From: an uncultured delta proteobacterium
GTDB lineage: Bacteria; Desulfobacterota; Desulfobacteria; Desulfobacterales; UBA2156
Assembly: GCA_963736855.1 (NCBI GenBank)
Contig: CAVTQK010000021.1
Span: 687,464 to 751,463 of the forward strand
Direction of reading: 5' to 3'
DNA: 64,000 bases
In this document: piece after piece, positions 1 to 64,000 of the stretch
Layout: the number at the start of each line of letters is the position of its first letter
How positions within the stretch are numbered: the first letter of the stretch is position 1
Notes under the pieces: generated by a model
What the model was told of the DNA's origin: nothing
Seen by the model: the letters and a program-made list of their open reading frames with translations, nothing else
Database searches by the model: none
Position numbers and translations under genes: made by a program

Positions 1-347
1 TAGAGGCTTCCATGATTCAGGAGATCAGCCGGCATCCGGATTTCCCAGTGGCCGTCCGGATGTATGCGATTTAAGGCAAACTCTTGCTTTTCAGACCAGC
101 CGGTTAAATCCCCGATAAGATAGACCGCCTCGGCATGGGGCGCCCACTCCCTAAAAATCCACTCTCCTTTTCTGAAATGCAGCCCAAAATATTCATGCCC
201 GGCGGCAAAATCGATCAGAAGCGATTTTTTCTGGGTGAGCTCGATTTCTTTCTGAAGGACGGCTTCGCTGCGCTTTCTTAAGTGTTCCTCGAAGGGCTTT
301 AAGTAAGGATCTTTTTTCAGCAGCAGGGCGCTTTGAGGCTCTTTCAT
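1..347 (-). CDS. glgB: 1,4-alpha-glucan branching enzyme, N-terminal part only (gene runs off the window start)
   Basis: Open at the window edge, so absent from the ORF track. Reverse-strand translation from ATG 347: MKEPQSALLLKKDPYLKPFEEHLRKR...GHEYFGLHFRKGEWIFREWAPHAEAVYLIGDLTGWSEK...HPDGHWEI. The DPYLKPF / EWAP / GD.(T/N)GW string matches the N-terminus of eukaryote-type (GBE1-like) GH13 branching enzymes. The start codon abuts the glgA stop (348-350). Confidence 0.7.
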   Translation of the reverse strand, partial: MKEPQSALLLKKDPYLKPFEEHLRKRSEAVLQKEIELTQKKSLLIDFAAGHEYFGLHFRKGEWIFREWAPHAEAVYLIGDLTGWSEKQEFALNRIHPDGHWEIRMPADLLNHGSL

Positions 348-1869
348 TTACGCGTACGGGTTGATCAGGGGACGTTGGAGCATCTTTTCATAAAGTGCGA
401 TGTATTGACGTGCGCTTTCCGCATGGGTGAATGTCTCGGCACTCTCCTTCATGATCCTTTGCAATTGCTTTTTCTTTTGGCGTGTATCCATGACAAAGAA
501 ATTCATGGCCTGATCGATGGCCCAGAGCAATCCGTTGGCATCATAGGTTTCGAACAGAAAGCCGTTTCCGGTGCTCTGCTCCGGGTTCAGATGAACAAGT
601 GTATCCCGAATCCCGCCGGTCTTGTGGGCTACGGGCAGAGAACCGTAGATGGGAGCGATCATCTGGGGAAGTCCGCAGGGTTCAAACAGGGACGGCATCA
701 GGATGAAGTCCGAAGCCGCATAACCCAGATGTTCCAGGCGCTCGGAAAAATCACAGACCGAAACACGCCGCTCAAAGCCATGGAATGCTGTAATCCCTCT
801 GAACACCTGCTGAAAGTCTCCGTTGGCCACAAAAAGGATCTCCAGGTTCTTATCCCAGTATTTCGAGATCACATGGTAGAAAATGTCCGCCAGGAGTCGG
901 CACCCTTTTTGAATGGGGTCCAGCCGGGAGGGCCAGAAAAACAGTGGGGCGTTTTCATCCTCGATGAGTCCCAGCATCTTCTGCAATGCCGTTTTGTTTT
1001 TCTTCTTTCCGGTGATGCAGTCTTTGGGAGTATAGGTTCTGACCAGGTAGGGATCGGCCTTGGAGTTGAAGGCCGGATCCGGCGCGTTTAAAATGCCTAC
1101 TGCACAGCCGGCGTGATACTTGTGGGCCAACTCGGCACGCAGAGCGTTGGATACAAACGCGTGTCTTCCCTCTACAATTTCCCTGAGAAAGGACGGGCTG
1201 ACCACATTCACGAAATGGGCGGCAAATACACCGGTTGCGAGGAAGTCCACCCAGTTGTTTTCGCGCGCATTTTCATAGCTATGGGGCTGATGCTCGAAAT
1301 ACAGATGCTTCCAGAAATATGCCGCATCAATGCCGCGATCCTCGATGTGCGCCAACGTGCTTTTGACCGTATGAACATTGTGGATGGTAAACAAGCAGGG
1401 AATCCCCATCTGTCGGGCCATGGGGGGGATTAGCCCGGTCATCCAGTCGTTGCAGTGAATCAGGTCGGGCTCCACTCGGGGAACAACGTTGTTGATGACC
1501 TCTCTTTGGAACGCCAGAGAGAGTTTAGTGTTTTCCTGGCCGTAATCGGAATAGACGTGGTCCAGGTAAAAAAAAGCCCGATCCTCTGCGAGATGAACAC
1601 GGTCATCGGGCATGATCCTTCGAATCGCCCGTTGCTCCTCCTGTAAAAAAGGAGCCAGACGATCCTTGAACAGAGAACGATAATTCGGAAGTGCCACGTG
1701 GACATCGGCACCTTCTTGAGAAAAGCGCACTGATGAGGGCAGCCGACACATCGGCAAGCCCTCCCGCCTTGGCGGTCAAGCAGTTGGAAAGGTCTCCCAT
1801 CCGATCGGGAAGATAAGTAACCTCCGGGGTGACGATGAGGACCCTGGGGTTTTTAGGAGTCATCTGCAA
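348..1869 (-). CDS. glgA: glycogen synthase (GT5), reading frame broken once near 1715-1730
   Basis: ORF 348-1757 (QEGADVHVALPNY, LIHCNDWMTGLIP, FEPCGLPQM) lacks its N-terminus. The missing ~50 aa, including the KAGGLADV motif (MQMTPKNPRVLIVTPEVTYL...TAKAGGLADVSAALISALFS), lie in ORF 1603-1869, one frame away. AGGA sits 7 nt upstream of ATG 1869. Confidence 0.8.
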
Positions 1870-1888
1870 TTCCTATTCAGGCTATCGA

Positions 1889-4429
1889 CTACGCCCAACG
1901 GATGAGACCGGTCATGAATTTTTCGAGGTTATCCCCTTTTGGAAAAGCCCTTGCCGTAAAACCGAACCGCCCGGTTTCCTTACATTCCACGGAACATTGA
2001 TAAAAATACACTCTGTTGTCTCGGTTTTCAACCACCTGCATGGGCTCTCCCATTCCACCGACCACCTGGTCGGTTGACTTGAGATTGCCATAATAAAGCT
2101 CCACGACCACCTCTTCCGGAGTCAGCTCTCCCAGGTTCACCTCGCATACCACCTGGAGTTTCTCACCGACTCTGAGAGGCATCCCGGATTTCTGTACCGG
2201 CGGTTTGATCTGGACTTGACCCCACAGGGCCTGGAGTCGGTTTCGCTGTTTGACCTTCTGGCGTGCTCTCTCGCATCCGTCCGCCGTCAAGCTCCGAGAG
2301 TTATCCATAGCCGGCAGGTAAAACTGTGACTCGTACTTGTTCACCATACGATGGGTGCAGAACTCTGAGACAGCCATCTTCATGGACTCCTTCATCATCC
2401 CGATCCATCGTTTGGGCGCTTCTCCGTTTTTTCGCTCATAAAAACAGGGGATCACCTCATACTCCAGCAAATTGTAAAGGGCTCGGCTTTCCACCGAATC
2501 CTGATAAGTGAGATCCGCGTACTCCTCTCCGTGGCCGATGACCCAGCCTCTTTCCGGCCTAAACCCCTCGTTCCACCAACCGTCCAATATACTGACGTTC
2601 AAAACCCCATTGGCTGCCGCTTTCATACCGGAGGTCCCACTGGCCTCCAAGGGACGACGGGGGTTATTGAGCCATACATCGGCACCCTGAGTGAGGTGTC
2701 TGGAGATATAAATGTCATAATCCTCAAGGAATACGAAGCGGTTCCGAACAGAGGGACGCTGTGCAAACTGAAACAGTTCCTTGATGAAATTTTTCCCCTC
2801 ATCATCCTTGGGGTGAGCCTTTCCCGAAAAGATGAGCTGGACCGGATGTCGATCATTGTTTAACATTTTTTCCAGTCGATCCGGGTCTTTCAGAAGAAGG
2901 GTTGCCCTCTTATAGGCGGTGAAACGCCGGGCAAAGGCAATGGTTAGAATATCGGCGTCCAGAACCGACTCTGCTTGTTCCATGACGGCTCTGGGGGCGT
3001 TTCGGCGCGTGTGCTGGTAGATTAAGCGGTTTCTACAAAAGCGTACCAGACGGCTGCGGCTCAATTCCCGAGACCGCCAGAGTTCGTCGTCATATATGCC
3101 GTCGATACGGTGATACCGGTCGCTGTTCCAGGTTTTCAGGTACCATTCGGGACCCAGGTACCGATCAAAAAGCATGGCGTTTTCGATGGAAATCCATGAA
3201 GGAATGTGCACGCCGTTGGTGATGTGGGTAATGGGCACTTCATCCACTATCCAGCCGGGCCAGACATGGGACCACATACGTCGCGCCGTACGTCCGTGGA
3301 GTTCGCTGACGCCGTTTTTATACATGGACATGCGAAGGCCCAAAACGAACATGGACATTTTACCCGAAGGTTCTGATTGGCCCCAGGAAATGATTTGTTC
3401 TGCCTTAACCCCCAGGGACTCTTCCATGGGGATCATGTAAGGCTTCACTTCTTCAACCGGGAATTCGTCATGGCCGGCGGCTACCGGCGTGTGGGTGGTA
3501 AATACCGCTGTCCTGGCACCGATTTCCATGGCGGTAGCAAGATCCACGCCTCGCTGCGTCATGATTTGGCGCAGATGCTCGATGCCGGCAAACGCGGCAT
3601 GCCCTTCGTTCATATGGACCAGGGTGGGAATGATACCCATGGCTTCCAGCGCCCTAAGGCCTCCGAAACCCAACAGCACCTCCTGGGCCAGCCGGATAGT
3701 TGAATGACTTGCATACAACCTGGCGGTGATCTTCCGGATTTCCGGTGAATTTTCCGGAACATCCGTATCCAACAAAATCAAAGAGATGCGGCCGATCTGA
3801 ATATGCCATACGGCCGCAATAATCTTGCACTTCGCCCCGACCACAGAGATTCGGATTTCTTCCCCGTCTTTTCCCCGAACCCTTTCGATGGGCAGATGTG
3901 AAAGCTCAATGGCCGGATACTCTTCCTGTTGCCATCCTCCCTGGTCGAGAAACTGTCTGAAATACCCTTCCTGGTAAAGCAATCCCACACCGATGAGCGG
4001 AACCTTAAGGTCCGAAGCAGCCTTCAAGTGATCCCCGGCCAGTACCCCAAGACCCCCTGCAAAAAGCGGCATGCTTTCATGGATTCCGAATTCCATCGAC
4101 AGATAGGCGATGGTTTCTCCCTTATGATAGGGTTCACGATGGTTCTGCAGAATCGAATCGACCTCTTTGTTGAACTGATCTTTCACCCGATCCATATGGG
4201 CCATGAATGCATCGTCTTCGGCCAGTTCGTTCCAACGGGCCTGGGATATCAGGGAAAAAAAGGCGATCGGATTTCGATTCGACTTTCCCCAGAGTCCCTG
4301 GTCGATGCGACGGAAGAGTTCGATGGCATCCAGATGCCAGCACCACCACAGGTTTCGGGAAAGTGTCTCCAGAAAAGCCAGCGGTTCCGGCATGGCGGGA
4401 AAGACTTGAAACATTTGAAATCGGTTCAC
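1889..4429 (-). CDS. glgP: alpha-glucan phosphorylase (GT35, DUF3417-type N-terminus)
   Basis: 846-aa ORF. N-terminus LAFLETLSRNLWWCWHLDAIELFRRID is typical of the alpha-glucan family phosphorylases. GGLGVLAGDHLKAASDL and the EASGTSGMKAAANG pyridoxal-phosphate region are present. Confidence 0.9.
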   Translation of the reverse strand: MNRFQMFQVFPAMPEPLAFLETLSRNLWWCWHLDAIELFRRIDQGLWGKSNRNPIAFFSLISQARWNELAEDDAFMAHMDRVKDQFNKEVDSILQNHREPYHKGETIAYLSMEFGIHESMPLFAGGLGVLAGDHLKAASDLKVPLIGVGLLYQEGYFRQFLDQGGWQQEEYPAIELSHLPIERVRGKDGEEIRISVVGAKCKIIAAVWHIQIGRISLILLDTDVPENSPEIRKITARLYASHSTIRLAQEVLLGFGGLRALEAMGIIPTLVHMNEGHAAFAGIEHLRQIMTQRGVDLATAMEIGARTAVFTTHTPVAAGHDEFPVEEVKPYMIPMEESLGVKAEQIISWGQSEPSGKMSMFVLGLRMSMYKNGVSELHGRTARRMWSHVWPGWIVDEVPITHITNGVHIPSWISIENAMLFDRYLGPEWYLKTWNSDRYHRIDGIYDDELWRSRELSRSRLVRFCRNRLIYQHTRRNAPRAVMEQAESVLDADILTIAFARRFTAYKRATLLLKDPDRLEKMLNNDRHPVQLIFSGKAHPKDDEGKNFIKELFQFAQRPSVRNRFVFLEDYDIYISRHLTQGADVWLNNPRRPLEASGTSGMKAAANGVLNVSILDGWWNEGFRPERGWVIGHGEEYADLTYQDSVESRALYNLLEYEVIPCFYERKNGEAPKRWIGMMKESMKMAVSEFCTHRMVNKYESQFYLPAMDNSRSLTADGCERARQKVKQRNRLQALWGQVQIKPPVQKSGMPLRVGEKLQVVCEVNLGELTPEEVVVELYYGNLKSTDQVVGGMGEPMQVVENRDNRVYFYQCSVECKETGRFGFTARAFPKGDNLEKFMTGLIRWA

Positions 4430-4526
4430 GGTGAGATTTCCATCCTCCTGCTCAAAATTTTAAATTTATAATTTATCAGGTCTGCTTCGGATAAACAACC
4501 TTAAAAAAGGAGAAATCTAGCATGGA

Positions 4527-7500
4527 TTAAACCTCATTGAGTTTTACCCAGACGCGAACCCATTCGCTGATCCCCCATGCCTGCGCATCGCATCCGCGCT
4601 GGGCATGGGGGAAATCGCCGTCAACAATCTCCGGCATATGCCCGACACATCCCCGGTTCAACAGGCGCATGACACTTGAAAGCCAGGCTGCGGCAGCGGC
4701 TTTTCCCGTCTCTTGATAGACCATGGCATACGCTTCGCAAAAGGATGGAAACTGCCAGGTCCATCCTGTGCCGTTGTGATAGGCTGGCTTTCGCCGGGTG
4801 TCTTCATCCCCCTCGTATCGCCCCTGATAGGGCCGATGGGGATCGTTGAGCAGTCGGCCCTGATAAACAACGCTAAGGGGCCTTTCCAGTGTTCGATCCG
4901 CCAAGCTCCGGATAGCACCCGGCACCAGGAGCTCCCGACAGGCGTTCAGGGTCCCGACAGCAGTTTTTAGGTCTTGAACCAAGCCCAGGGTAATCGAAAA
5001 AAGCTGGTTGGGTCGAAGTGCATCGTCCTGTTCGGCGTGGTTAGCCCCTTTCCCCGGTTTCCCGTGAAGGCAATCGGATAGATATCCCTTTTCCTGGAGC
5101 GCAAATAACCGGTGAACGGAGGTGCGTACTTGCCGAGCCAAGTCCTTAAAGCGCTTTTTCTCTTTTGAAGGAGCGATTTGAAAAAGAAAGGCCAGGGCGG
5201 CATACCATAGCGCCTGGATCTCAATGGGATACCCTTGTCTCGGGGTCCCGGCCGGGTAATTGGTATCCATCCAGGTAAAATGAGCCGGGCTGAAAATCAA
5301 CCCGGTTTCATCATCCATCCGGATTCCGTTTGGCGTGCCCCGAATATAGGCCTTTGCAATGGAAAGTAAAATTTCTCTTACGGTTCTGTCCCCGCAGACC
5401 GTTTTCAGGAAACGAGAACTTTTTTCAGCCTGCATCAAATCCCTGCACGCCACGGCAAACCATAAGGGAGCATCCGACGTGTCCCGATTGGCCGGTCCTT
5501 GTTCACCGATCATGTTGGGCAGCGTCCCCTGGGACTCAAACCGGCCGAACTGATAGAGGATGGATCGTGCGGCATCGAGCATCCCAGCCGCAATGAGCCC
5601 ACGGCTGAAAATCAGGGAATCACGTCCCCAGTCCAGAAACCACGGATATCCAGCAATCACCGTCTTTCCCTGGTCCCTCTCGACGATATAATGATCCATG
5701 ATTCGGATCATTTGCCCCAACAGGCTTTTTTCTTTCAGATCCTGGCTGAGTTTCTCTTCTGTATTTTTGCGTAATATGTTCTCGCCACCCGAATCCGGCT
5801 TATTCTTTAAAGGTCCAGCCTCACCGATCAGCGTCACCCCCTGCCCGCCTTTGAGCTTGGCGGTAAAGTAACCCGGACTGAACAGATCGGAATTCGGATC
5901 CTGCCCGCGCTGAGCCTCCTGGAATCGATGAACCATATAGTGCCACTCCGGTTCGTGTACATAACGTCCGGAAAAAATTTTCATGGATAGAACATGGTGC
6001 CCGTCCGGCTGAAAAAGAAACCCTTCGGCTTGAGGCGTAACCGCCTGCGGCCAGTGGTGCTCAGGCCCCATAAAGGCCTTAATGACATCGTGGCAGGACC
6101 GGCTTTCGATGTCCGGCCTTAAAATGAGAGTCACCGGTTCGTCATCCGAAAGGCCGCCACCACCTTCCACGGATTGTTCCCTGATAATGACCATCCGGGT
6201 CTGGTTTTGACCGTCCAGCATGGAAAGTGCGATACGGACCGTTACATGCTTCCCCAAACCGGTGGGGACTTTAAATCGCCAAACGCCCTTGAATGGGTCC
6301 TCCAATCGAAATGAATCCATGCAGGTGGCGCTGATTTCCTGCGAGTAGTCCTGGAACACGATCCACCCCCGACACCGAGACCATAGGATCCATCGGTCCG
6401 AAGGTCGCTTTGGATTAAGGTTTGCCGCCAGAAGCGCATCGTATCGGCTGGTCAGCTTTCCCCATTCTACCGGAGCCCGCAGCATCCCACCGCAACCGTT
6501 CGTGGTCAAAAAATACGGGGGTGTGTTGAAGTCCAAATCCTTCCGCCGGAGCGCTATTTTCAAGGATGCTGCCTCCGGTCGACTCAGGTATAGCAAAGGA
6601 GCTTCCATCCGTTTGGCACCTTCCGGCAAATAGACGGAAAGGTGTAGTATGTACGGCATATGATGCCGGGGTGCAGGCAAGGGTGTAAAAAGGGCGAACC
6701 GGCCTCCGCCCGGACCCGGAAGGCTGTCTTCTACCGCCACCACGCGCATCCCCCGTTTGATCAGTACTCGGAAATGGGCCGGTGCCCAGACCAGCAGAAA
6801 ATGTCCCGGAGGAAGCATCACTTCCCGGTTAAGATCCTGGGGCCATCTCCAGGGAATGATCCGGGATTCGGTCTTTTGAGGGTTCAAGCTCCGACAAAAC
6901 TCCTCGGGATCTTTACGAAACTCCGCAACGGCTGCATCCACATTCATGTCACCCAGGTCCACATCCCCGTTAAAATGGTGCCACACATCAAGAACCTTTG
7001 CCCTCAGGCGTTGGAAAACGATGCGTTCCGGTTCCAGCAAGTTTTCTTTTCTCTCCGATTCAATGAGTGTGTGATCATCGAAATCATCGGAAAAACAAAG
7101 CACTTGACCCGGATCCAGGTCAAACTCGGCCCACTCCTCCCTGACCCGGATATGGACTTTTTTTCCGGTGAGCAAATCTAGAAGTGTGTCCCCTTTCATA
7201 GAGGCTTCGGCACGTTTCCACCGGGCGTAAGCGGATTTGTGATCGTCCAGGTTGGCCACAATCAAAAGCCTTTTATCTGTGGAGGGATGGAAGCGGCATA
7301 TAACAAGGCAGTTTCCTTGACCTCCTTGAATCATCCTCAGTCGGACGTCGTCGAAAAACGCGGGGTGCTTTCTGAGAATGCATGAAAGCCTTGCGATTTC
7401 CGCCGTCTGATTGGGAGAACCGCCCCAGTTAAGGGATCGGGCCTCATGGACGTCGATCTTTTCACGGGCATACCACTCTACACCATTGGCAAACGCAAAT

Positions 7501-8966
7501 CCGCCCTGGTGAGAAAGGAGGGCGCAGAGGGCTGTCCGCATCTTTGCCCAAACTGTGGATCGGGAGGCCAACCGGTTATTATCGTGAGTTTCCGCATAAT
7601 GGACCAGGATCCCATCGCTTTTTGAAATCTCGAATACACCGGGAAGATATCCCTCAATCTGATGTCGGTCGTAATTCTGGAAGAGTTCCGAATAAGCCCA
7701 ATTGAAATTGGCCAAATTGAGCAGATCACGGGTGACCGATATTTTACCACCCAATCCTTCAAGGAAGAAAAGAGAATCGGGAAACTGCTCCCGCACTACC
7801 GCCACCAGATATCTCCAGGCCGTCACCGAGATCATATACCCGGCATCGCATCGGAATCCGTCCACACCCCGCTGGCACCAGGTCAAGAAGACCCCGCCCA
7901 TGTATTCCCACAACCTCTTTTTGGAGTAATCCAGCTTGGTGAGATCTTCCCATTGCACACCCCAGGCGCCCGGTACCTCGATGAGGCCGTCTTCGGTGCG
8001 GCTCAGCCACTCCGGATGCGTATCATGAAGAATAGCCGCCCATCCGGTGTGATTGATGGCGATATCGAGGATCAGCTTAGCCCCCCGTGCATGGATGGCA
8101 TCGACAAGTTCCATAAATTGTTCCGTGGGTGTGGCCTTTGGATCGAATTTGGCCAGAGACGGATCTACTGTAGTAAAGCTCAGTGCAGCATACGGGCTTC
8201 CGAATCGCCCCATCCGTCTATAGGTTGTGGGGGTCGGGTTAATGGGAAGCAGTTGAATAAACCGGCATCCCAGCTCGCCGATGATGAAGTCAAGATGGGA
8301 AATCAAATCCCTGAAAGTCCCTGAAGGTGGAATGACCGAAAATCCCGCACGGTCCAGCCTCTGAACATCGGCATCCGCTTCCGGACTGAAAAAACCGCCG
8401 CTGATATTAGGCCCGAACTGGCGCACAAAGGCGTTGTAAATCGTGTTGGCACAGACCGTGTCGGCCGGTTCCACATTAACGGAGAGGTTGTCTCCTGCCG
8501 GCCAGACAGGATCCAGGGTCGATGCGGGAAGGAAAAACGCTTTGGCCTCGAAATGCCCCACTTCACAGATCGGGAGGGTGATTTTGAACCGACCGCCATC
8601 CAACGGCGTCATCGGAATATCGAACCAATCCTGGGCAAGAGGCGGCTCGTTGAAGTGCACCTCCCGGATGGTCTCCCTTCTCATTCTGTCGGCATGGCCG
8701 ATGTTGGTTCGCAGGTATGCCTTTCCTTGCTCAGGTCTTGGAAGGGTTAAGAAAACCATCAGGGTATCCCCCCTGAATTTAACCATCCGCGTACCCGGTG
8801 TGGGATCCTGTTCAACAAAAATCGGTTCCGGATTCACATTATCTCCCAATTCAAAGCGCTCTTTTCTCTTTGAAGGTGCTCCAAAAACATGCGTGAAAAC
8901 CTTATCATCCACTCTCTTTGATATCAAGAGTCCGGAATAATCTTCTGGAACCGATGCAAAACACAA
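4527..8966 (-). CDS. large glycogen debranching enzyme-like protein (GH13 transferase-like half + amylo-alpha-1,6-glucosidase half)
   Basis: 1479-aa ORF. The N-terminal half has GH13 catalytic regions (VDGFRCDAGY, YAETHDN). The C-terminal half has GDE_C-type strings (AGYPWFLDWGRDS, GYPIEIQALWY, YHNGTGWTWQ). Domain order and size resemble eukaryotic AGL-type debranchers. Confidence 0.75.
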   Translation of the reverse strand: MCFASVPEDYSGLLISKRVDDKVFTHVFGAPSKRKERFELGDNVNPEPIFVEQDPTPGTRMVKFRGDTLMVFLTLPRPEQGKAYLRTNIGHADRMRRETIREVHFNEPPLAQDWFDIPMTPLDGGRFKITLPICEVGHFEAKAFFLPASTLDPVWPAGDNLSVNVEPADTVCANTIYNAFVRQFGPNISGGFFSPEADADVQRLDRAGFSVIPPSGTFRDLISHLDFIIGELGCRFIQLLPINPTPTTYRRMGRFGSPYAALSFTTVDPSLAKFDPKATPTEQFMELVDAIHARGAKLILDIAINHTGWAAILHDTHPEWLSRTEDGLIEVPGAWGVQWEDLTKLDYSKKRLWEYMGGVFLTWCQRGVDGFRCDAGYMISVTAWRYLVAVVREQFPDSLFFLEGLGGKISVTRDLLNLANFNWAYSELFQNYDRHQIEGYLPGVFEISKSDGILVHYAETHDNNRLASRSTVWAKMRTALCALLSHQGGFAFANGVEWYAREKIDVHEARSLNWGGSPNQTAEIARLSCILRKHPAFFDDVRLRMIQGGQGNCLVICRFHPSTDKRLLIVANLDDHKSAYARWKRAEASMKGDTLLDLLTGKKVHIRVREEWAEFDLDPGQVLCFSDDFDDHTLIESERKENLLEPERIVFQRLRAKVLDVWHHFNGDVDLGDMNVDAAVAEFRKDPEEFCRSLNPQKTESRIIPWRWPQDLNREVMLPPGHFLLVWAPAHFRVLIKRGMRVVAVEDSLPGPGGGRFALFTPLPAPRHHMPYILHLSVYLPEGAKRMEAPLLYLSRPEAASLKIALRRKDLDFNTPPYFLTTNGCGGMLRAPVEWGKLTSRYDALLAANLNPKRPSDRWILWSRCRGWIVFQDYSQEISATCMDSFRLEDPFKGVWRFKVPTGLGKHVTVRIALSMLDGQNQTRMVIIREQSVEGGGGLSDDEPVTLILRPDIESRSCHDVIKAFMGPEHHWPQAVTPQAEGFLFQPDGHHVLSMKIFSGRYVHEPEWHYMVHRFQEAQRGQDPNSDLFSPGYFTAKLKGGQGVTLIGEAGPLKNKPDSGGENILRKNTEEKLSQDLKEKSLLGQMIRIMDHYIVERDQGKTVIAGYPWFLDWGRDSLIFSRGLIAAGMLDAARSILYQFGRFESQGTLPNMIGEQGPANRDTSDAPLWFAVACRDLMQAEKSSRFLKTVCGDRTVREILLSIAKAYIRGTPNGIRMDDETGLIFSPAHFTWMDTNYPAGTPRQGYPIEIQALWYAALAFLFQIAPSKEKKRFKDLARQVRTSVHRLFALQEKGYLSDCLHGKPGKGANHAEQDDALRPNQLFSITLGLVQDLKTAVGTLNACRELLVPGAIRSLADRTLERPLSVVYQGRLLNDPHRPYQGRYEGDEDTRRKPAYHNGTGWTWQFPSFCEAYAMVYQETGKAAAAAWLSSVMRLLNRGCVGHMPEIVDGDFPHAQRGCDAQAWGISEWVRVWVKLNEV

Positions 8967-9070
8967 TACAAGAAAAACGCTTGTTCATTTTTTCCGTTTT
9001 GACAGAATTTCAAGATAAGGAGTTGGCGGCATTTGACTCTAATAAATAATACGGGAAAGATTGATCAACG

Positions 9071-9160
9071 ATGACAAACCGAAGAGAGTTTCTCAAGGAG
9101 ATCCTTGCAAAGGGAGTGGTGATTCAGAAACGGGGGGCTTATGGATTTTCAATTTTCTAA
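9071..9160 (+). pseudogene. 29-codon stump of a Tat-exported protein (signal peptide only)
   Basis: ATG 9071: MTNRREFLKEILAKGVVIQKRGAYGFSIF*. NRREFLK fits the twin-arginine consensus (S/T)RRxFLK. The ORF stops 15 nt before the convergent LOG gene end. Confidence 0.3.
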
Positions 9161-9174
9161 AGGCAACTCTGCTT

Positions 9175-10632
9175 TCAAACTTGGTAACTTCTTTGTACCG
9201 CCCCCCATTTCTCTTGCGCGGTGGTGTTCTCACCCCAGGTATCAGCTCGTTCAGCAAAATTACTGACGACGCGAAAAGCTTCTTCACCGGTATTTACGAT
9301 CGTGTAAATATAGAGGTCTTTTTCTGATATCGCACCCGCTTTTTCATATAACACTTTGTGATGATAATCATGGATCGGGTCCCAATACCGGTTGCGGATC
9401 AAAACGATCGGCATAGGATCGATCTTCTTAGTCTGGATCAAAGTCAAGACTTCATAAAAAAGATCGAGTACTCCCGCACCGCCCGGGAAGTACACGATAC
9501 CGTAATTCGTATGTTCGACAAGCGCAATCTTCTGAGAGAAGATATCGTGGAAATTGCAACAGGTATCCGTGTCAGTCTCGCATCCTTCATTATCTTTATA
9601 GTAATTGAACGCGAATAGCCTGGCCTCCGGGTGGTCGGCAAACCGCGCACCTCGGGCAATCGCCTCGGATATGGTATAATTATTACGATATAATAGAGAG
9701 ATCCCCTTCTGCGCAAGTTTGAATGCCAGATCCTGAGCTTCGTTGTAGGAATGAGCGTCTTTTCTGATGTGCTGGCCGCCGATGATGCTGATCGTCCGCT
9801 CGATATTCGTTCGATTAATCAGAACTGCCGCGGTATAGAGTTCTCCGATCGCTCTCTCCGCCCAACTATCTTTGATCTTTTTCAATAGGTACTGCAAATG
9901 TGCCTTGGTATCTATTTGTTTCTCCATGACTTTAAAATAGCGTAATACTTGTTCCGGAGTGTTAAGCAAAACAAAGTTTTTGCCTATAGGCTTACGGATA
10001 AGCGGAATCTGATCGTGGTGCGCGATGGACTCTTGACGCAGCTTTTCCAGATACCACAACCAGAACGAATAAAACTCTCTATCCAATAATATGATTGGTG
10101 CGGTATCTTTCTCTTCTTTGTCTTTTAAAATGAGCCGCTCAAAAAACTCAGCCATAGTCCCGTATCCGCCGGGTGCGGCAATGAAGGCGTTGCTGAAATA
10201 ACGGAAAGTCATTTCTCGCGAAAAGAAATAATCAAACATAAACGTCTGGGTCGCAAAGGGATTCACTTTCTGTTCTTTAGGCAGTTCGATCCCCAAAGCG
10301 ATCGATTCCGCTCCGCTTGCTCTTCCTCCTCTATTTCCAGCCTCCATAATACCCGGGCCACCGCCGGTGATGATTATCGCTCCCAGTTCTTTCGCTAAAT
10401 AGAGTGCGGCTTTATATGCTTTTTCGTACATCTGCATACCGAAAACGACTTTGGGATCTTTTATATCCGCAGCCGGGTCGTCGAAAGCTTTAAACCGAGC
10501 TGATCCATAGATCGCAATTCGCAACGCCACAGTCGGATTTTGCCGTAAGTATTCATAAAACAGCATCAACTCTTCCAGAGCTTTTTCCAGATTAAGGAAT
10601 CGATAGCGCTTAAGAGCATTATTATTCTGCAT
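9175..10632 (-). CDS. tandem LOG-family (TIGR00730 / lysine-decarboxylase-like) protein
   Basis: 485 aa. The first half has ITGGGPGIMEAGNRG and PGGYGTMAEFFE (LOG PGGxGTxxE motif). The second half repeats the fold (FPGGAGVLDLFYEVLTLIQTKK). Confidence 0.7.
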   Translation of the reverse strand: MQNNNALKRYRFLNLEKALEELMLFYEYLRQNPTVALRIAIYGSARFKAFDDPAADIKDPKVVFGMQMYEKAYKAALYLAKELGAIIITGGGPGIMEAGNRGGRASGAESIALGIELPKEQKVNPFATQTFMFDYFFSREMTFRYFSNAFIAAPGGYGTMAEFFERLILKDKEEKDTAPIILLDREFYSFWLWYLEKLRQESIAHHDQIPLIRKPIGKNFVLLNTPEQVLRYFKVMEKQIDTKAHLQYLLKKIKDSWAERAIGELYTAAVLINRTNIERTISIIGGQHIRKDAHSYNEAQDLAFKLAQKGISLLYRNNYTISEAIARGARFADHPEARLFAFNYYKDNEGCETDTDTCCNFHDIFSQKIALVEHTNYGIVYFPGGAGVLDLFYEVLTLIQTKKIDPMPIVLIRNRYWDPIHDYHHKVLYEKAGAISEKDLYIYTIVNTGEEAFRVVSNFAERADTWGENTTAQEKWGAVQRSYQV

Positions 10633-10685
10633 CGGCGAGAAATTGGATAAGAGGTTGGGGATTTTCGAATGGATTTTTTACAATC

Positions 10686-10952
10686 ATGAATTGTGTTTCA
10701 CAATAATCTGCACACCAAAATATGGAAACGCACAATGGTTATGACTTATGTATTTTCGATTATCCGAAGGCGAATTCACTGTCAATTAGAATTGTGTCGT
10801 CAAGATATCGGCGGTGGACCCCTCTTTAGATAGTTGAAAATTCACAAGCTACAACAACTGCAGGTTCCTATATCTTGGGGTGCAGATGATGGCAAAACAC
10901 AATTTATATTTGCATTTAACACAACCGTAAAAAAGCGACTTTCTGCTATCAG
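10686..10952. mobile_element. MITE-like element: ~40-bp terminal inverted repeats of the IS91-relic end repeat flanking ~140 bp
   Basis: 10686-10725 ATGAATTGTGTTTCACAATAATCTGCACACCAAAATATGG is the reverse complement (36/40) of the repeat at 11926-11965. A forward copy lies at 10867-10907, with the conserved tail ...AAAAAAGCGACTTTCTGCTATCA reaching ~10952. No ORF lies between the arms. Confidence 0.5.
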
Positions 10953-11338
10953 TCCATAGTGTGCCACCATTTCATGCAAAATATATTGTTCGGCTTATAC
11001 GGATGCGTCCCCTCAATCACTTCAACCCCTGCTTTTGCCTTTATCTTCTTTATTATCGTCTCGCTATAGGGGCAATGATCGACAATGCATGGGCCGATGT
11101 GAACCTTAGTCACCTTTTCATTCATCGGTTTGTTCCAGAGATTAATCTGAGCAAGCCGAGTGACAATGGTTGCTCCGGGGCAGTCTCCGCAATTCAAAAG
11201 CCCTATCATCTGTGCATCCGAATCCTTGTATCTGGCAAACTCTCCCTCTCTCCGATTAAACCCGACCATGCAGCGGCTGCAACCGATACAGACATCATCC
11301 ATTGCTTTTTTACAGCCAACAATCAGAATTTTTTCCAT
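10949..11338 (-). CDS. CGGC domain-containing protein
   Basis: 129 aa, Cys-rich (CIGCSRC, LNCGDCPG, GPCIVDHCPY), with the layout of the CGGC-domain family. Assignment is from memory of the family. Confidence 0.6.
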   Translation of the reverse strand: MEKILIVGCKKAMDDVCIGCSRCMVGFNRREGEFARYKDSDAQMIGLLNCGDCPGATIVTRLAQINLWNKPMNEKVTKVHIGPCIVDHCPYSETIIKKIKAKAGVEVIEGTHPYKPNNIFCMKWWHTMD

Positions 11339-11380
11339 CCTATTCCTCCTTGAAATTTACTTATGTTTATTCCTTGTTGG

Positions 11381-11418
11381 GCATGATCTGGCCATATGTG
11401 CATGATCTGGCCATAATT
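11381..11418. repeat. 19-bp tandem duplication GCATGATCTGGCCATA(tgt/att) x2
   Basis: Two identical 16-mers at 11381-11396 and 11400-11415, about 45 bp upstream of the CGGC gene start. Confidence 0.8.
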
Positions 11419-11554
11419 GTATTCGCGGTTGCTTTGATAAATAACATCTCTGCATAGATTCAATCCGTGTGCCGTAAATGCCGGGAGTTTTGCTTTTTAA
11501 CATATTCCCTTGCCTGTCTCCAATCCAAATTTTAGCTTTTTATAAACCTAAATG

Positions 11555-12007
11555 GAGCGATTCGGGTTTTTTATTGAGAAAACATGTCTCCCAATTGATC
11601 TGAAACGACTCCCCAGGCCAGTCGCCCGTGCCCCGTCTTTGATTGAATTTCCGACATATGACGATGCCTTCCCGCCTTCCATCGATGATTACGTCGCCTA
11701 CCCAGTCTCCCCCATGGATGCTTTCTCTTAAAAAAAACCGGTCGGCGCTGACTCGCCCTGCCTGTGCGATGCACCTGTCTGCGTCGCGAACGCGACAGGC
11801 AGGCACAGACAGGTGGCCTATGCCCAAATTGGCCAAAATAACGGCCTCTTGCCGATAAAATTCCGATTGACAGCACGTCACCTTCGGATTATTGAAAAAC
11901 CATACACCATGACAACTGTGGGTTTCCATATCTTGGAGTGCAGATTACGGTGAAACACAATTCATTCTCGCTCTTGAACCGTCCACAAAAAAACGGGTCC
12001 TTATCAA
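11555..12007 (+). mobile_element. IS91-family relic 1 (last ~45 codons of the transposase plus 3' terminal region)
   Basis: Translation ...GFFIEKTCLPIDLKRLPRPVARAPSLIEFPTYDD parallels relic 2 (...DVIKKILKHLNLWDPKRPERLVDHASPLIESPTYDD). DNA collinear with 13270-13580 includes the 85-bp terminal repeat (11926-12007). A ~59-bp palindromic insertion sits at 11757-11815. Confidence 0.6.
11867..11895 (+). promoter_or_regulatory. sigma70-like outward promoter motif in relic 1 (TTGACA-17-TATTGA)
   Basis: TTGACA at 11867-11872, a 17-nt spacer, then TATTGA at 11890-11895. The same arrangement is conserved in relic 2. Confidence 0.3.
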
Positions 12008-12211
12008 TTTATCACATGAATCTTGCACGTTTTTTTTAAATTTCCTTGCAAGAAATTTTTTTGCACGGATAGATTGGTGATTCAGCGAAGCATACGGGAC
12101 CGCGAGATAGAAAATATTCGGATTGAATTTCAATATTGACAACACGGGGTTAGGCGGACAGATTGAATTGAGGTCATCGTAAAATCAAACTTTTAAAAAA
12201 AGGAGATAAAC

Positions 12212-12622
12212 ATGATTCGAAAAGCAACGTATAAACTTCGCGTGACACGAAGGGAGGCGCTCTACGTGCACGATGAACCCGATCATTCTCTGATGCTTGT
12301 CGAAATGGAAGGTGAACCGCTGCATTACGAGGTGGGCATCGCCGGAGAATTCGTCTCCCGGCGCAGCGTCAATTTCCATGACCGCATTAAAGGCACCGGG
12401 TCCATGCAGGGCTATGCGGTGACCAACTTCCAGTACGGTTCAGTGTTCAGCCGTTTTGAGGGGCATCGCGATGGTGAATCCAGGGTCACAACAGGTAAGT
12501 GGAAAACATACAAGGGCACCGGAAAGCTGGCAGCAATCAAAGGCGAGGGGACATTCACGGTCATCCTGGGAAAGGCTTCAAATGAGTTCATACTCAACAT
12601 GGAAGGAAACTACGAACTCTGA
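12212..12622 (+). CDS. hypothetical protein (136 aa, beta-rich, Gly-rich C-terminal repeats)
   Basis: Strong RBS (AAAGGAGAT 6 nt before ATG). No overlapping better ORF. No motif I can name. Sandwiched between the two IS91 relics. Confidence 0.5.
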   Translation: MIRKATYKLRVTRREALYVHDEPDHSLMLVEMEGEPLHYEVGIAGEFVSRRSVNFHDRIKGTGSMQGYAVTNFQYGSVFSRFEGHRDGESRVTTGKWKTYKGTGKLAAIKGEGTFTVILGKASNEFILNMEGNYEL

Positions 12623-12634
12623 TCGATCCGCGTG

Positions 12635-13580
12635 AATAGGGATACATTTTTACCGCCCTTTCCGTAAAAGACGGCATTTTTGCCCTTCCTGTCATCAGAA
12701 GCGCGTGGTGGAATTCGTTGAATGGCAATGCGGCAATATCATCAAGCCGTGCCGCCTGTCTGCGTGCGGCGCACAGTCAGGCACCGGAATCTGGTGATGA
12801 GTATTCCGAAGATCCTCAGAGATATTTTTTCTATAACCGGAAGCTGTTATCCGAGTTAAGCCGCTGCGGGTGGGAAAGTCTGAAGAGCTGTTTCAGTGTC
12901 GTTTCACGGGATTCGAAGGCGGTCCCCGGCTCTGCCATCGCCATTCATTAACGCTCTGAAGCATCTTGCCGCCATGACCTACCATGTTCTGCAGTTACCT
13001 ATCCTACGGCAGACGCAAAAAAGTCGGAACGGACGGGATTGTCCCCTGCCTGCTCGAACAGGAAACGACCGATGTTCAGTTCCGGAAAAATTGGTCACGC
13101 CTGATTCAAAAAATATATGAGGTCGATCCCCTGGTCTGCCCTAAGTGCCGGGGAAAAATGCGGGTGGTTACATTCATCGAAGATCCGGACGTAATCAAAA
13201 AAATACTCAAACACTTGAACTTATGGGATCCGAAACGACCGGAAAGGCTCGTCGACCATGCCTCGCCTCTGATTGAATCCCCAACATATGATGACCCCGT
13301 TACAGCCTTCCACAGACGGTTACCGTCGCCGACCCGGTTTATCTCATGGATGCTTACTCCTAAAAACCGGTCGGCGCTGCTCCGTTGGAATATACCCAAA
13401 TCGGCCGAGATAATGACCTTTTGCCGATGAAAACCCGTTTGACAGCTCACCCGTCTTTTGTTAATTAAAAACACATCCGCCACGACACCTGTATGTTCCC
13501 ATATCTTGGGGTACAGACAATGGTAAAACACAATTCATCCTCACCATTGATCCGTCCGCAAAAAAGCGACTTCTAATCAA
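12635..13580 (+). mobile_element. IS91-family relic 2: 5'-truncated, frameshifted, internally deleted transposase pseudogene plus 3' terminal repeat
   Basis: Three frames carry recognisable pieces. (1) FRKRRHFCPSCHQKRVVEF, the IS91 Zn-binding region. (2) IPKILRDIFFYNRKLLSELSRCGWESLKS...VPGSAIAIH. (3) WSRLIQKIYEVDPLVCPKCRGKMRVVTFIEDPDVIKKILKHLNLW, the C-terminal Zn ribbon. The terminal repeat is at 13499-13580. Confidence 0.7.
13439..13467 (+). promoter_or_regulatory. sigma70-like outward promoter motif in relic 2 (TTGACA-17-TAATTA)
   Basis: TTGACA at 13439-13444, a 17-nt spacer, then TAATTA at 13462-13467. It lies about 160 nt upstream of the ERCC4 gene on the same strand. Confidence 0.3.
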
Positions 13581-13628
13581 AAATATTTTCGTGTGGTTCG
13601 TGTGTTTAGTGGTTGAAAGATTTGTGAT

Positions 13629-14309
13629 ATGAAAACAGACACCCCCATCGAAATCATCGCCGATGACCGGGAGCAGAAAAGCGATGTCATCCGGTTGTTA
13701 TCTGAGATTGACAATGTCGATGTTCAGATAGGACGGCTTTCTATTGGCGATTATAAGATCGATAACCGGCTGATTGTGGAAAGAAAGACATTAAAAGACT
13801 TTGCCATATCCATTATCGATGGCAGGTTGTTCAAGCAATCGATTCGCCTGACTAATTCCCATCTGAAAGGGGTAATGATACTTGAAGGTTCAGCCAAAGA
13901 CACCGCTGATTTGGGCGTGACCAGAGAGGCCATGCAGGGCGCATTGATTACCATTTCAGTGTTATTGGGGATTCCGGTTTTACGGGCAATTGATGCCACC
14001 GAAACGGCAAAGCTCATGGTGTATATGGCGCAACAGATTAAACGCATAGCCAATGACGGCATTCAACGGCAGGGATATCGACCCAAGAGCAAACGAAAGC
14101 GGCAGCTTTACATCTTGCAGGGATTGCCGGGAATTGGCTATGAAAGAGCCGTCCGACTTCTGGATGCCTTCGGCAGTGTGGAAGGGGTTGTTTCCGCAAG
14201 CAGTGAAGAATTACAGATTATAGATGGCATAGGCGAAAAGATTGCTGAAAAGATCAAATGGGCGGTTAGCGAACAGATTTTACCCTATGGTTTTATTGAC
14301 AAAAACTAA
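13629..14309 (+). CDS. ERCC4 (XPF/Mus81-type) nuclease with C-terminal (HhH)2 domain
   Basis: 226 aa. Has ADDREQ, IGDYKI and VERKTLKDF (GDxn-ERKxxxD signature). The tail GLPGIGYERAVRLL...IDGIGEKIAEKI gives two helix-hairpin-helix motifs. Confidence 0.85.
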   Translation: MKTDTPIEIIADDREQKSDVIRLLSEIDNVDVQIGRLSIGDYKIDNRLIVERKTLKDFAISIIDGRLFKQSIRLTNSHLKGVMILEGSAKDTADLGVTREAMQGALITISVLLGIPVLRAIDATETAKLMVYMAQQIKRIANDGIQRQGYRPKSKRKRQLYILQGLPGIGYERAVRLLDAFGSVEGVVSASSEELQIIDGIGEKIAEKIKWAVSEQILPYGFIDKN

Positions 14310-14384
14310 TATATCGGCTCTGTAAGTGCTTTATGAGAATAAATACAGTGGTATTAAATTATTATCCGGGAGTCAAAAAAAGAT

Positions 14385-16310
14385 ATGTTGAAGCAACATC
14401 TGAAAAAGTACTTCGGATTTGATTCGTTTTTAAAGGGGCAGGAAGGGGTCATTCAAAGAATTCTGGATGGGAATTCCGCGGTTGCCATCTTCCCTACCGG
14501 AGCAGGTAAATCTTTGTGTTATCAATTACCGGCTATGATGCTTCCCGGTTTAACCCTGGTGGTATCTCCCCTGTTGTCCCTGATGAAGGATCAACTGGAT
14601 TTTCTGCTGGAAAACCATATTCCCGCCGCGCGTCTGGATTCCACCCTTGATAAGGCTGAATATAACGCTGTTCTTGAAAGGGCCAAAAACAATGAATTGA
14701 AAATCCTGATGATATCCGTTGAACGGTTTAAAAATGAATGCTTTCGTTTCCATCTAGAACGGATGAACGTTTCCCTGCTGGTTATTGACGAAGCCCATTG
14801 CATTTCCGAGTGGGGGCACAATTTCAGGCCGGAGTACCTGAAACTACCGAATTATCAAAAGGAATTCAAAATCATGCAAACTTTACTGCTCACTGCAACC
14901 GCGACAAAGCCGGTCATTGATGATATGTGTGCAAAATTCAACATTCCCAAAAAAAATGTATCAGTTACCGGTTTTTATCGAAACAATCTGTTTATTCAAA
15001 TTACACCGATTGGCACATCCGAAAAAAAGCAATACCTGCTAAAGCGTATTCTTGAAACACCCGACGCATCCATGATTGTCTATGTAACCCTTCAAAAAAC
15101 AGCCGAAGCGGTTTCGGATTTTCTTCGCGAAAACAACATCAACTCCCACGCATATCATGCCGGAATGGAAAATAAGGAACGAGAACTGATCCAAAACCGG
15201 TTTATGGAAGGAACGGTCTCCTGTATCGTTGCCACTATTGCCTTCGGGATGGGCATCGATAAGAAAGACATCCGCAGGATTATTCACTACGATTTGCCCA
15301 AATCGATTGAAAACTACAGCCAGGAAATCGGACGATCCGGAAGAGATAAAAAGCCTGCATTGTGCGAAGTTCTGGCCAATCGGGACAACATCCATATTCT
15401 GGAAAATTTTATCTATGGGGATACACCGGAAAAGCAATCGATTGTTCAGTTGCTTCAAACCATAAAGAAAAATCCGGGCTTTGTATGGGAAATAAGGGAA
15501 ATGAGGCTTTCAAATGACCTGAATATCCGGTTGCTGCCCTTGAAAACGTTATTGGTTTATCTTTCCATGGAAAAGATTATCCGTCCCAAACTTTCATACT
15601 TTGAATTCTATTCCTTCAAGTACAGGACAGAACCGGAAAATATTATCAACCGGTTTGAAGGGGAAAGGAAACAGTTTGTACAATCGGTCATCAACCACTG
15701 TTTTACCAAGAAAGTATGGACGGATGTGGATATTCAAGCCGTTATAAACAGCTACCATACGGATCGGGAGCGAATTCTCGCCGCGTTGGATTACTTCGAC
15801 GAGAAGGGCTGGATCGAACTTCAAGCCAGACAGTCCGTGGAAGTGTATGATATTTTAACCCAGGCCTTTGATATCGAAACTGTAACCAATAAAATGTTTT
15901 CCCTGTTTAAAAAGAAGGAGCAACTTGAAATTCAAAGAATTCATCACATGATCCACTTTTTCGAAAGTGATACATGTGTCAGTAAAAAGCTTGCCGGATA
16001 TTTCGGGGAGCACCTGGAGAAGGAGCGCTGTGGTCATTGCTCTTTTTGTAAAAGCGGAAAAGCGGTGTTAATTCAAAATACCGAATTGAAGCCGATTGCT
16101 CATTTCGATTTTAAAACGATTATCCATGAATTTAAAAATGCTATAAGAGATCAATTTTCAGACACCAGTTTAACAAAATTTCTCTGCGGGATTTACACAC
16201 CGGTTTTTTCCAGTTTAAAAATCAAAAACCTGTCCTATTTCGGTGTTCTTGAAAATTATCATTTTATGGAGGTACAAAACTGGGTTAAAGATCAAATGAA
16301 GTTACAATAA
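14385..16310 (+). CDS. recQ: RecQ-family ATP-dependent DNA helicase
   Basis: 641 aa. Has FPTGAGKSLCYQLPA, VIDEAHCISEWGHNFRPEY, TATAT, helicase-C (IATIAFGMGIDKKDIR...QEIGRSGRD) and a C-terminal CGHCSFC motif. Confidence 0.85.
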   Translation: MLKQHLKKYFGFDSFLKGQEGVIQRILDGNSAVAIFPTGAGKSLCYQLPAMMLPGLTLVVSPLLSLMKDQLDFLLENHIPAARLDSTLDKAEYNAVLERAKNNELKILMISVERFKNECFRFHLERMNVSLLVIDEAHCISEWGHNFRPEYLKLPNYQKEFKIMQTLLLTATATKPVIDDMCAKFNIPKKNVSVTGFYRNNLFIQITPIGTSEKKQYLLKRILETPDASMIVYVTLQKTAEAVSDFLRENNINSHAYHAGMENKERELIQNRFMEGTVSCIVATIAFGMGIDKKDIRRIIHYDLPKSIENYSQEIGRSGRDKKPALCEVLANRDNIHILENFIYGDTPEKQSIVQLLQTIKKNPGFVWEIREMRLSNDLNIRLLPLKTLLVYLSMEKIIRPKLSYFEFYSFKYRTEPENIINRFEGERKQFVQSVINHCFTKKVWTDVDIQAVINSYHTDRERILAALDYFDEKGWIELQARQSVEVYDILTQAFDIETVTNKMFSLFKKKEQLEIQRIHHMIHFFESDTCVSKKLAGYFGEHLEKERCGHCSFCKSGKAVLIQNTELKPIAHFDFKTIIHEFKNAIRDQFSDTSLTKFLCGIYTPVFSSLKIKNLSYFGVLENYHFMEVQNWVKDQMKLQ

Positions 16311-16345
16311 AAAAATCATTGAAAGTTTAAAACATCAATTTTCCT

Positions 16346-18721
16346 ATGGCAAAAACAAAAATACAAAAAGCAAAAAGAAAAAGCAAAATAAAAACCCACC
16401 GGAAAACAGCGGTTGCATCTGTTCGATCAGAAAAAGCAGACTTTTATTATTGGGAATATGAAAGCTATTTTGAATCCAGGAACCTCGATAAGGCGTTGGC
16501 AAATTTAAAAAAGGCTATCAAGATTCAACCCAACAATGCGATGTTTCTTGAACAAATGGTTCGACTGGGTTTCGCAATGGATAACAATGATGTTCAATTG
16601 TCCGGGCTTTCAGCGCTTTATGAAAGCGGGCAAATGGAAAAGGACTATTTGCTGTTTTATTTAGACTCCCTGATCATAGGCAAAAAATATCTGCTGGCCT
16701 TAAATATTGCAGAGAAATTGCTGTCCCAGCTTGACAAAATGAAGGTTAAAAACAAACTGAAACTCAGGAAAGCAATCATACAGAATAAGGAATACTGTCA
16801 GTATCATCTGAAAATCGAGCGTATACTGAAAACTGCACCTGAAAAAGCCCATCAAAAACCTTCGTCACCAAAAAAGGAGAAACCAGGTTATTTATCTTCA
16901 AAGCCTGTTCCTCAGGAACACAAAGTGGGGAAAATATCAAACCTTCCACTCATCAAACCAGATCATCATGAAAAGAAAAATCCTGTTCAGGATATTCCGG
17001 TTACTTTTCTCCTTGATGAAAATTCTTTTATACTTCCTTTTTCTAATAATCAGTTGATGACTTATTCACAATATGAACTGGCTCTGGAAGGGCATTGCAT
17101 TCGGTTCAGAGATTCGTATGAGAACCTGATCTGTCTCAACAGTCTGCATAACATTCAGTCTCTCTGGTATCAGGAAGAAACGGCAAGAAAGGTTCTGAAA
17201 AGCTTTCGGGGCCGCGCCCTTCTGTCCGACGAAGTGGGATTGGGAAAAACCATCGAAGCCCTTATCATTTTAAAAGAATATATCAAAAGAGGCATTGTTA
17301 AAAATGCCTTGATCCTGACCCCTGCAACCCTTGTCAGCCAGTGGCAGGAAGAGTTGCAGACCAAATTCGGGCTTTATTTTTCATCTACCGATGACCCAGA
17401 TTTTCATAAAAAGGGAGTACAATTTTGGGAAGCCCCTTACATCCTTGCCTCTATTAATCAAGCCAAATCCAAACGAAATTACGATGAGGTTATCCAAAGA
17501 GAGTATGACATGGTGATTATAGATGAAGCGCACCATTTTAAAAATAAAAATACACTGAGCTGGAAACTTGCCAATTCCCTAAAAAAGCGATTTCTTCTTT
17601 TGTTAACAGCAACACCGGTGGAAAATAACCTGATGGAGCTTTATAATATCATCACCCTGTTAAAGCCCGGCCAGTTGAAAACCGCATCGGCATTTCGCAA
17701 GGAATTTATGACCAGAGGCGACCCCACCGGACCTCAAAACCGCAGCCGGTTGAAGGAACTACTGGGTCAGGTAATGATTCGGAATACTAGGGCTCTGGCG
17801 CAAGTCGGTATTCCCCCAAGGTTTGCACAGACTCTGCGGATAAAATCTGGGGCAAACGAAAGAATGTTATACACCCGGATTACGGATCTGGTTTTGCATG
17901 TTCATAAAGCTGATGGTAACAGCGGGAACACGCTTTTGCTTAAAAATCTACTTGCTGAAGCCGGCTCATCTCCCAGAGCGGTGGAACTGACTTTACAACG
18001 CGTTCTTTCTAAAAGAGATTTTTTGTGGGATTATGAAAAAGAGATAAAAGCTATTCATAATTTATGCCGTACTATGGGGGATACGGAAAAAAATAAGGCA
18101 TTGCACCATCTCATCACATCAACCAATGGAAAAAAAATCATTTTCGTTAAATACCTTGGAACTCTGGATCATATATCAGAATTCTTATCCTGGAATAATT
18201 TTTCCCATGTTATTTTCCATGGGGGAATGAATCACGTTCAAAAGGATGAAGCCATCAACATCTTTCGTGAAGAAAAAGATCTCCTCATTACAACAGAAAT
18301 CGGCGGCGAGGGACGGAATCTTCAATTCTGCCACCAGATGATCAATTATGATCTTCCCTGGAATCCCATGAAAATTGAACAAAGGATCGGCAGAATCCAC
18401 CGTCTCGGACAGAAAAATGAGGTGATGATTTATAATTTATGTGCAGCAGATAGTATTGAGGATTACATTCTGGATATTCTGGACCGGAAAATCAACATGT
18501 TTGAAATGGTTATCGGTGAGATTGATATGATTATAGGTCGCATCCAAGAGGAAAAGGAATTTCCCGATATGGTATACGATATCTGGATAAATGCAGCATC
18601 CGATATCGAGCGAAAACAAGGTTATGACCAGCTTGCCATACAACTGAAACGGTCTAAGGAACAATACGAGAAGACCAAAATTCTGGACCAAAAGCTTTTT
18701 GGAGAAAATTTTGAACTTTAA
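16346..18721 (+). CDS. SNF2-family helicase with Lys-rich/TPR-like N-terminal extension
   Basis: 791 aa. Has DEVGLGKTIEA, IIDEAHHFKN, LLLTATPVENNLMELYN and YDLPWNPMKIEQRIGRIHRLGQ. Confidence 0.85.
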   Translation: MAKTKIQKAKRKSKIKTHRKTAVASVRSEKADFYYWEYESYFESRNLDKALANLKKAIKIQPNNAMFLEQMVRLGFAMDNNDVQLSGLSALYESGQMEKDYLLFYLDSLIIGKKYLLALNIAEKLLSQLDKMKVKNKLKLRKAIIQNKEYCQYHLKIERILKTAPEKAHQKPSSPKKEKPGYLSSKPVPQEHKVGKISNLPLIKPDHHEKKNPVQDIPVTFLLDENSFILPFSNNQLMTYSQYELALEGHCIRFRDSYENLICLNSLHNIQSLWYQEETARKVLKSFRGRALLSDEVGLGKTIEALIILKEYIKRGIVKNALILTPATLVSQWQEELQTKFGLYFSSTDDPDFHKKGVQFWEAPYILASINQAKSKRNYDEVIQREYDMVIIDEAHHFKNKNTLSWKLANSLKKRFLLLLTATPVENNLMELYNIITLLKPGQLKTASAFRKEFMTRGDPTGPQNRSRLKELLGQVMIRNTRALAQVGIPPRFAQTLRIKSGANERMLYTRITDLVLHVHKADGNSGNTLLLKNLLAEAGSSPRAVELTLQRVLSKRDFLWDYEKEIKAIHNLCRTMGDTEKNKALHHLITSTNGKKIIFVKYLGTLDHISEFLSWNNFSHVIFHGGMNHVQKDEAINIFREEKDLLITTEIGGEGRNLQFCHQMINYDLPWNPMKIEQRIGRIHRLGQKNEVMIYNLCAADSIEDYILDILDRKINMFEMVIGEIDMIIGRIQEEKEFPDMVYDIWINAASDIERKQGYDQLAIQLKRSKEQYEKTKILDQKLFGENFEL

Positions 18722-19775
18722 TACCGGCTATTCACTGGAACAATTTGCCATTCGTTTCTTTGAGTCAAACGGCGCTGAGATAGAAAAATGTCCCGATGGA
18801 CTGGAAATCCTATTGCCCGAGGAACTTGCCTTGCGGTTAAATACGCCTGAATACCTGCGCATTCCAACAGGAAAAGATGTTGAAGGTGCACAGGAAAAAT
18901 TTACACTCCATTATGGCTCTTCCCTTCTTGAAAAAATGGTGGATGCAGCTTGTAGGAACGTACCACTGATTCGATGCCGCCTGAATTTCAATTATATTAA
19001 ACGCGAGGGATTCGACCGGTTGATTCAGGATCAGTTTGTTTTTCACAATGCCGCAGGTAAGGTACAAAGTACAGCCGAAGTGCGAACCGAATATCTGCTA
19101 TTAAACTGCCGGTATTTGGCTCAAAGCGATGAACAAAAAGAAGGGCTTGTTGCCCTCACATTCAATCTTGAATCCGGTGCGCAAGTTTCAAATATGGACA
19201 GGATGATCAACACCGTTGATAAAACATTTGAGACAGATTCCAAACAAATCCTTCTGGAAGATCGAAAGATTAATGCGGTGTTGACATGGGTTCAACGTCA
19301 TGCGGGACGGATCCTTGGAAGTGAAATCAAACCTTTTCAGGAAAGCATGAACAGAAGATATCAACGGGATGTGGCGAACCTTGAAGAATATTATGAAGAC
19401 TTGAAGAAGGAAATGGAGGAAAATTTAAAGCGTTCAGGTCTTTCGGATCAACTGATTTCGGACCGTAAAGCAAAAATTAGTATGATTCCGAATGAATTGG
19501 AGATGAAAAAAGAGGACCTCTTTAATAAATACAGCATCCGGGTCAAACTTGATCTTTGCGGCGGCATATATATCCGAACACCGGCGATGAAGATATTGTA
19601 CCAGATATCCTTTGGCAAGAAACAAAGGCAGTTATCGATGATATTCAACCCTGTCACCAAATCGTTGGATCCTCTGGTCTGCGAAGGTTGCGGCGACAGC
19701 ACATTCAACATCAGTTTCTGTAAACATCTTCATACCCTTTGTCCTGTATGCAGAGGAAATTGTCCGGTTTGCTGA
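18699..19775 (+). CDS. hypothetical protein with C-terminal multi-Cys zinc ribbon, translationally coupled to the SNF2 gene
   Basis: 358 aa from TTG 18699. An alternative start is TTG 18711, with GGAG at 18701-18704. It overlaps the SNF2 stop (18719-18721). There are seven Cys in the last 31 aa (CEGCGDSTFNISFCKHLHTLCPVCRGNCPVC). No other motif recognised. Confidence 0.6.
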   Translation: MEKILNFNTGYSLEQFAIRFFESNGAEIEKCPDGLEILLPEELALRLNTPEYLRIPTGKDVEGAQEKFTLHYGSSLLEKMVDAACRNVPLIRCRLNFNYIKREGFDRLIQDQFVFHNAAGKVQSTAEVRTEYLLLNCRYLAQSDEQKEGLVALTFNLESGAQVSNMDRMINTVDKTFETDSKQILLEDRKINAVLTWVQRHAGRILGSEIKPFQESMNRRYQRDVANLEEYYEDLKKEMEENLKRSGLSDQLISDRKAKISMIPNELEMKKEDLFNKYSIRVKLDLCGGIYIRTPAMKILYQISFGKKQRQLSMIFNPVTKSLDPLVCEGCGDSTFNISFCKHLHTLCPVCRGNCPVC

Positions 19776-19899
19776 ACAAGTTCAACATTTACTGTTCGAA
19801 AGGAAACAAGGTCGTCTAAGTACTTTCAATCACCTCAAGTAATAGAGAGTCGGATTAACCGGGTGTCATTTTAATAGTCATTGAAACATTTACCTTTAC

Positions 19900-20598
19900 A
19901 TGATCGCCAGGGAGTCAACCCGACGGATTCACCAGATGGTTTCAATGAACGCCAAACAACCTACCGCCGGCATCATCCTGGCCGCAGGCATGTCCCGGCG
20001 ATTGGGGCAACCCAAACAGCTTTTGCGTTTTCAAGGCAGGTTCATCTTAGAAAATGTCTTGGAAAACGCCTTGGCCTCCCGACTGAACACCGTGATCCTG
20101 GTCTTGGGACATCAGGCTCAAAAAATTATTAAGGTTCTCGGTGTAAAGCTGGATCACCCGCGTCTTAAAATGATCGTCAATCGTCGATACCGGGAAGGCT
20201 TAAGCAGTAGCCTTCGCGCCGGCCTTCGGGAGGTGATAGAATTTCCTTCGGTGATGTTTCTCCTGGGAGATCAACCCTGGATCAATAATCAGCTCATCAA
20301 TCTACTGCTGGATCGATTCCGGAAGTCTGAAAAAGATATCTGCGTGCCGGTTTATCAAGACAGAAGAGGTAATCCGGTCATTTTCAGTCGGCGGTTTTAC
20401 GACACCCTCATGAAGATCGAAGGGGATATCGGCGCCCGGGAGGTCATCGCTTCCAACCTCCGGGATGTTCTCGAGGTGGAGGTATCCGATCCGGACGTCT
20501 TTTTCGACATCGATACGTTCTCGGACCTTGAAACCTTGAATGCGATACAGACCCCCCGCCCTTTATCGGCCAATGAATCAGACAGGGAAGAAGTTTGA
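19900..20598 (+). CDS. mocA: molybdenum cofactor cytidylyltransferase-like nucleotidyltransferase
   Basis: AGIILAAGMSRRLGQPKQLL...LGDQPWI is typical of MocA/MobA-like NTP transferases. The true start may be ATG 19945 (MNAKQPTAG...). Confidence 0.7.
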   Translation: MIARESTRRIHQMVSMNAKQPTAGIILAAGMSRRLGQPKQLLRFQGRFILENVLENALASRLNTVILVLGHQAQKIIKVLGVKLDHPRLKMIVNRRYREGLSSSLRAGLREVIEFPSVMFLLGDQPWINNQLINLLLDRFRKSEKDICVPVYQDRRGNPVIFSRRFYDTLMKIEGDIGAREVIASNLRDVLEVEVSDPDVFFDIDTFSDLETLNAIQTPRPLSANESDREEV

Positions 20599-20624
20599 CC
20601 CCCCGAATAAGCGGCAAGTAAAAC

Positions 20625-22952
20625 CTATTCCTCGATAATGCAGGCTTCGCCCGGATCCTTCCCGACCTGACGACCGCAGAGGTCGATCCCTTGTTTTTCC
20701 CGGATGGCCGCCAGAATCCGTTCGGGGGTCATAGGGAGATCCTTGATCCGAACACCCGCAGCATCATAAATCGCGTTGGCGATGGCCGGGGCCGTGGGGA
20801 CGCACCCGGGCTCCCCGATCCCTTTGGCGCCGAAGGGACCGTCCGGATCATGGGACTCCAGCACCGGAGCTTTCATGGGAACCACGTCTTTGGCCGTCAG
20901 GATCTTGTAATCCCGAAAATTGGGGTTCATGCATTGGCCCTTCTCCAAGACGATCTGTTCGGTGAGGGCATACCCGATCCCCATCATGACGCCCCCGTAC
21001 ACCTGCCCTTCCAGGAGCATGGGGTTGATGGCTTTACCCACATCATGGGCCGCGACGTATTTGAGAATTTTGACCTTACCGGTTTCTTCATCAACCTTCA
21101 CCCGTACGCCATGAACGCCGAAGGTGTACGTCATGGAGAGGTTTCCCCGAAAATCCCTCCCCAAGTTTTCGTTGGCCGGATCATAGAAGTATTCCGCCAT
21201 GAGCATACGGCCGTTTGCTGAAAAGTGTGCTTTCCGGAGAAGCTTACCGAATTCGATTTTCCTGGAGTCATCCTCCATGGAGCATATATTTCCATCCCTC
21301 AAAATAAGCTTTTCGGCCGGAATATTCAGAGCCTTGGATGCCGTCTCCAGAATCTGTTCCTTGATTTTTTTGGCAGCCCCGAGAGCCGAATTGCCGGCGA
21401 CGAAAGTGGTCCGGCTGGCATGAGCACCCACATCCCAGGGGCAGATATCCGTATCGGTGTGGATCACATGGGTATCTTCCAGGGAAAGGCCGAGTTCTTC
21501 CGCCACAATCTGGGCGATGACCGTATCCGAACCCTGCCCCATATCCGAAGCGCCCGTAAAAATATTGACTTTCCCGAAATCGTCCACCTTGATGATCGTG
21601 CCGCACCCATCGGATTTATAGACCCGGGCCCCGCCGCCGACATGGATCAATGAAGCGATCCCCACACCCTCTCCCTTTTCTTTGGGCCGGCCCATGTCCA
21701 GCTCTCTTGCCACGGCATCGATGCACTCCTTGAGGCCGCAGGAAGTAATCTTGAAATTCTGCGGTGAAACGTATCCACTCTCATTGGCATTGATCTTTCT
21801 GAAGGAAACCGGGTCGATCCCGGCCGCTTCGGCGAGCATATCCATAGCGCTTTCGATGGCAAAGGTCGCCTGTGGATTTCCATAACCCCGCATGGCCTGG
21901 GAATACGTGTTGTTGGTGTAAACACACTTGGCTTCGTACCGGACGTTGGGTACCTTGTAGAGCGTCGTGATGGGCATCATCATCACCGATGGCGTGGTGG
22001 CCCCCCACGATGTATAAGCGCCGTTGTCGAGAATCATGGAAATGTCCCTGAACAGAAGCCTCCCCTCCTTGTCGCAACCCTGGGCGATGTGCATGATTGC
22101 GGGCTGTCGCGTCGATGTGGCGATGAATTCTTCCTGCCGATCAAAGACGACCTTAACGGGTTTTCGGGTTTGACGCGCCAGAAGAATCGCGATGTACTCA
22201 TATGCGTAGGTATCGAGTTTGCTCCCGAAGCCGCCCCCAATGACGGGTTTGATCACCCGGACCCGGCGGTTTTTAAGGCCCATCGCCTCCAGTGCTTCAA
22301 TGAAATCCTTCTGAGCCAGGGATGGAATCTGGGTGTTGGTATAAATAGTCAGGTTGTCGGCGAAATCAAACCACGCTAAAGCGCCGGAAGTTCCCATGCA
22401 ACAATGGGTCACCCAGGTGGTGCAAAAACGATCCTCGATGATGTGTGCAGACCGGTTTCGGGCTTCATCCACATTACCGTAATGCAGTTTCCATGGCATC
22501 TTCAAGATGTTTGTCTTGTGCTCCTCATGAAGCAGGGGGGCATCCTCCCGCATGGCCGCCACCGGATCGAAGACTCCCGGAAGAGCCTCATAGGTGACCT
22601 CGATGAGGCTCAATGCCTCCTCGGCGATATCCCGATCGATGGCTGCCACTGCCGCCACCTCATCCCGGTAGGAACGAACTTTCCCAGCCTTGAGGGGCCG
22701 GTTGTCTTTATAAACACCGAGCTTGATTTCAGGAATATCGTATCCCGTAAGTACAGCCCGAACACCGGGAAGCTTTTTCGCTCTGGAGGTATCGATGCGG
22801 ACGATTTTTGCGTGCGGGTATTTGCTGTACAGGATCTTTCCATAAAGCATCCCGGGCACTTTCACATCCTGGATATACTGGCTGCGGCCTGTGGCCTTAT
22901 CCATTGCGTCGAGTTTCGGAACGCTTTTTCCAACGGCATGAAACTGGTTCAT
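20625..22952 (-). CDS. xanthine dehydrogenase-family molybdopterin-binding large subunit
   Basis: 775 aa. N-terminus GKSVPKLDAMDKATGRSQYIQDV, with GGGFG and GIGEPG strings typical of the aldehyde oxidase/XDH large subunit. Confidence 0.85.
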   Translation of the reverse strand: MNQFHAVGKSVPKLDAMDKATGRSQYIQDVKVPGMLYGKILYSKYPHAKIVRIDTSRAKKLPGVRAVLTGYDIPEIKLGVYKDNRPLKAGKVRSYRDEVAAVAAIDRDIAEEALSLIEVTYEALPGVFDPVAAMREDAPLLHEEHKTNILKMPWKLHYGNVDEARNRSAHIIEDRFCTTWVTHCCMGTSGALAWFDFADNLTIYTNTQIPSLAQKDFIEALEAMGLKNRRVRVIKPVIGGGFGSKLDTYAYEYIAILLARQTRKPVKVVFDRQEEFIATSTRQPAIMHIAQGCDKEGRLLFRDISMILDNGAYTSWGATTPSVMMMPITTLYKVPNVRYEAKCVYTNNTYSQAMRGYGNPQATFAIESAMDMLAEAAGIDPVSFRKINANESGYVSPQNFKITSCGLKECIDAVARELDMGRPKEKGEGVGIASLIHVGGGARVYKSDGCGTIIKVDDFGKVNIFTGASDMGQGSDTVIAQIVAEELGLSLEDTHVIHTDTDICPWDVGAHASRTTFVAGNSALGAAKKIKEQILETASKALNIPAEKLILRDGNICSMEDDSRKIEFGKLLRKAHFSANGRMLMAEYFYDPANENLGRDFRGNLSMTYTFGVHGVRVKVDEETGKVKILKYVAAHDVGKAINPMLLEGQVYGGVMMGIGYALTEQIVLEKGQCMNPNFRDYKILTAKDVVPMKAPVLESHDPDGPFGAKGIGEPGCVPTAPAIANAIYDAAGVRIKDLPMTPERILAAIREKQGIDLCGRQVGKDPGEACIIEE

Positions 22953-22971
22953 AACTTCCCCGCTTTCTTAT

Positions 22972-23484
22972 TTACTGCTCCTCTTCGGCCTGCCAGGCCA
23001 CCACTTTCACCTTTTCCTCGGCTTTACTGCTCACCGACCGTATCGAATCGATGATCTGGACATACCCCGTACACCTGCAGATGTTCCCGGAAATGGCATC
23101 CTTGATTTCTTCTTCTCCGGCAGTAAAGTTTTCGTCCAAAAGAGCTTTGGCCGACAAAATCATTCCGGGCGTGCAAAAACCGCACTGAATCCCTCCGTGT
23201 TCCACGAAGGCTTTTTGAAGCGGGTGCAGGGCGCCATCGGGCAGGGCCAGCCCTTCGATGGTCAAGACCGTCTTTCCGTCAATCTCAGCCGCCAGGTAAA
23301 GACAGGAGTTTACAGCCATTCCATCCACAAGGACGGTGCATGCTCCGCATTCTCCGCTGCCGCACCCTTCCTTGGTGCCCTGAAGTCCCAGCTCTTCACG
23401 GATCAGATGCAGGAGTGTCCAGTGATCTTCGATGCGCATCTGCGTCTCGGTGCCGTTTAAAGTGAAGGAAACGGTTCGTTCCAT
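22972..23484 (-). CDS. (2Fe-2S)-binding small subunit of the Mo-hydroxylase
   Basis: 170 aa. Has GCGSGECGACTV and CGFCTPGM...CRCTGY motifs. Confidence 0.9.
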   Translation of the reverse strand: MERTVSFTLNGTETQMRIEDHWTLLHLIREELGLQGTKEGCGSGECGACTVLVDGMAVNSCLYLAAEIDGKTVLTIEGLALPDGALHPLQKAFVEHGGIQCGFCTPGMILSAKALLDENFTAGEEEIKDAISGNICRCTGYVQIIDSIRSVSSKAEEKVKVVAWQAEEEQ

Positions 23485-23502
23485 GAATGGCCCCCCATAA
23501 TG

Positions 23503-24393
23503 TTAATGCGGTGTTTGTGTCTGTTGAACCCGTTCCATTGCCTTTTGTCCCATTCGTTTGACTAAAATGCCCACCATTTCCCGGCGATACCAGGCCACAC
23601 CACGGATGCTGTCCCGGACCTTCGATTCCCGGGCCGCAATCCTCCCCGCTTCTTCCAGAGTCATTTCATCGATCGGTCTCCCGGTTAAAAATGCCTCAGC
23701 TTCGGTAGCTCTCATAGGTGTCGGCGCCGCCACCCCCAGGGCGATGCGGGCTTTTGTGCATGTTCTCAGGTCCTCCTTCAGGGAAAGAACAACCCCGACT
23801 CCCAGGAGCGGGAGTTCCATGGCTTCTCTTCTCCCGAACTTAAGATAGGCGCTTCCCGTTCTGGGGAGCAACGGCGGAACAACGATCTCGGTGAGGATTT
23901 CACCGGTTTCCAGGTCGCATTGTCCGGGTCCGAGAAAAAACCGCAGCAGGTCCATGGACCGTTCCCCTTTGGGTCCGTGGATATTGACCCGGGCGTCCAG
24001 AGCAACCAAAGGAACGGCGCCGTCCGCCGACGGGACCGCATTGACGAGGTTGCCGCCGATCGTTGCCACGTTCCGTATCTGAACCGATCCGATGTTTTTG
24101 ACCGCATCATGGAGAATGGGGTATCGCACCTGCACCGTCTTGGATGTTTCGATGCGCCGGTGGGTGACAAAAGCGCCGATATAGAGCTCACCATTCTCCG
24201 GGTTGAAAAGCGGTCGATCCGGACACAGGATATGTTTTAAAGAAATGAGATAATCCGGGAAAATCTTTTTTTCTTTGATTTTGAGCAAAATATCCGTTCC
24301 GCCGGCGATGTATCTGGCCCGTTCTCCATGGGAAACATACATGGAGACGGCCTCATCCAAGGACTTGGGAACCATGTAAGCGAATCGTCTCAT
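23503..24393 (-). CDS. FAD-binding medium subunit (CoxM/XdhB-like) of the Mo-hydroxylase
   Basis: 296 aa. Has AGGTDILLKIK and IRNVATIGGNL. It has no Cys-rich insertion, so it is not the HcrB type. Confidence 0.85.
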   Translation of the reverse strand: MRRFAYMVPKSLDEAVSMYVSHGERARYIAGGTDILLKIKEKKIFPDYLISLKHILCPDRPLFNPENGELYIGAFVTHRRIETSKTVQVRYPILHDAVKNIGSVQIRNVATIGGNLVNAVPSADGAVPLVALDARVNIHGPKGERSMDLLRFFLGPGQCDLETGEILTEIVVPPLLPRTGSAYLKFGRREAMELPLLGVGVVLSLKEDLRTCTKARIALGVAAPTPMRATEAEAFLTGRPIDEMTLEEAGRIAARESKVRDSIRGVAWYRREMVGILVKRMGQKAMERVQQTQTPH

Positions 24394-24417
24394 TTCAACC
24401 TCGTCAGTTCTTCTCGT

Positions 24418-25731
24418 TTACTGCCCACGCTCATCGAAAACCCGCTTCGATTTCCTTTCGGATCTCGGGAGGCACCCGCAATCCATCAAATCAACTCTGC
24501 AGCTGACCATCAACTGCTTCTTGACTGCATCGCTGATTTTTCTGGAAAGATCGGCCTTCAGGGCATCCGGGACACCTGCCTGGCATTCAACCTTTAGGGT
24601 CATATAATCCTTTCCGTCTTCCTCCCGTTTTAAAAGGACCTGGTATTCACAGCTCACCCCGGAGATTTGTGACAGCATCTGATCGAATTGGCCGGGGTAG
24701 ATATTCACACCCCTGAAGATGATCATATCGTCGGATCGACCCAGGATTCTTCCGTGCAAGGGGAGAACGTTCCCGCAGGAGCAAGGTCGGTCGATCCTTT
24801 GGACCAGGTCCCGGGTCCGGTATCGGATCAGAGGAGAGGCTTCCTTATATAATGTGGTGACGACCATTTCTCCGGTTTCTCCATCCGCCACCGGCTCAAG
24901 AGTATCCGGATCCAAAATCTCTAAAATGTAATAATCGGCCCAGTAGTGGATCCCCTCATGTTTGAAACAATCGAGTCCGGTCCCGGGCCCGTATAGCTCG
25001 GTCATGCCGGTGATATCAAACATGTCCTCTAATCCCATGAGCTCCCGGATCCTTTTTCTCATGGCGTCCCCGCTTCGCTCGGATCCGAAAATCATTCTCT
25101 TCAGCGCGATCTTCCCCTTAAGTTTTCTGCGATCGATTTCCTCGGCCATCAAGAGTCCCATGGAAGCGGTGCAACATATGACGGTGGATTGAAGATCTTC
25201 CAGGAATTGACACTGCATGTCGATGTTGCCGGGCCCTATGGGAATGGCCAAGGCGCCGATCCGCTCGCATCCCAATTGAAAACCGACTCCGGCCGTCCAG
25301 ATGCCGTAGCCCACTGCGATCTGAACCCGGTCCATGGGAGTGACCCCCGCCATCTCGTAGCACCGGGCAAAGATGTGCTTCCAATCGTCGATGTCTTTTT
25401 GTGTGTAGGCAAGGATCTTTTTCTTTCCCGTGGTTCCGGAAGAGGCATGGATGCGAACCACTCGTGACTCGGGGACCGAAAGGAGGGGAAACGGATATCC
25501 CTCTTTCAGATCATCTGCGGTAGTAAACGGCAAGCGCTTCAGGTCATCGAAGGATCGGATGAAATCAGGTCTAACACCCGCCTTATCCAGCCGCTTTTTA
25601 TAAAATGGGGATCCGTTATAGGCATGGGCGACCGTCCATCTCAGGCGTTCCAGTTGGTGTGAGTGCAGCGCTTCAAGATTTTCGAATTTCGGCATGAAAG
25701 TCTCGGTCATCCCTTCAATCTCCTCTTTCAC
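24418..25731 (-). CDS. phenylacetate-CoA ligase family (PaaK-like / F390 synthetase-like) adenylating enzyme
   Basis: 437 aa. Has HSHQLERLRWTVAHAY, RLPFTTADDL, IHASSGTTGKKK and a C-terminal ACT-like tail. Confidence 0.8.
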   Translation of the reverse strand: MKEEIEGMTETFMPKFENLEALHSHQLERLRWTVAHAYNGSPFYKKRLDKAGVRPDFIRSFDDLKRLPFTTADDLKEGYPFPLLSVPESRVVRIHASSGTTGKKKILAYTQKDIDDWKHIFARCYEMAGVTPMDRVQIAVGYGIWTAGVGFQLGCERIGALAIPIGPGNIDMQCQFLEDLQSTVICCTASMGLLMAEEIDRRKLKGKIALKRMIFGSERSGDAMRKRIRELMGLEDMFDITGMTELYGPGTGLDCFKHEGIHYWADYYILEILDPDTLEPVADGETGEMVVTTLYKEASPLIRYRTRDLVQRIDRPCSCGNVLPLHGRILGRSDDMIIFRGVNIYPGQFDQMLSQISGVSCEYQVLLKREEDGKDYMTLKVECQAGVPDALKADLSRKISDAVKKQLMVSCRVDLMDCGCLPRSERKSKRVFDERGQ

Positions 25732-25813
25732 TCAAAATGTCCCGCGCTATTTTTCACCCGGCAGGAAGCGAATCCGGTAAGCCGTCCTTCCCGTTTTCGA
25801 TCATTTGAGTTCT

Positions 25814-27535
25814 TTATGTTTTCCGACTATTTCGCAGGGTTTTGGTCCCTTCGAGATCCGGTTCCCAAGTCTTCGGGTCGATCACGACCCCGTAGTCCTG
25901 CTTTGCCCCTTCAATGCTCACATAACCGCGTTCGACATCTCTTTTAACCAGGTCCAGTTCTCTTTCGAACGGATTCCCGTATCCTCCCCCGCCGGCACTA
26001 TAAAAAGCAAGGACATCACCCGGATCGCAAAAGGTGAGGCCGCTGGGGTCTGCCGGATCCCCGTTTTTTAAAAACCGGGCCTTGGCTCCCGCTTGACCCC
26101 CGAAAATCCCCTGGGGCGCATACCGGAACCGGCCGGCCTGAACCGCAATCGTGACCTGTCCCTGGGGCGCCTTTTCATCATCCGGAATCCGGATTACCAT
26201 CCTTCGCCCCAGGCCGCCGCGACGTTTTCCGGGGCCTCCGGAATCACAAACCAGTTCTCTCGCTTCCACAATCAGCGGGGTGTCGCTTTCGAAGATTTCA
26301 ACGGGTGTATTCGCACCGTTGGCCGGAAAAATGGCACAATGATGGCCGTCCATCCGGTTGCTTGCACCCAATCCGCCCCCTCTGATGATCATGGTGTGCC
26401 AGGGTTTTCCGTCATGTCTTTTCCCATAAAAGATGTTGGTCTGGGCCGGGGTTCCGCCGCTGTCGGTGATGATGCGATCCGGTGCTGCCTTGGAAAGGGC
26501 GCGAAAGACCATCTCGGTCATAAAATGACCGATCTGCATACGGGCGGCAACCGCCGCCGGAAAACGACAATGAACCACCGATCCTTCCGGCGCCGTCATC
26601 CGGACCGGCCGGATGGCCCCCTCATTAATCGGAATCTCCGGATCAAAAGCGCTTTTGATGGCCATAAATACATACGCATAGGTAAAATTGAAGACCACGT
26701 TGACTCCCCAGTCCACCTGCGGAGAAGTGCCGTCAAAATCCACCGATATATCGTCCCCATCCACTGAGACACACAGCTTGATGTCGATGTCTTTCCGCTT
26801 GCCCGCCCCTTCGATCCGGCCTTCATAGGGATACTTCCCATCCGGTATTTTTGAGATGGCTTCCCGCATGCTTTTTTCAGTGCGCTCGATGATCTCATCA
26901 GCCAGATCGTCCAGGTTGTCCAGTTTTTCATCCTGAAGCATTTCGATGATTTTTTTGGAACAGACATGGTTGGCGGCCACCTGACTCCGGATGTCCCCGA
27001 CCACCTCCTTGGGCGTCCTCACGTTCCATCGGATCATGTTCAGGACTCCTTCGTTGAGAACTCCTGCATCGTAGAGCTTCAACGGCGGGATAAATAGACC
27101 CTCTTCATAGACTTCCCGGTTATCGGAGGAGACCCTCCCCCCGATGTCTGAATGGTGAAAAACGCAGGCGGTAAAAGCCACGGGCCTTCCCTGGTAAAAA
27201 ATGGGGCTTAAAACACATACGTCGTTAAGATGTCCGGCCAGAAGCCATGGGTCGTTGACGATAAAAACATCCCCTTCCCGGTATTGGTCCAAGGGAATAG
27301 ATCGTACGATTTTTTTGACCCCCAACGCCATGGCACCGGCCTGCCCCGGGGTGCAGAAGGTCCCCTGGACGAGTTCCTGACCGCGGCTGTCCGTAAACAT
27401 ACAGGTATAATCATGGGCATCCCGAAGAAGACTGGAAAAGGCCGTGCGGGAAACGGATGCGTCGGCCTCGTCCACGATGGAGACCAGACGGCGCCAGAGG
27501 ATCTCAAGGGTGATGGGATCAAAAGGTTTCGGCAT
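25814..27535 (-). CDS. hydantoinase B/oxoprolinase family protein
   Basis: Start reassigned to ATG 27535 (GGGAGGA RBS; MPKPFDPITLEILWRRLVSIVDEA...). The 138-codon upstream extension in the ORF track overlaps the preceding gene. Confidence 0.8.
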   Translation of the reverse strand: MPKPFDPITLEILWRRLVSIVDEADASVSRTAFSSLLRDAHDYTCMFTDSRGQELVQGTFCTPGQAGAMALGVKKIVRSIPLDQYREGDVFIVNDPWLLAGHLNDVCVLSPIFYQGRPVAFTACVFHHSDIGGRVSSDNREVYEEGLFIPPLKLYDAGVLNEGVLNMIRWNVRTPKEVVGDIRSQVAANHVCSKKIIEMLQDEKLDNLDDLADEIIERTEKSMREAISKIPDGKYPYEGRIEGAGKRKDIDIKLCVSVDGDDISVDFDGTSPQVDWGVNVVFNFTYAYVFMAIKSAFDPEIPINEGAIRPVRMTAPEGSVVHCRFPAAVAARMQIGHFMTEMVFRALSKAAPDRIITDSGGTPAQTNIFYGKRHDGKPWHTMIIRGGGLGASNRMDGHHCAIFPANGANTPVEIFESDTPLIVEARELVCDSGGPGKRRGGLGRRMVIRIPDDEKAPQGQVTIAVQAGRFRYAPQGIFGGQAGAKARFLKNGDPADPSGLTFCDPGDVLAFYSAGGGGYGNPFERELDLVKRDVERGYVSIEGAKQDYGVVIDPKTWEPDLEGTKTLRNSRKT

Positions 27536-29666
27536 GGCATCCTCCCTTTCCCTTTTCCAGATCGATCCATATAAAACCGTAATCGTCCACAACAGCGGCA
27601 GCATCTTCTCCGAGGATGATGGTGGACTCCTTTTCTTCGATGATGGCCGGGCCCCCGAATGAAGCTCCTGGGAAAAGCCGCATCCGGTCGTAGACCGCAA
27701 AAGGAATGAATTGCCTCTTGTTGACGGAAAAGGCATTGCGCTCCCCCTTAATGCACGCCGTAAGATTCGTTTTTCGAATTTGCAGCTTCGGGATGTGAAA
27801 GGGGGGCTGGGGAATCTGTGCCCGAACTTTAAAGGTGACAAACTCCACCGGCGTTTCCGGGTAGGTTCGGCCGTATAGCTTTCGATAGCTGTCATCGAAA
27901 AGCCTTCGAATCTCCTCCTTGGAAAAATGGAAAAAGGGCTTTCTTTCAATAACGAGATCCGTCTCGGACCCCTGGCCGATAAAACGCATGCTCAAGACGC
28001 GCTGAAAAAGAATTTCCTCCTGTTTCCCGGCCGATTGCAGAACCGCCTCGCCGTCTTTTTCCATTCCTGAAAAAAGCTGTTCCACCTCTTGGAAATCGGC
28101 GATATCCATTCTCACCCGGTGGCTGCGGGAAAGATCGAAGGCAATCGGTGCCGTAAAAAACCCGAGGGCCGACCCCACGCCGGCCAACGGCGGAACCAGA
28201 ATACGGGGGGCCCCGATCTTTTTGGCCAAACCGTAGGCATGAACCGGCCCGGCGCCGCCAAAGGCCAGGATCAGGACCACCTGCGGGTTTCCCCCCTTTT
28301 CCGCGATGTGGGTCTTGGCCGCCGCCGCCATGGTTTCATTGATCAGATCATGGATTCCGAAAGCCGCTTCCAACGCCGTCGTGCCGAGCGGAGACGCAAT
28401 CCTCTCTGTAATGGCTGCTTCAGCCGATGCTTTGTCCAACGGCATGGTACCGCCCAGAAAATAATCGGGATCCAGGTAACCGAGGACCAGGTCAGCGTCC
28501 GTTACCGTCGGTTCCATGCCGCCCCTTTGATAGCAGACCGGCCCGGGATCGGCCCCGGCACTATCCGGACCCACCTGGAGAAGCCCCATCCGGTTTATCC
28601 TGGCTATGCTGCCGCCTCCGGCTCCGATCTCCATCAGGTCCACAACGGGAACCTGAATGGGCAGGCCGCTCCCTTTTTTAAAACGCTGGACACGCCCCAC
28701 CTCGAAAGTGGAAACCAGTCCGGCACGGCCCTTTTGAATCAGGCAGGATTTGGCCGTGGTTCCCCCCATGTCAAAACAGAACATGTCTTCCACCTTGAAC
28801 ATCTTCCCGTAATGCTGGGAAGCGATTACCGCTGCCGTGGGGCCCGATTCGATGATCCGAACCGGAAAGGCCTGGGCCGTCTCCACGGAAGTGATCCCGC
28901 CGCTGGAAAGCATTATGTAAAGCTTTCCGCCAAACCCGACCTGTCGCATCCTTAGGATAAGTTTTTTCAAATACTTTTCGGTGATCGGTTTGACATAGGC
29001 ATTGGTCACCGTGGTGGAGGTCCGCTCATATTCGCGGATTTGAGGAAGGACTTCAAAGGACGTGGAAAGAAACAGATCCGGGGCCTTTTCTTTTACGATC
29101 TCCTTGATACGTATTTCGTGAATCGGATTTTCAAAAGAGTTGATGAGACAAACCGCCAGGGACTCCATGCCCATGTCCAGCAGTTCCTTGAGCACCGCTT
29201 CCGCTTGGGCATCTTCCAGGGGTTTGAGAATGCGTCCGTCGCAGGCAATCCGTTCCCGGATTTCTTTACGGAAGGACCGGGGCACCAGAGGTTCTGGGTA
29301 TTCGGAGAAAATATCGTAGGCATCATACCGGAGTTCCCGGCCCAGTTCCAATACGTCCTTGAACCCTTCGGTGGTCATCAATCCGGTTTTAGCCCCTTTT
29401 CGCTCGATGATGGCATTGATGACCAGCGTGGTCCCATGGATAATCTCTTCCAGGTTCGACATAAATCCGGGATGTTGATCCAGAAGTTGGGATACGCCGT
29501 ATTCCACCGCTTCCGAAGGGTCCACCGGGGTGGTTAGGCATTTATAGACGTAAAACCGTCCGGTTTCGTCATCAACCAGCACAAAATCGGTGAAGGTTCC
29601 CCCGATATCGCAACCCAATCGATAACGGCCATGGGGCGATGCGCTTTCAGGATTCATAAGACGCAA
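27519..29666 (-). CDS. hydantoinase A/oxoprolinase family protein (acetone/acetophenone carboxylase-like)
   Basis: 715 aa. Has YRLGCDIGGTFTDFVLVD and FDMGGTTAK motifs. Confidence 0.85.
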   Translation of the reverse strand: MRLMNPESASPHGRYRLGCDIGGTFTDFVLVDDETGRFYVYKCLTTPVDPSEAVEYGVSQLLDQHPGFMSNLEEIIHGTTLVINAIIERKGAKTGLMTTEGFKDVLELGRELRYDAYDIFSEYPEPLVPRSFRKEIRERIACDGRILKPLEDAQAEAVLKELLDMGMESLAVCLINSFENPIHEIRIKEIVKEKAPDLFLSTSFEVLPQIREYERTSTTVTNAYVKPITEKYLKKLILRMRQVGFGGKLYIMLSSGGITSVETAQAFPVRIIESGPTAAVIASQHYGKMFKVEDMFCFDMGGTTAKSCLIQKGRAGLVSTFEVGRVQRFKKGSGLPIQVPVVDLMEIGAGGGSIARINRMGLLQVGPDSAGADPGPVCYQRGGMEPTVTDADLVLGYLDPDYFLGGTMPLDKASAEAAITERIASPLGTTALEAAFGIHDLINETMAAAAKTHIAEKGGNPQVVLILAFGGAGPVHAYGLAKKIGAPRILVPPLAGVGSALGFFTAPIAFDLSRSHRVRMDIADFQEVEQLFSGMEKDGEAVLQSAGKQEEILFQRVLSMRFIGQGSETDLVIERKPFFHFSKEEIRRLFDDSYRKLYGRTYPETPVEFVTFKVRAQIPQPPFHIPKLQIRKTNLTACIKGERNAFSVNKRQFIPFAVYDRMRLFPGASFGGPAIIEEKESTIILGEDAAAVVDDYGFIWIDLEKGKGGCHAETF

Positions 29667-29682
29667 TCCTCGGTTCTATGCG

Positions 29683-31311
29683 TTAAAAGATGCTCGGTTC
29701 TTCCCATACCCCGAAGACATCCATGAATACACCCGTCATTTCTCCCACCGTAGCGTATGCCTTGCAGCAGGCCACCAGACCGGGCATCACGTTCTTGCCG
29801 GTGGCCGCGCTTTTTTTCAAGGCTTTCAGGGTGCCGACCACTTCCCGGTTGTTTCTTTCCTTTCGAAGAGCCTTGAGGCTTTTGATCTGTTTTTTCGCCC
29901 AGCCCTCATCGTATTCGTGGAGTTCCACTTCAGGATGCTCTCCCTCCGTGTACTTGTTGACGCCCACCTTGATGATTTCCCGGTTCTGGAGCCCTTTTTC
30001 GAACTCATACGCCTGTCGGCTCACTTCTCTCTGGATGGCTCCCGCAGCGACGGCCCGAACCATCCCGCCCATCTCCTGAATCCGTTGCATCTCTTCGAGG
30101 ATCTTTGCTTCCATTTGTTTGGTGATGCTTTCGACGAAGTATGAACCGGCCAACGGGTCCACGGTGTCCCGCAGCCCCACCTCTTCCATGAGGATCTCCA
30201 GGGTCCTTAAAGAAAGCAGGGCCGCCCGGGGTGTGGGAATGGTAAAGGCTTCGTCAAAGGAGCATAGCGCCGTGGTCTGGGCTCCGCCGAGCGCGGCGGC
30301 CAGCGCATAGTAAGCGCTTCTGATAATGTTGTTCTCCGGCTGTTCCTTGGTCAGACCGCTCCCCCCGCCTCCGAAAAGGCCCCTCAGGAAAAGGTTTTTC
30401 TTGTTCCTGACGCCGTAATCCTCTGTCAGCATCCTGGCCCAGAGCTTGCGTGCCGCCCGGAACTTGGCCACCTGTTCCCAGAGATTTCCGAAGACGTTGA
30501 GATTGAAGGAAAACCTCCCCACGAATTCCTCGGGTGAAAGGCCCCGGGCCGCTACATTATCGATATAGGCTCTGGCGATTTCCAATGCACAGGCGATTTC
30601 CTGGGCCGGGGTCGCACCCGATTCCCGGATATGATATCCGCAAACACTCACCGGGTTACAGCGAGGCAACTCCTTTACCGCATATTCGATGCAGTCCCCC
30701 ACCAGCCGGACCGCCGGTTCCACGGGGAATATCCATGCCCCGCGACCGACCATTTCCTTCAAGATATCATTTTGAGGAGTGGCGCTGATAGCCTCCTTGG
30801 CATAACCGAATTTTTCTGCCGCTGCCTGATACATCGCCAGCATGACGGTGGCATTGGCGTTGATGGTCAACCCGGATCCGATACGATCAAAGGGGATGCC
30901 TTTGAAGGCAATCTCGAAGTCCCTGAGAGAATCCACGGCCATCCCGACCCGTCCGACTTCCCCTTCCGCCCTCGGGTCATCGGAATCGAGCCCCATCTGG
31001 GTGGGAAGGTCGAAGGCCACATTCAACCCGGTCTGACCGTGGGAGATCATCCACCTGAACCGCTCGTTGGTCTCCTTGGGAGTACCAAAACCCGTATACT
31101 GCCTCGTAGTCCACGCCCGGCTCCGGTATCCGCCGGGATGGATACCCCGCGTGAAAGGGAATTCCCCTGGATCTCCCAGGTCTTTTTGATAATCAAAGCC
31201 CACGGCATCGAGGTCTTGCGGTCCGTAGCATGTCTTGACCCGGATGCCGCTCTGATAGATCACCTCTTTGATGGCGTCCTTCTCGTCCCGAACATATTTT
31301 GCCACACCCAT
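29683..31311 (-). CDS. B12-dependent acyl-CoA mutase, large (substrate-binding) subunit
   Basis: 542 aa. Has FPFTRGIHPGGYRSRAWTTRQYTGFG and ETNERFRW.. strings of the methylmalonyl-CoA mutase family. Sizes resemble split ICM/HCM-type mutases. Confidence 0.8.
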   Translation of the reverse strand: MGVAKYVRDEKDAIKEVIYQSGIRVKTCYGPQDLDAVGFDYQKDLGDPGEFPFTRGIHPGGYRSRAWTTRQYTGFGTPKETNERFRWMISHGQTGLNVAFDLPTQMGLDSDDPRAEGEVGRVGMAVDSLRDFEIAFKGIPFDRIGSGLTINANATVMLAMYQAAAEKFGYAKEAISATPQNDILKEMVGRGAWIFPVEPAVRLVGDCIEYAVKELPRCNPVSVCGYHIRESGATPAQEIACALEIARAYIDNVAARGLSPEEFVGRFSFNLNVFGNLWEQVAKFRAARKLWARMLTEDYGVRNKKNLFLRGLFGGGGSGLTKEQPENNIIRSAYYALAAALGGAQTTALCSFDEAFTIPTPRAALLSLRTLEILMEEVGLRDTVDPLAGSYFVESITKQMEAKILEEMQRIQEMGGMVRAVAAGAIQREVSRQAYEFEKGLQNREIIKVGVNKYTEGEHPEVELHEYDEGWAKKQIKSLKALRKERNNREVVGTLKALKKSAATGKNVMPGLVACCKAYATVGEMTGVFMDVFGVWEEPSIF

Positions 31312-31314
31312 TTT

Positions 31315-31719
31315 CTATCCCCCATTGACCAAAGACTGAATGGAGCTGGTGATTTCGGAAAACGGCGTTCCTCCGGGAAAAACAGCGGCCACACCGATCT
31401 CTTTCAACGGATCGATATCCTTTTTGGGGATCACCCCGCCGACGACCACTTTGATGTCTTCCATTTCTTCCTGTTTCAAACGGGAAATCAGCCTCCGGCT
31501 GATGGACAGGTGCGCGCCGGTCATGATACTCAACCCGATCACATCCACCGATTCTTGAATCGCCGTGTGAACGATCTGATCGATGCTCTGATGAAGACCG
31601 GTATAAGTGACCTCCATGCCTGCATCCCGCAGCGCCAGGGCGACGATTTTAGCCCCCCGGTCATGCCCGTCCAGGTCGGGCTTGGCGATGAGCACCCGTA
31701 TCCTTCTTCTTGCTTCCAT
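31315..31719 (-). CDS. acyl-CoA mutase small subunit (cobalamin-binding domain)
   Basis: Start set to ATG 31719 (GAGG RBS): MEARRRIRVLIAKPDLDGHDRGAKIV carries the DxHxxG B12-binding motif. Confidence 0.85.
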   Translation of the reverse strand: MEARRRIRVLIAKPDLDGHDRGAKIVALALRDAGMEVTYTGLHQSIDQIVHTAIQESVDVIGLSIMTGAHLSISRRLISRLKQEEMEDIKVVVGGVIPKKDIDPLKEIGVAAVFPGGTPFSEITSSIQSLVNGG

Positions 31720-31797
31720 TACTGATACCTCATTTTGATTGATTCTCCCCAACGGCTTCATTTCTTCCGACGTTCCAGTCCGCTCGTCTTATGCCGA

Positions 31798-32508
31798 TCA
31801 CGCCAGAGTATGATCCTCATCAAAAGCTTCAACGACGGCGGTACAACCGCGCACAATGTGATCTTTCACCAGCCGTTCCACTCCTTCGGCATCCCGTTGC
31901 CGGATATGTTCGAGCATCCGTTTGTGGTCGTCATTGCTCACCGAAGCCAATATTTCATTTCGCAAAATGATCCGCCGGAAGCGAAAAATCTGGTCACGCA
32001 GCTCGTTGATCATCTTGATGAGCCTGGGGCTGCGGCTTAGAGCATAGAGCAGATCATGGAACTCCGTGTTGATCCGGGTCAGAGCGTCCAGATCTTTTCG
32101 AGCCAGAAAACGTTCATATTCGGCAATCTTTTGCTGCAGCGGGATCAGTTCTTTTTCCTTATGTTGGATCGCGGAAAGCCTCGCAGCGTAGCTTTCAAGG
32201 ACCCCCCGGATGCCGAAGGTCTCTTCGATGTCTTCCCGGCTTAAGCCTAAAACCTTGAAGCCGCCCCGGGGGAGCCTTTTCAGAAGCCCTTCCTGTTCCA
32301 GTTTGTGGATCGCCTCTCTAACCGGTGTTCGGCTGATTCCCATGGCCTCGGCAATCCGGCTTTCCACCATCCGGCTTCCCGGCCCGATGTTCCCCCTCAC
32401 GACGGCCTGTCTCAGGTTTTCGAAAACACGATCCCCTAACGATTTCCTTTCGTAAAAACGGTGCAGGGGCTTCAGGTCAAACGCTTCGTCAATATCAATG
32501 CGATCCAT
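31798..32508 (-). CDS. GntR family (FadR/FCD subfamily) transcriptional regulator
   Basis: Has a wHTH (RMVESRIAEAMGISRTPVREAIHKLEQEGLL) plus a helical FCD-type C-terminus. Start chosen at ATG 32508 (AAGGA RBS) rather than 32535. Confidence 0.8.
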   Translation of the reverse strand: MDRIDIDEAFDLKPLHRFYERKSLGDRVFENLRQAVVRGNIGPGSRMVESRIAEAMGISRTPVREAIHKLEQEGLLKRLPRGGFKVLGLSREDIEETFGIRGVLESYAARLSAIQHKEKELIPLQQKIAEYERFLARKDLDALTRINTEFHDLLYALSRSPRLIKMINELRDQIFRFRRIILRNEILASVSNDDHKRMLEHIRQRDAEGVERLVKDHIVRGCTAVVEAFDEDHTLA

Positions 32509-32519
32509 TTGCCATCCTT

Positions 32520-33653
32520 TTACAGACCGGCCCATCGGGCGATATTGGTCTGGAGGACTTCATGGGTACCCCCACCGTTTAACAGGAAACGACTGTCGCG
32601 GTAGTAACGTTGCACAGGATATTCCATGGAATACCCATACGCCCCAAAGATACGGGTCGCTTCGTCAGCCGCCTTACAGGCCGCTTCGGTGGCGAAATAT
32701 TTGGCCATGGTGGCCTCTTTGAGGCATGGGATTTGGTTGTCGATCATCTTGGTCGCCTGGTAAGTGAGCAATCGGGCAGCTTCCAGTTCGGTGGCCATGA
32801 TGGCGACCTTGGACTGGATGAGCTGATACTGGGCGATGGGACGGCCGAAGGCGACCCGCTCTTTGGCATAGCGGATGGAATCGGTCATGGAGGCTCTCAG
32901 CAAGCCAACGGCCAAAGCTGCCGTCATGGCTCGGATTTCAGAAAGGATGGACATGAGGTTGTTCAGTCCCTCCCCTTCCTGGCCCAGCATGAATTCCGGT
33001 GGAATGTGCACATTGGTGAAGGCTACCTCGGACATCTGGGTCGTCCGGGTTCCCAGGAGTTCAAAGGGAGCGCTCACCGAAACCCCCGGCATCTCCCGGG
33101 GTATAAAAAAGAAATTGAGTCCCCTCAGCTTCTTAGCCGGATCGGTCTGGCACAGGACCGTATAAAAATCAGCGATGGGGCCATTGGTCACCCAGGTCTT
33201 CATCCCATTGACCACAAACCCGTCCTTGGTCCGCTGGGCCAGAGTGGTCACTGCGCCCAGGTCCGAACCGGCTTCAGGCTCGGTCAGACAAAAGCACGGG
33301 ATCTTTTCGCCCCTCATGGCAGGGAGGAAATACTTTTCCCGCATTTCTTCCGTTCCGTAATGAAAAAGAAAGTTCGTACCCATCAGGCACTGCATGGCGG
33401 TGATGGCGGCAAAGCTCATGAGACCTACGGCCAGCTCCTCACAGATAATGCAATACAAAGTGGTGTTCCCGCCGCTGCCTCCCTTGTCCCTGGGATACCG
33501 AATTCCAAAGACCCCCATTTTCGCCACTTTCTGGAACAGTTCTGCGGGAAATTCCCCTGAAGCATCCACCTGTTGCGCCTTGGGAATCACTTCCTTCTCC
33601 ACAAAACGAGCCATGCTTTCCCGGATAAGATTTTCAGGGTTGGACCGAATCAT
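32520..33653 (-). CDS. acyl-CoA dehydrogenase
   Basis: 377 aa. Has CLTEPEAGSDL, a typical ACAD middle/C-terminal region, and YEGTHEV-like GGGTHEV. Confidence 0.85.
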   Translation of the reverse strand: MIRSNPENLIRESMARFVEKEVIPKAQQVDASGEFPAELFQKVAKMGVFGIRYPRDKGGSGGNTTLYCIICEELAVGLMSFAAITAMQCLMGTNFLFHYGTEEMREKYFLPAMRGEKIPCFCLTEPEAGSDLGAVTTLAQRTKDGFVVNGMKTWVTNGPIADFYTVLCQTDPAKKLRGLNFFFIPREMPGVSVSAPFELLGTRTTQMSEVAFTNVHIPPEFMLGQEGEGLNNLMSILSEIRAMTAALAVGLLRASMTDSIRYAKERVAFGRPIAQYQLIQSKVAIMATELEAARLLTYQATKMIDNQIPCLKEATMAKYFATEAACKAADEATRIFGAYGYSMEYPVQRYYRDSRFLLNGGGTHEVLQTNIARWAGL

Positions 33654-33711
33654 ATCACGCGTTCTCCTTTCGGCTCTTAAGCCGATCGTATGAATGTCTG
33701 AATACGGACAC

Positions 33712-34899
33712 TCATTTGTTTGTCGATTTGAGCTGCCGGATCATTTCCGGAACGATTTCATGAAGGTCGCCCACGATCCCCCAGTCGGCCACCTGGAAGA
33801 TGGGAGCACGGGGATCCTTATTGACGGCGATGATGTACCGGGAATTCATCATGCCGGCCCGATGCTGGATGGCTCCGGAAACCCCGCAGGCAACGTAAAT
33901 CTCCGGGCGCACCGACTTGCCTGTCTGCCCCACCTGATTTTCCTGGGAGATCCAGCCTTCCTCCACAGCCACCCGGGTCCCGGCCACTTCACCTCCCATG
34001 AGATCCGCCAGTTCTCTGAGGGCATTGAATCCCTCGGCATCCCCCACGCCCCGACCTCCGGCCACGATGACCTTGGCTTCCGTAATATCGGTTCCCTTTT
34101 TCCGCTCCTGAATCGTTTCCAGGACTTTGACCCCGATTCGGGATTCGGCAATCCGCACGCGATGACGGACGACGACTCCCTTCTTATCCGGTGTCGAAAT
34201 CGCCGCCATGACGCCGGGCCGGACCGTGGCCATCTGGGGGCGGGAATACCGGTTGGCGATGGTCGCCATGACATTGCCGCCGAAAGCAGGCCGGGTCTGC
34301 AGCAGGATTTTTTCCTTGGAATCAATGGCCAACTCCGTACAATCAGCCGTGAGGCCGCAACCTACACGCCGGGAGATCCGGGGCGCGAGATCCCGCCCGA
34401 GATGAGAAGCCCCCAACAGCAGAATATTCGGTTTATAGGCCTTTACCAGCTCTTCCACCACATCGGCGTAAGCGGTGGTCCGGTATTGCGTCAATGCCTT
34501 GTGCTGCACAAGATAGACCTTGTCCGTTCCATATCGGATCAGGGTTTGCGCCAGGTTCGAGACCTGGTACCCGGCTAAAATGGCGCAGACTTCCTGTCCC
34601 AGCTCCTGTCCCAGTTCCTGGGCTTTTCCTAAGAGTTCGAGGGAAACACGGTTCAATTGACCGTTGCGCTGCTCTGCAAAGACCCATACCCCCTGATGGT
34701 CCGAGAAATCCGGAATCGTTTTGGGTTCGGCATCCGAACGCAAAGCCTTGGCCCTGCAGACTTCCAGGCAGGCGCCGCATGTCGTGCATCGATCCAGAAT
34801 ATGGGCTTTGCCGTCCTTGATTTCGATGGCACCGTATGGACAGGCCTTGAGGCACAGTCTGCATCCGTCACAAAGATCCTTTTCCACCCAGACGACCAT
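33712..34899 (-). CDS. etfA: electron transfer flavoprotein alpha subunit with N-terminal 2x[4Fe-4S] ferredoxin domain
   Basis: Has [12 protein letters not shown] and [11 protein letters not shown], followed by an EtfA/FixB body ([23 protein letters not shown]). Confidence 0.85.
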
Positions 34900-34915
34900 A
34901 TTGTTCTTTTTCCTT

Positions 34916-35743
34916 TCACAATTCGCATGTGGACGCGAAAGCCTTGCAGGCGGTGGCCCCTTCGCTTTCTTTCAGTTTTCGGATCAGCTCCCTGACAACG
35001 GTCTCCTTGCTCCCTTCCAGGATCTTTCCTTCCCGCTTGAACTTGGGGGCAAAGGTACGGATCACATGGGTCAGAGACCCTTCCAATCCCACTTGCTGAG
35101 TCTTGACGCCGATGTCCGCCGCGTTCCAGATCTGAATGGGCGCTTTTTCACGGCACGCCCAGAGCAATCGTTCCACCCGGGGGAATCGCGGGTTATTCAT
35201 TTCCCCGATGACGGTGATCAGTGCGGGAATCCGACATTGGAGACGTTCATAGCCGTCTTCCAACCTCCGTTTGACCGTGATCTGTTTTGGGCTCACCGCT
35301 TCGATGTCGAACACATAGGTGGCCTGAGGAATCCCAAGCCAGTCGGCCACCTGGGGTCCGATCTGGGCCGTGTCCCCGTCAATGGCCTGCCGGCCGCTGA
35401 AGACGAGGTCAAAATGGCCGACCTTCCTGATCGCCATGGACAGGGTGAAAGAAGTGGCCCAGGTGTCGGCTCCGGAAAAAGCCCGGTCCGTAAGCAGAAT
35501 CCCTGCATCGGCCCCCATGCCGAAGGCTTCCGATATCACATCGATGGCCTGCACGGGCCCCATGGAAACAACCGTCACTTTTCCGCCGAACCGTTCCTTG
35601 AGGACCAGGGCCGCTTCCAAGGCATGGGTATCATCCGGGTTCATGATGCTTTTCAGCCCTTCACGAATGAGATTTCCGGTCTTGGGGTCCAACTTGACTT
35701 CCGTAGTATCCGGCACCTGCTTGATCAATACGATGCTGTCCAT
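34916..35743 (-). CDS. etfB: electron transfer flavoprotein beta subunit
   Basis: 275 aa. MDSIVLIKQVPDT...NPDDTHALEAAL and FSGRQAIDGDTAQ are typical of EtfB/FixA. Confidence 0.85.
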   Translation of the reverse strand: MDSIVLIKQVPDTTEVKLDPKTGNLIREGLKSIMNPDDTHALEAALVLKERFGGKVTVVSMGPVQAIDVISEAFGMGADAGILLTDRAFSGADTWATSFTLSMAIRKVGHFDLVFSGRQAIDGDTAQIGPQVADWLGIPQATYVFDIEAVSPKQITVKRRLEDGYERLQCRIPALITVIGEMNNPRFPRVERLLWACREKAPIQIWNAADIGVKTQQVGLEGSLTHVIRTFAPKFKREGKILEGSKETVVRELIRKLKESEGATACKAFASTCEL

Positions 35744-35767
35744 AGGTATCTTCCTGAATAAACTTGT

Positions 35768-36961
35768 TTAGATAATCCCTCTTGTTTTCAGCCCTGCGAT
35801 GGCCTCTTGAGAATATCCCAGGGCCTCGGAAAGGATCTTTTGGTTGTGTTCCCCGAAGCGGGGAGGAAAAGACAATTGCCGATCGTTTTGCATCATAAAT
35901 TCCGTCAGGTAAGGGGACGGTGCGAGGGTGACGCGCATATCCGTGACAGGATCCTGAGTATACAGGAGACGGCGTTGCACCAGGGGATCTTCGCAGACCT
36001 CTTTGATGCTTTGTATCTTGCTGATGGGTACTGTTATGGCCTTGAAAAGATCGATCAACGCCTCGGAGGTCTGCTGGACGGTGACGGCCTCGATTTCTCT
36101 GTTGAGGCGCACCACTTCCTTTATTCGGCCGGCATTCTTCTCATACTCCGGCCGGTCCAGAACTTTGAAAATCTTCTGGGAGACCATGGATTTCCATTGG
36201 CGATCGTTTCCCACGGCCAGATAAATGTACCCGTTCTGTGTCCGATACACGGAAACCGGGGAAAAAAACTCGTGGGTGTTCCCTCTTCGGGCGATCCTTC
36301 TCTTTAAGATATCCCTCATGGTGATAGGAACGATGAGCCAGGAAACCGATGACTCAAACATGGACTGATGGATGCAGGAACCTTGACCGGTTTTTTCCCG
36401 GATTAAAAGCGCCTTCATCAGCCGGCCGTAGGAGTGTTCACTCGTCCCCATATCCGGCAGGGGGATCCCCGTCACCTGGGGGGGGCCGTCGGCTTCCCCG
36501 GTCATCTCCATAAGTCCGGATCGGGCCTGGAGTATGGGATCATAAGCCGCTTCGTTGCTTTCCGGACCGAAGCCGGTAACTCCCAGCCAGATGATATCCT
36601 TTTTAATGGATTTCAAAGTGTCGTAGTCGATGCCCAGCTTGGTGTAGCTCTTCGGGAGCTGATTGGTGGCAAAGATATCGACATTCAGTTTTTCGATGAG
36701 AGAATGAAAAATGGCCCGACCTTCCGCTTCACCGAGGTTCAGGGTCATAGATTCTTTGCCGGCATTGATGCAAAGAAAATAGGCATTCATCCGCTCTTCC
36801 CCCAGGATGTTCTCCCCCACCCATCGGTTCGGATCTCCGTAGACCGGGTGTTCGAGCCTGATGACCCGAATGCCGTCTTGGACCAGACGAAATGTCAGAT
36901 ACGGCAATACAGTGGCCTGCTCCAGAGACAGCATGGTCAGGTTCTTAAAAAGATTCATCAT
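35768..36961 (-). CDS. family III CoA-transferase (CaiB/BaiF family)
   Basis: 397 aa. Has MLSLEQATVLPY..., IRVIRLEHP and YFLCINAGKESMTLNL. Confidence 0.8.
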   Translation of the reverse strand: MMNLFKNLTMLSLEQATVLPYLTFRLVQDGIRVIRLEHPVYGDPNRWVGENILGEERMNAYFLCINAGKESMTLNLGEAEGRAIFHSLIEKLNVDIFATNQLPKSYTKLGIDYDTLKSIKKDIIWLGVTGFGPESNEAAYDPILQARSGLMEMTGEADGPPQVTGIPLPDMGTSEHSYGRLMKALLIREKTGQGSCIHQSMFESSVSWLIVPITMRDILKRRIARRGNTHEFFSPVSVYRTQNGYIYLAVGNDRQWKSMVSQKIFKVLDRPEYEKNAGRIKEVVRLNREIEAVTVQQTSEALIDLFKAITVPISKIQSIKEVCEDPLVQRRLLYTQDPVTDMRVTLAPSPYLTEFMMQNDRQLSFPPRFGEHNQKILSEALGYSQEAIAGLKTRGII

Positions 36962-37203
36962 ATTCTCTCCTTTCCGAAGACAAATAGCCTGGGCCGTGCA
37001 TTTTTCAGGATGTAGTCAAGTTCAGGTTCGGCCAGACGAAAATTGACCAGTATAAAAAATTCCCCAATCCAGGCGGAAACCATGTAAATTCACAGAAACT
37101 CCGGATAACTGATAAACTCTTCTTGAAATCGGATGGCTGTTTTCTGAGGATGCAATTCACTCCAGCGTTGCACCCACCAGGCGATGTTCATGGACTTGAT
37201 CAT
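36958..37203 (-). pseudogene. remnant of an AMP-dependent acyl-CoA ligase (N-terminal ~80 codons, internal deletion, in-frame TGA, 3' truncation)
   Basis: Reverse strand reads MIKSMNIAWWVQRWSELHPQKTAIRFQEEFISYPEFL*IYMVSAWIGEFFILVNFRLAEPELDYILKNARPRLFVFGKERI*. It matches the ...HPDKTAI...ISY... and ...PEFLE...G......N.RL...EL.YIL.... blocks of acyl-CoA synthetases. It ends inside the CoA-transferase start (ATGATG). Confidence 0.55.
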
Positions 37204-37210
37204 CGGTTAT

Positions 37211-37225
37211 TGTATACTGTATACA
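37211..37225. promoter_or_regulatory. perfect 15-bp palindrome TGTATAC-T-GTATACA, candidate GntR-type operator
   Basis: It lies 8 bp upstream of the ligase-relic start, in the divergent intergenic region. The GT-Nx-AC core is typical of GntR-family operators, and a GntR gene is in the cluster. Confidence 0.35.
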
Positions 37226-37425
37226 GATCAACCAAGTCAACTAGAAGATCTCTGCCTTACGGAAACGAGCGGGTTGACATTCTCCCCCGGCTCCCGTTAT
37301 GAAGCAAAAGACTTATTTTTTATGCGGTCGGAGCATTGAAGACACATATCCATCGTTCAGAACTATCGTTTGGCGTCTTTAAACAATGGCCCTGCATTGG
37401 GAGGTCGTTTTGAATAAGCGTCTTT

Positions 37426-38415
37426 GTGGGCATTTTCCACATGCAAAATCCAATTCATGACCAAATCCGCCAACGCGCGGCCGAATACCTGTCGGATTCC
37501 GCTACAGGCACCGAACTGAAAATCCTCACCGACACCAGTGATTTTTTCGCTGTGGACTATGGAACCGTCATTTTATTAAACACCAAAGGCTACCTGGTAC
37601 GTCAAAATGCCAAGGAGGGAAGGTTCGGCATCGACGAGCAAGAAAAATTCTGGGTCAAACGCGCCGTCGATCTTGAAACGGGGCAGCGAAAGATCATCAA
37701 ACTCGTTTTTCATGAACGTTTTACGGCCCACGTGGGAGACATTGCCTTCGAATGTTTTCGAAGCCCTCACAAGGAGGCTCGCATATTAGGCCTGGTGGGC
37801 TCCCACGCTAATTTCATGCACGGTTACGCCGCGGCCGATGATGCCGGGAACACGGTCCGCGTCATCGACTTCATCTACGGCAAACCCCTCTCCGCCTCGA
37901 TTGAAGAATTAAACTGCCCCCATGATGTTTTTTTTCATCAGCATTTTCCGGCTGTGCTGGATTCTTTTCTGGCATGCGTAGAAGCCATCCGCTTCCTTCA
38001 TGATCACGGTGAAAAACACGGCGATATTCGACGGGATCATATCCTCATCGATCATGAAAGCGGCATTTACCGTTGGATCGATTTCGATTTCAATTACCAG
38101 CACCGTGAAAACATCTACGGATACGATCTCTTCGGGCTGGGAAACATCCTGATCTTTCTGGTGGGTCGGGGTGATGTGCTTCTTCCGAATCTGAAAGTCG
38201 AGAATCCTCAGGCTTTCCACCATCTGAGAGAAGAGGACCTCAACATCGTCTTTCACCATCGGGTGGCGAATCTGAAAAAGATCTACCCTTACATTCCGGA
38301 AAAGCTCAACCGAATCCTGCTCTATTTCTCAAAGGGTGCCGGCCGATTTTACGACCATACACGACAAGTCCTGGAAGATCTCAACGACTATCGTGCAAGC
38401 CCGGGGAGCGCCTAA
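37426..38415 (+). CDS. protein kinase-like (ePK fold) protein lacking an obvious Gly-rich loop
   Basis: Has a catalytic-loop-like HGDIRRDHILID, a DFG-like IDFDF, and downstream YGYDLFGLGNIL. The start may be ATG 37441. Confidence 0.55.
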   Translation: MGIFHMQNPIHDQIRQRAAEYLSDSATGTELKILTDTSDFFAVDYGTVILLNTKGYLVRQNAKEGRFGIDEQEKFWVKRAVDLETGQRKIIKLVFHERFTAHVGDIAFECFRSPHKEARILGLVGSHANFMHGYAAADDAGNTVRVIDFIYGKPLSASIEELNCPHDVFFHQHFPAVLDSFLACVEAIRFLHDHGEKHGDIRRDHILIDHESGIYRWIDFDFNYQHRENIYGYDLFGLGNILIFLVGRGDVLLPNLKVENPQAFHHLREEDLNIVFHHRVANLKKIYPYIPEKLNRILLYFSKGAGRFYDHTRQVLEDLNDYRASPGSA

Positions 38416-38490
38416 AATGCACCGACTGCTTCCCAAAGTCTGTGCCGGTATACTTAAACATCCCGTCCATCCCATATTCAGGAGACGCCC

Positions 38491-38961
38491 ATGAATGCCC
38501 ATGACCGTTGCTACAACAAAAACGTTCTCATTGCCGTTGATACTTCCGAAAACGCCCGTCGTGCAGTGTGTTACGTGGCACAGCTCCTCGAAGGAAACGC
38601 TGCCTTCACCATCACCCTCATGCATGTGATCAATGAGCCGGAAGAAGACTATTTTTCAAGCCCCGTCGAACAGGCAAAATGGGTCCGGGAATACCGGCAA
38701 AAGATCGATGCCGTTATGAACGACTATGAGCAGATTCTGATTCAGGCCGGGTTCGCATCATCCGCCATCTTCAAAAACGTCTTCACCCGGTTCTGCCCGT
38801 CTCTGGCCGAATGTATCCTCACGGAACAGAATAAACTGGCCTATGACACTGTTGTGGTGGGACGCCAGGGGTTGTCCCGAAGCGAAGAGTTCCTTTTTGG
38901 AAGCGTATCGAGTAAAATCGTCACCCACGCCAAAAACTGCACAGTATGGGTGGTCTCCTGA
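38491..38961 (+). CDS. universal stress protein (UspA family)
   Basis: 156 aa. Has VLIAVDTSENARRAV and VVVGRQGLSRSEEFLFGSVSSKIVTHAKNCTVWVV. Confidence 0.85.
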   Translation: MNAHDRCYNKNVLIAVDTSENARRAVCYVAQLLEGNAAFTITLMHVINEPEEDYFSSPVEQAKWVREYRQKIDAVMNDYEQILIQAGFASSAIFKNVFTRFCPSLAECILTEQNKLAYDTVVVGRQGLSRSEEFLFGSVSSKIVTHAKNCTVWVVS

Positions 38962-39123
38962 CCAAAAGCTTCAGACCACGCCGTTTCATTCCATTGCAAC
39001 ATTTCTCCTTGACAAGGATTCTTTTCACTGGATACAGATGTGATTGTACCCGTGCCGTTTGGATTTTTCAGAAAAACCTGACGCCCATCATGTCTGACCT
39101 GCATACAAAAAAAGGAAGGTGCG

Positions 39124-41148
39124 ATGCACTTCGACACTCGGTTCTACCCTACCGCCTTTAATCCTTTGTTGATCACACCGTCCCGACCGCTTCCGAAAAA
39201 AATCGCCGTCGTCGGCGCAGGGACCATCGGTCCCGACATCGGCTATTATCTGAAAAGCGCCTTGCCTGAAAGCATCTTATACTTGGTGGACGTCGTAGAG
39301 GCACCCCTGAAAGCCGCTGAAAAGCGACTCGCCGGCTATGCGCAAAAAGCCGTCGAAAAGAAAAAGATGACCCCTGAACAGGCCCAGGCCGTCTGCGCCA
39401 ACATCGTCTATACCCTCGATTACGATCAGATCACAGAGTGCGAATTGATCATCGAAGCGGCCACCGAAGCCATCCCTCTAAAACAGCGCATCTTCGCCGC
39501 CATCGAGGAACGCGTCAAAGATACGGCCATCATCACCTCCAATACCAGTTCCATACCGGCGGACCGCCTCTTTTTACACATGAAGCACCCCGAAAGGGCG
39601 ACGGTCACCCATTTCTTCGCACCGGCCTGGCACAGCCTGCCGGTGGAAGTGATCCGCTGGGAACGGGTCAGCCCGGAGGTTTTGGATTATCTCTTCTGGT
39701 TTTTCGCAAAAACCGGAAAATCCCCTATCCTCACGGCCGACGCCATTTGTTTCGTGCTGGACCGCATCTTCGACAACTGGTGCAATGAAGCGGCCTATCT
39801 CTTAAACACAGCATCCGCCAGCCAGATCGACAAAGTGGCCGAGGAATTTGTGTTCGCCGGACCCTTTTTTGTGCTGAACATGGCCAACGGAAACCCCATC
39901 ATCATCGAAACCAACACCCTCCAAATGGAAGAAGGAGCCCACTATCTGCCGGCCCCGATCCTCACCTCAGTCGACCGCTGGAAGACTCACCGGCCGGGAA
40001 CAGAGGTTCGGATGTCTGAAACCGTCCTTCAACAGGTCCGGGACCGGCTGCTGGGGATCCTATTTTCCCAATCCTTTGATATCATCGATCGTCGAATCGG
40101 TACCATGGAAGATGTCAACTTCGGATGTCAGGTGGCCCTCGGATTCCGCAAGGGACCCCTGGATATCATGAAGGACCTGGGAGAGGAAACGGTGAACCGG
40201 GTTATGGAACGTTTCCGCACCGAAAGACCGGGGTTCCCCCAGCCTAAAAAACCTGTTTCGGCCTATCAGGATTTTCGCCGCTACATCCTCATCGATGAAC
40301 AGAACGGCGTGCAAATCCTGACCTTGCGCCGTCCCCAGGCCCTCAACGCCCTCAACGATGAGATATTGGATGAGCTGCTGAGCGTCCTCAGAATGGGTTC
40401 CGAGAATCCTTCCGTGGAGGGATTCGTCCTCACCGGGTACGGCACGGGGGCGTTTTCAGCCGGCGCCGAAATCGGTAAATTTCCACAGATGCTCGGCGAC
40501 AAAACCGCTTCCATGCAATATGCCAAAGACTGCGCCAAGGTTCAGCGGTTTCTCGATGGAATGGAAAAGCCCGTGGTGGCGGCGCTTAACGGCCTGGCCT
40601 TGGGCGGCGGCCTGGAACTTGCCATCCGCTGCCACGGCATCGTGGCCTTGAAAAACGCCAGGCTTCAGTTTCCCGAAATCACCCTCGGGATCCTCCCGGG
40701 CATCGGCGGCTGCATCGTTCCTTATCGAAAATGGCCTCAGGGAGCAACGGCTTTCAACGACATGATTCTTTCGGGACGGGCGCTCTCTGCATCCGATGCC
40801 GCCGGAATCGGCGTCGTAGACCATATGGCGGATACCTATCCGGAAATGATCCGAACCGCCGTTCAGATGGCAAGGACCCTTAAAGGCGCCATTCGTCGAA
40901 TCCCGGATGCCCCTGTCGATATGCCGGAGATCCGGATTCCGGAGCCGCCCGCGGCGGGAAATCTCCATTTGAGCAAAGAGGCGGTAGCCATTGCCGCCAA
41001 AACCATCCGGGAAGGGGCTGCCTGTTCATCGCTTGCTCAGGCACTGGAAAAAGGGTATGAAGGATTTGGGGAGATCGCCTGCACCCAAGCGGCCAAGGAA
41101 GGAATTTCCGCCTTTTTGGAAAAAAGAAAACCGTCGTTTCAGCGTTGA
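39124..41148 (+). CDS. fused 3-hydroxyacyl-CoA dehydrogenase (N-terminal) / enoyl-CoA hydratase (C-terminal)
   Basis: Has the NAD-binding KIAVVGAGTIGPDIG, then a crotonase fold (ALNALNDEILDEL, AFSAGAEIGKF, ALNGLALGGGLELA). Confidence 0.85.
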   Translation: MHFDTRFYPTAFNPLLITPSRPLPKKIAVVGAGTIGPDIGYYLKSALPESILYLVDVVEAPLKAAEKRLAGYAQKAVEKKKMTPEQAQAVCANIVYTLDYDQITECELIIEAATEAIPLKQRIFAAIEERVKDTAIITSNTSSIPADRLFLHMKHPERATVTHFFAPAWHSLPVEVIRWERVSPEVLDYLFWFFAKTGKSPILTADAICFVLDRIFDNWCNEAAYLLNTASASQIDKVAEEFVFAGPFFVLNMANGNPIIIETNTLQMEEGAHYLPAPILTSVDRWKTHRPGTEVRMSETVLQQVRDRLLGILFSQSFDIIDRRIGTMEDVNFGCQVALGFRKGPLDIMKDLGEETVNRVMERFRTERPGFPQPKKPVSAYQDFRRYILIDEQNGVQILTLRRPQALNALNDEILDELLSVLRMGSENPSVEGFVLTGYGTGAFSAGAEIGKFPQMLGDKTASMQYAKDCAKVQRFLDGMEKPVVAALNGLALGGGLELAIRCHGIVALKNARLQFPEITLGILPGIGGCIVPYRKWPQGATAFNDMILSGRALSASDAAGIGVVDHMADTYPEMIRTAVQMARTLKGAIRRIPDAPVDMPEIRIPEPPAAGNLHLSKEAVAIAAKTIREGAACSSLAQALEKGYEGFGEIACTQAAKEGISAFLEKRKPSFQR

Positions 41149-41177
41149 CAAAGAAAAGACCTGAAAGCACCCATTCT

Positions 41178-41210
41178 CTGTCGGCGAGCCGGCAGTGACG
41201 CGTTTATTTT
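41178..41210 (+). terminator. possible intrinsic terminator after the fadB-like gene
   Basis: CTGTCGG-cgag-CCGGCAG forms a 7-bp stem with one G-T pair, followed some nt later by TTTATTTT. The T tract is not adjacent, so this is weak. Confidence 0.25.
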
Positions 41211-41290
41211 CAATCCGTCGGGGGAAGGGTCGGTAGAACAAGCAAACATCGCCGACCCAATCAAGCACCATCGAATCAAAAGGAGGATTT

Positions 41291-42667
41291 ATGCAGGTCA
41301 AGAAGATTTTTTTACCCGAGTCTGAGTTGCCGCGTCAATGGTACAATATCGCCGCAGACATGCCTACACCCTTAGAGCCTCCGCTTCACCCGGGAACCGG
41401 GCAGCCCGTGGGACCCGACGACCTGGCTCCCATCTTCCCCATGCCCCTCATCGAGCAGGAAGTCAGCCGGCAGCGGTTCATCGACATACCCGAACCTGTC
41501 TTGGAAAAATACCTCATCTGGAGGCCGACTCCCATGTATCGGGCCTTCAACCTGGAAAAACACCTGGGAACACCTGCAAAAATCTATTTCAAAAATGAAG
41601 GGGTCAGCCCGGCAGGAAGCCACAAGCCCAACACCGCACTGGCTCAGGCTTATTACAATAAGATCAGCGGCACCAAGAAGATCACAACGGAAACCGGCGC
41701 CGGCCAGTGGGGAAGCGCCCTGGCCATGTGCTGCTGCCTCTTCGGACTGGAATGCAAAGTCTACATGGTGAAAGTGAGCTTCCAGCAGAAACCCTATCGC
41801 CGGCTCATGATGGAAACATGGGGCGCCAAGTGCATCGCCAGCCCCAGCACCGAAACCAATGCGGGACGAAAAATTCTTGAAAAAAATCCGGATTCCCCCG
41901 GTAGTTTGGGGATCGCCATCAGCGAGGCAGTGGAAGCGGCTGTCTTGGATAAAGACACCAAATACTCCCTGGGCAGCGTGTTGAACCATGTGTTACTGCA
42001 TCAAACCGTCGTCGGTCAGGAAGCCCAAAAACAAATGGCTCTGTTCGGGGATTACCCGGATGTCGTCATCGCCTGCGCCGGCGGCGGAAGCAATTTCGCC
42101 GGTTTGTCCTTTCCGTTCATCCGGGATAAAATCCACGGCAAGAAGGTGGAAATCCTTGCGGTGGAACCGGCCTCTTGTCCCACCATGACCCGGGGGCCCT
42201 TTGCCTATGACTTCGGCGACACCGTGCAGATGACACCGTTGTTGCCCATGCACACTTTAGGCCACGGCTTTATCCCTGAGCCGATCCACGCCGGCGGCCT
42301 ACGATATCACGGAATGGCACCGCTGGTCAGTCAGTTAATCCTGGACAAGCTGATCACACCGATCGCTGTTCCCCAACTGGAAACCTTCGAAGCAGGCCTG
42401 ACTTTTGCCCGGACGGAAGGTTTCATCAGCGCCCCGGAAACGAATCATGCGATAGCGGTGCTCATCCGCGAAGCCAAGAAGGCCAAGGAAGAAGGAAAAC
42501 AAAAGGTACTCCTGCTCAACTGGAGCGGTCACGGATTGGTGGACATGGCTGCCTACGAGGCCTATCTCACCGGCAGGCTTAAAAATTATGAGCTCCCGCA
42601 GGAAGAGATCAATCGCGCCCTGGCCGAAATCGCGCCCTTACCGAAGCCCAGACAGTACAAGAAATGA
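41291..42667 (+). CDS. trpB: TrpB-like PLP-dependent enzyme (tryptophan synthase beta, type 2)
   Basis: 458 aa. Has [33 protein letters not shown] (PLP lysine) and GGGSNFAG, typical of TrpB2. Confidence 0.85.
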
Positions 42668-42731
42668 TAATCTCCTTTCGATCACGCCTCTCGGAGATGG
42701 TACTCCTCCGGGAGGCAAACGAAAGCCCGAT

Positions 42732-43016
42732 ATGACCCAAAAAATCACACCCCCTGAGGACGACTTCAAGATCCGCTGCCGAAAACTCGGTCATCAAATA
42801 TTCTTTTCATACTGCCGAAGTGAAAACCGGGGACTCCCCTGTCCCGAAACGATAGACTGCTGGCACATCCATTTCCAAGTTCAAAATTACCTGGAACAAG
42901 AACTCACTCCAGAGGAATGGAATAAGGCATTTGCCTCCCGCTCGAAGCCAAAAGTGATGACCCTATTAGACCTGATCGAACAAGCCAGGGCTTCAAAGGA
43001 AGAAGGATCCAGATGA
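42732..43016 (+). CDS. small Cys/His-rich hypothetical protein coupled to iorA
   Basis: 94 aa from ATG 42732 (MTQKITPPEDDFKIRCRKLGHQIFFSYCRSENRGLPCPETIDCWHIHF...). Its stop overlaps the iorA start as ATGA (43013-43016). Confidence 0.5.
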   Translation: MTQKITPPEDDFKIRCRKLGHQIFFSYCRSENRGLPCPETIDCWHIHFQVQNYLEQELTPEEWNKAFASRSKPKVMTLLDLIEQARASKEEGSR

Positions 43017-44869
43017 AAGAGGCGTTTTTGCTCGGAAACGGTGCCATCGCCCTGGGACTCCTGGAAGGCGGGTGCCAAGTGGTCACCTCTTACCCCGGAA
43101 CCCCCAGTTCGGAAATATTACCCGAGATCGTCCACCTGATTAATACCGAAAATCTGAAGACCTATGCGGAATGGTCCACCAATGAAAAGGTGGCCTTCGA
43201 CAATGCCTATGCCGCGGCCATTTCCGGGAAACGGGCCGCCTGCTGTATGAAGCAGGTGGGTTTGAACGTCGCGGCGGACTCACTGATGAGCGCCGCCTAC
43301 CTGGGCACCACTGGAGCGCTGGTCATCATCTCCTGCGACGATCCCGGTCCGCATTCTTCCCAGACCGAGCAGGATACGCGGATGATGGCACGGCTTGCCA
43401 AGGTCCCGGTGCTGGATCCCTCCACTCCTAAAGAAGCCCGGGAGATGGCAGCACTTGCCCTGGACCTCTCCGAAGAGTTCCGGATCCCGGTGATTTTAAG
43501 GCCCGGCATCCGGGTCTGTCATGCCAGGCAGAACTTTCAGTGGGAACCTCTTTCCATAAGAAACAAATCCGCAGTTTTTGAAAAGAACCCCGCACGGTGG
43601 GCGGCAACCCCCCGGTTTCGATACCTTCTCCATCAGGAGCTGAACCAAAAACTCATTCAAATATCCAAAAAATTTGAACGATTAAAAACTATTAACAAAC
43701 ATAACCTCATTAAAAACAGGAAATATCCTCTGGGGATCGTGGCGGGGGGTGTCCCCTATTCCATTGTTCGGGACCTTCTTACCGAAAATCAGCGGGAGGA
43801 TATCCCCGTCCTTAAACTGGGTGCACCCTATCCTTTCCCGGAAAAGCCGGCGAAACAATTCTTGAGAGCCTGTAAAAAAGTGCTGGTCCTGGAAGAAACC
43901 GATACTCTCATCGAATACTTCCTCAGGGATCGAAAAAAGGTCCTGGGGAGGCTTTCCGGCCATGTTCCCACGGAAGGAGAACTGGTTCCCCAGGCCATTT
44001 CGCGGGTGATCCAACGAGTCCTAACGGATCTGGGCATCGATCCGATGGAGGTCTCAGAAAACACCGAGGCTCAGGAGCTGGTTCGGAGTCTCAACCTTCC
44101 GATCCGAAAACCCACACTTTGCCCGGGTTGCCCGCATCGGGCATCCTTTTTCGCCATCCGCAAAGCACAATCCAAGGCGATCTTCACTTCCGACATCGGC
44201 TGTTACACCCTTGGCATGAACCTCGGCGCCGTCGATACCTGCCTGGACATGGGAGCCGGAATCACCATGGCCTCCGGATTCTTTCATGCTTTTGCCCAGG
44301 ACGGGGTCGAACAACCCATTGTGGCCACCATGGGGGATTCCACCTTTTTCCATTCAGGTACCGCCGGCCTTTTAAACGCAGTCTACAACGGGTCCCGGTT
44401 CATCCTGGTGCTGCTGGATAACGAAACGACGGCCATGACCGGGATGCAACCCACCCCGGCTCTGGGCATCCGTGCCGACGGAAGCCAAGGCAAATCGATT
44501 CCCCTGGAAAGGGTCGTAGCGGGTTGCGGCGTGGACTTCATCGAAGTGGTGGATCCCTATGACATCAAGGCCATGACCGCCCTCTTGAAGAAGGCTAAAG
44601 CGTACGTCACGAGTCCGGATGGAGGGATCGCCGTTATCATCGCCAGACACCCCTGCGTCATTGCCTATCGGGACCGGGCGATCCCGAAAAGAATACCCGT
44701 CACCGTCACCGACGACTGCGACGAGTGCGGGTTCTGCCATGAACGTTTCGAATGCCCGGCCTTATTCAAAGACCCGGAAATCGGACATACCGCTGTCAAC
44801 AAATCCATCTGCGCCGAATGTGGGGTCTGTATACAGGTCTGCCCCAAGGGCGCCATTGTGGGCGTGTGA
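43013..44869 (+). CDS. iorA: indolepyruvate ferredoxin oxidoreductase subunit alpha
   Basis: 618 aa. Has a TPP-enzyme N-terminus (LLGNGAIALGLLEGG..VVTSYPGTPSSE), a GDSTFFHSG TPP motif, and C-terminal 2x CxxCxxCxxxC. Confidence 0.9.
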   Translation: MKEAFLLGNGAIALGLLEGGCQVVTSYPGTPSSEILPEIVHLINTENLKTYAEWSTNEKVAFDNAYAAAISGKRAACCMKQVGLNVAADSLMSAAYLGTTGALVIISCDDPGPHSSQTEQDTRMMARLAKVPVLDPSTPKEAREMAALALDLSEEFRIPVILRPGIRVCHARQNFQWEPLSIRNKSAVFEKNPARWAATPRFRYLLHQELNQKLIQISKKFERLKTINKHNLIKNRKYPLGIVAGGVPYSIVRDLLTENQREDIPVLKLGAPYPFPEKPAKQFLRACKKVLVLEETDTLIEYFLRDRKKVLGRLSGHVPTEGELVPQAISRVIQRVLTDLGIDPMEVSENTEAQELVRSLNLPIRKPTLCPGCPHRASFFAIRKAQSKAIFTSDIGCYTLGMNLGAVDTCLDMGAGITMASGFFHAFAQDGVEQPIVATMGDSTFFHSGTAGLLNAVYNGSRFILVLLDNETTAMTGMQPTPALGIRADGSQGKSIPLERVVAGCGVDFIEVVDPYDIKAMTALLKKAKAYVTSPDGGIAVIIARHPCVIAYRDRAIPKRIPVTVTDDCDECGFCHERFECPALFKDPEIGHTAVNKSICAECGVCIQVCPKGAIVGV

Positions 44870-44884
44870 TACCAGGAAGAGAAA

Positions 44885-45466
44885 ATGGAGACCGTCAACT
44901 TCATACTGAGCGGGCTGGGCGGACAGGGAATCCTTTTTTTGACCAAGGTGCTGGCTCAATGCGCCCTGGATCGGGGAGTCCCGGTTTTAGGGGCGGAAAC
45001 CCACGGAATGGCCCAGCGCGGCGGGTCGGTAGTATCACATCTAAAAATCGGTAACGTGGAAAGCAGCCTGGTGCGTGAGGGGACCGCTCATTTTCTGTTA
45101 TCCCTCGAGGAAAACGAAGCCTACCGAGGCATCCCCTTTTTAGCCAAACATGGAAAGCTTTACGTCAACGCTTCCGGTGATTCCTTTCCGAAAGAGACCG
45201 TAAGGCTTTTCTTTGAAAAGATGAATATTGCCTTCCACGCGTTGCCTGTGGGAAAAATCGCCTTCGAACTGGGTGCGCCGCTCGCCGCCAACTCCGGACT
45301 TTTAGGGTTGTTTGCCGCCTTTGATGGCGTCCCCTTCGCACGGGAAGAAATCCGGGAAAACATTGAACGATTCAGCCCGAAACCGTTCCGAAGTCTCAAC
45401 GTGAAGGTCTTCGACTCCTGCCGGCAAAAAGCGATCTCGTCGGGGCTGACGAATGACCGGCTATAA
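44885..45466 (+). CDS. iorB: indolepyruvate ferredoxin oxidoreductase subunit beta
   Basis: 193 aa. NFILSGLGGQGILFLTKVLA is typical of the 2-oxoacid:ferredoxin oxidoreductase gamma-type domain. Confidence 0.85.
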   Translation: METVNFILSGLGGQGILFLTKVLAQCALDRGVPVLGAETHGMAQRGGSVVSHLKIGNVESSLVREGTAHFLLSLEENEAYRGIPFLAKHGKLYVNASGDSFPKETVRLFFEKMNIAFHALPVGKIAFELGAPLAANSGLLGLFAAFDGVPFAREEIRENIERFSPKPFRSLNVKVFDSCRQKAISSGLTNDRL

Positions 45467-45498
45467 ACGATCCGTCTTTCAACGCATCGGGAAAGGAA

Positions 45499-45759
45499 AT
45501 GTCGATGCCGATCTATGAATATCTTTGCAGTGATTGCAAGAAGACCACGGAAATCCTGGTCGCCCTGTCTGACAAACCCCCGGTCTGTCCGTCATGCGGA
45601 GGCACCCGGCTTGAAAAGCTCCTCTCGGCACATTCCGCATATTCCGGAGCCCATCGAAATCGGGTCCCCGGCCATTCGGACACAACCTGTTGCGGGTCCT
45701 CTCCGGGTGCGGCGTCATGCGCCGGGCCGGGAAGCTGCTGCGGGAAAAAGGAGGGATAA
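45499..45759 (+). CDS. FmdB-family zinc-ribbon protein
   Basis: MPIYEYLCSDCKK...CPSCGG motif, with a Cys/Gly-rich tail. Confidence 0.75.
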   Translation: MSMPIYEYLCSDCKKTTEILVALSDKPPVCPSCGGTRLEKLLSAHSAYSGAHRNRVPGHSDTTCCGSSPGAASCAGPGSCCGKKEG

Positions 45760-46134
45760 CCATCCGCATCCCAGTTGTTGTGTAATACAACCCACCTGTA
45801 GTTTTACTGTTGCACTTCGCGGATCCTGTCTTAGTTTCTGGTCAGCCACAAAGTGGTATAAGAAATCGTGATCCGATGATGCTCTCTCTGAGACCCAAAC
45901 TGAGCGATTTTTCACAATAAAATCCCACCCGGAGATAGTTGGATTGTGGTATATAAAGGTTGCAAAGCCAATTACTACCCAATCACAAAACAAACCCAAC
46001 GGGTGGAAGTGAATTCGATGGCACTCGTCGGCACCTGGAAGCGCTTTCAGCGGGCGATCTTTTGCCGGCCGTTCTATGAGAGCCGCCAAATGCTGAAAGA
46101 ACCATATATAAGAATCAAATAATGGAGGGAAAAA

Positions 46135-46653
46135 ATGAAAAAACTTTCTTTAATCCTTATAACCGGTTTTATGTTTTTGGTGATTCCATCAACCGTAAAT
46201 CCTGTTTTTGCAGGAAGTGAAAAGTTCGATGAAAAAATGCTGCCGATTCTTGCGGAATATCTTAAAATGGCAGACATGCTTGCTTCAGATAAGACAGAAG
46301 GAGTTGCCGATGCTGCGAAAAGAATTGAAGGTCTTGCCGGGAGCGTTTCATCTTCTCTTGTAACAGGTGAACATGCATCCCATTACAAGAGTATTCCAGG
46401 AAACATTTCAGACGGGGCAAAAAAAATGATTCAGGCAAAAGAGATAGCCGGCATGCGTTCAGCCTTTGTGAGTTTATCCAAGCCTGTTGTGATGTGGGCC
46501 GCCATGTCAAAGCCGTCAGGAATAAATGTAGTTTATTGCCAGGGGGATCCCGGGTCATGGCTGCAAAAGGGAGCGGTAATCCGCAACCCATACAATGGAT
46601 CCAAAAAGCTTGCATGCGGAGATATAATTTCAGGACCTGATGCAAAAAAATAA
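46135..46653 (+). CDS. secreted DUF3347-like protein (metal-efflux associated)
   Basis: Has a signal peptide (MKKLSLILITGFMFLVIPSTVNPVFA). Helical body LAEYLKMADMLASDK...AAKRIEGLA. It sits immediately upstream of the Cus-type genes. Confidence 0.5.
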   Translation: MKKLSLILITGFMFLVIPSTVNPVFAGSEKFDEKMLPILAEYLKMADMLASDKTEGVADAAKRIEGLAGSVSSSLVTGEHASHYKSIPGNISDGAKKMIQAKEIAGMRSAFVSLSKPVVMWAAMSKPSGINVVYCQGDPGSWLQKGAVIRNPYNGSKKLACGDIISGPDAKK

Positions 46654-46676
46654 TATAATCCGGCAGGGAGGATCCC

Positions 46677-47975
46677 TTGAAAGTAAATATAATTTTCAGG
46701 CTTTTCGTTATATTGATGCTGCTGTTTTCCGTTTATTCCGGAAACAGCGATGCTTCCGACAAGCCGGAAGACGGTTTATTGGCGCCGCCTGTTGAAGAGC
46801 TTGTTGCCGAAGCGCTTGAGAAGTCGCCTGCTGTCGGGGCCGCCCGCTCAAGGTTTGCCGCATCAAAGGAGCTTGTTGAACCTGCTTCAGCTCTTCCCGA
46901 CCCTGAGCTTGAATTTTTACTTGAGGAAAATATACGCTCTGTTTCGTCGCCGGTTTTCGTAAAAGGAGAGATTGTATTGAAGCAGGAATTTCCCTTTCCG
47001 GGAAAGCGCTCTCTGAAGAAAAAAACTGCCGGCGCAGAATCGGAGATGGAATTTGCCGGCCTTGTTGACATTGAAAGGCAGGTTACAAGGGATATTCGCA
47101 TCGTTTATGCCAGACTCTATGCGCTTGACAACGAAGCCGGGGCTCTTGATGTCGCAAGAGAGCTTATAAAAATGCTGGAGGCAACGGCTGGCGTTCGTTA
47201 TAGCACAGGCGAAGGAGAGCAGGAATCACAGATAAAGGCCCAGCTTGAATCATCCCGCATCCTCGAACGGATGGCAGATATCGCAGCTGAGCGAAAGGAA
47301 ACGGCAGCCGGATTAAACAGGCTGCTTGGCCGCTCTGGCAATTTCTCGGTGGGAAAAATTATTTCACTTCCCGCAGTTTCTTTGCGGCAGGAAGGATTAC
47401 AGAGGCTGGAAGAGCTTGCCCATGCAAACGCCCCGGCTCTTTTTTTGAAAAAAGCCGCCGTAAAAGCTGCGGAATACAGGCTCGAAGCAGCCGACCTTGA
47501 TTTCTGGCCGGATTTTTTCGCGGGAGTCGGAATAGGTTTTGACGATGAATATGATCCTATGGCTCTTCTCTCCTTTGGACTTACTCTTCCCCTATGGCAA
47601 AACAGTAAACAAAAGCCCCTTAAACGAGCTGCAGCGCATAAGTTTGACGAAGCCAGAAAAAATCTTAAAGAAATTGAAACGGCTGTTAGTTCGGAAATCG
47701 CCGTTCTTATTGCCCGGTGGAACCGGGACCACGAACAGATCACACGGTACAGGGATGCTATTATCCCCCAGACTAGCGCAGCCCTCAATTCGGCGCGCTC
47801 TTCCTATCTCGCGGGTCGCGCAGATTTTTCAGTCGTTATTGAGGATTATAGGTTATGGCTTGATGCAAGAACACAGCTTGCCCGGCGCGAAGCGGATAGA
47901 TTCATCACCTGGGCCGGATTTGATGCCCTGACAGCCCCTTTCCTGTCGGATGAAAAGAAAGGAGAATTGCCGTGA
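46677..47975 (+). CDS. cusC: TolC-family outer membrane efflux protein (CusC-like)
   Basis: 432 aa. TTG start with a GGGAGGA RBS. Has a signal peptide and TolC-type repeats (LVAEALEKSPAV..., LNSARSSYLAGRADF). Confidence 0.75.
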   Translation: MKVNIIFRLFVILMLLFSVYSGNSDASDKPEDGLLAPPVEELVAEALEKSPAVGAARSRFAASKELVEPASALPDPELEFLLEENIRSVSSPVFVKGEIVLKQEFPFPGKRSLKKKTAGAESEMEFAGLVDIERQVTRDIRIVYARLYALDNEAGALDVARELIKMLEATAGVRYSTGEGEQESQIKAQLESSRILERMADIAAERKETAAGLNRLLGRSGNFSVGKIISLPAVSLRQEGLQRLEELAHANAPALFLKKAAVKAAEYRLEAADLDFWPDFFAGVGIGFDDEYDPMALLSFGLTLPLWQNSKQKPLKRAAAHKFDEARKNLKEIETAVSSEIAVLIARWNRDHEQITRYRDAIIPQTSAALNSARSSYLAGRADFSVVIEDYRLWLDARTQLARREADRFITWAGFDALTAPFLSDEKKGELP

Positions 47976-49291
47976 AGATAATCAATTATTCATGCAGGTG
48001 GAAAATCCTTTTTATCATTATCATTTTATTTTCCGTATTTTTGTGGGCCTGCGCCGAAAAAGATAAGTCTGCCGGAGAACAAAAAGCAAAGGCGGAAAAA
48101 CCTGCAAAGGTGGAAAGGAAAATACTTTTCTACCGCAACCCGATGGATCCATCGATAAGCTCTCCTGTTCCCGCCAAGGATGAGATGGGGATGGATTATA
48201 TACCCGTTTATACCGACGAGGTATCTCCGCCTGAAGAAAAAGAGGTTAAGGGGCTTGCAACTGTTACAATTGATGAAAAAGGAATACGTCTTGCCGGCAT
48301 TCAGACTGCGGAAGCTGTGAAACAGAAGCTGGAGGGAGATATCAGGGCCGTGGGCCTGGTAAAGGCCGACGAGACCCGCATGCGCCATGTCCACACGAAA
48401 AATTCAGGGTGGATAGAGAAACTTTACGTAAACACAACCGGTCAGCTTGTTAAAGCCGGCCAGCCTCTTTTGACCATCTACTCGCCGCAACTTCTTGCAA
48501 GCCAGGAGGAATTTCTGCGTGCCCGCGAAAACGCCATGAGCTTCGCAAGCTCTTCCATTCCTGAGGTTCGGAAAGGGGGTGAAGACCTTTTAAAAGCCGC
48601 AAGGAAAAGGCTGGAGCTGTTTGATGTTCCGGAAAGTTCTATAATGGAGATCGAAAAAACGGGTAAAACAAGCCGCACAGTCACACTGCTTGCTCCGGTT
48701 TCCGGTTTCGTGACCGTCAAACAGGTTTATGAAGGTCAGCAGGTTGAGCCTGGAATGGAACTTTTCACGATTACAGATCTTTCAACGGTATGGATTGAGG
48801 CCGATTTTTACGAGTTCGAATCAAATTTTGTCCGGGTCGGTCAGAAAGGGGTAATTTCGTTTGCCTATGATCCGAAAAGAGAAATGACGGGCCGTGTTTC
48901 CTATATCTATCCGTATCTTGATCCCCAGAGCCGCACATTGAGAGCCCGGTTCGAGTTTCAAAACAGCGATTTTTCCTTAAAGCCTGAAATGTTCGTGAAC
49001 GTTTCCATGAGAATTTTTACTCCCGAATCGGTCGTAATTCCCGATTCGGCCATAATGAATACGGGACTGCGCCAGATTGTGTTTGTGGGTATCGGTGGAG
49101 ACCGTTTCGAGCCGCGCGAAGTCAAAACCGGATATCGGAGCATCGGACTGGCTCAGGTCATCTCAGGAGTCAAAGCAGGAGAAAGGGTAGTTGTCAGGGC
49201 CAATTTCCTTCTTGATTCGGAATCCCGCTTGCGCGCCGCTATCCTGCAGTCCGCCGGAGCCGCAGGCAAGGAGGGCGGAGGTGGAAAATGA
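47972..49291 (+). CDS. cusB: efflux RND periplasmic adaptor subunit (CusB-like)
   Basis: 439 aa. YRNPMDPSISSPVPAKDEMGMDYIPVY is typical of CusB-type adaptors. It overlaps both neighbouring genes by 4 nt. Confidence 0.8.
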   Translation: MKIINYSCRWKILFIIIILFSVFLWACAEKDKSAGEQKAKAEKPAKVERKILFYRNPMDPSISSPVPAKDEMGMDYIPVYTDEVSPPEEKEVKGLATVTIDEKGIRLAGIQTAEAVKQKLEGDIRAVGLVKADETRMRHVHTKNSGWIEKLYVNTTGQLVKAGQPLLTIYSPQLLASQEEFLRARENAMSFASSSIPEVRKGGEDLLKAARKRLELFDVPESSIMEIEKTGKTSRTVTLLAPVSGFVTVKQVYEGQQVEPGMELFTITDLSTVWIEADFYEFESNFVRVGQKGVISFAYDPKREMTGRVSYIYPYLDPQSRTLRARFEFQNSDFSLKPEMFVNVSMRIFTPESVVIPDSAIMNTGLRQIVFVGIGGDRFEPREVKTGYRSIGLAQVISGVKAGERVVVRANFLLDSESRLRAAILQSAGAAGKEGGGGK

Positions 49292-52200
49292 TTCAGAAAA
49301 TCATAGAGTTTTCCGCAAAAAACCGCATCCTCGTCATCATGGGCGCAGTTGTGCTTGCGGTGATAGCTCTCTACACGCTCAAGAAAATCCGCCTCGATGC
49401 GCTTCCTGATCTTTCCGACACACAGGTCATCATATACTCGAAATGGGACCGCTCTCCGGATATCATAGAAGACCAGTTGACATATCCGATCATCACGGCG
49501 CTCCTTGGCGCCCCGAAAGTCAAAGCAATCCGCGGATTTTCCGATTTCGGATTCTCCTATGTTTATGTCATTTTCCAGGACGGAACAGATATCTACTGGG
49601 CGCGTTCAAGAGTTCTTGAATATCTTTCCAAGATACAGTCGCGCCTTCCCCAGGGTGTTCAGACAGAGCTGGGACCTGATGCCACAGGCGTCGGATGGGT
49701 GTTCCAGTATGCTCTTGTTGACCATTCCGGAAAACATTCTCTTGATCAGCTCCGATCTTACCAGGACTGGACTTTGCGGTATGCCGTGCAGTCCGTCCAG
49801 GGAGTTGCCGAGGTTGCGTCAATCGGCGGTTTTGTAAAACAGTACCAGATTACCGTTGATCCAAACCGGCTTGCGACATACGGGCTTTCTCTCGATGAAG
49901 TGATGGATTCCATCCGGAGCTCCAACAACGAGGTCGGGGGCAGACTTCTTGAATGGAGCGGGATTGAGTACATGGTGCGGGGTCGCGGATACGCCAGATC
50001 CCTGGGTGATTTCGAAAAGATAGTTGTAAAGACAGGACCGGGCGGAGTTCCGGTGCTTCTTTCCGATATAGGAAGAGTCGATCTGGGGCCTGAGTTGCGC
50101 AGGGGTGTTTCGGATCTTGACGGCCTCGGGGATACCGTCGGCGGCATTGTCGTGATGCGTCACGGAGAGAACGCCCTTAATGTCATAAACAGGGTCAAGC
50201 AGAAGATAAAGGAGATCGAGCCGTCGCTTCCGCAAGGAGTTGAAATAGTTGTTACCTACGACCGCTCCGATCTTATCCACAGGGCGCTTGCAACTCTTAA
50301 GGATAAACTTACCGAGGAGATGATAGTCGTGTCGCTTGTCATTCTTCTTTTCCTCTGGCATATTCCTTCGGCAGTTGTGCCCATTGTCACCATTCCGCTT
50401 TCCGTGCTTCTTGCATTTATCCCGATGTACCTTCTTGATATAAATGTGAACATCATGTCGCTTGCCGGCATAGCGATATCGATAGGCGTTCTTGTAGACG
50501 GAGCCATCGTGGAAGTTGAGAACGCATATAACAAAATCTATCACTGGCAGGCGGACGGGAGAAAAGGGGATTTTCACGGAGTGCGCCTCGAAGCGCTCAA
50601 GGAGGTCGGCCCTTCGGTATTCTTTTCGCTCCTTGTCATAGCGGTTGCATTTCTCCCTGTTTTTGCCCTTGTGGATCAGGAAGGAAGGCTCTTTAAACCT
50701 CTTGCTTACACTAAGACGCTTGCAATGGCGATTGCCGCGCTTCTGGCAATAACCCTTGATCCGGCTTTGCGGATGCTCTTTTCCCGGATTGATCCGTTTG
50801 CCTTCAGACCGAAATGGCTTGCATGGCTTGCAAATAAATTCTTTGTGGGGACATATTATCCTGAAGAGCGGCATCCGGTGAGCAGGGTTATATTCAAGAT
50901 TTACGAGCCTGTATGCAGATTCGTGCTGAAGCATCCGAAATCCATTATAGCATCTTCCGTTATTCTGGTTACATTGAGCCTTCCCGCCTATTTCAAACTC
51001 GGTTCGGAATTCATGCCCCCTCTCAAGGAAGGCAGCATCCTTTATATGCCGACCACTCTTCCCGGTATTTCGGTCGGCGCGGCGCAGGAGCTTCTCATAA
51101 CGCAGGACCGCGTATTAAAATCCTTCCCGGAGGTTGAAAGAGTTTTCGGAAAAGCGGGCAGGGCCGAAACATCAACCGATCCGGCCCCTTTTTCCATGAT
51201 GGAGACAACCGTTGTTCTGAAGCCGGAAAACGAATGGCGGCCCAAAGAAAGATGGTATTCTTCATGGGCGCCTGATTTTTTAAAAGTAATTATGCGCCCC
51301 ATATGGCCCGACACAATATCCTGGGAAGAGCTTATAAATGAGATGGACGCCGCTTTGCGCATTCCCGGCGTGACAAACGCATGGACCATGCCGATAAAGG
51401 CCAGGATCGATATGCTCTCTACAGGCGTGAGAACTCCGGTCGGAATAAAAATATCCGGATCGGACTTGAAGGAAATCGAACGGATAGGCGCCGGGCTTGA
51501 GACTATCATTAGGAATATACCGGGCACGAGAAGCGTTTACGCCGAGCGTGTGGCAGGCGGGTATTTTGTCGATTTCAACCCGCGCAGGGATCAGCTCGCC
51601 CGTTACGGCCTGACCATCGAAAAACTCCAGACGGTGATCATGAGCGCCATAGGCGGCGAAAACATAACGACTACGATCGAGGGGCGGGAACGGTACCCCG
51701 TCAATATAAGGTATCCGAGAGAACTGCGGGATGACATGGACAGGCTTGGGCGTGTTCTTGTCTCGACTCCGATGGGGACATCTGTGCCCCTGGCGCATCT
51801 TGCCGATATCGAAATCGTCGGGGGGCCTTCCATGCTGCGGGATGAAAACGGCTTTCTCACAGGCTATGTATATGTTGATATAACAGGGCGGGATATCGGG
51901 AGCTTTGTGGAAGAAGCAAAAAATGAGGTGGCAAAAAAGGTGGCTCTTCCCACAGGCTATGTACTGCAATGGAGCGGCCAGTATGAAAATATGCTGAGGG
52001 TGCGCGAACTGCTTAAAGTGATAGTTCCGATAACGCTCGTTCTGATATTTGTCCTCCTGTATATAAATACGAAATCGGCTTTCAAAGCGATGGTGGTCAT
52101 GCTTGCTGTTCCTTTTTCCGCCATCGGCGCAATCTGGCTCTTTTATTTTCTCGATTACAATGTTTCGATTGCCGCATGGGTCGGAATGATAGCGCTTCTC

Positions 52201-52527
52201 GGGCTCGACGCTGAAACGGGCGTATTCATGCTCCTCTTCCTCGATCTTTCATATGATTCCGCAAAAAAGGCTGGAATGCTGAATAATATCGGAGAGCTGG
52301 ACGAAGCGATAGTCCACGGTGCGGTCAAAAGGGTGCGCCCCAAGATGATGACGGTTGCCGCCGCATTTATGGGCCTTTTGCCGATCATGTGGTCAACGGC
52401 AACCGGCACGGATGTAATGAAAAGAATCGCCGCTCCCATGATAGGGGGCCTTGTAACATCATTTCTGCTGGAACTTATTGTGTATCCGGCAATTTATAAG
52501 TTGTGGAAAAGAAAGACTATTATTTGA
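49288..52527 (+). CDS. cusA: CusA/CzcA-family heavy-metal efflux RND permease
   Basis: 1079 aa. Has MIQKIIEFSAKNRILV, PDLSDTQVIIYSKW, FQDGTDIYWARSRVLEYL and LGPDATGVGWVFQYAL. Confidence 0.9.
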   Translation: MIQKIIEFSAKNRILVIMGAVVLAVIALYTLKKIRLDALPDLSDTQVIIYSKWDRSPDIIEDQLTYPIITALLGAPKVKAIRGFSDFGFSYVYVIFQDGTDIYWARSRVLEYLSKIQSRLPQGVQTELGPDATGVGWVFQYALVDHSGKHSLDQLRSYQDWTLRYAVQSVQGVAEVASIGGFVKQYQITVDPNRLATYGLSLDEVMDSIRSSNNEVGGRLLEWSGIEYMVRGRGYARSLGDFEKIVVKTGPGGVPVLLSDIGRVDLGPELRRGVSDLDGLGDTVGGIVVMRHGENALNVINRVKQKIKEIEPSLPQGVEIVVTYDRSDLIHRALATLKDKLTEEMIVVSLVILLFLWHIPSAVVPIVTIPLSVLLAFIPMYLLDINVNIMSLAGIAISIGVLVDGAIVEVENAYNKIYHWQADGRKGDFHGVRLEALKEVGPSVFFSLLVIAVAFLPVFALVDQEGRLFKPLAYTKTLAMAIAALLAITLDPALRMLFSRIDPFAFRPKWLAWLANKFFVGTYYPEERHPVSRVIFKIYEPVCRFVLKHPKSIIASSVILVTLSLPAYFKLGSEFMPPLKEGSILYMPTTLPGISVGAAQELLITQDRVLKSFPEVERVFGKAGRAETSTDPAPFSMMETTVVLKPENEWRPKERWYSSWAPDFLKVIMRPIWPDTISWEELINEMDAALRIPGVTNAWTMPIKARIDMLSTGVRTPVGIKISGSDLKEIERIGAGLETIIRNIPGTRSVYAERVAGGYFVDFNPRRDQLARYGLTIEKLQTVIMSAIGGENITTTIEGRERYPVNIRYPRELRDDMDRLGRVLVSTPMGTSVPLAHLADIEIVGGPSMLRDENGFLTGYVYVDITGRDIGSFVEEAKNEVAKKVALPTGYVLQWSGQYENMLRVRELLKVIVPITLVLIFVLLYINTKSAFKAMVVMLAVPFSAIGAIWLFYFLDYNVSIAAWVGMIALLGLDAETGVFMLLFLDLSYDSAKKAGMLNNIGELDEAIVHGAVKRVRPKMMTVAAAFMGLLPIMWSTATGTDVMKRIAAPMIGGLVTSFLLELIVYPAIYKLWKRKTII

Positions 52528-53429
52528 ATCGATTTGAAGAACAAGGCGAATGTGTATTAGACAAACAAACAGGCCTGGTATGGACTAAAAATGCTTCTTT
52601 GTCGGATTTTCCCATGACGTGGACTGAGGCGTTCACCTTTATCAAAAATTTGAATCATTCAGTCCTCTATGGCTTTGGCGATTGGAAGCTGCCGAATCGC
52701 AGAGAATTGTTCAGCATAATAAGCCATGAAACGATTCACCCGAGCCTGCCCCCCTTTCATCCGTTTGTTAATGTATTTTCCGGTTACTATTGGACTTCAA
52801 CCAGCTGCGCCAGACTTCCGGATCAAGCATGGTATATTCACTTAGGGGGAGCAAGAGTGTTTAAAGGGATGAAATACGGTTCCTATATGGTTTGGCCGGT
52901 TCGCCTGTCAGAAAATTTTAGCAAAGTGATTCAAACCGGACAACGGAATTGTTACAATGAACATGGTGGTATTATAGATTGTCAAAATACGGGCCAAGAC
53001 GGCGAGTTCAAGTCAGGCTTGTACTGCCATAAAAACCGTTTCACGGAAAATGCACATTTTATTACGGACAATGCTACAGGCTTAACATGGTTGAAAAATG
53101 CAAATCTTTTCAAGGACACGGTGGATTGGAAAACGGCTTTTGATTTGCTATCAAAGATGGACAAAGAAAGCACATCCGGTTACAATGATTGGCGATTGCC
53201 GAATATTGTGGAATTGGAGAGCTTGATAGATTCAGGCCGACATTCACCGGCGTTGCCGGTTGATCATCGATTTACTGATGTACAAAGCTATTATTGGTCT
53301 TCAACAACAAGCATGTATGAAACGAATTATGCATGGGTATTGTATATCACAGATGGAGCTGTTGGGGTCGGGCATAAACCATTATCAGAATTTTATCTCT
53401 GGCCCGTGAGGGGAAAAACAATAATTTGA
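52503..53429 (+). CDS. DUF1566 (Lcl C-terminal domain) protein, two repeats
   Basis: Has GLVWTKNASL...GFGDWKLPNRRELFSI and GLTWLKNANL...GYNDWRLPNIVELESL. GTG start overlaps the cusA end by 25 nt. No signal peptide is seen. Confidence 0.65.
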   Translation: MEKKDYYLNRFEEQGECVLDKQTGLVWTKNASLSDFPMTWTEAFTFIKNLNHSVLYGFGDWKLPNRRELFSIISHETIHPSLPPFHPFVNVFSGYYWTSTSCARLPDQAWYIHLGGARVFKGMKYGSYMVWPVRLSENFSKVIQTGQRNCYNEHGGIIDCQNTGQDGEFKSGLYCHKNRFTENAHFITDNATGLTWLKNANLFKDTVDWKTAFDLLSKMDKESTSGYNDWRLPNIVELESLIDSGRHSPALPVDHRFTDVQSYYWSSTTSMYETNYAWVLYITDGAVGVGHKPLSEFYLWPVRGKTII

Positions 53430-53532
53430 TAGCAGCCAACAAAGCCCTGCACTAAATTTTTACTTCACTGCTCTTTAAAGAACCAGAAAAGGTTAGGCGT
53501 TGCCGAGTTAGGCCGCTGACCAAAAGCTGATT

Positions 53533-53556
53533 CCATATCTTGGAAAGACAATATGA
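53533..53556 (+). repeat. partial fifth copy of the IS91-relic end repeat
   Basis: CCATATCTTGG (11/11) followed by A.AGACAAT matches 13499-13521 (CCATATCTTGGGGTACAGACAAT). It sits at the right edge of the cus block. Confidence 0.35.
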
Positions 53557-54360
53557 TTATTTTCGATAGCGCAGTTCATTGCGGATCGGATGGGGATGGA
53601 CCGTCTGATGGACGATCTCCCGGATCACTTTATATTCCTTGGGAGTGTGGACCAACCCCCTAACTACGACGGCCGGACCGTCGGAGAAAATATCCAGAGT
53701 GGGGATAAACACCTCCGAATGGGTTAAAATCCGGGCTTTGGCTTTGGCCGCCAGGGCCCGACCCTTCAACCGATGGTATCCCTCCGGCGTAGCCCGCATG
53801 TCCCACTCTTTCAGGATTTCCACCAAATTCCGGGTCACCTGTTCATAGGTTTGAATTCCGGTGTTATAAAGCAAGTCGTAATTTCCACTGTCTTCCAACT
53901 GTCTCCCGTAAATAGCCTGAATATAGCCTCTCCGGCTTTTATCGGTTTTTTCAATATACTCCTGGGCGGTTTTCCGGTCCTCCTCATACTGGCGCATCCG
54001 CCGTTCAATCCGGATTTCCATGGGGGCAAACATCCGCGCCTTTAAGACATGGGGGATATCGCAGAGTAGAAAGGCACTTCCTCTTCCTAAAATCACGGCC
54101 CGATCCCTGAAGGCCACCTCATAGATCGTGGCTTCGATCAGGGCAATAAAGGCGCGATACTCCAGATCGTATTTTTCCCAAAATGTGGGGCATTCCTCGT
54201 CCAATTCTTCAGCCAGTTTTCCCCATTTTTCACCGGCGGTTCTCAGGTTGCCATAGATGCCATGCCGGTCCACGAATTCATAGTTGAGCTCTTGGGCAAC
54301 GGCTTGTCCGATCTCAACGCAGCCGTTCTGATGCTCCCGGGAAAGTGTTAAAACGGCCAT
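53557..54360 (-). CDS. cytidylate kinase-like family protein with BON-like C-terminus
   Basis: 267 aa. The N-terminus MAVLTLSREHQNGCVEIGQAVAQELNYEFVDR is typical of the family. The tail VVVRGLVHTPKEYKVIREIV is BON-like. Confidence 0.55.
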   Translation of the reverse strand: MAVLTLSREHQNGCVEIGQAVAQELNYEFVDRHGIYGNLRTAGEKWGKLAEELDEECPTFWEKYDLEYRAFIALIEATIYEVAFRDRAVILGRGSAFLLCDIPHVLKARMFAPMEIRIERRMRQYEEDRKTAQEYIEKTDKSRRGYIQAIYGRQLEDSGNYDLLYNTGIQTYEQVTRNLVEILKEWDMRATPEGYHRLKGRALAAKAKARILTHSEVFIPTLDIFSDGPAVVVRGLVHTPKEYKVIREIVHQTVHPHPIRNELRYRK

Positions 54361-54366
54361 GGTCGT

Positions 54367-55122
54367 TCACTCCTTTTCATTTTCTGGAGAGCGTTCCCTT
54401 TCAGCCGAAATTCCCAATCTCTTTTCTTCCCTGCCGATCTTAATCCTCAGCCACAGCTTTCCGATTACCAGCACCCCCAGCAGACATGAGATCTCCAGGC
54501 CGTATCGTAAAGATACGGATGGCTGCAACACCTTGACGATAAAAGGATCGGTGATCATCATCTCGCCGGCCACCCGGCCGAGAATAGCGGCGCCGATGTA
54601 AAGAATGATGGGATATCGGTCTATCAACATGGAGAGGAGGTTGCTGGTAAAGACCACAAAGGGGATACTCAGGGCCAGCCCGAAGATCAGCAGAAACAGG
54701 TTGCCCTTGGAGGCTCCGGCGACCGCCAGTATATTGTCGGTGGACATGGTCAGGTCGGCGATGATAATGATCCAGATGGCATGGCCCAGAGTTTTGGCTT
54801 GCTTCCTCACATCCTCCTGCGGGGCCCCCTCCACGAACAGCTTGACGGCGATCCACAGGATGACCGCCCCGCCGATAAATTTGATAAAATTGAGCTGGAG
54901 GAGTTGGGCGGCAAAAAAGGTCAGGGTGACCCGAAGGATCACCGCCACCCCGGCTCCGAAGGCGATGCCGCGGGTTCGCTGCTTGCGAGGCAGGCCCCGG
55001 ACCGCCATGGCGATGACCACGGCGTTGTCCCCGGCCAGAATCAGATCGATGAGTACAACGCTCAGAAAACCGGATACAAATTCCCAGTTGAAATGAAACT
55101 GCCCAAATACGCCTAAGTCCAA
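54367..55122 (-). CDS. TerC-family integral membrane protein
   Basis: 251 aa. TTG start with an AAGGAGG RBS. Has LILAGDNAVVIAMAV and DNILAVAGA motifs. Confidence 0.85.
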   Translation of the reverse strand: MDLGVFGQFHFNWEFVSGFLSVVLIDLILAGDNAVVIAMAVRGLPRKQRTRGIAFGAGVAVILRVTLTFFAAQLLQLNFIKFIGGAVILWIAVKLFVEGAPQEDVRKQAKTLGHAIWIIIIADLTMSTDNILAVAGASKGNLFLLIFGLALSIPFVVFTSNLLSMLIDRYPIILYIGAAILGRVAGEMMITDPFIVKVLQPSVSLRYGLEISCLLGVLVIGKLWLRIKIGREEKRLGISAERERSPENEKE

Positions 55123-55357
55123 CCGAACGCCTCCTTATCCCGGGCTTTTCGAAGGGGACGCCACCGAAATGAGTTCCATCATCTTCGGAGCGGATATTTT
55201 TCATTAATGCCTTGAATGCATAAAGAGAACGATATTGGGAACCATACTAAAGTCTTGGCCTGAATGCCAAGAAAAACAGTTTCGGAGGCGGTAAAGAGCC
55301 GGAACAGGTTTTGGTTTGCCTGCGCTTTGTTTCAGGACATCGGCAGGTATGGAACCG

Positions 55358-57265
55358 TCACCGGATGGCGTTGATTATCGGTGCGGCATACATATCGGGG
55401 TTAACGAGCAGCAGCCACCGTTTCTGAAGATCGATATCCGCAAATCCGAGCAGGTGATCTTCGTCAGCCTTCCTGCCGATGGAGTCCTGCCACCGTATCA
55501 GTGCTTCCCGGGATACGGGGCTGTCGATGAGAACCCCTTCCCATTCCTCCAGTCTCCCGAGGTCTTTTTCATCCGGAAGGCGAGGTTCCCGCCACCAGAA
55601 GATCTGCCGTTTCATCTCCCCCCTGAAATAAACCCTCCTCCGGGAAGAGACCACCGTGAACAATGCAGCCCGGTTTCCGGGATCCGGATAGAGATAGCGC
55701 AGGTCGCCGTCTAAAAAATGCGGCCGCCGCAGGCGAATGGCTTCCAGCAGGCCTGAGGTTTTCGGCGTCTCCTGCGGTTCAAAAAAAACAACCTCCAGGG
55801 GCACAAACGGATTGGCGGATGTCAGAAGGTATAGGATGTCCGTCAGGTAATTTGGGTCCGTCATTTCCGGTCCCACCAGCACCTGGTAAGGCTGGGTGAG
55901 CCTGAGCGAAAGGCGCCGGATCTCGGAAATCGGCCGCCTTATAAAAAGATCGACCTTCATGACGTATCGCCGTCCGCCAAGGCGGACCCGGATATCTCCC
56001 GGATGCGTTTTTGGGCCATCCGCCTTCCGGAAGGCGACATCCAGGTCCGGCATGGGGAAAAAGACCGTATCGAGCCTCGTTTCCGCGTAATCGTAGGCCA
56101 GCATCAAGTCTTCTTTCGAAAATTCAGGCGTTTCAATAATCGTATAGGGCGGATGCGGATCAAAGCGCAAACCCAGCTTCTGTGCGTCCCGGCGAAGCGC
56201 CGTTCCCGGAAGCACCGAAAGGGGAAAGACCTGGACATCTTCCCCGAGCCCGTGTGATGCAACGAAATCCACGGATTGCATGAATCCATGAAGATCGTCT
56301 CCGGGAAGACCGGCGATAAGATCGATGCTCAGCGCGATCCCTTTCTTTAAAAGCGCCTCCGTTCCTTTCAGAAATCTTGCCAAATCCGTGGGGCGACTCA
56401 CCAGGGCAAGCGCCTTTGGATTGGTGCTTTGAAGACCCACCTCGAAACCGGTGAATCCGGCCTCATCAAACCGATTGGCCAAACGCTCATTTACTTTCTC
56501 CGCGCGGATCTCGCTGAAAAAACCGGTCTTCCGGCCCGCATTGATCGAAGCGACCTTCTTCAAAAAAGAGGCAAGCCCCGGCCTGACGTTCAAGGAGGGA
56601 TCCAGCAGGTATATCTCACCGATCTCCCGTCCGATCGCCCACTCGAATACCGGCAGAAGACGCGATTCATCCCTGAAACATGTTCGTTTTTGAGATTTGT
56701 TGTAATAGCAGAATGAGCACCGATACGGACAGCCCCGCTGGGTTTCCACCAGGACGATGTCCTCGAGTTCCGGTTCCAGAAAGCCTTTCAGATAGGGGTT
56801 TTCCGCGTTTTGAAAGATCTCGGAAGCGCTTTCCGAACCAAACCCTTCGTCCCAAAAGCGTTTTTCGGTCAAAAGCCGCCGGAAAACCGCTTCTCCTTCT
56901 CCATAAACCCGGAAATCGATGCTGCTCGAACGGACCCTCGTGTTGCCCGGCGTGATTTCAGGGCCACCGAGGACGATACGCGGAAGGTGGTTTTTCTTCA
57001 CCCTTTCAGCCAGGTACAGGCTCCTATCCAGGTTCCAGGAAAAGACGGAAAAACCCAGGATGTCGGGTTGATTTCGGGATATAAGGTCAGTCAGCGCCTG
57101 GTCGCCAAGATAAGAAACCATGCTTTCGGGGAGAATTTCAACGTCAATGCCCGGAATATCGGAAACCGCCTCCTTGAGGCATGCCGCCCCTATGGGGATA
57201 TTCCCCGTTACCTGACCGAAGTTGAGCCGCGGAATGGGCAACTGCACCAGGAGGACCTTCAGCAT
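55358..57265 (-). CDS. B12-binding domain-containing radical SAM protein
   Basis: 635 aa. Has an N-terminal B12-like domain, then ETQRGCPYRCSFCYY (CxxxCxxC). Confidence 0.85.
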   Translation of the reverse strand: MLKVLLVQLPIPRLNFGQVTGNIPIGAACLKEAVSDIPGIDVEILPESMVSYLGDQALTDLISRNQPDILGFSVFSWNLDRSLYLAERVKKNHLPRIVLGGPEITPGNTRVRSSSIDFRVYGEGEAVFRRLLTEKRFWDEGFGSESASEIFQNAENPYLKGFLEPELEDIVLVETQRGCPYRCSFCYYNKSQKRTCFRDESRLLPVFEWAIGREIGEIYLLDPSLNVRPGLASFLKKVASINAGRKTGFFSEIRAEKVNERLANRFDEAGFTGFEVGLQSTNPKALALVSRPTDLARFLKGTEALLKKGIALSIDLIAGLPGDDLHGFMQSVDFVASHGLGEDVQVFPLSVLPGTALRRDAQKLGLRFDPHPPYTIIETPEFSKEDLMLAYDYAETRLDTVFFPMPDLDVAFRKADGPKTHPGDIRVRLGGRRYVMKVDLFIRRPISEIRRLSLRLTQPYQVLVGPEMTDPNYLTDILYLLTSANPFVPLEVVFFEPQETPKTSGLLEAIRLRRPHFLDGDLRYLYPDPGNRAALFTVVSSRRRVYFRGEMKRQIFWWREPRLPDEKDLGRLEEWEGVLIDSPVSREALIRWQDSIGRKADEDHLLGFADIDLQKRWLLLVNPDMYAAPIINAIR

Positions 57266-57302
57266 CGGCGTCTTTCTTCCGTTTTTGCCGAATGCAGCGT
57301 TT

Positions 57303-58331
57303 TCAACTTGTTACCCTGACCGGAGCGACTTTTGGATACATCAAATTATCCAGGGGGCTTGCTACCGCATCCAGGTTTTTCTGCATCACGTGAGTATAAA
57401 TCTCCGTGGTTTTCACGTCGGCATGCCCCATCAATTCCTGGACCATCCGGATATTCACACCGTTTTCCAGCAAATGGGTGGCAAAACAGTGGCGGAAGGT
57501 ATGACAACTGACCCGCTTCATGATTCCGGCGCGATTGACAGCGGTTTTCACCGCCTTCTGAAGACCGGATTCCAGGACATGATGCCTCCGCGTCACGCCG
57601 GTCCGGGGATCCACGCTCAGCGTCTTGGAGGGAAACACGTACTGCCATCGAAACTCCCTCCCTGCCTTCGGATACTTTCTTGCCAGGGCCTCGGGCATAT
57701 GGACCTCTCCGAACCCTTTCTCAAGATCCTCCTGATGAAGGCGCTGAACCCTTTCCAGGTGCCTTTTCATCTCATCGCGGACCGCTTTTGGAAACAACGT
57801 TCTGCGCCCCTTTCCCCCTTTGGCTTCCCGGACATAGACCGATTTTCGTTCAAAATCCAAATCCTGCACTCTCAGCCGCACGCATTCCATCAATCTCATG
57901 CCGCACCCGTAGAGCATTTTTGCCATCAGAAGGTGGGTCCCGCTCATCTCGTCCAGAACTTTTTTTACCTCTCCTTGCGTCATGACCACCGGCACATTCG
58001 GATGCCGCTTGGCCCGGACCTGAGCGATTTCTCCTTCAACGGGCTGCAACAGGACATATCGATACAGAAAAATGATGGCGTTCAACGCCTGCCTCTGGGT
58101 GGAAGCCGATACCTTTTCCCGGGTTGCAAGATGGCTGAGAAACGCTTCGATTTCCTCCTTTCCCATTTCGCGGAGGTGTCTTTTAGCCCCATGGAACCGA
58201 ATAAACCTTACGATCCAATCACAATAGCTTGTTTCCGTCCTGTAGGCATAATGGTAATATCGAAGGACCTGTCGAACCTGATCCATGAGTTTTAACTTGG
58301 CATTCGGTATAAATTTTTGTTTGATTTCCAT
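57303..58331 (-). CDS. intI: integron integrase
   Basis: 342 aa. Has [18 protein letters not shown], the IntI-specific insertion [33 protein letters not shown], and the [12 protein letters not shown] and [14 protein letters not shown] catalytic boxes. It is divergent from an attC-separated ORF array. Confidence 0.9.
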
Positions 58332-58334
58332 AGG

Positions 58335-58354
58335 GCTTGACCGTATAGTTGGAT
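58335..58354 (+). other. candidate attI simple site GCTTGAC-cgtata-GTTGGAT
   Basis: An inverse-core-like 7-mer, a 6-nt spacer and a GTTRRRY core. It lies only 4 bp from the annotated intI start, so the position is suspicious. Confidence 0.25.
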
Positions 58355-58454
58355 TAATGGAAAAAGGCTGAGCTGTTTTCCGTTTTCCGATCTTAATATT
58401 TCAATAGATGGATTTTTTAGCATGCTATAACCTTCATATCAAGCAAATTTTTCC

Positions 58455-58534
58455 ACTTAACCAAACTGATGGGGCGGACCGCTCGCTAGTGCTCGCTCGG
58501 CTTTTGGCCGTCCACCCCATCGGCGCTGTTGAGC
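58455..58534 (+). other. attC site 1
   Basis: R'' ACTTAAC (RYYYAAC), spacer caaac, GATGGGGCGGAC pairing with GTCCACCCCATC (one mismatch), spacer ggcgct, R' GTTGAGC (GTTRRRY). Confidence 0.55.
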
Positions 58535-58601
58535 TTCGGCTCTTCATGGCCTTTTGGGCTCCGCTCGGTCGGTTGGGGGCGGCTCAACAGCGGCGTTCGG
58601 G
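58515..58601 (+). other. second attC-like palindrome overlapping attC 1
   Basis: GTTGAGC (58528) pairs perfectly with GCTCAAC (58582), followed by spacer agcggc and R' GTTCGGG (58595-58601). The expected R'' position holds CCCCATC (no AAC). Confidence 0.4.
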
Positions 58602-58625
58602 GATAATAAAATGGAGGAAAACGTA

Positions 58626-59126
58626 ATGAAAAATATCATGACACACCACACAAAACTTGCGTTACTTCTTATTTTAGCTGTCACATTCATCACAAATACT
58701 GTGAATGCACAGGTTGTATGCAATAAGTTCAAGTTAGTGACAAAAGTCACAGGCTCGACACTCGACCTTTCGTTAGATACCGATCTGCCTGACAATACGG
58801 TTGTCATGGTCAGCGTATCACGGTCTTATTTGGAAAAAGGGAACACAGCTACATACTCCGCGGACTATTTCTCAGAAAAGAGCACCGTCGGAAAATGGAA
58901 GTCGAAACATAGAATTTCCGTTGACAGTGGGAAATGGAAGTCTGCACTTAGAGAAAAGCAAGAAAAGATGTCCAGACTCGGACTTGGTTTTGACGTTGCA
59001 TCCATCAGCGAAAAGATCACAGCGCGCATGGTAGCTCCTATTAACCAACCAGATCCTCGGTTCGGAAAACAAAACTCAAAGCTTACCGGCAAGGCGGTAA
59101 GGGGCAACTGGTCTCCGGGTCGTTGA
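58626..59126 (+). CDS. cassette 1: secreted hypothetical protein
   Basis: GGAGG lies 8 nt before ATG 58626. Has a signal peptide MKNIMTHHTKLALLLILAVTFITNTVNA. The 72-nt upstream extension in the ORF track is rejected. Confidence 0.55.
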   Translation: MKNIMTHHTKLALLLILAVTFITNTVNAQVVCNKFKLVTKVTGSTLDLSLDTDLPDNTVVMVSVSRSYLEKGNTATYSADYFSEKSTVGKWKSKHRISVDSGKWKSALREKQEKMSRLGLGFDVASISEKITARMVAPINQPDPRFGKQNSKLTGKAVRGNWSPGR

Positions 59127-59151
59127 GGATGAGAGCGAGATAGACTATCCG

Positions 59152-59463
59152 TTGGATTCACCACCTGTAGGCAAGTCCCCTTTTCCAAGTCTGAATCCAT
59201 TAGAATTGGAAGTCGGTCAAGCATACATCGTTACCAAACAAACGCCTCTCATGCCATCACACAGCCCGGCTGATCCCATAGCAGCACTGCAAAAGATGAA
59301 ACAAATTCCAGAGGGCGGAGGTTTTAAAGTGCATGACATGTTCGATAAAAAAGGTAACCCCTGGTATAGGGTAAGCGCATTTGATCAAAGAAAAAAACAG
59401 ATTGGAACAGGCTGGATTAACAGTACGGCCTTACTTGGCCAACAACTCAAGGCATACAAGTAG
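59152..59463 (+). CDS. cassette 1: SH3b-like domain ORF, probably the displaced C-terminus of the preceding gene
   Basis: Has a TTG start and no convincing RBS. Its frame is open from 59101. GFKVHDMFDKKGNPWYRVSAF...GTGWINSTALLG resembles bacterial SH3 domains. Confidence 0.4.
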   Translation: MDSPPVGKSPFPSLNPLELEVGQAYIVTKQTPLMPSHSPADPIAALQKMKQIPEGGGFKVHDMFDKKGNPWYRVSAFDQRKKQIGTGWINSTALLGQQLKAYK

Positions 59464-59474
59464 CTCATCGGAAT

Positions 59475-59563
59475 CCCGAACAACGGCATTAAGAGCAACG
59501 GCAAAAAGCCACCGCGCCTTATGCCGGGCGATGGCCATAAGAAACCCGGATAATGGGTTCAAC
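59475..59563 (+). other. attC site 2 (R' ambiguous)
   Basis: R'' CCCGAAC, spacer aacgg, L'' CAT[T]AAG pairing with L' CTTATG (extrahelical T). The expected R' position reads GATGGCC (59530). The only GTT core nearby is GTTCAAC (59557). Confidence 0.5.
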
Positions 59564-59585
59564 AATTTGTCAGAAGGAGGGAACC

Positions 59586-59789
59586 ATGAAGACATTTATT
59601 GGTATCGTCCTCGGTATCTTTTCGGGCTTTCTGATCTACATGGCGTCTGCCATGTTGTTCGTCAGGGGCGCGCCGTCTGGTGCCTTTGTACTCGTTACGT
59701 TCGTCGGTGGTTGGGTCGTATCAAGTGTCATCATAACTCGCGGCGCCACAAGCGTCTCCAAAGTTTTTTCAAGGGGTTTCCTTACCTAG
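59586..59789 (+). CDS. cassette 2: small membrane protein (2 predicted TM helices), ends at an in-frame TAG
   Basis: AGGAGGG RBS before ATG 59586. Sequence MKTFIGIVLGIFSGFLIYMASAMLF...VLVTFVGGWVVSSVII. Confidence 0.5.
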   Translation: MKTFIGIVLGIFSGFLIYMASAMLFVRGAPSGAFVLVTFVGGWVVSSVIITRGATSVSKVFSRGFLT

Positions 59790-59810
59790 GGGCTGCAGAG
59801 TGGGCTCGCC

Positions 59811-60122
59811 ATGATTCCAGTGGGTCTCCTGTTCAGCGCTAAAGCCGTCTCCGAAACGACTGCAAGCGTTTCGCACGATCCTTCCGGAGCTGCTGCAGCC
59901 GGAGCAGCCATTGGCGGAGGCATAATGGCGTTTCTCACAGGAGGGGTCGCTGTATTTATGAGTATTGTTTGCCTTGCCGGGTTTGCGGTATCGTATTTCA
60001 TGGGTCGTGAAATGAAGCCGGAGGGCAAGGAGCCAACGCAGAAGTGCCCTTATTGCGCCGAGATGATACAGGCAGAAGCCAAGAAATGCCGTTACTGTGG
60101 TGCGGAACTCACCGCCCTTTGA
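59811..60122 (+). CDS. cassette 2: membrane protein with C-terminal zinc ribbon, same frame as the preceding ORF
   Basis: Has GGIMAFLTGGVAVFMSIVCLAGFAVSYF and then CPYCAEMIQAEAKKCRYCG. No RBS precedes ATG 59811. It is separated from ORF 59586 by TAG plus 7 sense codons in the same frame. Confidence 0.5.
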   Translation: MIPVGLLFSAKAVSETTASVSHDPSGAAAAGAAIGGGIMAFLTGGVAVFMSIVCLAGFAVSYFMGREMKPEGKEPTQKCPYCAEMIQAEAKKCRYCGAELTAL

Positions 60123-60149
60123 TAGCAACAAACGTTACGAAAGGGCAAG

Positions 60150-60209
60150 GCCGAACCAATGGGTGAACTTGACCGCACAAAATCGCGGCAAGTTACCCTA
60201 TCGTTAGGG
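60150..60209 (+). other. attC site 3
   Basis: GCCGAAC-caatg-GGT[G]AAC-TTG[A]CCGC-acaaaatc-GCGGCAA-GTTACC-ctatc-GTTAGGG. This is the canonical architecture with two extrahelical bases. Confidence 0.7.
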
Positions 60210-60225
60210 ATCATAATAGAAAACT

Positions 60226-60855
60226 ATGATTAAAAATGTTGCCAACCTTCTAAAAGCTCTAATTGATCAAGAGACTAAGAAACTAGATCAATTTGATATA
60301 AAACATGGCCCAACAATCGGGAACATGTATGAAGGGTTAACTGCAGATATTCTTAATAAGGCTATTCCGCCTAAAATTAACTTGAAATTAATGTCGGGTT
60401 TTATTCACGACGGTCAAGGCAATATGACCGGCGAAATTGACTGTATGCTCGTTGAGGGTGATGGAGAAAAGGTACCATATACAGAGAAATACAAATGGCA
60501 CATAAAAGATGTAATCGCGGTTTTTGAAATCAAAAAGCACTTATATTCAAAGGAACTTAAAGATTCTTTCATACATCTCCGTGGTGTTCTGGATACATAT
60601 GGACGTTATGTTGACACTGGTAATGGAAGTAAGACTTTCGATGTCTCCTCATCGTTGAGAGCATTCGCAAAAATTACGGGAATCGTAGCTCCCGATAGGA
60701 AAGATATCGAAAAATTACCTTTTGAATTACAAATTATTTATCACACCCTTATCACAGAGCAAATATCGCCAATAAGAATTGTCCTTGGTTATCACGGATT
60801 CAAATCTGAAAATAATCTGCGAGATGCATTAATTGATTTCCTTAGGGTTTGTTAA
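60226..60855 (+). pseudogene. cassette 3 gene, 5' part (PD-(D/E)xK, DUF6602-like nuclease fold), interrupted by IS at 60844/60845
   Basis: GNMYEGLTADILNKAIP...GEIDCMLV...VIAVFEIKKHL gives a D...ExK layout. The last 3 codons (RVC*) are read from the IS inverted repeat. Confidence 0.65.
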
Positions 60856-62131
60856 TAAATAACATGTACAAATCAGTTGCAACTTATGGTTTGATGCTAT
60901 AATTCCATTCACCGTGAAAAGTATGCGGCTTAAGCTTGATCTGTTTCATCTCTTGGTCCGATACCTTAATTTTAGTAGGGTATTTTCGTTTATCGAGTTT
61001 GGCCTTCACCCGAAGACCTTGCTGCGTAGATGTTTTGCCAATCAGCTTAACGATCACCTCATGACTGACCAAAGGTCTGCCTCGCCAATTCATGCTGATA
61101 TGCGAAAACAGTCTATGCTCAATCTTGTTCCATTTGCTCGTCCCAGGAGGGAAATGACAGGTTGTAATCTGGAAACCCGTCTCCGTGGCAAAAGATTGCA
61201 ACTCTACCTTCCACAATCGAACCCGGTAACCATTACTTCCCCCGCCATCGGCGCAGATCATCAGATCTTTGGCCTCAGGATAAATAGCCTTCCCCATACT
61301 CAACCACCAGCGCCTGATGCTGGCAACCGCAAAACTGGCAGTGTCATGATCACAGCCTACATTGATCCAGCCCATATTTTTGCCGATATCATATATTCCA
61401 TAAGGAATAACCTTCGGCGATTCGAGACTTGCAAAATCATGGACTTCCACTTTCTCGGGTGCCCCTTTGGGCTGCCATTCTCTCCCCGGATTCTTAAAAT
61501 TGCCCACCAACTCCTTTTTCTTGGTGTCTACCGATATTACCGGTTGCCCCCGCTTAAGAAATTGCTTCACTTCCTCATTAATGTAGTTAAATTGAGCATC
61601 CCGATCAGGATGTTTGCTCCCCTCCAGCGTCTTGGCATTGGCTTGCAAGCTATAATCCAAATCATGAAGCAATTCGGCAATCGTTACATGACTTGCTCGG
61701 TAACCTTGACGCGCCAATTCGGTCGCAAGTTGTCGCGTGCTTTTGCAAGTCCACCGCAGGGGGGATTCAGGATCCCCTCGGGTTACCGGGTCAACCAACA
61801 ATTCCAATTCCTTCGAAAGATCAGGGTAATGTTCTTCAACACCCTTACGACCTGCACCAGGCTTGCGAATTCGTTCGGATACTGGAGAATGCAATTGAAT
61901 TTCCTCCAGGGCTTTATAGATGGTCACACGAGATACACCAGTAGCTTGGGCCACTTTGGAAATACCGCCCCACCCGAGGGCTTTAGCTTCCGCCCCCAAA
62001 AACAATCTCCGCTGTTTCTCGTTGAGATGCGGCAAAACGGTGTTCAATTTGATGGAAAGCTGTTGTTCTGTATTCATGCATAACGTATATCACATTCAAT
62101 CTAATTGTACAAGTTAATTTTTAACGACCCC
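60845..62131 (-). mobile_element. ISAzo13-family insertion sequence (1287 bp) with 27-bp imperfect TIRs and TTA target duplication
   Basis: Left end is GGGTTTGTTAATAAATAACATGTACAA. The reverse complement of the right end is GGGGTCGTTAAAAATTAACTTGTACAA (22/27 identical). It is flanked by TTA at 60842-60844 and 62132-62134. Confidence 0.8.
60884..62077 (-). CDS. ISAzo13-family DDE transposase
   Basis: 397 aa. Has DPESPLRWTCKSTRQLA, HPDRDAQFNYIN, VDTKKKELVGNFKN, ADGGGSNG, PPGTSKWNKIEHRLFSHIS and FHGEWNYSIKP, as I recall for the 'Rhodopirellula transposase' DDE family. Confidence 0.85.
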   Translation of the reverse strand: MNTEQQLSIKLNTVLPHLNEKQRRLFLGAEAKALGWGGISKVAQATGVSRVTIYKALEEIQLHSPVSERIRKPGAGRKGVEEHYPDLSKELELLVDPVTRGDPESPLRWTCKSTRQLATELARQGYRASHVTIAELLHDLDYSLQANAKTLEGSKHPDRDAQFNYINEEVKQFLKRGQPVISVDTKKKELVGNFKNPGREWQPKGAPEKVEVHDFASLESPKVIPYGIYDIGKNMGWINVGCDHDTASFAVASIRRWWLSMGKAIYPEAKDLMICADGGGSNGYRVRLWKVELQSFATETGFQITTCHFPPGTSKWNKIEHRLFSHISMNWRGRPLVSHEVIVKLIGKTSTQQGLRVKAKLDKRKYPTKIKVSDQEMKQIKLKPHTFHGEWNYSIKP

Positions 62132-62134
62132 TTA

Positions 62135-62802
62135 GTGCGAACCTTATGTCTGAGGGTTTTGGAGTGAACAGTTTCCCTCAGTTAATAATAAGTGGGCAAT
62201 ATTCACTGGTGAAAATGAACGGCCATCCTTATTCATCACCAATAATTTCAGAAAATTGGAATTTTTATGGATCGGCAAGGACGAATCCAATTCTATTAAT
62301 TCTAGAGTTTATATGGACTCGCCTTTCTAGATCCTATGGAATCTCAGGATTATGGGGGGACGATTTAAAATTAGAAAATTTTATTTTACTTCTTTCAGGA
62401 AAGATAAAAAAAATTGGGAACAAATCTGGGTGGGAATATAATTTCACGAAAATCGACAATTCTACTTTGTCATCAGAACCTGCCGAAATTGATTGGGAAC
62501 CGACATATGTTACCAGTGAACAATTCACCATATTTAACCGATTATGTGAAGGTGAACTTGAAAGAACAGACGACCCTTATTTGATTGATTTTCTAAATAA
62601 TAACGGACTTGATCCTGACCAATTTTTTAAAGAATTGATTGAAACCGGTTTGGTTGCACTCGATGGAAAGGATCTCACTTTAACAACAGAATCTTGTCAA
62701 TGCTTGGTCTTGCCTAATGGAAAATTCGCTGTAGCAGAAAATAACTCTGGACGATTAACGAATTGGATTTTACAATTCATGGAAAAAAGGAGAAATCCCT
62801 AA
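62135..62802 (+). pseudogene. cassette 3 gene, 3' part
   Basis: In frame with 60226-60844 once the IS and one TTA copy are removed (...DFL-SANLMSEGFGVNSF...). The joined ORF is 428 aa. Confidence 0.65.
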
Positions 62803-62887
62803 CCATGCGGTTCACTTGACGCCGGGATCGTCTGTTGCGCTGATGCGGGAAGCCCATTGGCGGCGCAAGTGACCTTAAACGTTATAG
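62797..62887 (+). other. attC site 4
   Basis: CCCTAAC-catgc-GGT[T]CAC-TTG[A]CGCC...GGCGGCGCAA-GTGACC-ttaaac-GTTATAG. R'' overlaps the stop codon and is the exact complement of GTTAGGG at 60203. Confidence 0.7.
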
Positions 62888-62910
62888 CCGAATAATTAAA
62901 GGGGATTATA

Positions 62911-64000
62911 ATGAATAACGATCATATTCAAATCAGTAAAGGTGACTCGTGGATAGGCAGTGATATCACCGCTACAGTTACCAGGAATCACGATCAAATT
63001 CAGGTCGGTCAAGCGCAAGCTTATCGAAATGTCTCTGGCACACGTGTTTTGAAATATACAGTCGAGATGTTTCATAAGGGATTAAATGAACACAAATTAC
63101 TGTCTGCCCCTGAGCTTGATATGTTACAGAACAAAGCCAACCTACAGGCTCAGAAATGGACTGAAAAATGGAACCTGATAGAATCTAGGCGCAGAATTTC
63201 TGAACAAAAAGAAGCCAACATTGACGAGGCAACTTCCAAAACAGAAGAAGCGATTGAGGCTTTAAAACAAATCGATAATCTACTTGTTCATACTCTATCG
63301 GTTAATGATGCAGTAGATTGGGAAAAATTGAAGAAAAAGGATAAATATTCAGAGAAAAACACCTGAAAAGCCTATTAAGAAAAAATACAGGGAATATCCA
63401 CCAGCACCAACAAAGGAATACGCCAATTTTTACTTTCTTGGAAAAGTTAATTCTAAAATCAAGAAAGGAAAGAAAAATCAAAGAAGCCGAAACAAAATAT
63501 GTAGCGGCCATTTCAAAATGGGAAAAGGCGAAAAAAGTCATTGATGGCCTCAATAAGAAACTGGACAAAGATTTCGATGATATCGAAATGAAGAAATGGG
63601 AGAATGCTGTTTCAGAATGGGAAAAAAGAAAAGCTGACTTCTTGCAGCAACAAGATGACTTCAACGCGAAAATAGACAAAATGAGGGAGGCGTATTTAAG
63701 CCAAAATCCAGAGTCGATTATTGAATATTGTGAAATGGTCTTGAATAATTCGGAATATCCTGAGACTTTCCCTCAAAACTTTGAATTGGAATACAACCCT
63801 GATAATAGAATCTTGATTGTTGAGTATGAATTACCTTCAATAGAATGTCTGCCAAAAGTAAAAGAAGTAAAATATATCGTGCTCGGAAGGAATTAAAGGA
63901 GACTTACATTTCGGAGCCTCAAATAAATAAAATGTTCGATGAGTCAATGTATAAAATTACGTCTTCGGTCAATTCACGAATTATTTGAAGCAGATGCAGC
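62911..64000 (+). pseudogene. cassette 4: coiled-coil-rich gene with at least four frame changes, runs off the window end
   Basis: The reading frame hops four times. (1) 62911-63366 (...KKKDKYSEKNT*) to PEKPIKKKYREYPPAPTKEYANFYFLGK. (2) On to ...KIKEAETKYVAAISKWEK...VEYELPSIECLPKVKEVKYI (63438-63896). (3) On to RARKELKETYISEPQINKMFDESMYKI. (4) On to RLRSIHELFEADA. Confidence 0.55.

Follow-up and report, generated by a model that had tools for sequence, protein, structure and literature searches.

Four genes on the forward strand of a DNA stretch from an uncultured Desulfobacterales bacterium (64,000 nt, below called the window) encode an ERCC4 nuclease, a RecQ helicase, a SNF2 ATPase and a cysteine-rich protein (13629-19775). 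An earlier note had described them as one compact module that could be either an undescribed defence system or a fork-repair set. The question is thus whether the four genes form a single system, and of which kind. Our preferred answer, to which we assign a probability of about 0.6, is that two separate two-gene units, each conserved on its own, lie side by side here, ERCC4 with RecQ (unit A) and SNF2 with ORF4 (unit B), and that they are not a dedicated four-gene system. Most likely, the cluster serves genome maintenance and lies on a recently moved low-GC segment, rather than being a new anti-phage system.

Products of the four genes

All four genes are intact. As had been noted, they are co-directional, with gaps of 75 and 35 nt and then one overlap, that of the SNF2 gene with ORF4 (Table 1), and the ERCC4, RecQ and SNF2 motif assignments were confirmed by Pfam domains.

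Table 1. Features of the cluster and of its surroundings (window coordinates).
Feature	Position	Strand	Description
ORF1, candidate short XPF/Hef-type nuclease	13629..14309	+	226 aa; ERCC4 domain and C-terminal (HhH)2
ORF2, predicted RecQ-family helicase	14385..16310	+	641 aa; Pfam DEAD/Helicase_C and RecQ_Zn_bind
ORF3, predicted RapA/HepA-like Swi2/Snf2 ATPase subunit	16346..18721	+	791 aa; Pfam, profile search, AF2
ORF4, putative YqhG-family partner subunit	18711..19775	+	reading frame open from TTG 18699 (18699-19775, 358 aa)
Coupling junction	18701..18721	+	GGAG 18701-18704, TTG 18711, SNF2 stop TAA 18719-18721
Shared block	13210..19837	.	blastn; shared with metagenome contigs L007/L008 (97.7% nucleotide identity); composition
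Local repeat family copy	12793..13586	.	blastn; upstream of ERCC4; ORFs without Pfam match

The ERCC4 domain of ORF1 scores 77.1 bits (cutoff 24) and is followed by a (HhH)2 tail (HHH_5 48.4, HHH_2 36, each above its own cutoff). The catalytic GDY...ERKTLKD is intact and aligns with Aeropyrum pernix XPF (GDXn-ERKX3D type), to which ORF1 matches over its full length (2bgw/2bhn, E 1.7e-29). The best NCBIfam model is the C-terminal part of the Hef nuclease, NF010337. The scores lie below the archaeal Xpf/Hef equivalog cutoffs (NF040956, 101.5 versus 300; NF010337, 179.7 versus 610). Thus by domain tests, and not at the equivalog level, ORF1 is a candidate short-form XPF/Hef-type ERCC4 nuclease.

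ORF2 passes the TIGR00614 recQ_fam model (363.9 bits, cutoff 219.8) and contains RecQ_Zn_bind (41.5, cutoff 25), but falls short of the RecQ equivalog TIGR01389 (421.7 versus 640.2). In an alignment with E. coli RecQ, residues 3-327 correspond to its residues 14-336, and residues 512-556 to 361-404. The core is of the canonical type; some 180 inserted residues separate the helicase C domain from the zinc-binding motif. Neither HRDC nor WH/RQC domains were found in ORF2 by Pfam at E<=0.01. Judging by these equivalog and domain tests, the protein is a predicted member of the RecQ family and not a canonical bacterial RecQ.

ORF3 contains SNF2-rel_dom (121.6 bits) and Helicase_C. A TPR-like helical region (approximately residues 20-163) and a disordered Lys/Pro-rich linker (approximately 164-300) precede the ATPase core (approximately 275-790). 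The best solved relative of the family profile (A3) is RapA (2.9e-47), the next SNF2 protein scoring 3.9e-36. In BLASTP, ORF3 622-778 aligns to RapA 532-678, and ORF3 ends at approximately RapA residue 680. The AF2 model of ORF3 is poor (pLDDT 60).

ORF4 had been said to have nothing recognisable except seven cysteines within its final 31 residues. The cysteines are indeed there in the translation. The rest of this claim has to be withdrawn: the protein passes the gathering score of Pfam YqhG, albeit marginally (PF11079, 27.6 bits versus 25, E 1.7e-6, residues 13-241), and its model is RapA-like. Only three of 27 diverse ORF4 relatives match YqhG at E<=0.01, and few members of the family reach its gathering score. 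The likely start is TTG 18711; starts of homologues align to position 5 of the reading frame. The predicted order is a degenerate REase-like alpha/beta domain, then a beta-sheet into which two long helices are inserted, and finally a zinc ribbon of the CxxC...CxxC type, whose C328, C331, C348 and C351 are invariant across relatives with 21-49% identity. In a Foldseek search with the AF2 model (pLDDT 84.3), four RapA structures were the only significant PDB fold matches (E 4e-6, probability 1.00). Alignment of ORF4 with the RapA sequence by hhalign was not significant (probability 0.2), and Pfam RapA_C was not detected in ORF4 even at E<=10. The link of ORF4 to RapA is thus one of predicted structure. 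The Foldseek output comes without aligned RapA residues, and therefore the RapA Spacer and CTD are tentatively placed in ORF4 by secondary-structure order.

Since the ORF4 model matches RapA, and the ORF3 profile is closest to RapA and ends where that part begins, ORF3 and ORF4 look like a RapA-type enzyme in two chains, extended by a TPR head and a zinc-ribbon tail. Unit B would then be a Swi2/Snf2 enzyme of the RapA/HepA type whose two chains are translationally coupled and presumably form a complex. ORF3 would supply the ATPase core behind the TPR-like head, and ORF4 the counterpart of the RapA post-ATPase module (the degenerate REase-like Spacer and the beta-sheet/coiled-coil CTD) together with the zinc ribbon. 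If RapA and Bacillus HepA/YqhH are a guide, this enzyme may translocate at the expense of ATP, engage RNA polymerase or DNA, and remove complexes that have stalled or remain after termination.

Two gene pairs and their link

Unit B is the conserved core of the cluster. At virtually all of 80 GTDB species loci, the gene directly upstream of the ORF4 homologue encodes a full-length SNF2 homologue (52-73% identity). The SNF2 stop lies within the ORF4-family reading frame in 80/80, in the same relative frame each time. Among these approximately 80 relatives the pair is almost universal and stands without ERCC4 or RecQ. The pair also occurs on plasmids of Rhodovastum, Nostoc and Chondrocystis, where the SNF2 partners have 522-569 aa and do not contain the first approximately 250 residues of ORF3. 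No phage or viral copies of the pair were found.

ERCC4 and RecQ form a recurrent pair of their own, separate from SNF2 and ORF4. In three loci (L106, L107, L108) the RecQ orthologue (76-80% identity) directly follows ERCC4 (70-75%), and no orthologous SNF2/YqhG-like pair was found at these loci. In one MAG the two units are on different contigs (L106 and L041). One locus has ERCC4 alone (L094). In the literature searched we found no description of a bacterial ERCC4-RecQ pair. In archaeal Hef, helicase and nuclease activities reside within one protein. Unit A, an XPF/Hef-type structure-specific nuclease paired with a RecQ helicase, would bring together the same two activities: the helicase could unwind or remodel branched DNA such as stalled forks, flaps or R-loops, and the nuclease would then cut at the junction. 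The pair would be a bacterial analogue of Hef.

The complete order ERCC4-RecQ-SNF2-ORF4 was found only in the window's own species, and the idea of one compact module with a conserved gene order is not supported. However, RecQ links the two units in one Desulfobacterales sub-clade. In L009-11, RecQ, SNF2 and the YqhG-like gene follow a decayed ERCC4 remnant, the other genes being intact; L111 has RecQ-SNF2-YqhG-like, its contig breaking off within RecQ, and L013 and L019 have the order SNF2-YqhG-like-RecQ. These linkages suggest that units A and B cooperate at transcription-replication sites or at sites of damage.

How much should be read into this linkage? At one extreme, the RecQ-bridged cluster could be one machine. 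The two-chain RapA-like remodeler would dock on RNA polymerase that has stalled or has passed termination, and would recruit the Hef-like RecQ/XPF helicase-nuclease to act on the R-loop, lesion or fork beneath. If true, bacteria would have a counterpart of the eukaryotic transcription-coupled repair set CSB / XPF / RECQL5. Alternatively, the same machine would be turned on invading DNA. We consider one such machine rather improbable. At the other extreme, the adjacency could be fortuitous: rearrangement would have assembled the genes, or the two pairs, on a mobile low-GC segment, and the pairs would not cooperate in function. Each pair stands alone in most genomes, and in L009-11 ERCC4 has decayed beside intact genes. 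Promoter and terminator scans revealed nothing beyond chance that would mark the four genes as a single operon, and no conserved operator was found upstream of the ERCC4 orthologues. On the other hand, several lineages have an orthologous RecQ next to the SNF2/YqhG-like pair, in one of two orders (the window, L007, L009, L111, L013, L019), always co-directionally and with short gaps; with several thousand genes per genome, chance would hardly produce this. A merely accidental adjacency thus also seems quite doubtful to us.

A relocated low-GC block and the possibility of defence

The low-GC setting of the cluster was reproduced by a composition scan: GC content is 0.36-0.47 across approximately 9-20 kb (0.41 for the four genes) versus 0.52-0.58 on the flanks. 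The block is not only compositionally foreign in this genome, as had been proposed, but has also moved, as its chromosomal place differs from that in a 97.7%-identical strain. To either side of the shared block, the flanks are unlike those in L007/L008; the break on the right comes 62 nt past the ORF4 stop, and there the GC content is back to 0.53. In L007, copies of a local repeat family are located on both sides of the four genes. An IS91 relic had been suggested upstream of ERCC4. The relic is not supported at the protein level: no ORF of the 11.5-13.6 kb region has a Pfam match even at E<=1. By blastn the sequence upstream of ERCC4 is instead one copy of this repeat family. The accompanying TTGACA-17-TAATTA is present (13439-13467), but promoter-like sites in the region are not above the shuffled expectation (17 versus 13.9 +/- 3.9). 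The neighbouring ORFs in the window encode a LOG/SLOG-like protein, a CGGC-domain protein, proteins of unknown function, a MobA-like protein and xanthine-dehydrogenase subunits.

The low-GC, relocated state of the block in this window counts against genome maintenance. It would fit an undescribed anti-phage or anti-plasmid module, in which the SNF2/YqhG-like motor senses foreign DNA or translocates on it, and RecQ and ERCC4 degrade it. The same is true of the RapA-like architecture shared with BrxHII of BREX type 3, and of some of the surroundings. Type I R-M genes, an AAA_15/AAA_21 ATPase with its partner and TA genes adjoin ERCC4-RecQ in L107/L108, TIR proteins and type I R-M genes lie near the SNF2/YqhG-like pair in L003/L005, and TA and integrase genes adjoin its plasmid copies. 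The genes flanking the pair also vary greatly among species. However, the pair is not generally located in defence islands. Its recurrent neighbours are mostly housekeeping genes (the commonest being ABC ATPase, aldehyde dehydrogenase, ComEC, ThiF, acyl-CoA ligase, RarA and a FadB-like enzyme), and in other genomes its composition is not foreign (a mean GC difference of +0.016 across 73 loci). Among the approximately 80 relatives the four genes do not travel as a set, the proteins are highly conserved (66-83% identity for ERCC4 among the best 120 of 2437 homologues), and the Bacillus counterpart is chromosomal and linked to UV and MMS tolerance.

Searches for known defence systems point in the same direction. 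As the earlier note had it, the genes match no named system: PADLOC and NCBIfam assign none of them to one. ERCC4 has no PADLOC match at all, and the matches of the others are not system-specific but generic, since RecQ and RapA of E. coli, which are housekeeping proteins, reach equal or better scores on the same profiles. The NCBIfam defence equivalogs are all far below their cutoffs (DrmD, 225.3 versus 950 and 213 versus 610; ZorD, 73.6 versus 1500; DpdE, 181.4 versus 500; DpdF, 203.3 versus 550). Among the neighbouring ORFs in the window we found no methylase, DUF1998, PLD, PglZ, DrmA/B/C, ZorAB or PsyrA; the absence of DISARM and Zorya companions had been observed before. A helicase and nuclease cluster on a low-GC patch is insufficient for calling a defence system. 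Of the two functions originally considered, the evidence favours a fork-repair set, whereas support for defence is circumstantial, and we regard a defence module as unlikely.

Comparison with known systems

The SNF2 and helicase genes of the window resemble BrxHII, DrmD, ZorD, DpdE/DpdF and PsyrT at the superfamily level, and the RapA-like C-terminal domains predicted for unit B are shared by BrxHII. The curated cutoffs for DISARM, BREX type 3, Zorya, Dpd and PsyrTA are not reached, and their companion genes are missing. For ORF1, the closest known proteins are archaeal Hef and short XPF, together with eukaryotic FANCM and XPF-ERCC1. The likeness consists in the full-length alignment with A. 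pernix XPF, the ERK motif and (HhH)2. In Hef the helicase is fused to the nuclease, whereas in the window, which comes from a bacterial host, the adjoining gene encodes a separate RecQ-family helicase and not a Hef-type SF2 helicase.

E. coli RapA (HepA) is an RNA polymerase-recycling Swi2/Snf2 ATPase. It is the closest solved relative of the ORF3 ATPase core and the sole significant structure match of the ORF4 model. RapA and ORF4 have a degenerate REase-like domain and a beta-sheet with two long inserted helices in the same order, and the published domain order of the RapA/BrxHII C-terminal domains fits ORF4 (PMC12839542). However, the predicted enzyme of the window is split over two polypeptides, the Spacer/CTD-like module being on a separate ORF4; the tandem Tudor N-terminus of RapA is replaced by the TPR-like domain and disordered linker; and ORF4 carries an additional zinc ribbon at its C-terminal end. 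The score for the RapA equivalog NF003426 is 202.6 at a cutoff of 576.

In B. subtilis, yqhH and yqhG are neighbours (PMC6123443), and YqhH is regarded as the HepA/RapA homologue (PMC7385302). A yqhH knockout of B. thuringiensis is UV-sensitive (PMC10054049), and Bacillus YqhH has been linked to UV and MMS tolerance (PMC10054049, PMC7385302). Judging by these publications and the Pfam model, an SNF2 gene adjoins a YqhG-family gene in Bacillus as in the window, but the YqhG model (258 positions) spans neither the rest of the second domain of ORF4 nor the zinc ribbon. If unit B is indeed a split RapA, the YqhG family, described in Pfam as 'Bacterial protein YqhG of unknown function', would obtain a structural identity. 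Such a split would also explain why Bacillus HepA/YqhH is so much shorter than E. coli RapA: its C-terminal module would come from the neighbouring gene.

The four genes and their surroundings

The window contains four co-directional genes encoding an ERCC4 nuclease, a RecQ helicase, a SNF2 ATPase and a YqhG-like protein with a zinc ribbon (ORF1 to ORF4). Their layout is as an earlier note described it: gaps of 75 and 35 nt separate the first three genes, and the TAA stop codon of ORF3 (18719-18721) is overlapped by ORF4, which may start at TTG 18699 or TTG 18711, with GGAG at 18701-18704. TTG 18711, six bases after the GGAG, is the likely start; when the homologues are aligned, they start at the residue that this codon encodes. 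Pfam backed the domain calls of that note: ERCC4 with (HhH)2, a RecQ-type helicase that includes the zinc-binding motif of RecQ proteins, and an SNF2 ATPase. ORF4, thought to be unrecognisable, passed the cutoff of the Pfam YqhG family (27.6 bits vs 25). Across its full length, ORF1 matches the short Aeropyrum pernix XPF, whose crystal structure has been solved (E 1.7e-29); the GDY...ERKTLKD motif of ORF1 is unbroken. The RecQ core of ORF2 aligns to E. coli RecQ 14-336, and an insertion of about 180 aa precedes the zinc motif.

The noted low-GC block was borne out, with values of 0.36-0.47 at approximately 9-20 kb and 0.52-0.58 around. Besides the four genes, this stretch contains genes of a LOG/SLOG-type and a CGGC-domain protein and several family-less ORFs. 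Other GC dips are seen at 46-49 kb, 52-54 kb and 58-64 kb, the lowest (0.36-0.39) at 60-64 kb. A tRNA-bounded island was looked for, and there is no tRNA gene within the window; the count of promoters and terminators does not exceed the shuffled expectation. The proposed IS91 relic received no protein-level support, as no ORF in 11.5-13.6 kb has a Pfam match at E<=1. The region carries copies of a local non-coding repeat family for which neither protein families nor curated RNA families account; the only Rfam match, far below threshold and to a miRNA model, falls on an inverted repeat.

Coordinates of the genes, repeats and neighbouring features
Feature	Location	Strand or arrangement	Remarks
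ORF1, ERCC4 nuclease	window 13629-14309	+	
ORF2, RecQ helicase	window 14385-16310	+	
ORF3, SNF2 ATPase	window 16346-18721	+	
ORF4, YqhG-like protein	window 18699/18711-19775	+	
AQSDEQKEG segment of ORF4	window ~19119-19145		aa 141-149
Non-coding repeat, window copies	10686-10941, 11597-12007, 12793-13586	one copy inverted	70-76% identical mutually
Non-coding repeat, copies in L007 (same-species metagenome contig)	196-611, 7346-8096	on either side of the four-gene block	81-90% identical to window copy
LOG/SLOG-type protein, 485 aa	window 9175-10632	-	Lysine_decarbox, LDcluster4; low-GC stretch
CGGC-domain protein	window 10949-11338	-	low-GC stretch
AAA_15/AAA_21 ATPase, ~550 aa, with small downstream partner	L107 361-2939; L108 5498-7737		few kb upstream of ERCC4-RecQ
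Large SNF2 genes near ERCC4-RecQ in relatives	L009 673-5667; L106 11936-18699	L009: -	one antisense SNF2, 1,000-1,150 aa
Short ERCC4-(HhH)2 gene on a large plasmid	NZ_CP017294.1 277122-277832		solitary

Two gene pairs with separate distributions

The four genes had been described as one compact module. Across relatives this dissolves into two pairs with separate distributions. Full-length homologues of ORF4 number in the hundreds, most of them from Desulfobacterales, and a profile search put the family at 977 clusters (50% identity level). Eighty species-level loci from GTDB genomes were queried with all four window proteins. In essentially every locus with upstream DNA, a full-length SNF2 homologue (52-73% identity, including the N-terminal region) lies directly upstream of the ORF4 homologue; in 80/80 loci the SNF2 stop is overlapped by the ORF4-family frame, and the relative frame is constant. 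Orthologous RecQ adjoins this pair in a few close relatives only, and ERCC4 only in the same-species contigs (L007 and L008, 97% identity). The pair is also borne by plasmids of Rhodovastum, Nostoc and Chondrocystis, where the SNF2 partners are annotated as 522-569 aa and match only ORF3 residues ~250-790. It was also seen in MAGs labelled Actinomycetota (L052, L053, L056, L059, L064, L070, L076, L077), where identity to ORF4 is 44-50%. Most of these loci have the pair at a GC content (0.40-0.44) above that of the flanks (0.31-0.40); these occurrences could reflect horizontal transfer or mis-binning.

The ERCC4 protein has more than 2,400 homologues, the best 120 of them being 66-83% identical. 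In three loci (L106, L107, L108) a full-length RecQ orthologue (76-80%) comes straight after the ERCC4 orthologue (70-75%), and the orthologous SNF2/YqhG-like pair is absent. One of these contigs, L106, shares its MAG with L041, a different contig on which the SNF2 and YqhG-like genes lie. ERCC4 without partner genes adjoins MltA-MoaC-MoaE-MobA in L094, and the same genes follow RecQ-SNF2-YqhG-like in L009-11, where the upstream ERCC4 is reduced to a decayed fragment. L111 has RecQ-SNF2-YqhG-like in the window order, with the contig end falling inside RecQ, and the order in L013 and L019 is SNF2-YqhG-like-RecQ. RecQ is thus what links the two pairs, in one sub-clade only. Both pairs are units of known kinds, and their juxtaposition is specific to the lineage.

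Flanks of the window and L094/L009 share nothing beyond the module genes, no common operator is visible upstream of the ERCC4 orthologues, and a metagenome scan with RecQ gave just six loci, all distant and uninformative. Plasmid records with a more distant short ERCC4 protein (31-35% identity) number 152, of which 136 are from Pseudomonas, mostly megaplasmids; solitary short ERCC4-(HhH)2 genes are thus common on large plasmids (records H7-H21). In the two inspected records no RecQ or other helicase adjoins ERCC4, and the neighbours are hypothetical genes.

The AAA ATPase with its small partner recurs in two independent loci; a type I R-M system is present as well in L108, whereas L107 contains a deaminase gene and a toxin-antitoxin pair of PIN/Phd type. 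Among the large SNF2 genes near ERCC4-RecQ, the antisense one is accompanied in L009 by SEC-C and DUF7685/7686/7713 proteins, and L106 has a DUF3670-SNF2 gene (891 aa) followed by one for a 387-aa protein. These genes may mark a hotspot rich in helicases, or they may be additional SNF2 cassettes of two genes each.

Genome maintenance or defence

We favour a role in genome maintenance (probability approximately 0.6). That the block is a defence module seems unlikely, although several features point to defence or mobility: its low GC content in the window, the repeats on both sides of it in L007, and R-M, TA or TIR neighbours at some loci. Moreover, the match to the 97.7%-identical strain is confined to 13210-19837; in that strain and in L111 the block lies beside alaS-recA, whereas in the window it is beside MobA and xanthine dehydrogenase genes. 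However, in other genomes the GC content of the SNF2/YqhG-like pair is not below that of the flanking DNA (mean +0.016), and among 671 flanking ORFs in the 80 loci no family was found in more than 10 loci, the commonest identifiable ones being housekeeping or metabolic. Scans of viral contigs for ORF4 and for ERCC4 gave no matches, nor did phage records searched with ORF4, and no defence companion genes were found among neighbouring ORFs.

The caution of the earlier note about named systems was right. PADLOC and NCBIfam matches are superfamily-level and below cutoffs: there is no system-specific PADLOC match for the four ORFs, and none at all for ERCC4, and all NCBIfam defence equivalogs are far under their cutoffs. 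Housekeeping E. coli proteins score equally or better on the same profiles: RecQ has 354.1 bits on PsyrT, the ORF2 score, and as many as 1184 on DpdF, and RapA has 176-191 bits on BrxH/DpdE/DrmD. Named defence systems were therefore dropped.

The SNF2/YqhG-like pair and RapA

With the ORF3 family profile, RapA is the best match among solved proteins (2.9e-47; next SNF2 3.9e-36). In BLASTP, ORF3 622-778 aligns to RapA 532-678, and therefore ORF3 ends where the part of RapA containing the Spacer and C-terminal domains starts. The AF2 model of ORF3 has low confidence, and fold search with it gave generic SNF2 cores.

The AlphaFold model of ORF4 (pLDDT 84.3) has only four significant matches in PDB, and each is a structure of E. 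coli RapA (E 4e-6 to 2.5e-5, probability 1.00). The match lies outside the N-terminal domain of RapA, because N-terminally truncated RapA is among them. In the model, aa 9-112 form an alpha/beta domain; then come strands at 119-156 and 175-177, a pair of long helices at 207-243 and 250-278, and further strands at 281-317. This is the order of elements in the C-terminal domains of RapA and the BREX type 3 helicase BrxHII (PMC12839542); the domains were mapped by that order, as the fold-search output does not contain the aligned RapA residues. The second C-terminal domain was reported to be unique to RapA/BrxHII-type helicases (PMC12839542). The ORF4 strands are followed by the zinc ribbon, whose four cysteines are invariant in relatives with 21-49% identity. 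Sequence-level proof of the link was sought and failed: hhalign of the ORF4 family profile with RapA was not significant, Pfam RapA_C was absent at E<=10, and a PDB search with the profile gave only zinc-ribbon and RING look-alikes.

The AQSDEQKEG segment is invariant or nearly so in 22 relatives (50-80% identity), and two of its residues, D144 and G149, are still almost unchanged among relatives with 21-49% identity. Situated at the hairpin joining two long strands of the second ORF4 domain, the segment could be a functional site.

In E. coli RapA, D744 of the Spacer touches the zinc-binding domain of the RNA polymerase beta' subunit (PMC8501970). In B. subtilis, yqhG adjoins yqhH (PMC6123443), whose product was called HepA/RapA, RNAP-interacting and poorly characterised (PMC7385302); a yqhH knockout in B. 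thuringiensis is UV-sensitive (PMC10054049). The reading of YqhG-family proteins as a detached RapA C-terminal module is moderately new, as is the recurrent bacterial ERCC4-RecQ pair, no description of which was found in the searched literature. We conclude that ORF3 and ORF4 probably form a RapA-type enzyme in two chains, the link of ORF4 being structural only. Compared with RapA, this enzyme would have a lineage-specific TPR-like head and a disordered linker.

Follow-up and report, generated by a model that had tools for sequence, protein, structure and literature searches.

The window, a 64-kb stretch of DNA from the Desulfobacterales-like genome of a bacterium resembling sulfate reducers, almost certainly carries a chromosomal integron made up of an intact intI gene and an attC-bounded cassette array (Table 1). 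This reading, which was that of the preliminary description, was supported by profile searches, structure alignment, an attC covariance model, comparisons with other arrays and a population-level difference. The array was confirmed to be on the + strand, divergent from intI, and includes at least five cassettes, most of which are damaged. The first cassette is unusual in having no gene, but the integron is otherwise an ordinary one.

Environmental chromosomal integrons are catalogued by IntegronFinder as intI, attI and an attC array, and the superintegron of Vibrio cholerae, with its integrase VchIntIA, is the structural paradigm. IntI is a tyrosine recombinase that joins folded single-stranded attC hairpins with double-stranded attI, and strand exchange falls immediately 3' of the G in G^TT (where ^ marks the crossover). 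In the window, IntI would recombine attC hairpins with the attI adjoining its gene, and recombination after the G would insert or excise promoterless cassettes, which a promoter near intI would transcribe in the + direction. This may be a Pc-type promoter, and the search for Pc found only a consensus-like match (9/12) at 58321–58349 (+). The predicted order from attI is the 127-bp gene-less cassette, the secreted-protein cassette (frameshifted), the two-ORF membrane/zinc-ribbon cassette, the DUF6602 nuclease-like cassette (interrupted by an ISAzo13-family element) and the Mrr-like cassette (four indels), which would run ~0.8 kb beyond the window. The array had been described as continuing past the window end, and this held to the extent of that last cassette.

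Table 1. Features predicted at the integron locus and the evidence used to assign them (window coordinates)
Feature	Coordinates	Strand	Evidence
intI, intact, 342-aa integron integrase	57303–58331	-	TIGR02249 profile; VchIntIA structure alignment
attI region	58349–58474	+	alignment of intI-upstream regions, 10 relatives
Cassette 1, gene-less, GC-rich, 127 bp	58469–58595	+	inverted repeats; homologues in other integrons
Cassette 2, secreted protein gene of unknown function	58596–59530	+	homologues; comparison with L206–L208
Cassette 3, two small membrane-protein ORFs	59531–60203	+	attC score; absence from L206; Pfam
Cassette 4, DUF6602 / PD-(D/E)xK-like nuclease gene, IS-split	60204–62881	+	ORF restoration; L081/L082
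ISAzo13-family IS, 1285 bp	60846–62130	-	NF033519; PF07592; inverted ends; target duplication
Cassette 5 (incomplete), Mrr-like restriction endonuclease gene	62882–64000	+	602-aa homologues; L209 DNA match

The recombinase is an integron integrase and not XerC or XerD, as had been proposed. Its sequence scored 441 bits against TIGR02249 (cutoff 265) in a profile search, and residues 18–329 aligned continuously with the VchIntIA structure 2A3V (E = 2.6e-90), including the IntI-specific insertion at ~aa 195–258, which bears out the earlier claim of a 342-aa IntI carrying this insertion. The catalytic R-K-HxxR-H-Y residues are all kept in the full-length product, and relatives in Desulfobacterales MAGs are 74–77% identical. 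XerC and XerD share the tyrosine-recombinase fold and the catalytic residues but lack the IntI insertion; the scores against their profiles were 141 bits (cutoff 335) and 151 bits (cutoff 330), respectively, and Xer structures aligned in two pieces only, flanking residues ~195–258. No dif-like context is present around intI.

The 57 kb upstream include intact central-metabolism genes, which indicate a chromosome, and no transposition or conjugation genes adjoin intI. Judged from the 64 kb, these features indicate that the integron probably occupies a non-mobile chromosomal location. It had been described as sedentary, a class marked by arrays of tens of cassettes with highly similar attCs; with ~5 cassettes and dissimilar attCs in view, it may or may not belong to that class.

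A covariance model for attC was built from 49 sites in 20 other genomes, none of them from the window, and when applied to relatives its matches fell on the array strand in 109 of 112 cases. In a search of both strands of the 64 kb with filters off, the only matches were at 60150–60209 (attC 3; 42.9 bits, E = 4.5e-8) and 62797–62887 (attC 4; 42.5 bits), both scores being mid-range among true attCs. Both sites had been described as attCs, and their canonical architecture was confirmed. Each has the architecture R''-5 nt-L'' with two bulged bases, followed by L'-5/6 nt-R', and in bottom-strand folds the bulged bases are on the '' arm. The L-box sequence is common to these two sites only, and the visible recombination sites differ in sequence and in length (60, 62, 87 and 91 nt).

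A further claimed site, at 59475–59536 (site 2), which closes cassette 2 with R'' CCCGAAC, is a genuine attC. However, GATGGCC and not a GTT box occupies its R' position, and it scored 4.0 bits in the window. The low score arises because R' reads GAT: in the metagenome contig L206 the site 2 sequence is followed by GTTAGGG and scored 21.7 bits. Site 2 also has homologues among the true attCs of L003 and L010. The window thus holds three attC sites, namely site 2, attC 3 and attC 4. The exact complementarity reported between the 7-mer that opens a cassette and the R'' that closes it was recovered for GTTCGGG at 58595 with CCCGAAC at 59475 and for GTTAGGG at 60203 with CCCTAAC at 62797. This rule was obeyed on all eight occasions in the array of one relative, and throughout the L003 and L062 arrays. 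For cassette 3, pairing between the opener, GATGGCC, and the closing R'', GCCGAAC, is limited to 4 of the 7 positions.

Cassettes 2, 4 and 5 were found in other arrays with other neighbours, the homology breaking exactly at the G, which identifies the cassettes as discrete mobile units cut at G^TT. In L207 and L208, homology to cassette 2 begins at G^TTCGGG and stops at the attC G^. In L081 and L082, cassette 4 lies between attCs and the homology extends from G^TTAGGGATC to AAACG^TT. From exactly G62881 onwards, the DNA of cassette 5 matches L209 with 94.6% identity and four single-nt indels, and in L209 the same Mrr-like cassette closes with an attC ~1.95 kb from its start.

L206 is identical to the window over 58514–59530 bar a 1-nt indel (100% identity over 1016 nt) and joins 59530 straight to 60204 (...GGGCG^TTAGGGATC), cassette 3 being precisely missing. 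As the segment 59531–60203 is absent exactly at two G^ crossovers, site 2 is likely to be a working attC. The identity over 1 kb, together with a difference of one cassette at G^ crossovers, indicates a very recent IntI-type event, which may have been catalysed by the IntI encoded in the window, and provides a case of a cassette newly gained or lost in nature.

The genes in the cassettes are mostly not intact. In the cassette 2 gene (278/283 aa; 58611/58626–59463), the G run that ends at 59101 is one nucleotide too long and shifts the reading frame, and the stitched protein matches intact 278–283-aa proteins with up to 100% identity. Cassette 3 (673 bp) opens with AT, closes with attC 3 and includes ORFs at 59587–59789 and 59811–60122; Pfam searches detected a zinc ribbon at the C terminus of the latter product. 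The 428-aa gene in cassette 4, which closes with attC 4, is in two halves (60226–60845 and 62136–62802), and excising the IS and one target-site duplication in silico recovers a continuous ORF, whose product is 80–81% identical to homologues of the full 428 aa; the product has a PADLOC PD_DExK match (1.5e-12).

The IS carries a transposase gene at 60884–62077 (-) that scored 606 bits against NF033519 and 497 bits against PF07592, and is flanked by a 5-bp target duplication, CTTAG, at 60841–45 and 62131–35. It is the sole copy in the 64 kb. The full-length transposase match, imperfect terminal inverted repeats and short target duplication are those of the ISAzo13 family, from which nothing notable sets it apart; it is located in a cassette gene and not in an attC. 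The preliminary description had overlooked this IS, as well as the frameshifts in the Mrr-like cassette and the 1-nt frameshift in the first coding cassette.

Cassette 5 encodes an Mrr-like protein of ~600 aa, of which the N-terminal ~360 aa fall in the window, and this part includes four 1-nt indels (~63360, 63419, 63878 and 63961). The stitched protein shares 88% identity over 98% of its length with 602-aa proteins that have PF22722 and PF04471 domains. All cassettes had been considered unnameable, but two could be named, as encoding a DUF6602/PD-(D/E)xK-like nuclease and an Mrr-like restriction endonuclease, and these are defence-type cassettes caught mid-decay.

Damage to the cargo amounts to one IS insertion, five frameshifting indels and one internally deleted gene-less cassette, making the present-day usefulness of the array doubtful. 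As the backbone genes are intact, the indels are probably real. With four of the five visible cassettes affected, the locus could be a dead relic, in which intI is intact by chance and a frozen array is decaying after recombination has ceased. However, this is unlikely, as a single cassette is exactly what separates L206 from the window, the full-length intI keeps all its catalytic residues, and attC 3 and attC 4 score like other true attCs.

The attI adjoins intI and ends at the crossover G58468. It holds repeated TGGAAA/TTTCCA motifs, and in ten relatives the block upstream of intI is conserved up to ...TTTTCCAnCTAnnnnnAnTG^TT, beyond which the sequences are unrelated. The window aligns with this block without gaps and reads TG^AT where the relatives read TG^TT. 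The position of GTTRRRY in the attI of the relatives is GATGGGG in the window, because a cassette beginning with AT was inserted there. Two of the six junctions in the array are G^AT instead of G^TT. Frumerie et al. (2010, PMC2811028) found that recombination of attC with attI1 tolerates changes at the second nucleotide of GTT, and these class 1 experiments, in which T2 to A2 in the triplet was tolerated, suggest that G^AT junctions work.

The segment between the attI G^ and the first G^TT appears to be a gene-less integron cassette that recurs across six integrons. No plausible ORF is present. Its atypical recombination site, at 58515–58601, reads CCCCATC-6-GTTGAGC...GCTCAAC-6-GTTCGGG, and inverted repeats are found at 58468–82/58507–21 and 58515–34/58582–601. 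The site is fully paired and so lacks the unpaired spacer and the bulges that characterise attCs; the general attC covariance model does not detect it in the 64 kb with filters off. The cassette is an internally deleted copy of a structured family in which full-length aligned copies are ~180–215 nt from site to site, and the core triplet is GAT/ATC, whereas in ordinary cassettes it is GTT/AAC. Homologues were found in L056 (3 copies), L058, L102, L113/L145 and L189, and every one begins at the nucleotide that follows the G in an attI or attC. The family alignment includes 12 compensated pairs (RNAalifold).

The preliminary description had placed the first of four attCs at 58455–58534 (site 1), which would imply an empty cassette between it and attI. 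The geometry of xxxxAAC-5 nt-stem...stem-5 nt-GTTxxxx does exist there, and this was the top local alignment of the covariance model in that stretch. However, the score was only 3.7 bits, compared with 42–43 for true sites, and the claimed extrahelical base is absent, the stem formed by 58468–82/58507–21 having two mismatches instead. The proposed R'', ACTTAAC, falls within the conserved attI block, which is shared with relatives that have no downstream hairpin, and the proposed R', GTTGAGC, is the conserved inner box of the gene-less family, paired with GCTCAAC at 58582–88. A fourth attC at this position is thus highly improbable.

A further alternative is that the 127-bp segment is not mobilised by IntI and is a structured extension of attI, an inherited cis-regulatory leader or another small mobile element that targets the crossover. 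The family adjoins attI in five of the six integrons carrying it, and a fully paired site that is rejected by the attC model differs from canonical attCs. However, occupancy of attI varies between close relatives, being empty in L056 (ACTG^TTGGACG) and filled at the same site in L058, and the three L056 copies are located behind attC sites. Both junctions are exactly of the cassette type (G^AT...G^TT), and the opening 7-mer covaries with the internal xxxxATC box (GGGG/CCCC, AAGC/GCTT, AGGC/GCCT). No second copy is present within the 64 kb, so this is not a REP-type repeat, and no Rfam family matches it. Origin as a cassette is therefore favoured, and the alternative is considered rather unlikely. 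Tentatively, the gene-less family may be a specialised lineage of minimal cassettes that spreads among Desulfobacterota-type integrons via the G^AT crossover and the fully paired site, with a preference for the slot next to attI. It could then either exploit IntI as a selfish hitch-hiker or serve as a structured leader that controls how the array is expressed or accessed.

The locus resembles the integrons of V. cholerae and environmental bacteria in the family-specific insertion in IntI, the divergent attI beside intI, the R''/L''/L'/R' hairpins whose '' arm carries two bulged bases, the crossover after G with opening 7-mers complementary to the closing R'', and the defence-like genes among the cargo. 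It differs in its Desulfobacterales-like host, the ~5 visible cassettes, the much pseudogenised cargo and the two G^AT junctions, and its attCs vary in length and sequence, whereas the VCRs of the V. cholerae superintegron are uniform. The integron paradigm is unchanged by these findings, which add a well-delimited integron, with every cassette boundary checked by comparison, from a poorly studied anaerobic lineage. The covariance model alone would miss both the attC with a GAT R' and the whole GAT/ATC gene-less family, hence surveys that require GTT may undercount cassettes.

Arrays of Treponema and Vibrionaceae also include ORF-less cassettes (PMC6557892; bioRxiv 10.1101/2023.11.21.568050), and these are likewise bounded by crossovers, cassette-sized and present in several arrays. 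Some of them have promoter activity. The copy in the window is a deletion derivative. The family to which it belongs differs from the known gene-less cassettes in being GC-rich and strongly structured, with a GAT/ATC core and a fully paired site, and in being found mostly in the first position at attI.

The locus is a real integron of a well-known kind and carries signs of recent recombination. Its 342-aa tyrosine recombinase scored 441 bits against the NCBIfam integron-integrase model TIGR02249 (cutoff 265) and 141-151 bits against the XerC and XerD models (cutoffs ~330), and Pfam identified a SAM-like N-terminal domain and a catalytic domain. Residues 18-329 aligned unbroken with structure 2A3V, the integron integrase of Vibrio cholerae (E 2.6e-90), and Xer structures matched solely on both flanks of residues ~195-258, which correspond to the insertion specific to IntI. 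None of the R, K, HxxR, H and Y positions is lost, supporting the preliminary description of an intact integron integrase; the orientation given there for the array relative to intI was also right. The closest relatives of the integrase (74-77% identity) are found in Desulfobacterales/Desulfobacteraceae MAGs. Intact metabolic genes across the 57 kb upstream of the integron (among them those for a glucan phosphorylase, a 4-hydroxybenzoyl-CoA-reductase-like protein, methylmalonyl-CoA mutase, hydantoinase A/B and a CzcA pump) indicate a chromosomal setting. A RecQ-family helicase gene adjoining an SNF2-type helicase gene was seen at 14385-18721 (+ strand); the best partial matches of the SNF2-type protein were to the DISARM DrmD and DpdE models, all sub-cutoff, and this pair may represent an island for defence or DNA modification with no tie to the integron.

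Features of the integron and its cassette array (window coordinates)
Feature	Position	Strand	Details
Integron integrase ORF	57303-58331	-	342 aa; TIGR02249 and structure alignment
Gene-less cassette 1	58469-58595	+	127 nt, GC-rich, no ORF; lies between the attI G and TTCGGGG
Cassette 2	58596-59530	+	Signal-peptide protein gene
attC (site 2)	59475-59536	+	R'' CCCGAAC, 5-nt spacer, CAT[T]AAG[A]GC...GCCTTATG, 6-nt spacer, GATGGCC
Cassette 3	59531-60203	+	Small membrane ORFs (two); zinc ribbon in one of them
attC (site 3)	60150-60209	+	R1 42.9 bits, E 4.5e-8
Cassette 4	60204-62881	+	DUF6602 gene interrupted by ISAzo13-family IS
ISAzo13-family IS	60846-62130		Transposase 606 bits; imperfect inverted ends; CTTAG duplication on both flanks
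attC (site 4)	62797-62887	+	R1 42.5 bits, E 5.4e-8
Cassette 5	62882 onward	+	Mrr-like restriction endonuclease (PF22722 and PF04471), first ~360 of ~600 aa

Seed attC sites were sought in the integrase loci of relatives (80 IntI loci) using a strict geometric pattern (RYYYAAC followed by a 5-nt spacer, 3 bp, one bulge, 6 bp and a mirror-image second arm closing with GTTRRRY), which gave 58 matches on the array strand versus 10 on the opposite strand. A covariance model, R1, was built from 49 non-redundant aligned sites from 20 genomes, none of them from the window, and found 112 sites in the relatives, 109 on the array strand. When R1 was run on the window (filters off, both strands), two significant matches and no more were obtained, and these were sites 3 and 4 of the four attC sites first proposed. 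Each carries a pair of additional bases in its R''/L'' arm (site 3, GGT[G]AACTTG[A]C; site 4, GGT[T]CACTTG[A]C) that are bulged in the bottom-strand folds, and both are confirmed as attC. Sites 1 (58455-58534) and 2 scored low, at 3.7 and 4.0 bits; site 2 nevertheless joins sites 3 and 4 as real, and only site 1 falls. In L025, a Desulfatiglandales MAG chromosome, six identical 131-nt attC sites with a spacing of exactly 1609 bp lie beside intI (204-8379, - strand), where one cassette appears to have been tandemly amplified six times.

The earlier check that the 7-mer opening a cassette is complementary to the R'' closing it was sound. Both pairs are exact reverse complements (GTTCGGG at 58595 with CCCGAAC at 59475, and GTTAGGG at 60203 with CCCTAAC at 62797), and the rule is kept at eight successive junctions in the L062 array, throughout that of L003, and in the gene-less cassette (GATGGGG with CCCCATC). 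Between the opening 7-mer of cassette 3 and the R'' of that cassette (GCCGAAC), only 4/7 positions pair.

Site 2 shares 93-94% identity with sites in the L003 and L010 arrays. The L003 copy scores 24.6 bits; the R'' that comes next (ACCCAAC) matches its R' (GTTGGGT), and the R' before it (GTTATGT) matches its R'' (ACATAAC). What decides the case for site 2 is a metagenome contig, L206, which is 100% identical to window 58514-59530 bar one base, and runs on as ...GGGCG|TTAGGGATCATAATAGAAAACTATGATT (where | is the crossover point), the sequence of window 60204-60231. As L206 joins 59530 to 60204, the 673 bp at 59531-60203 are exactly missing in this sister sequence, and both breakpoints lie directly after G. 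In L206, where GTTAGGG follows this attC stem, the site scores 21.7 bits, and the low score in the window arises because the R' box is supplied by cassette 3, and from nothing else. The GAT at 59530 could be taken for an inactivating GTT to GAT mutation in a decayed attC, a reading that was rejected because recombination occurs at an identical stem in L206. By these alignments, and despite its score, site 2 is a real attC in recent use, and GAT is the start of cassette 3. Members of the site 2 attC family in two unrelated arrays, L010 (58-98) and L208 (~2150-2190), are followed by G|AACCCCGCAGT...; this downstream sequence common to L010 and L208 opens with AA, not TT, a further natural exception to the GTT crossover triplet.

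The IS and the pseudogenes of the array had been missed. With one G dropped from the run that ends at 59101, cassette 2 encodes a 283-aa protein, which has intact homologues of 278-283 aa with up to 100% identity, and in L207 and L208 homology to cassette 2 runs from G|TTCGGG as far as the attC G. Without the IS, cassette 4 again encodes a 428-aa DUF6602 protein; full-length homologues share 80-81% identity with it, and PADLOC found its N-terminus to be related to PD-(D/E)xK nucleases. A counterpart of cassette 4 lies between attC sites in L081 and L082, with homology beginning at G|TTAGGGATC and stopping at AAACG|TT. The cassette 5 protein is 88% identical to a database homologue (P0121), and its DNA is 94.6% identical to that of contig L209 from exactly G62881, with four 1-nt indels. 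The L209 cassette closes with an attC ~1.95 kb from its start, and cassette 5 therefore extends ~0.8 kb past position 64000. When the array was compared by tblastx with the 80 IntI loci to find common cargo, a zinc-ribbon match was the only one obtained. Assembly error was considered as a source of the cassette indels, but these are probably real because the backbone genes keep complete domains. Three of the four indels in the Mrr-like pseudogene (63419, 63878 and 63961) are beside a CG dinucleotide and not in homopolymer runs (AATA-CG, ATCG-TG and TTA-CG).

To map attI, the region upstream of intI was aligned with its counterparts in ten relatives. TGGAAA/TTTCCA motifs form a conserved block closing with ...TTTTCCAnCTAnnnnnAnTG|TTRRRY, and beyond it the sequences are unrelated; the block marks the attI site, with the crossover at its end. 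In the window the alignment to this block has no gaps, and the sequence reads ...CCAAACTG|ATGGGG, where the G is 58468. As the R'' proposed for site 1 (ACTTAAC, 58455-58461) is inside the conserved attI, the stem (58468-58482/58507-58521) has two mismatches and no bulge, and the R1 score is low, site 1 is not an attC. The attI region is flanked by an imperfect inverted repeat of 17 nt (58349-58365 and 58448-58464; 82% complementarity), which corresponds to the TGGAAA/TTTCCA motifs kept in relatives; these motifs are candidate binding sites for IntI or a regulator.

The gene-less cassette is followed directly by TTCGGGG, the start of the next cassette, and once it is excised in silico an ordinary attI junction, ACTG|TTCGGGG, is restored. 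A profile search found further members in L056 (three copies), L058, L102, L113/L145 and L189. Each L056 copy is directly after the G of an attC, and the others are all at the attI crossover. The attI sites of L056 and L058 are near-identical, one empty and one occupied by the gene-less element, indicating that the element is mobile. All copies begin with AT and include GATnnnn...nnnnATC, followed by a 6-7-nt spacer, GTTG(A/C)GC, a core that is structured but variable, GCTCAAC, a 6-7-nt spacer and G|TT. RNAalifold, run on just six of these sequences, predicted 53 pairs, 12 with compensatory changes, including pairs between the opening 7-mer and the internal ATC box (GGGG/CCCC, AAGC/GCTT and AGGC/GCCT). 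In the recombination site the spacers are base-paired and bulged bases are absent. The element seems, from sequence comparison, to behave as a cassette with its own GAT/ATC recombination site, not GTT/AAC. In the window's copy ~95 alignment columns of the core are missing, hence it is a deletion derivative.

Gene-less cassettes are known as a class, and some have promoter activity. In class 1 experiments the second position of GTT was tolerant of change, and T to A even increased the recombination frequency (PMC2811028). No Rfam family matched in the window, and full-length gene-less cassettes gave nothing above threshold; the sole match, to MicX, was rejected (21 bits; gathering score 75). 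A remnant of a group II intron was discounted, as there is no GUGYG end or Rfam match, as was a REP/RAYT repeat, as there is no second copy within the 64 kb. An alternative 'inner attC' fold of full-length members (19 bits in L102) competes with the covariation-supported hairpin. A metagenome pattern scan for the family returned 4 real loci out of 120, most matches being chance GC-rich sequence. The family may be a selfish mini-cassette or a regulatory leader. The GAT-type gene-less family at attI is the most unusual element of the integron and merits further study, although it is based on eight copies, from six integrons.

Read solely from translation, L056 (3700-4900 and 1-520, - strand) also carries an IS91-like (zinc-finger plus Y2) transposase gene in the first cassette position and, further into the array, duplicated REP-associated tyrosine-transposase-like genes near the gene-less copies. 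In L058 (19-135, - strand) and at the 3' ends of L084/L085, a match to group II intron D1-D4 (115 bits) and reverse-transcriptase genes were seen within or ending the cassette arrays, and these signals are consistent with attC-targeting group IIC introns.
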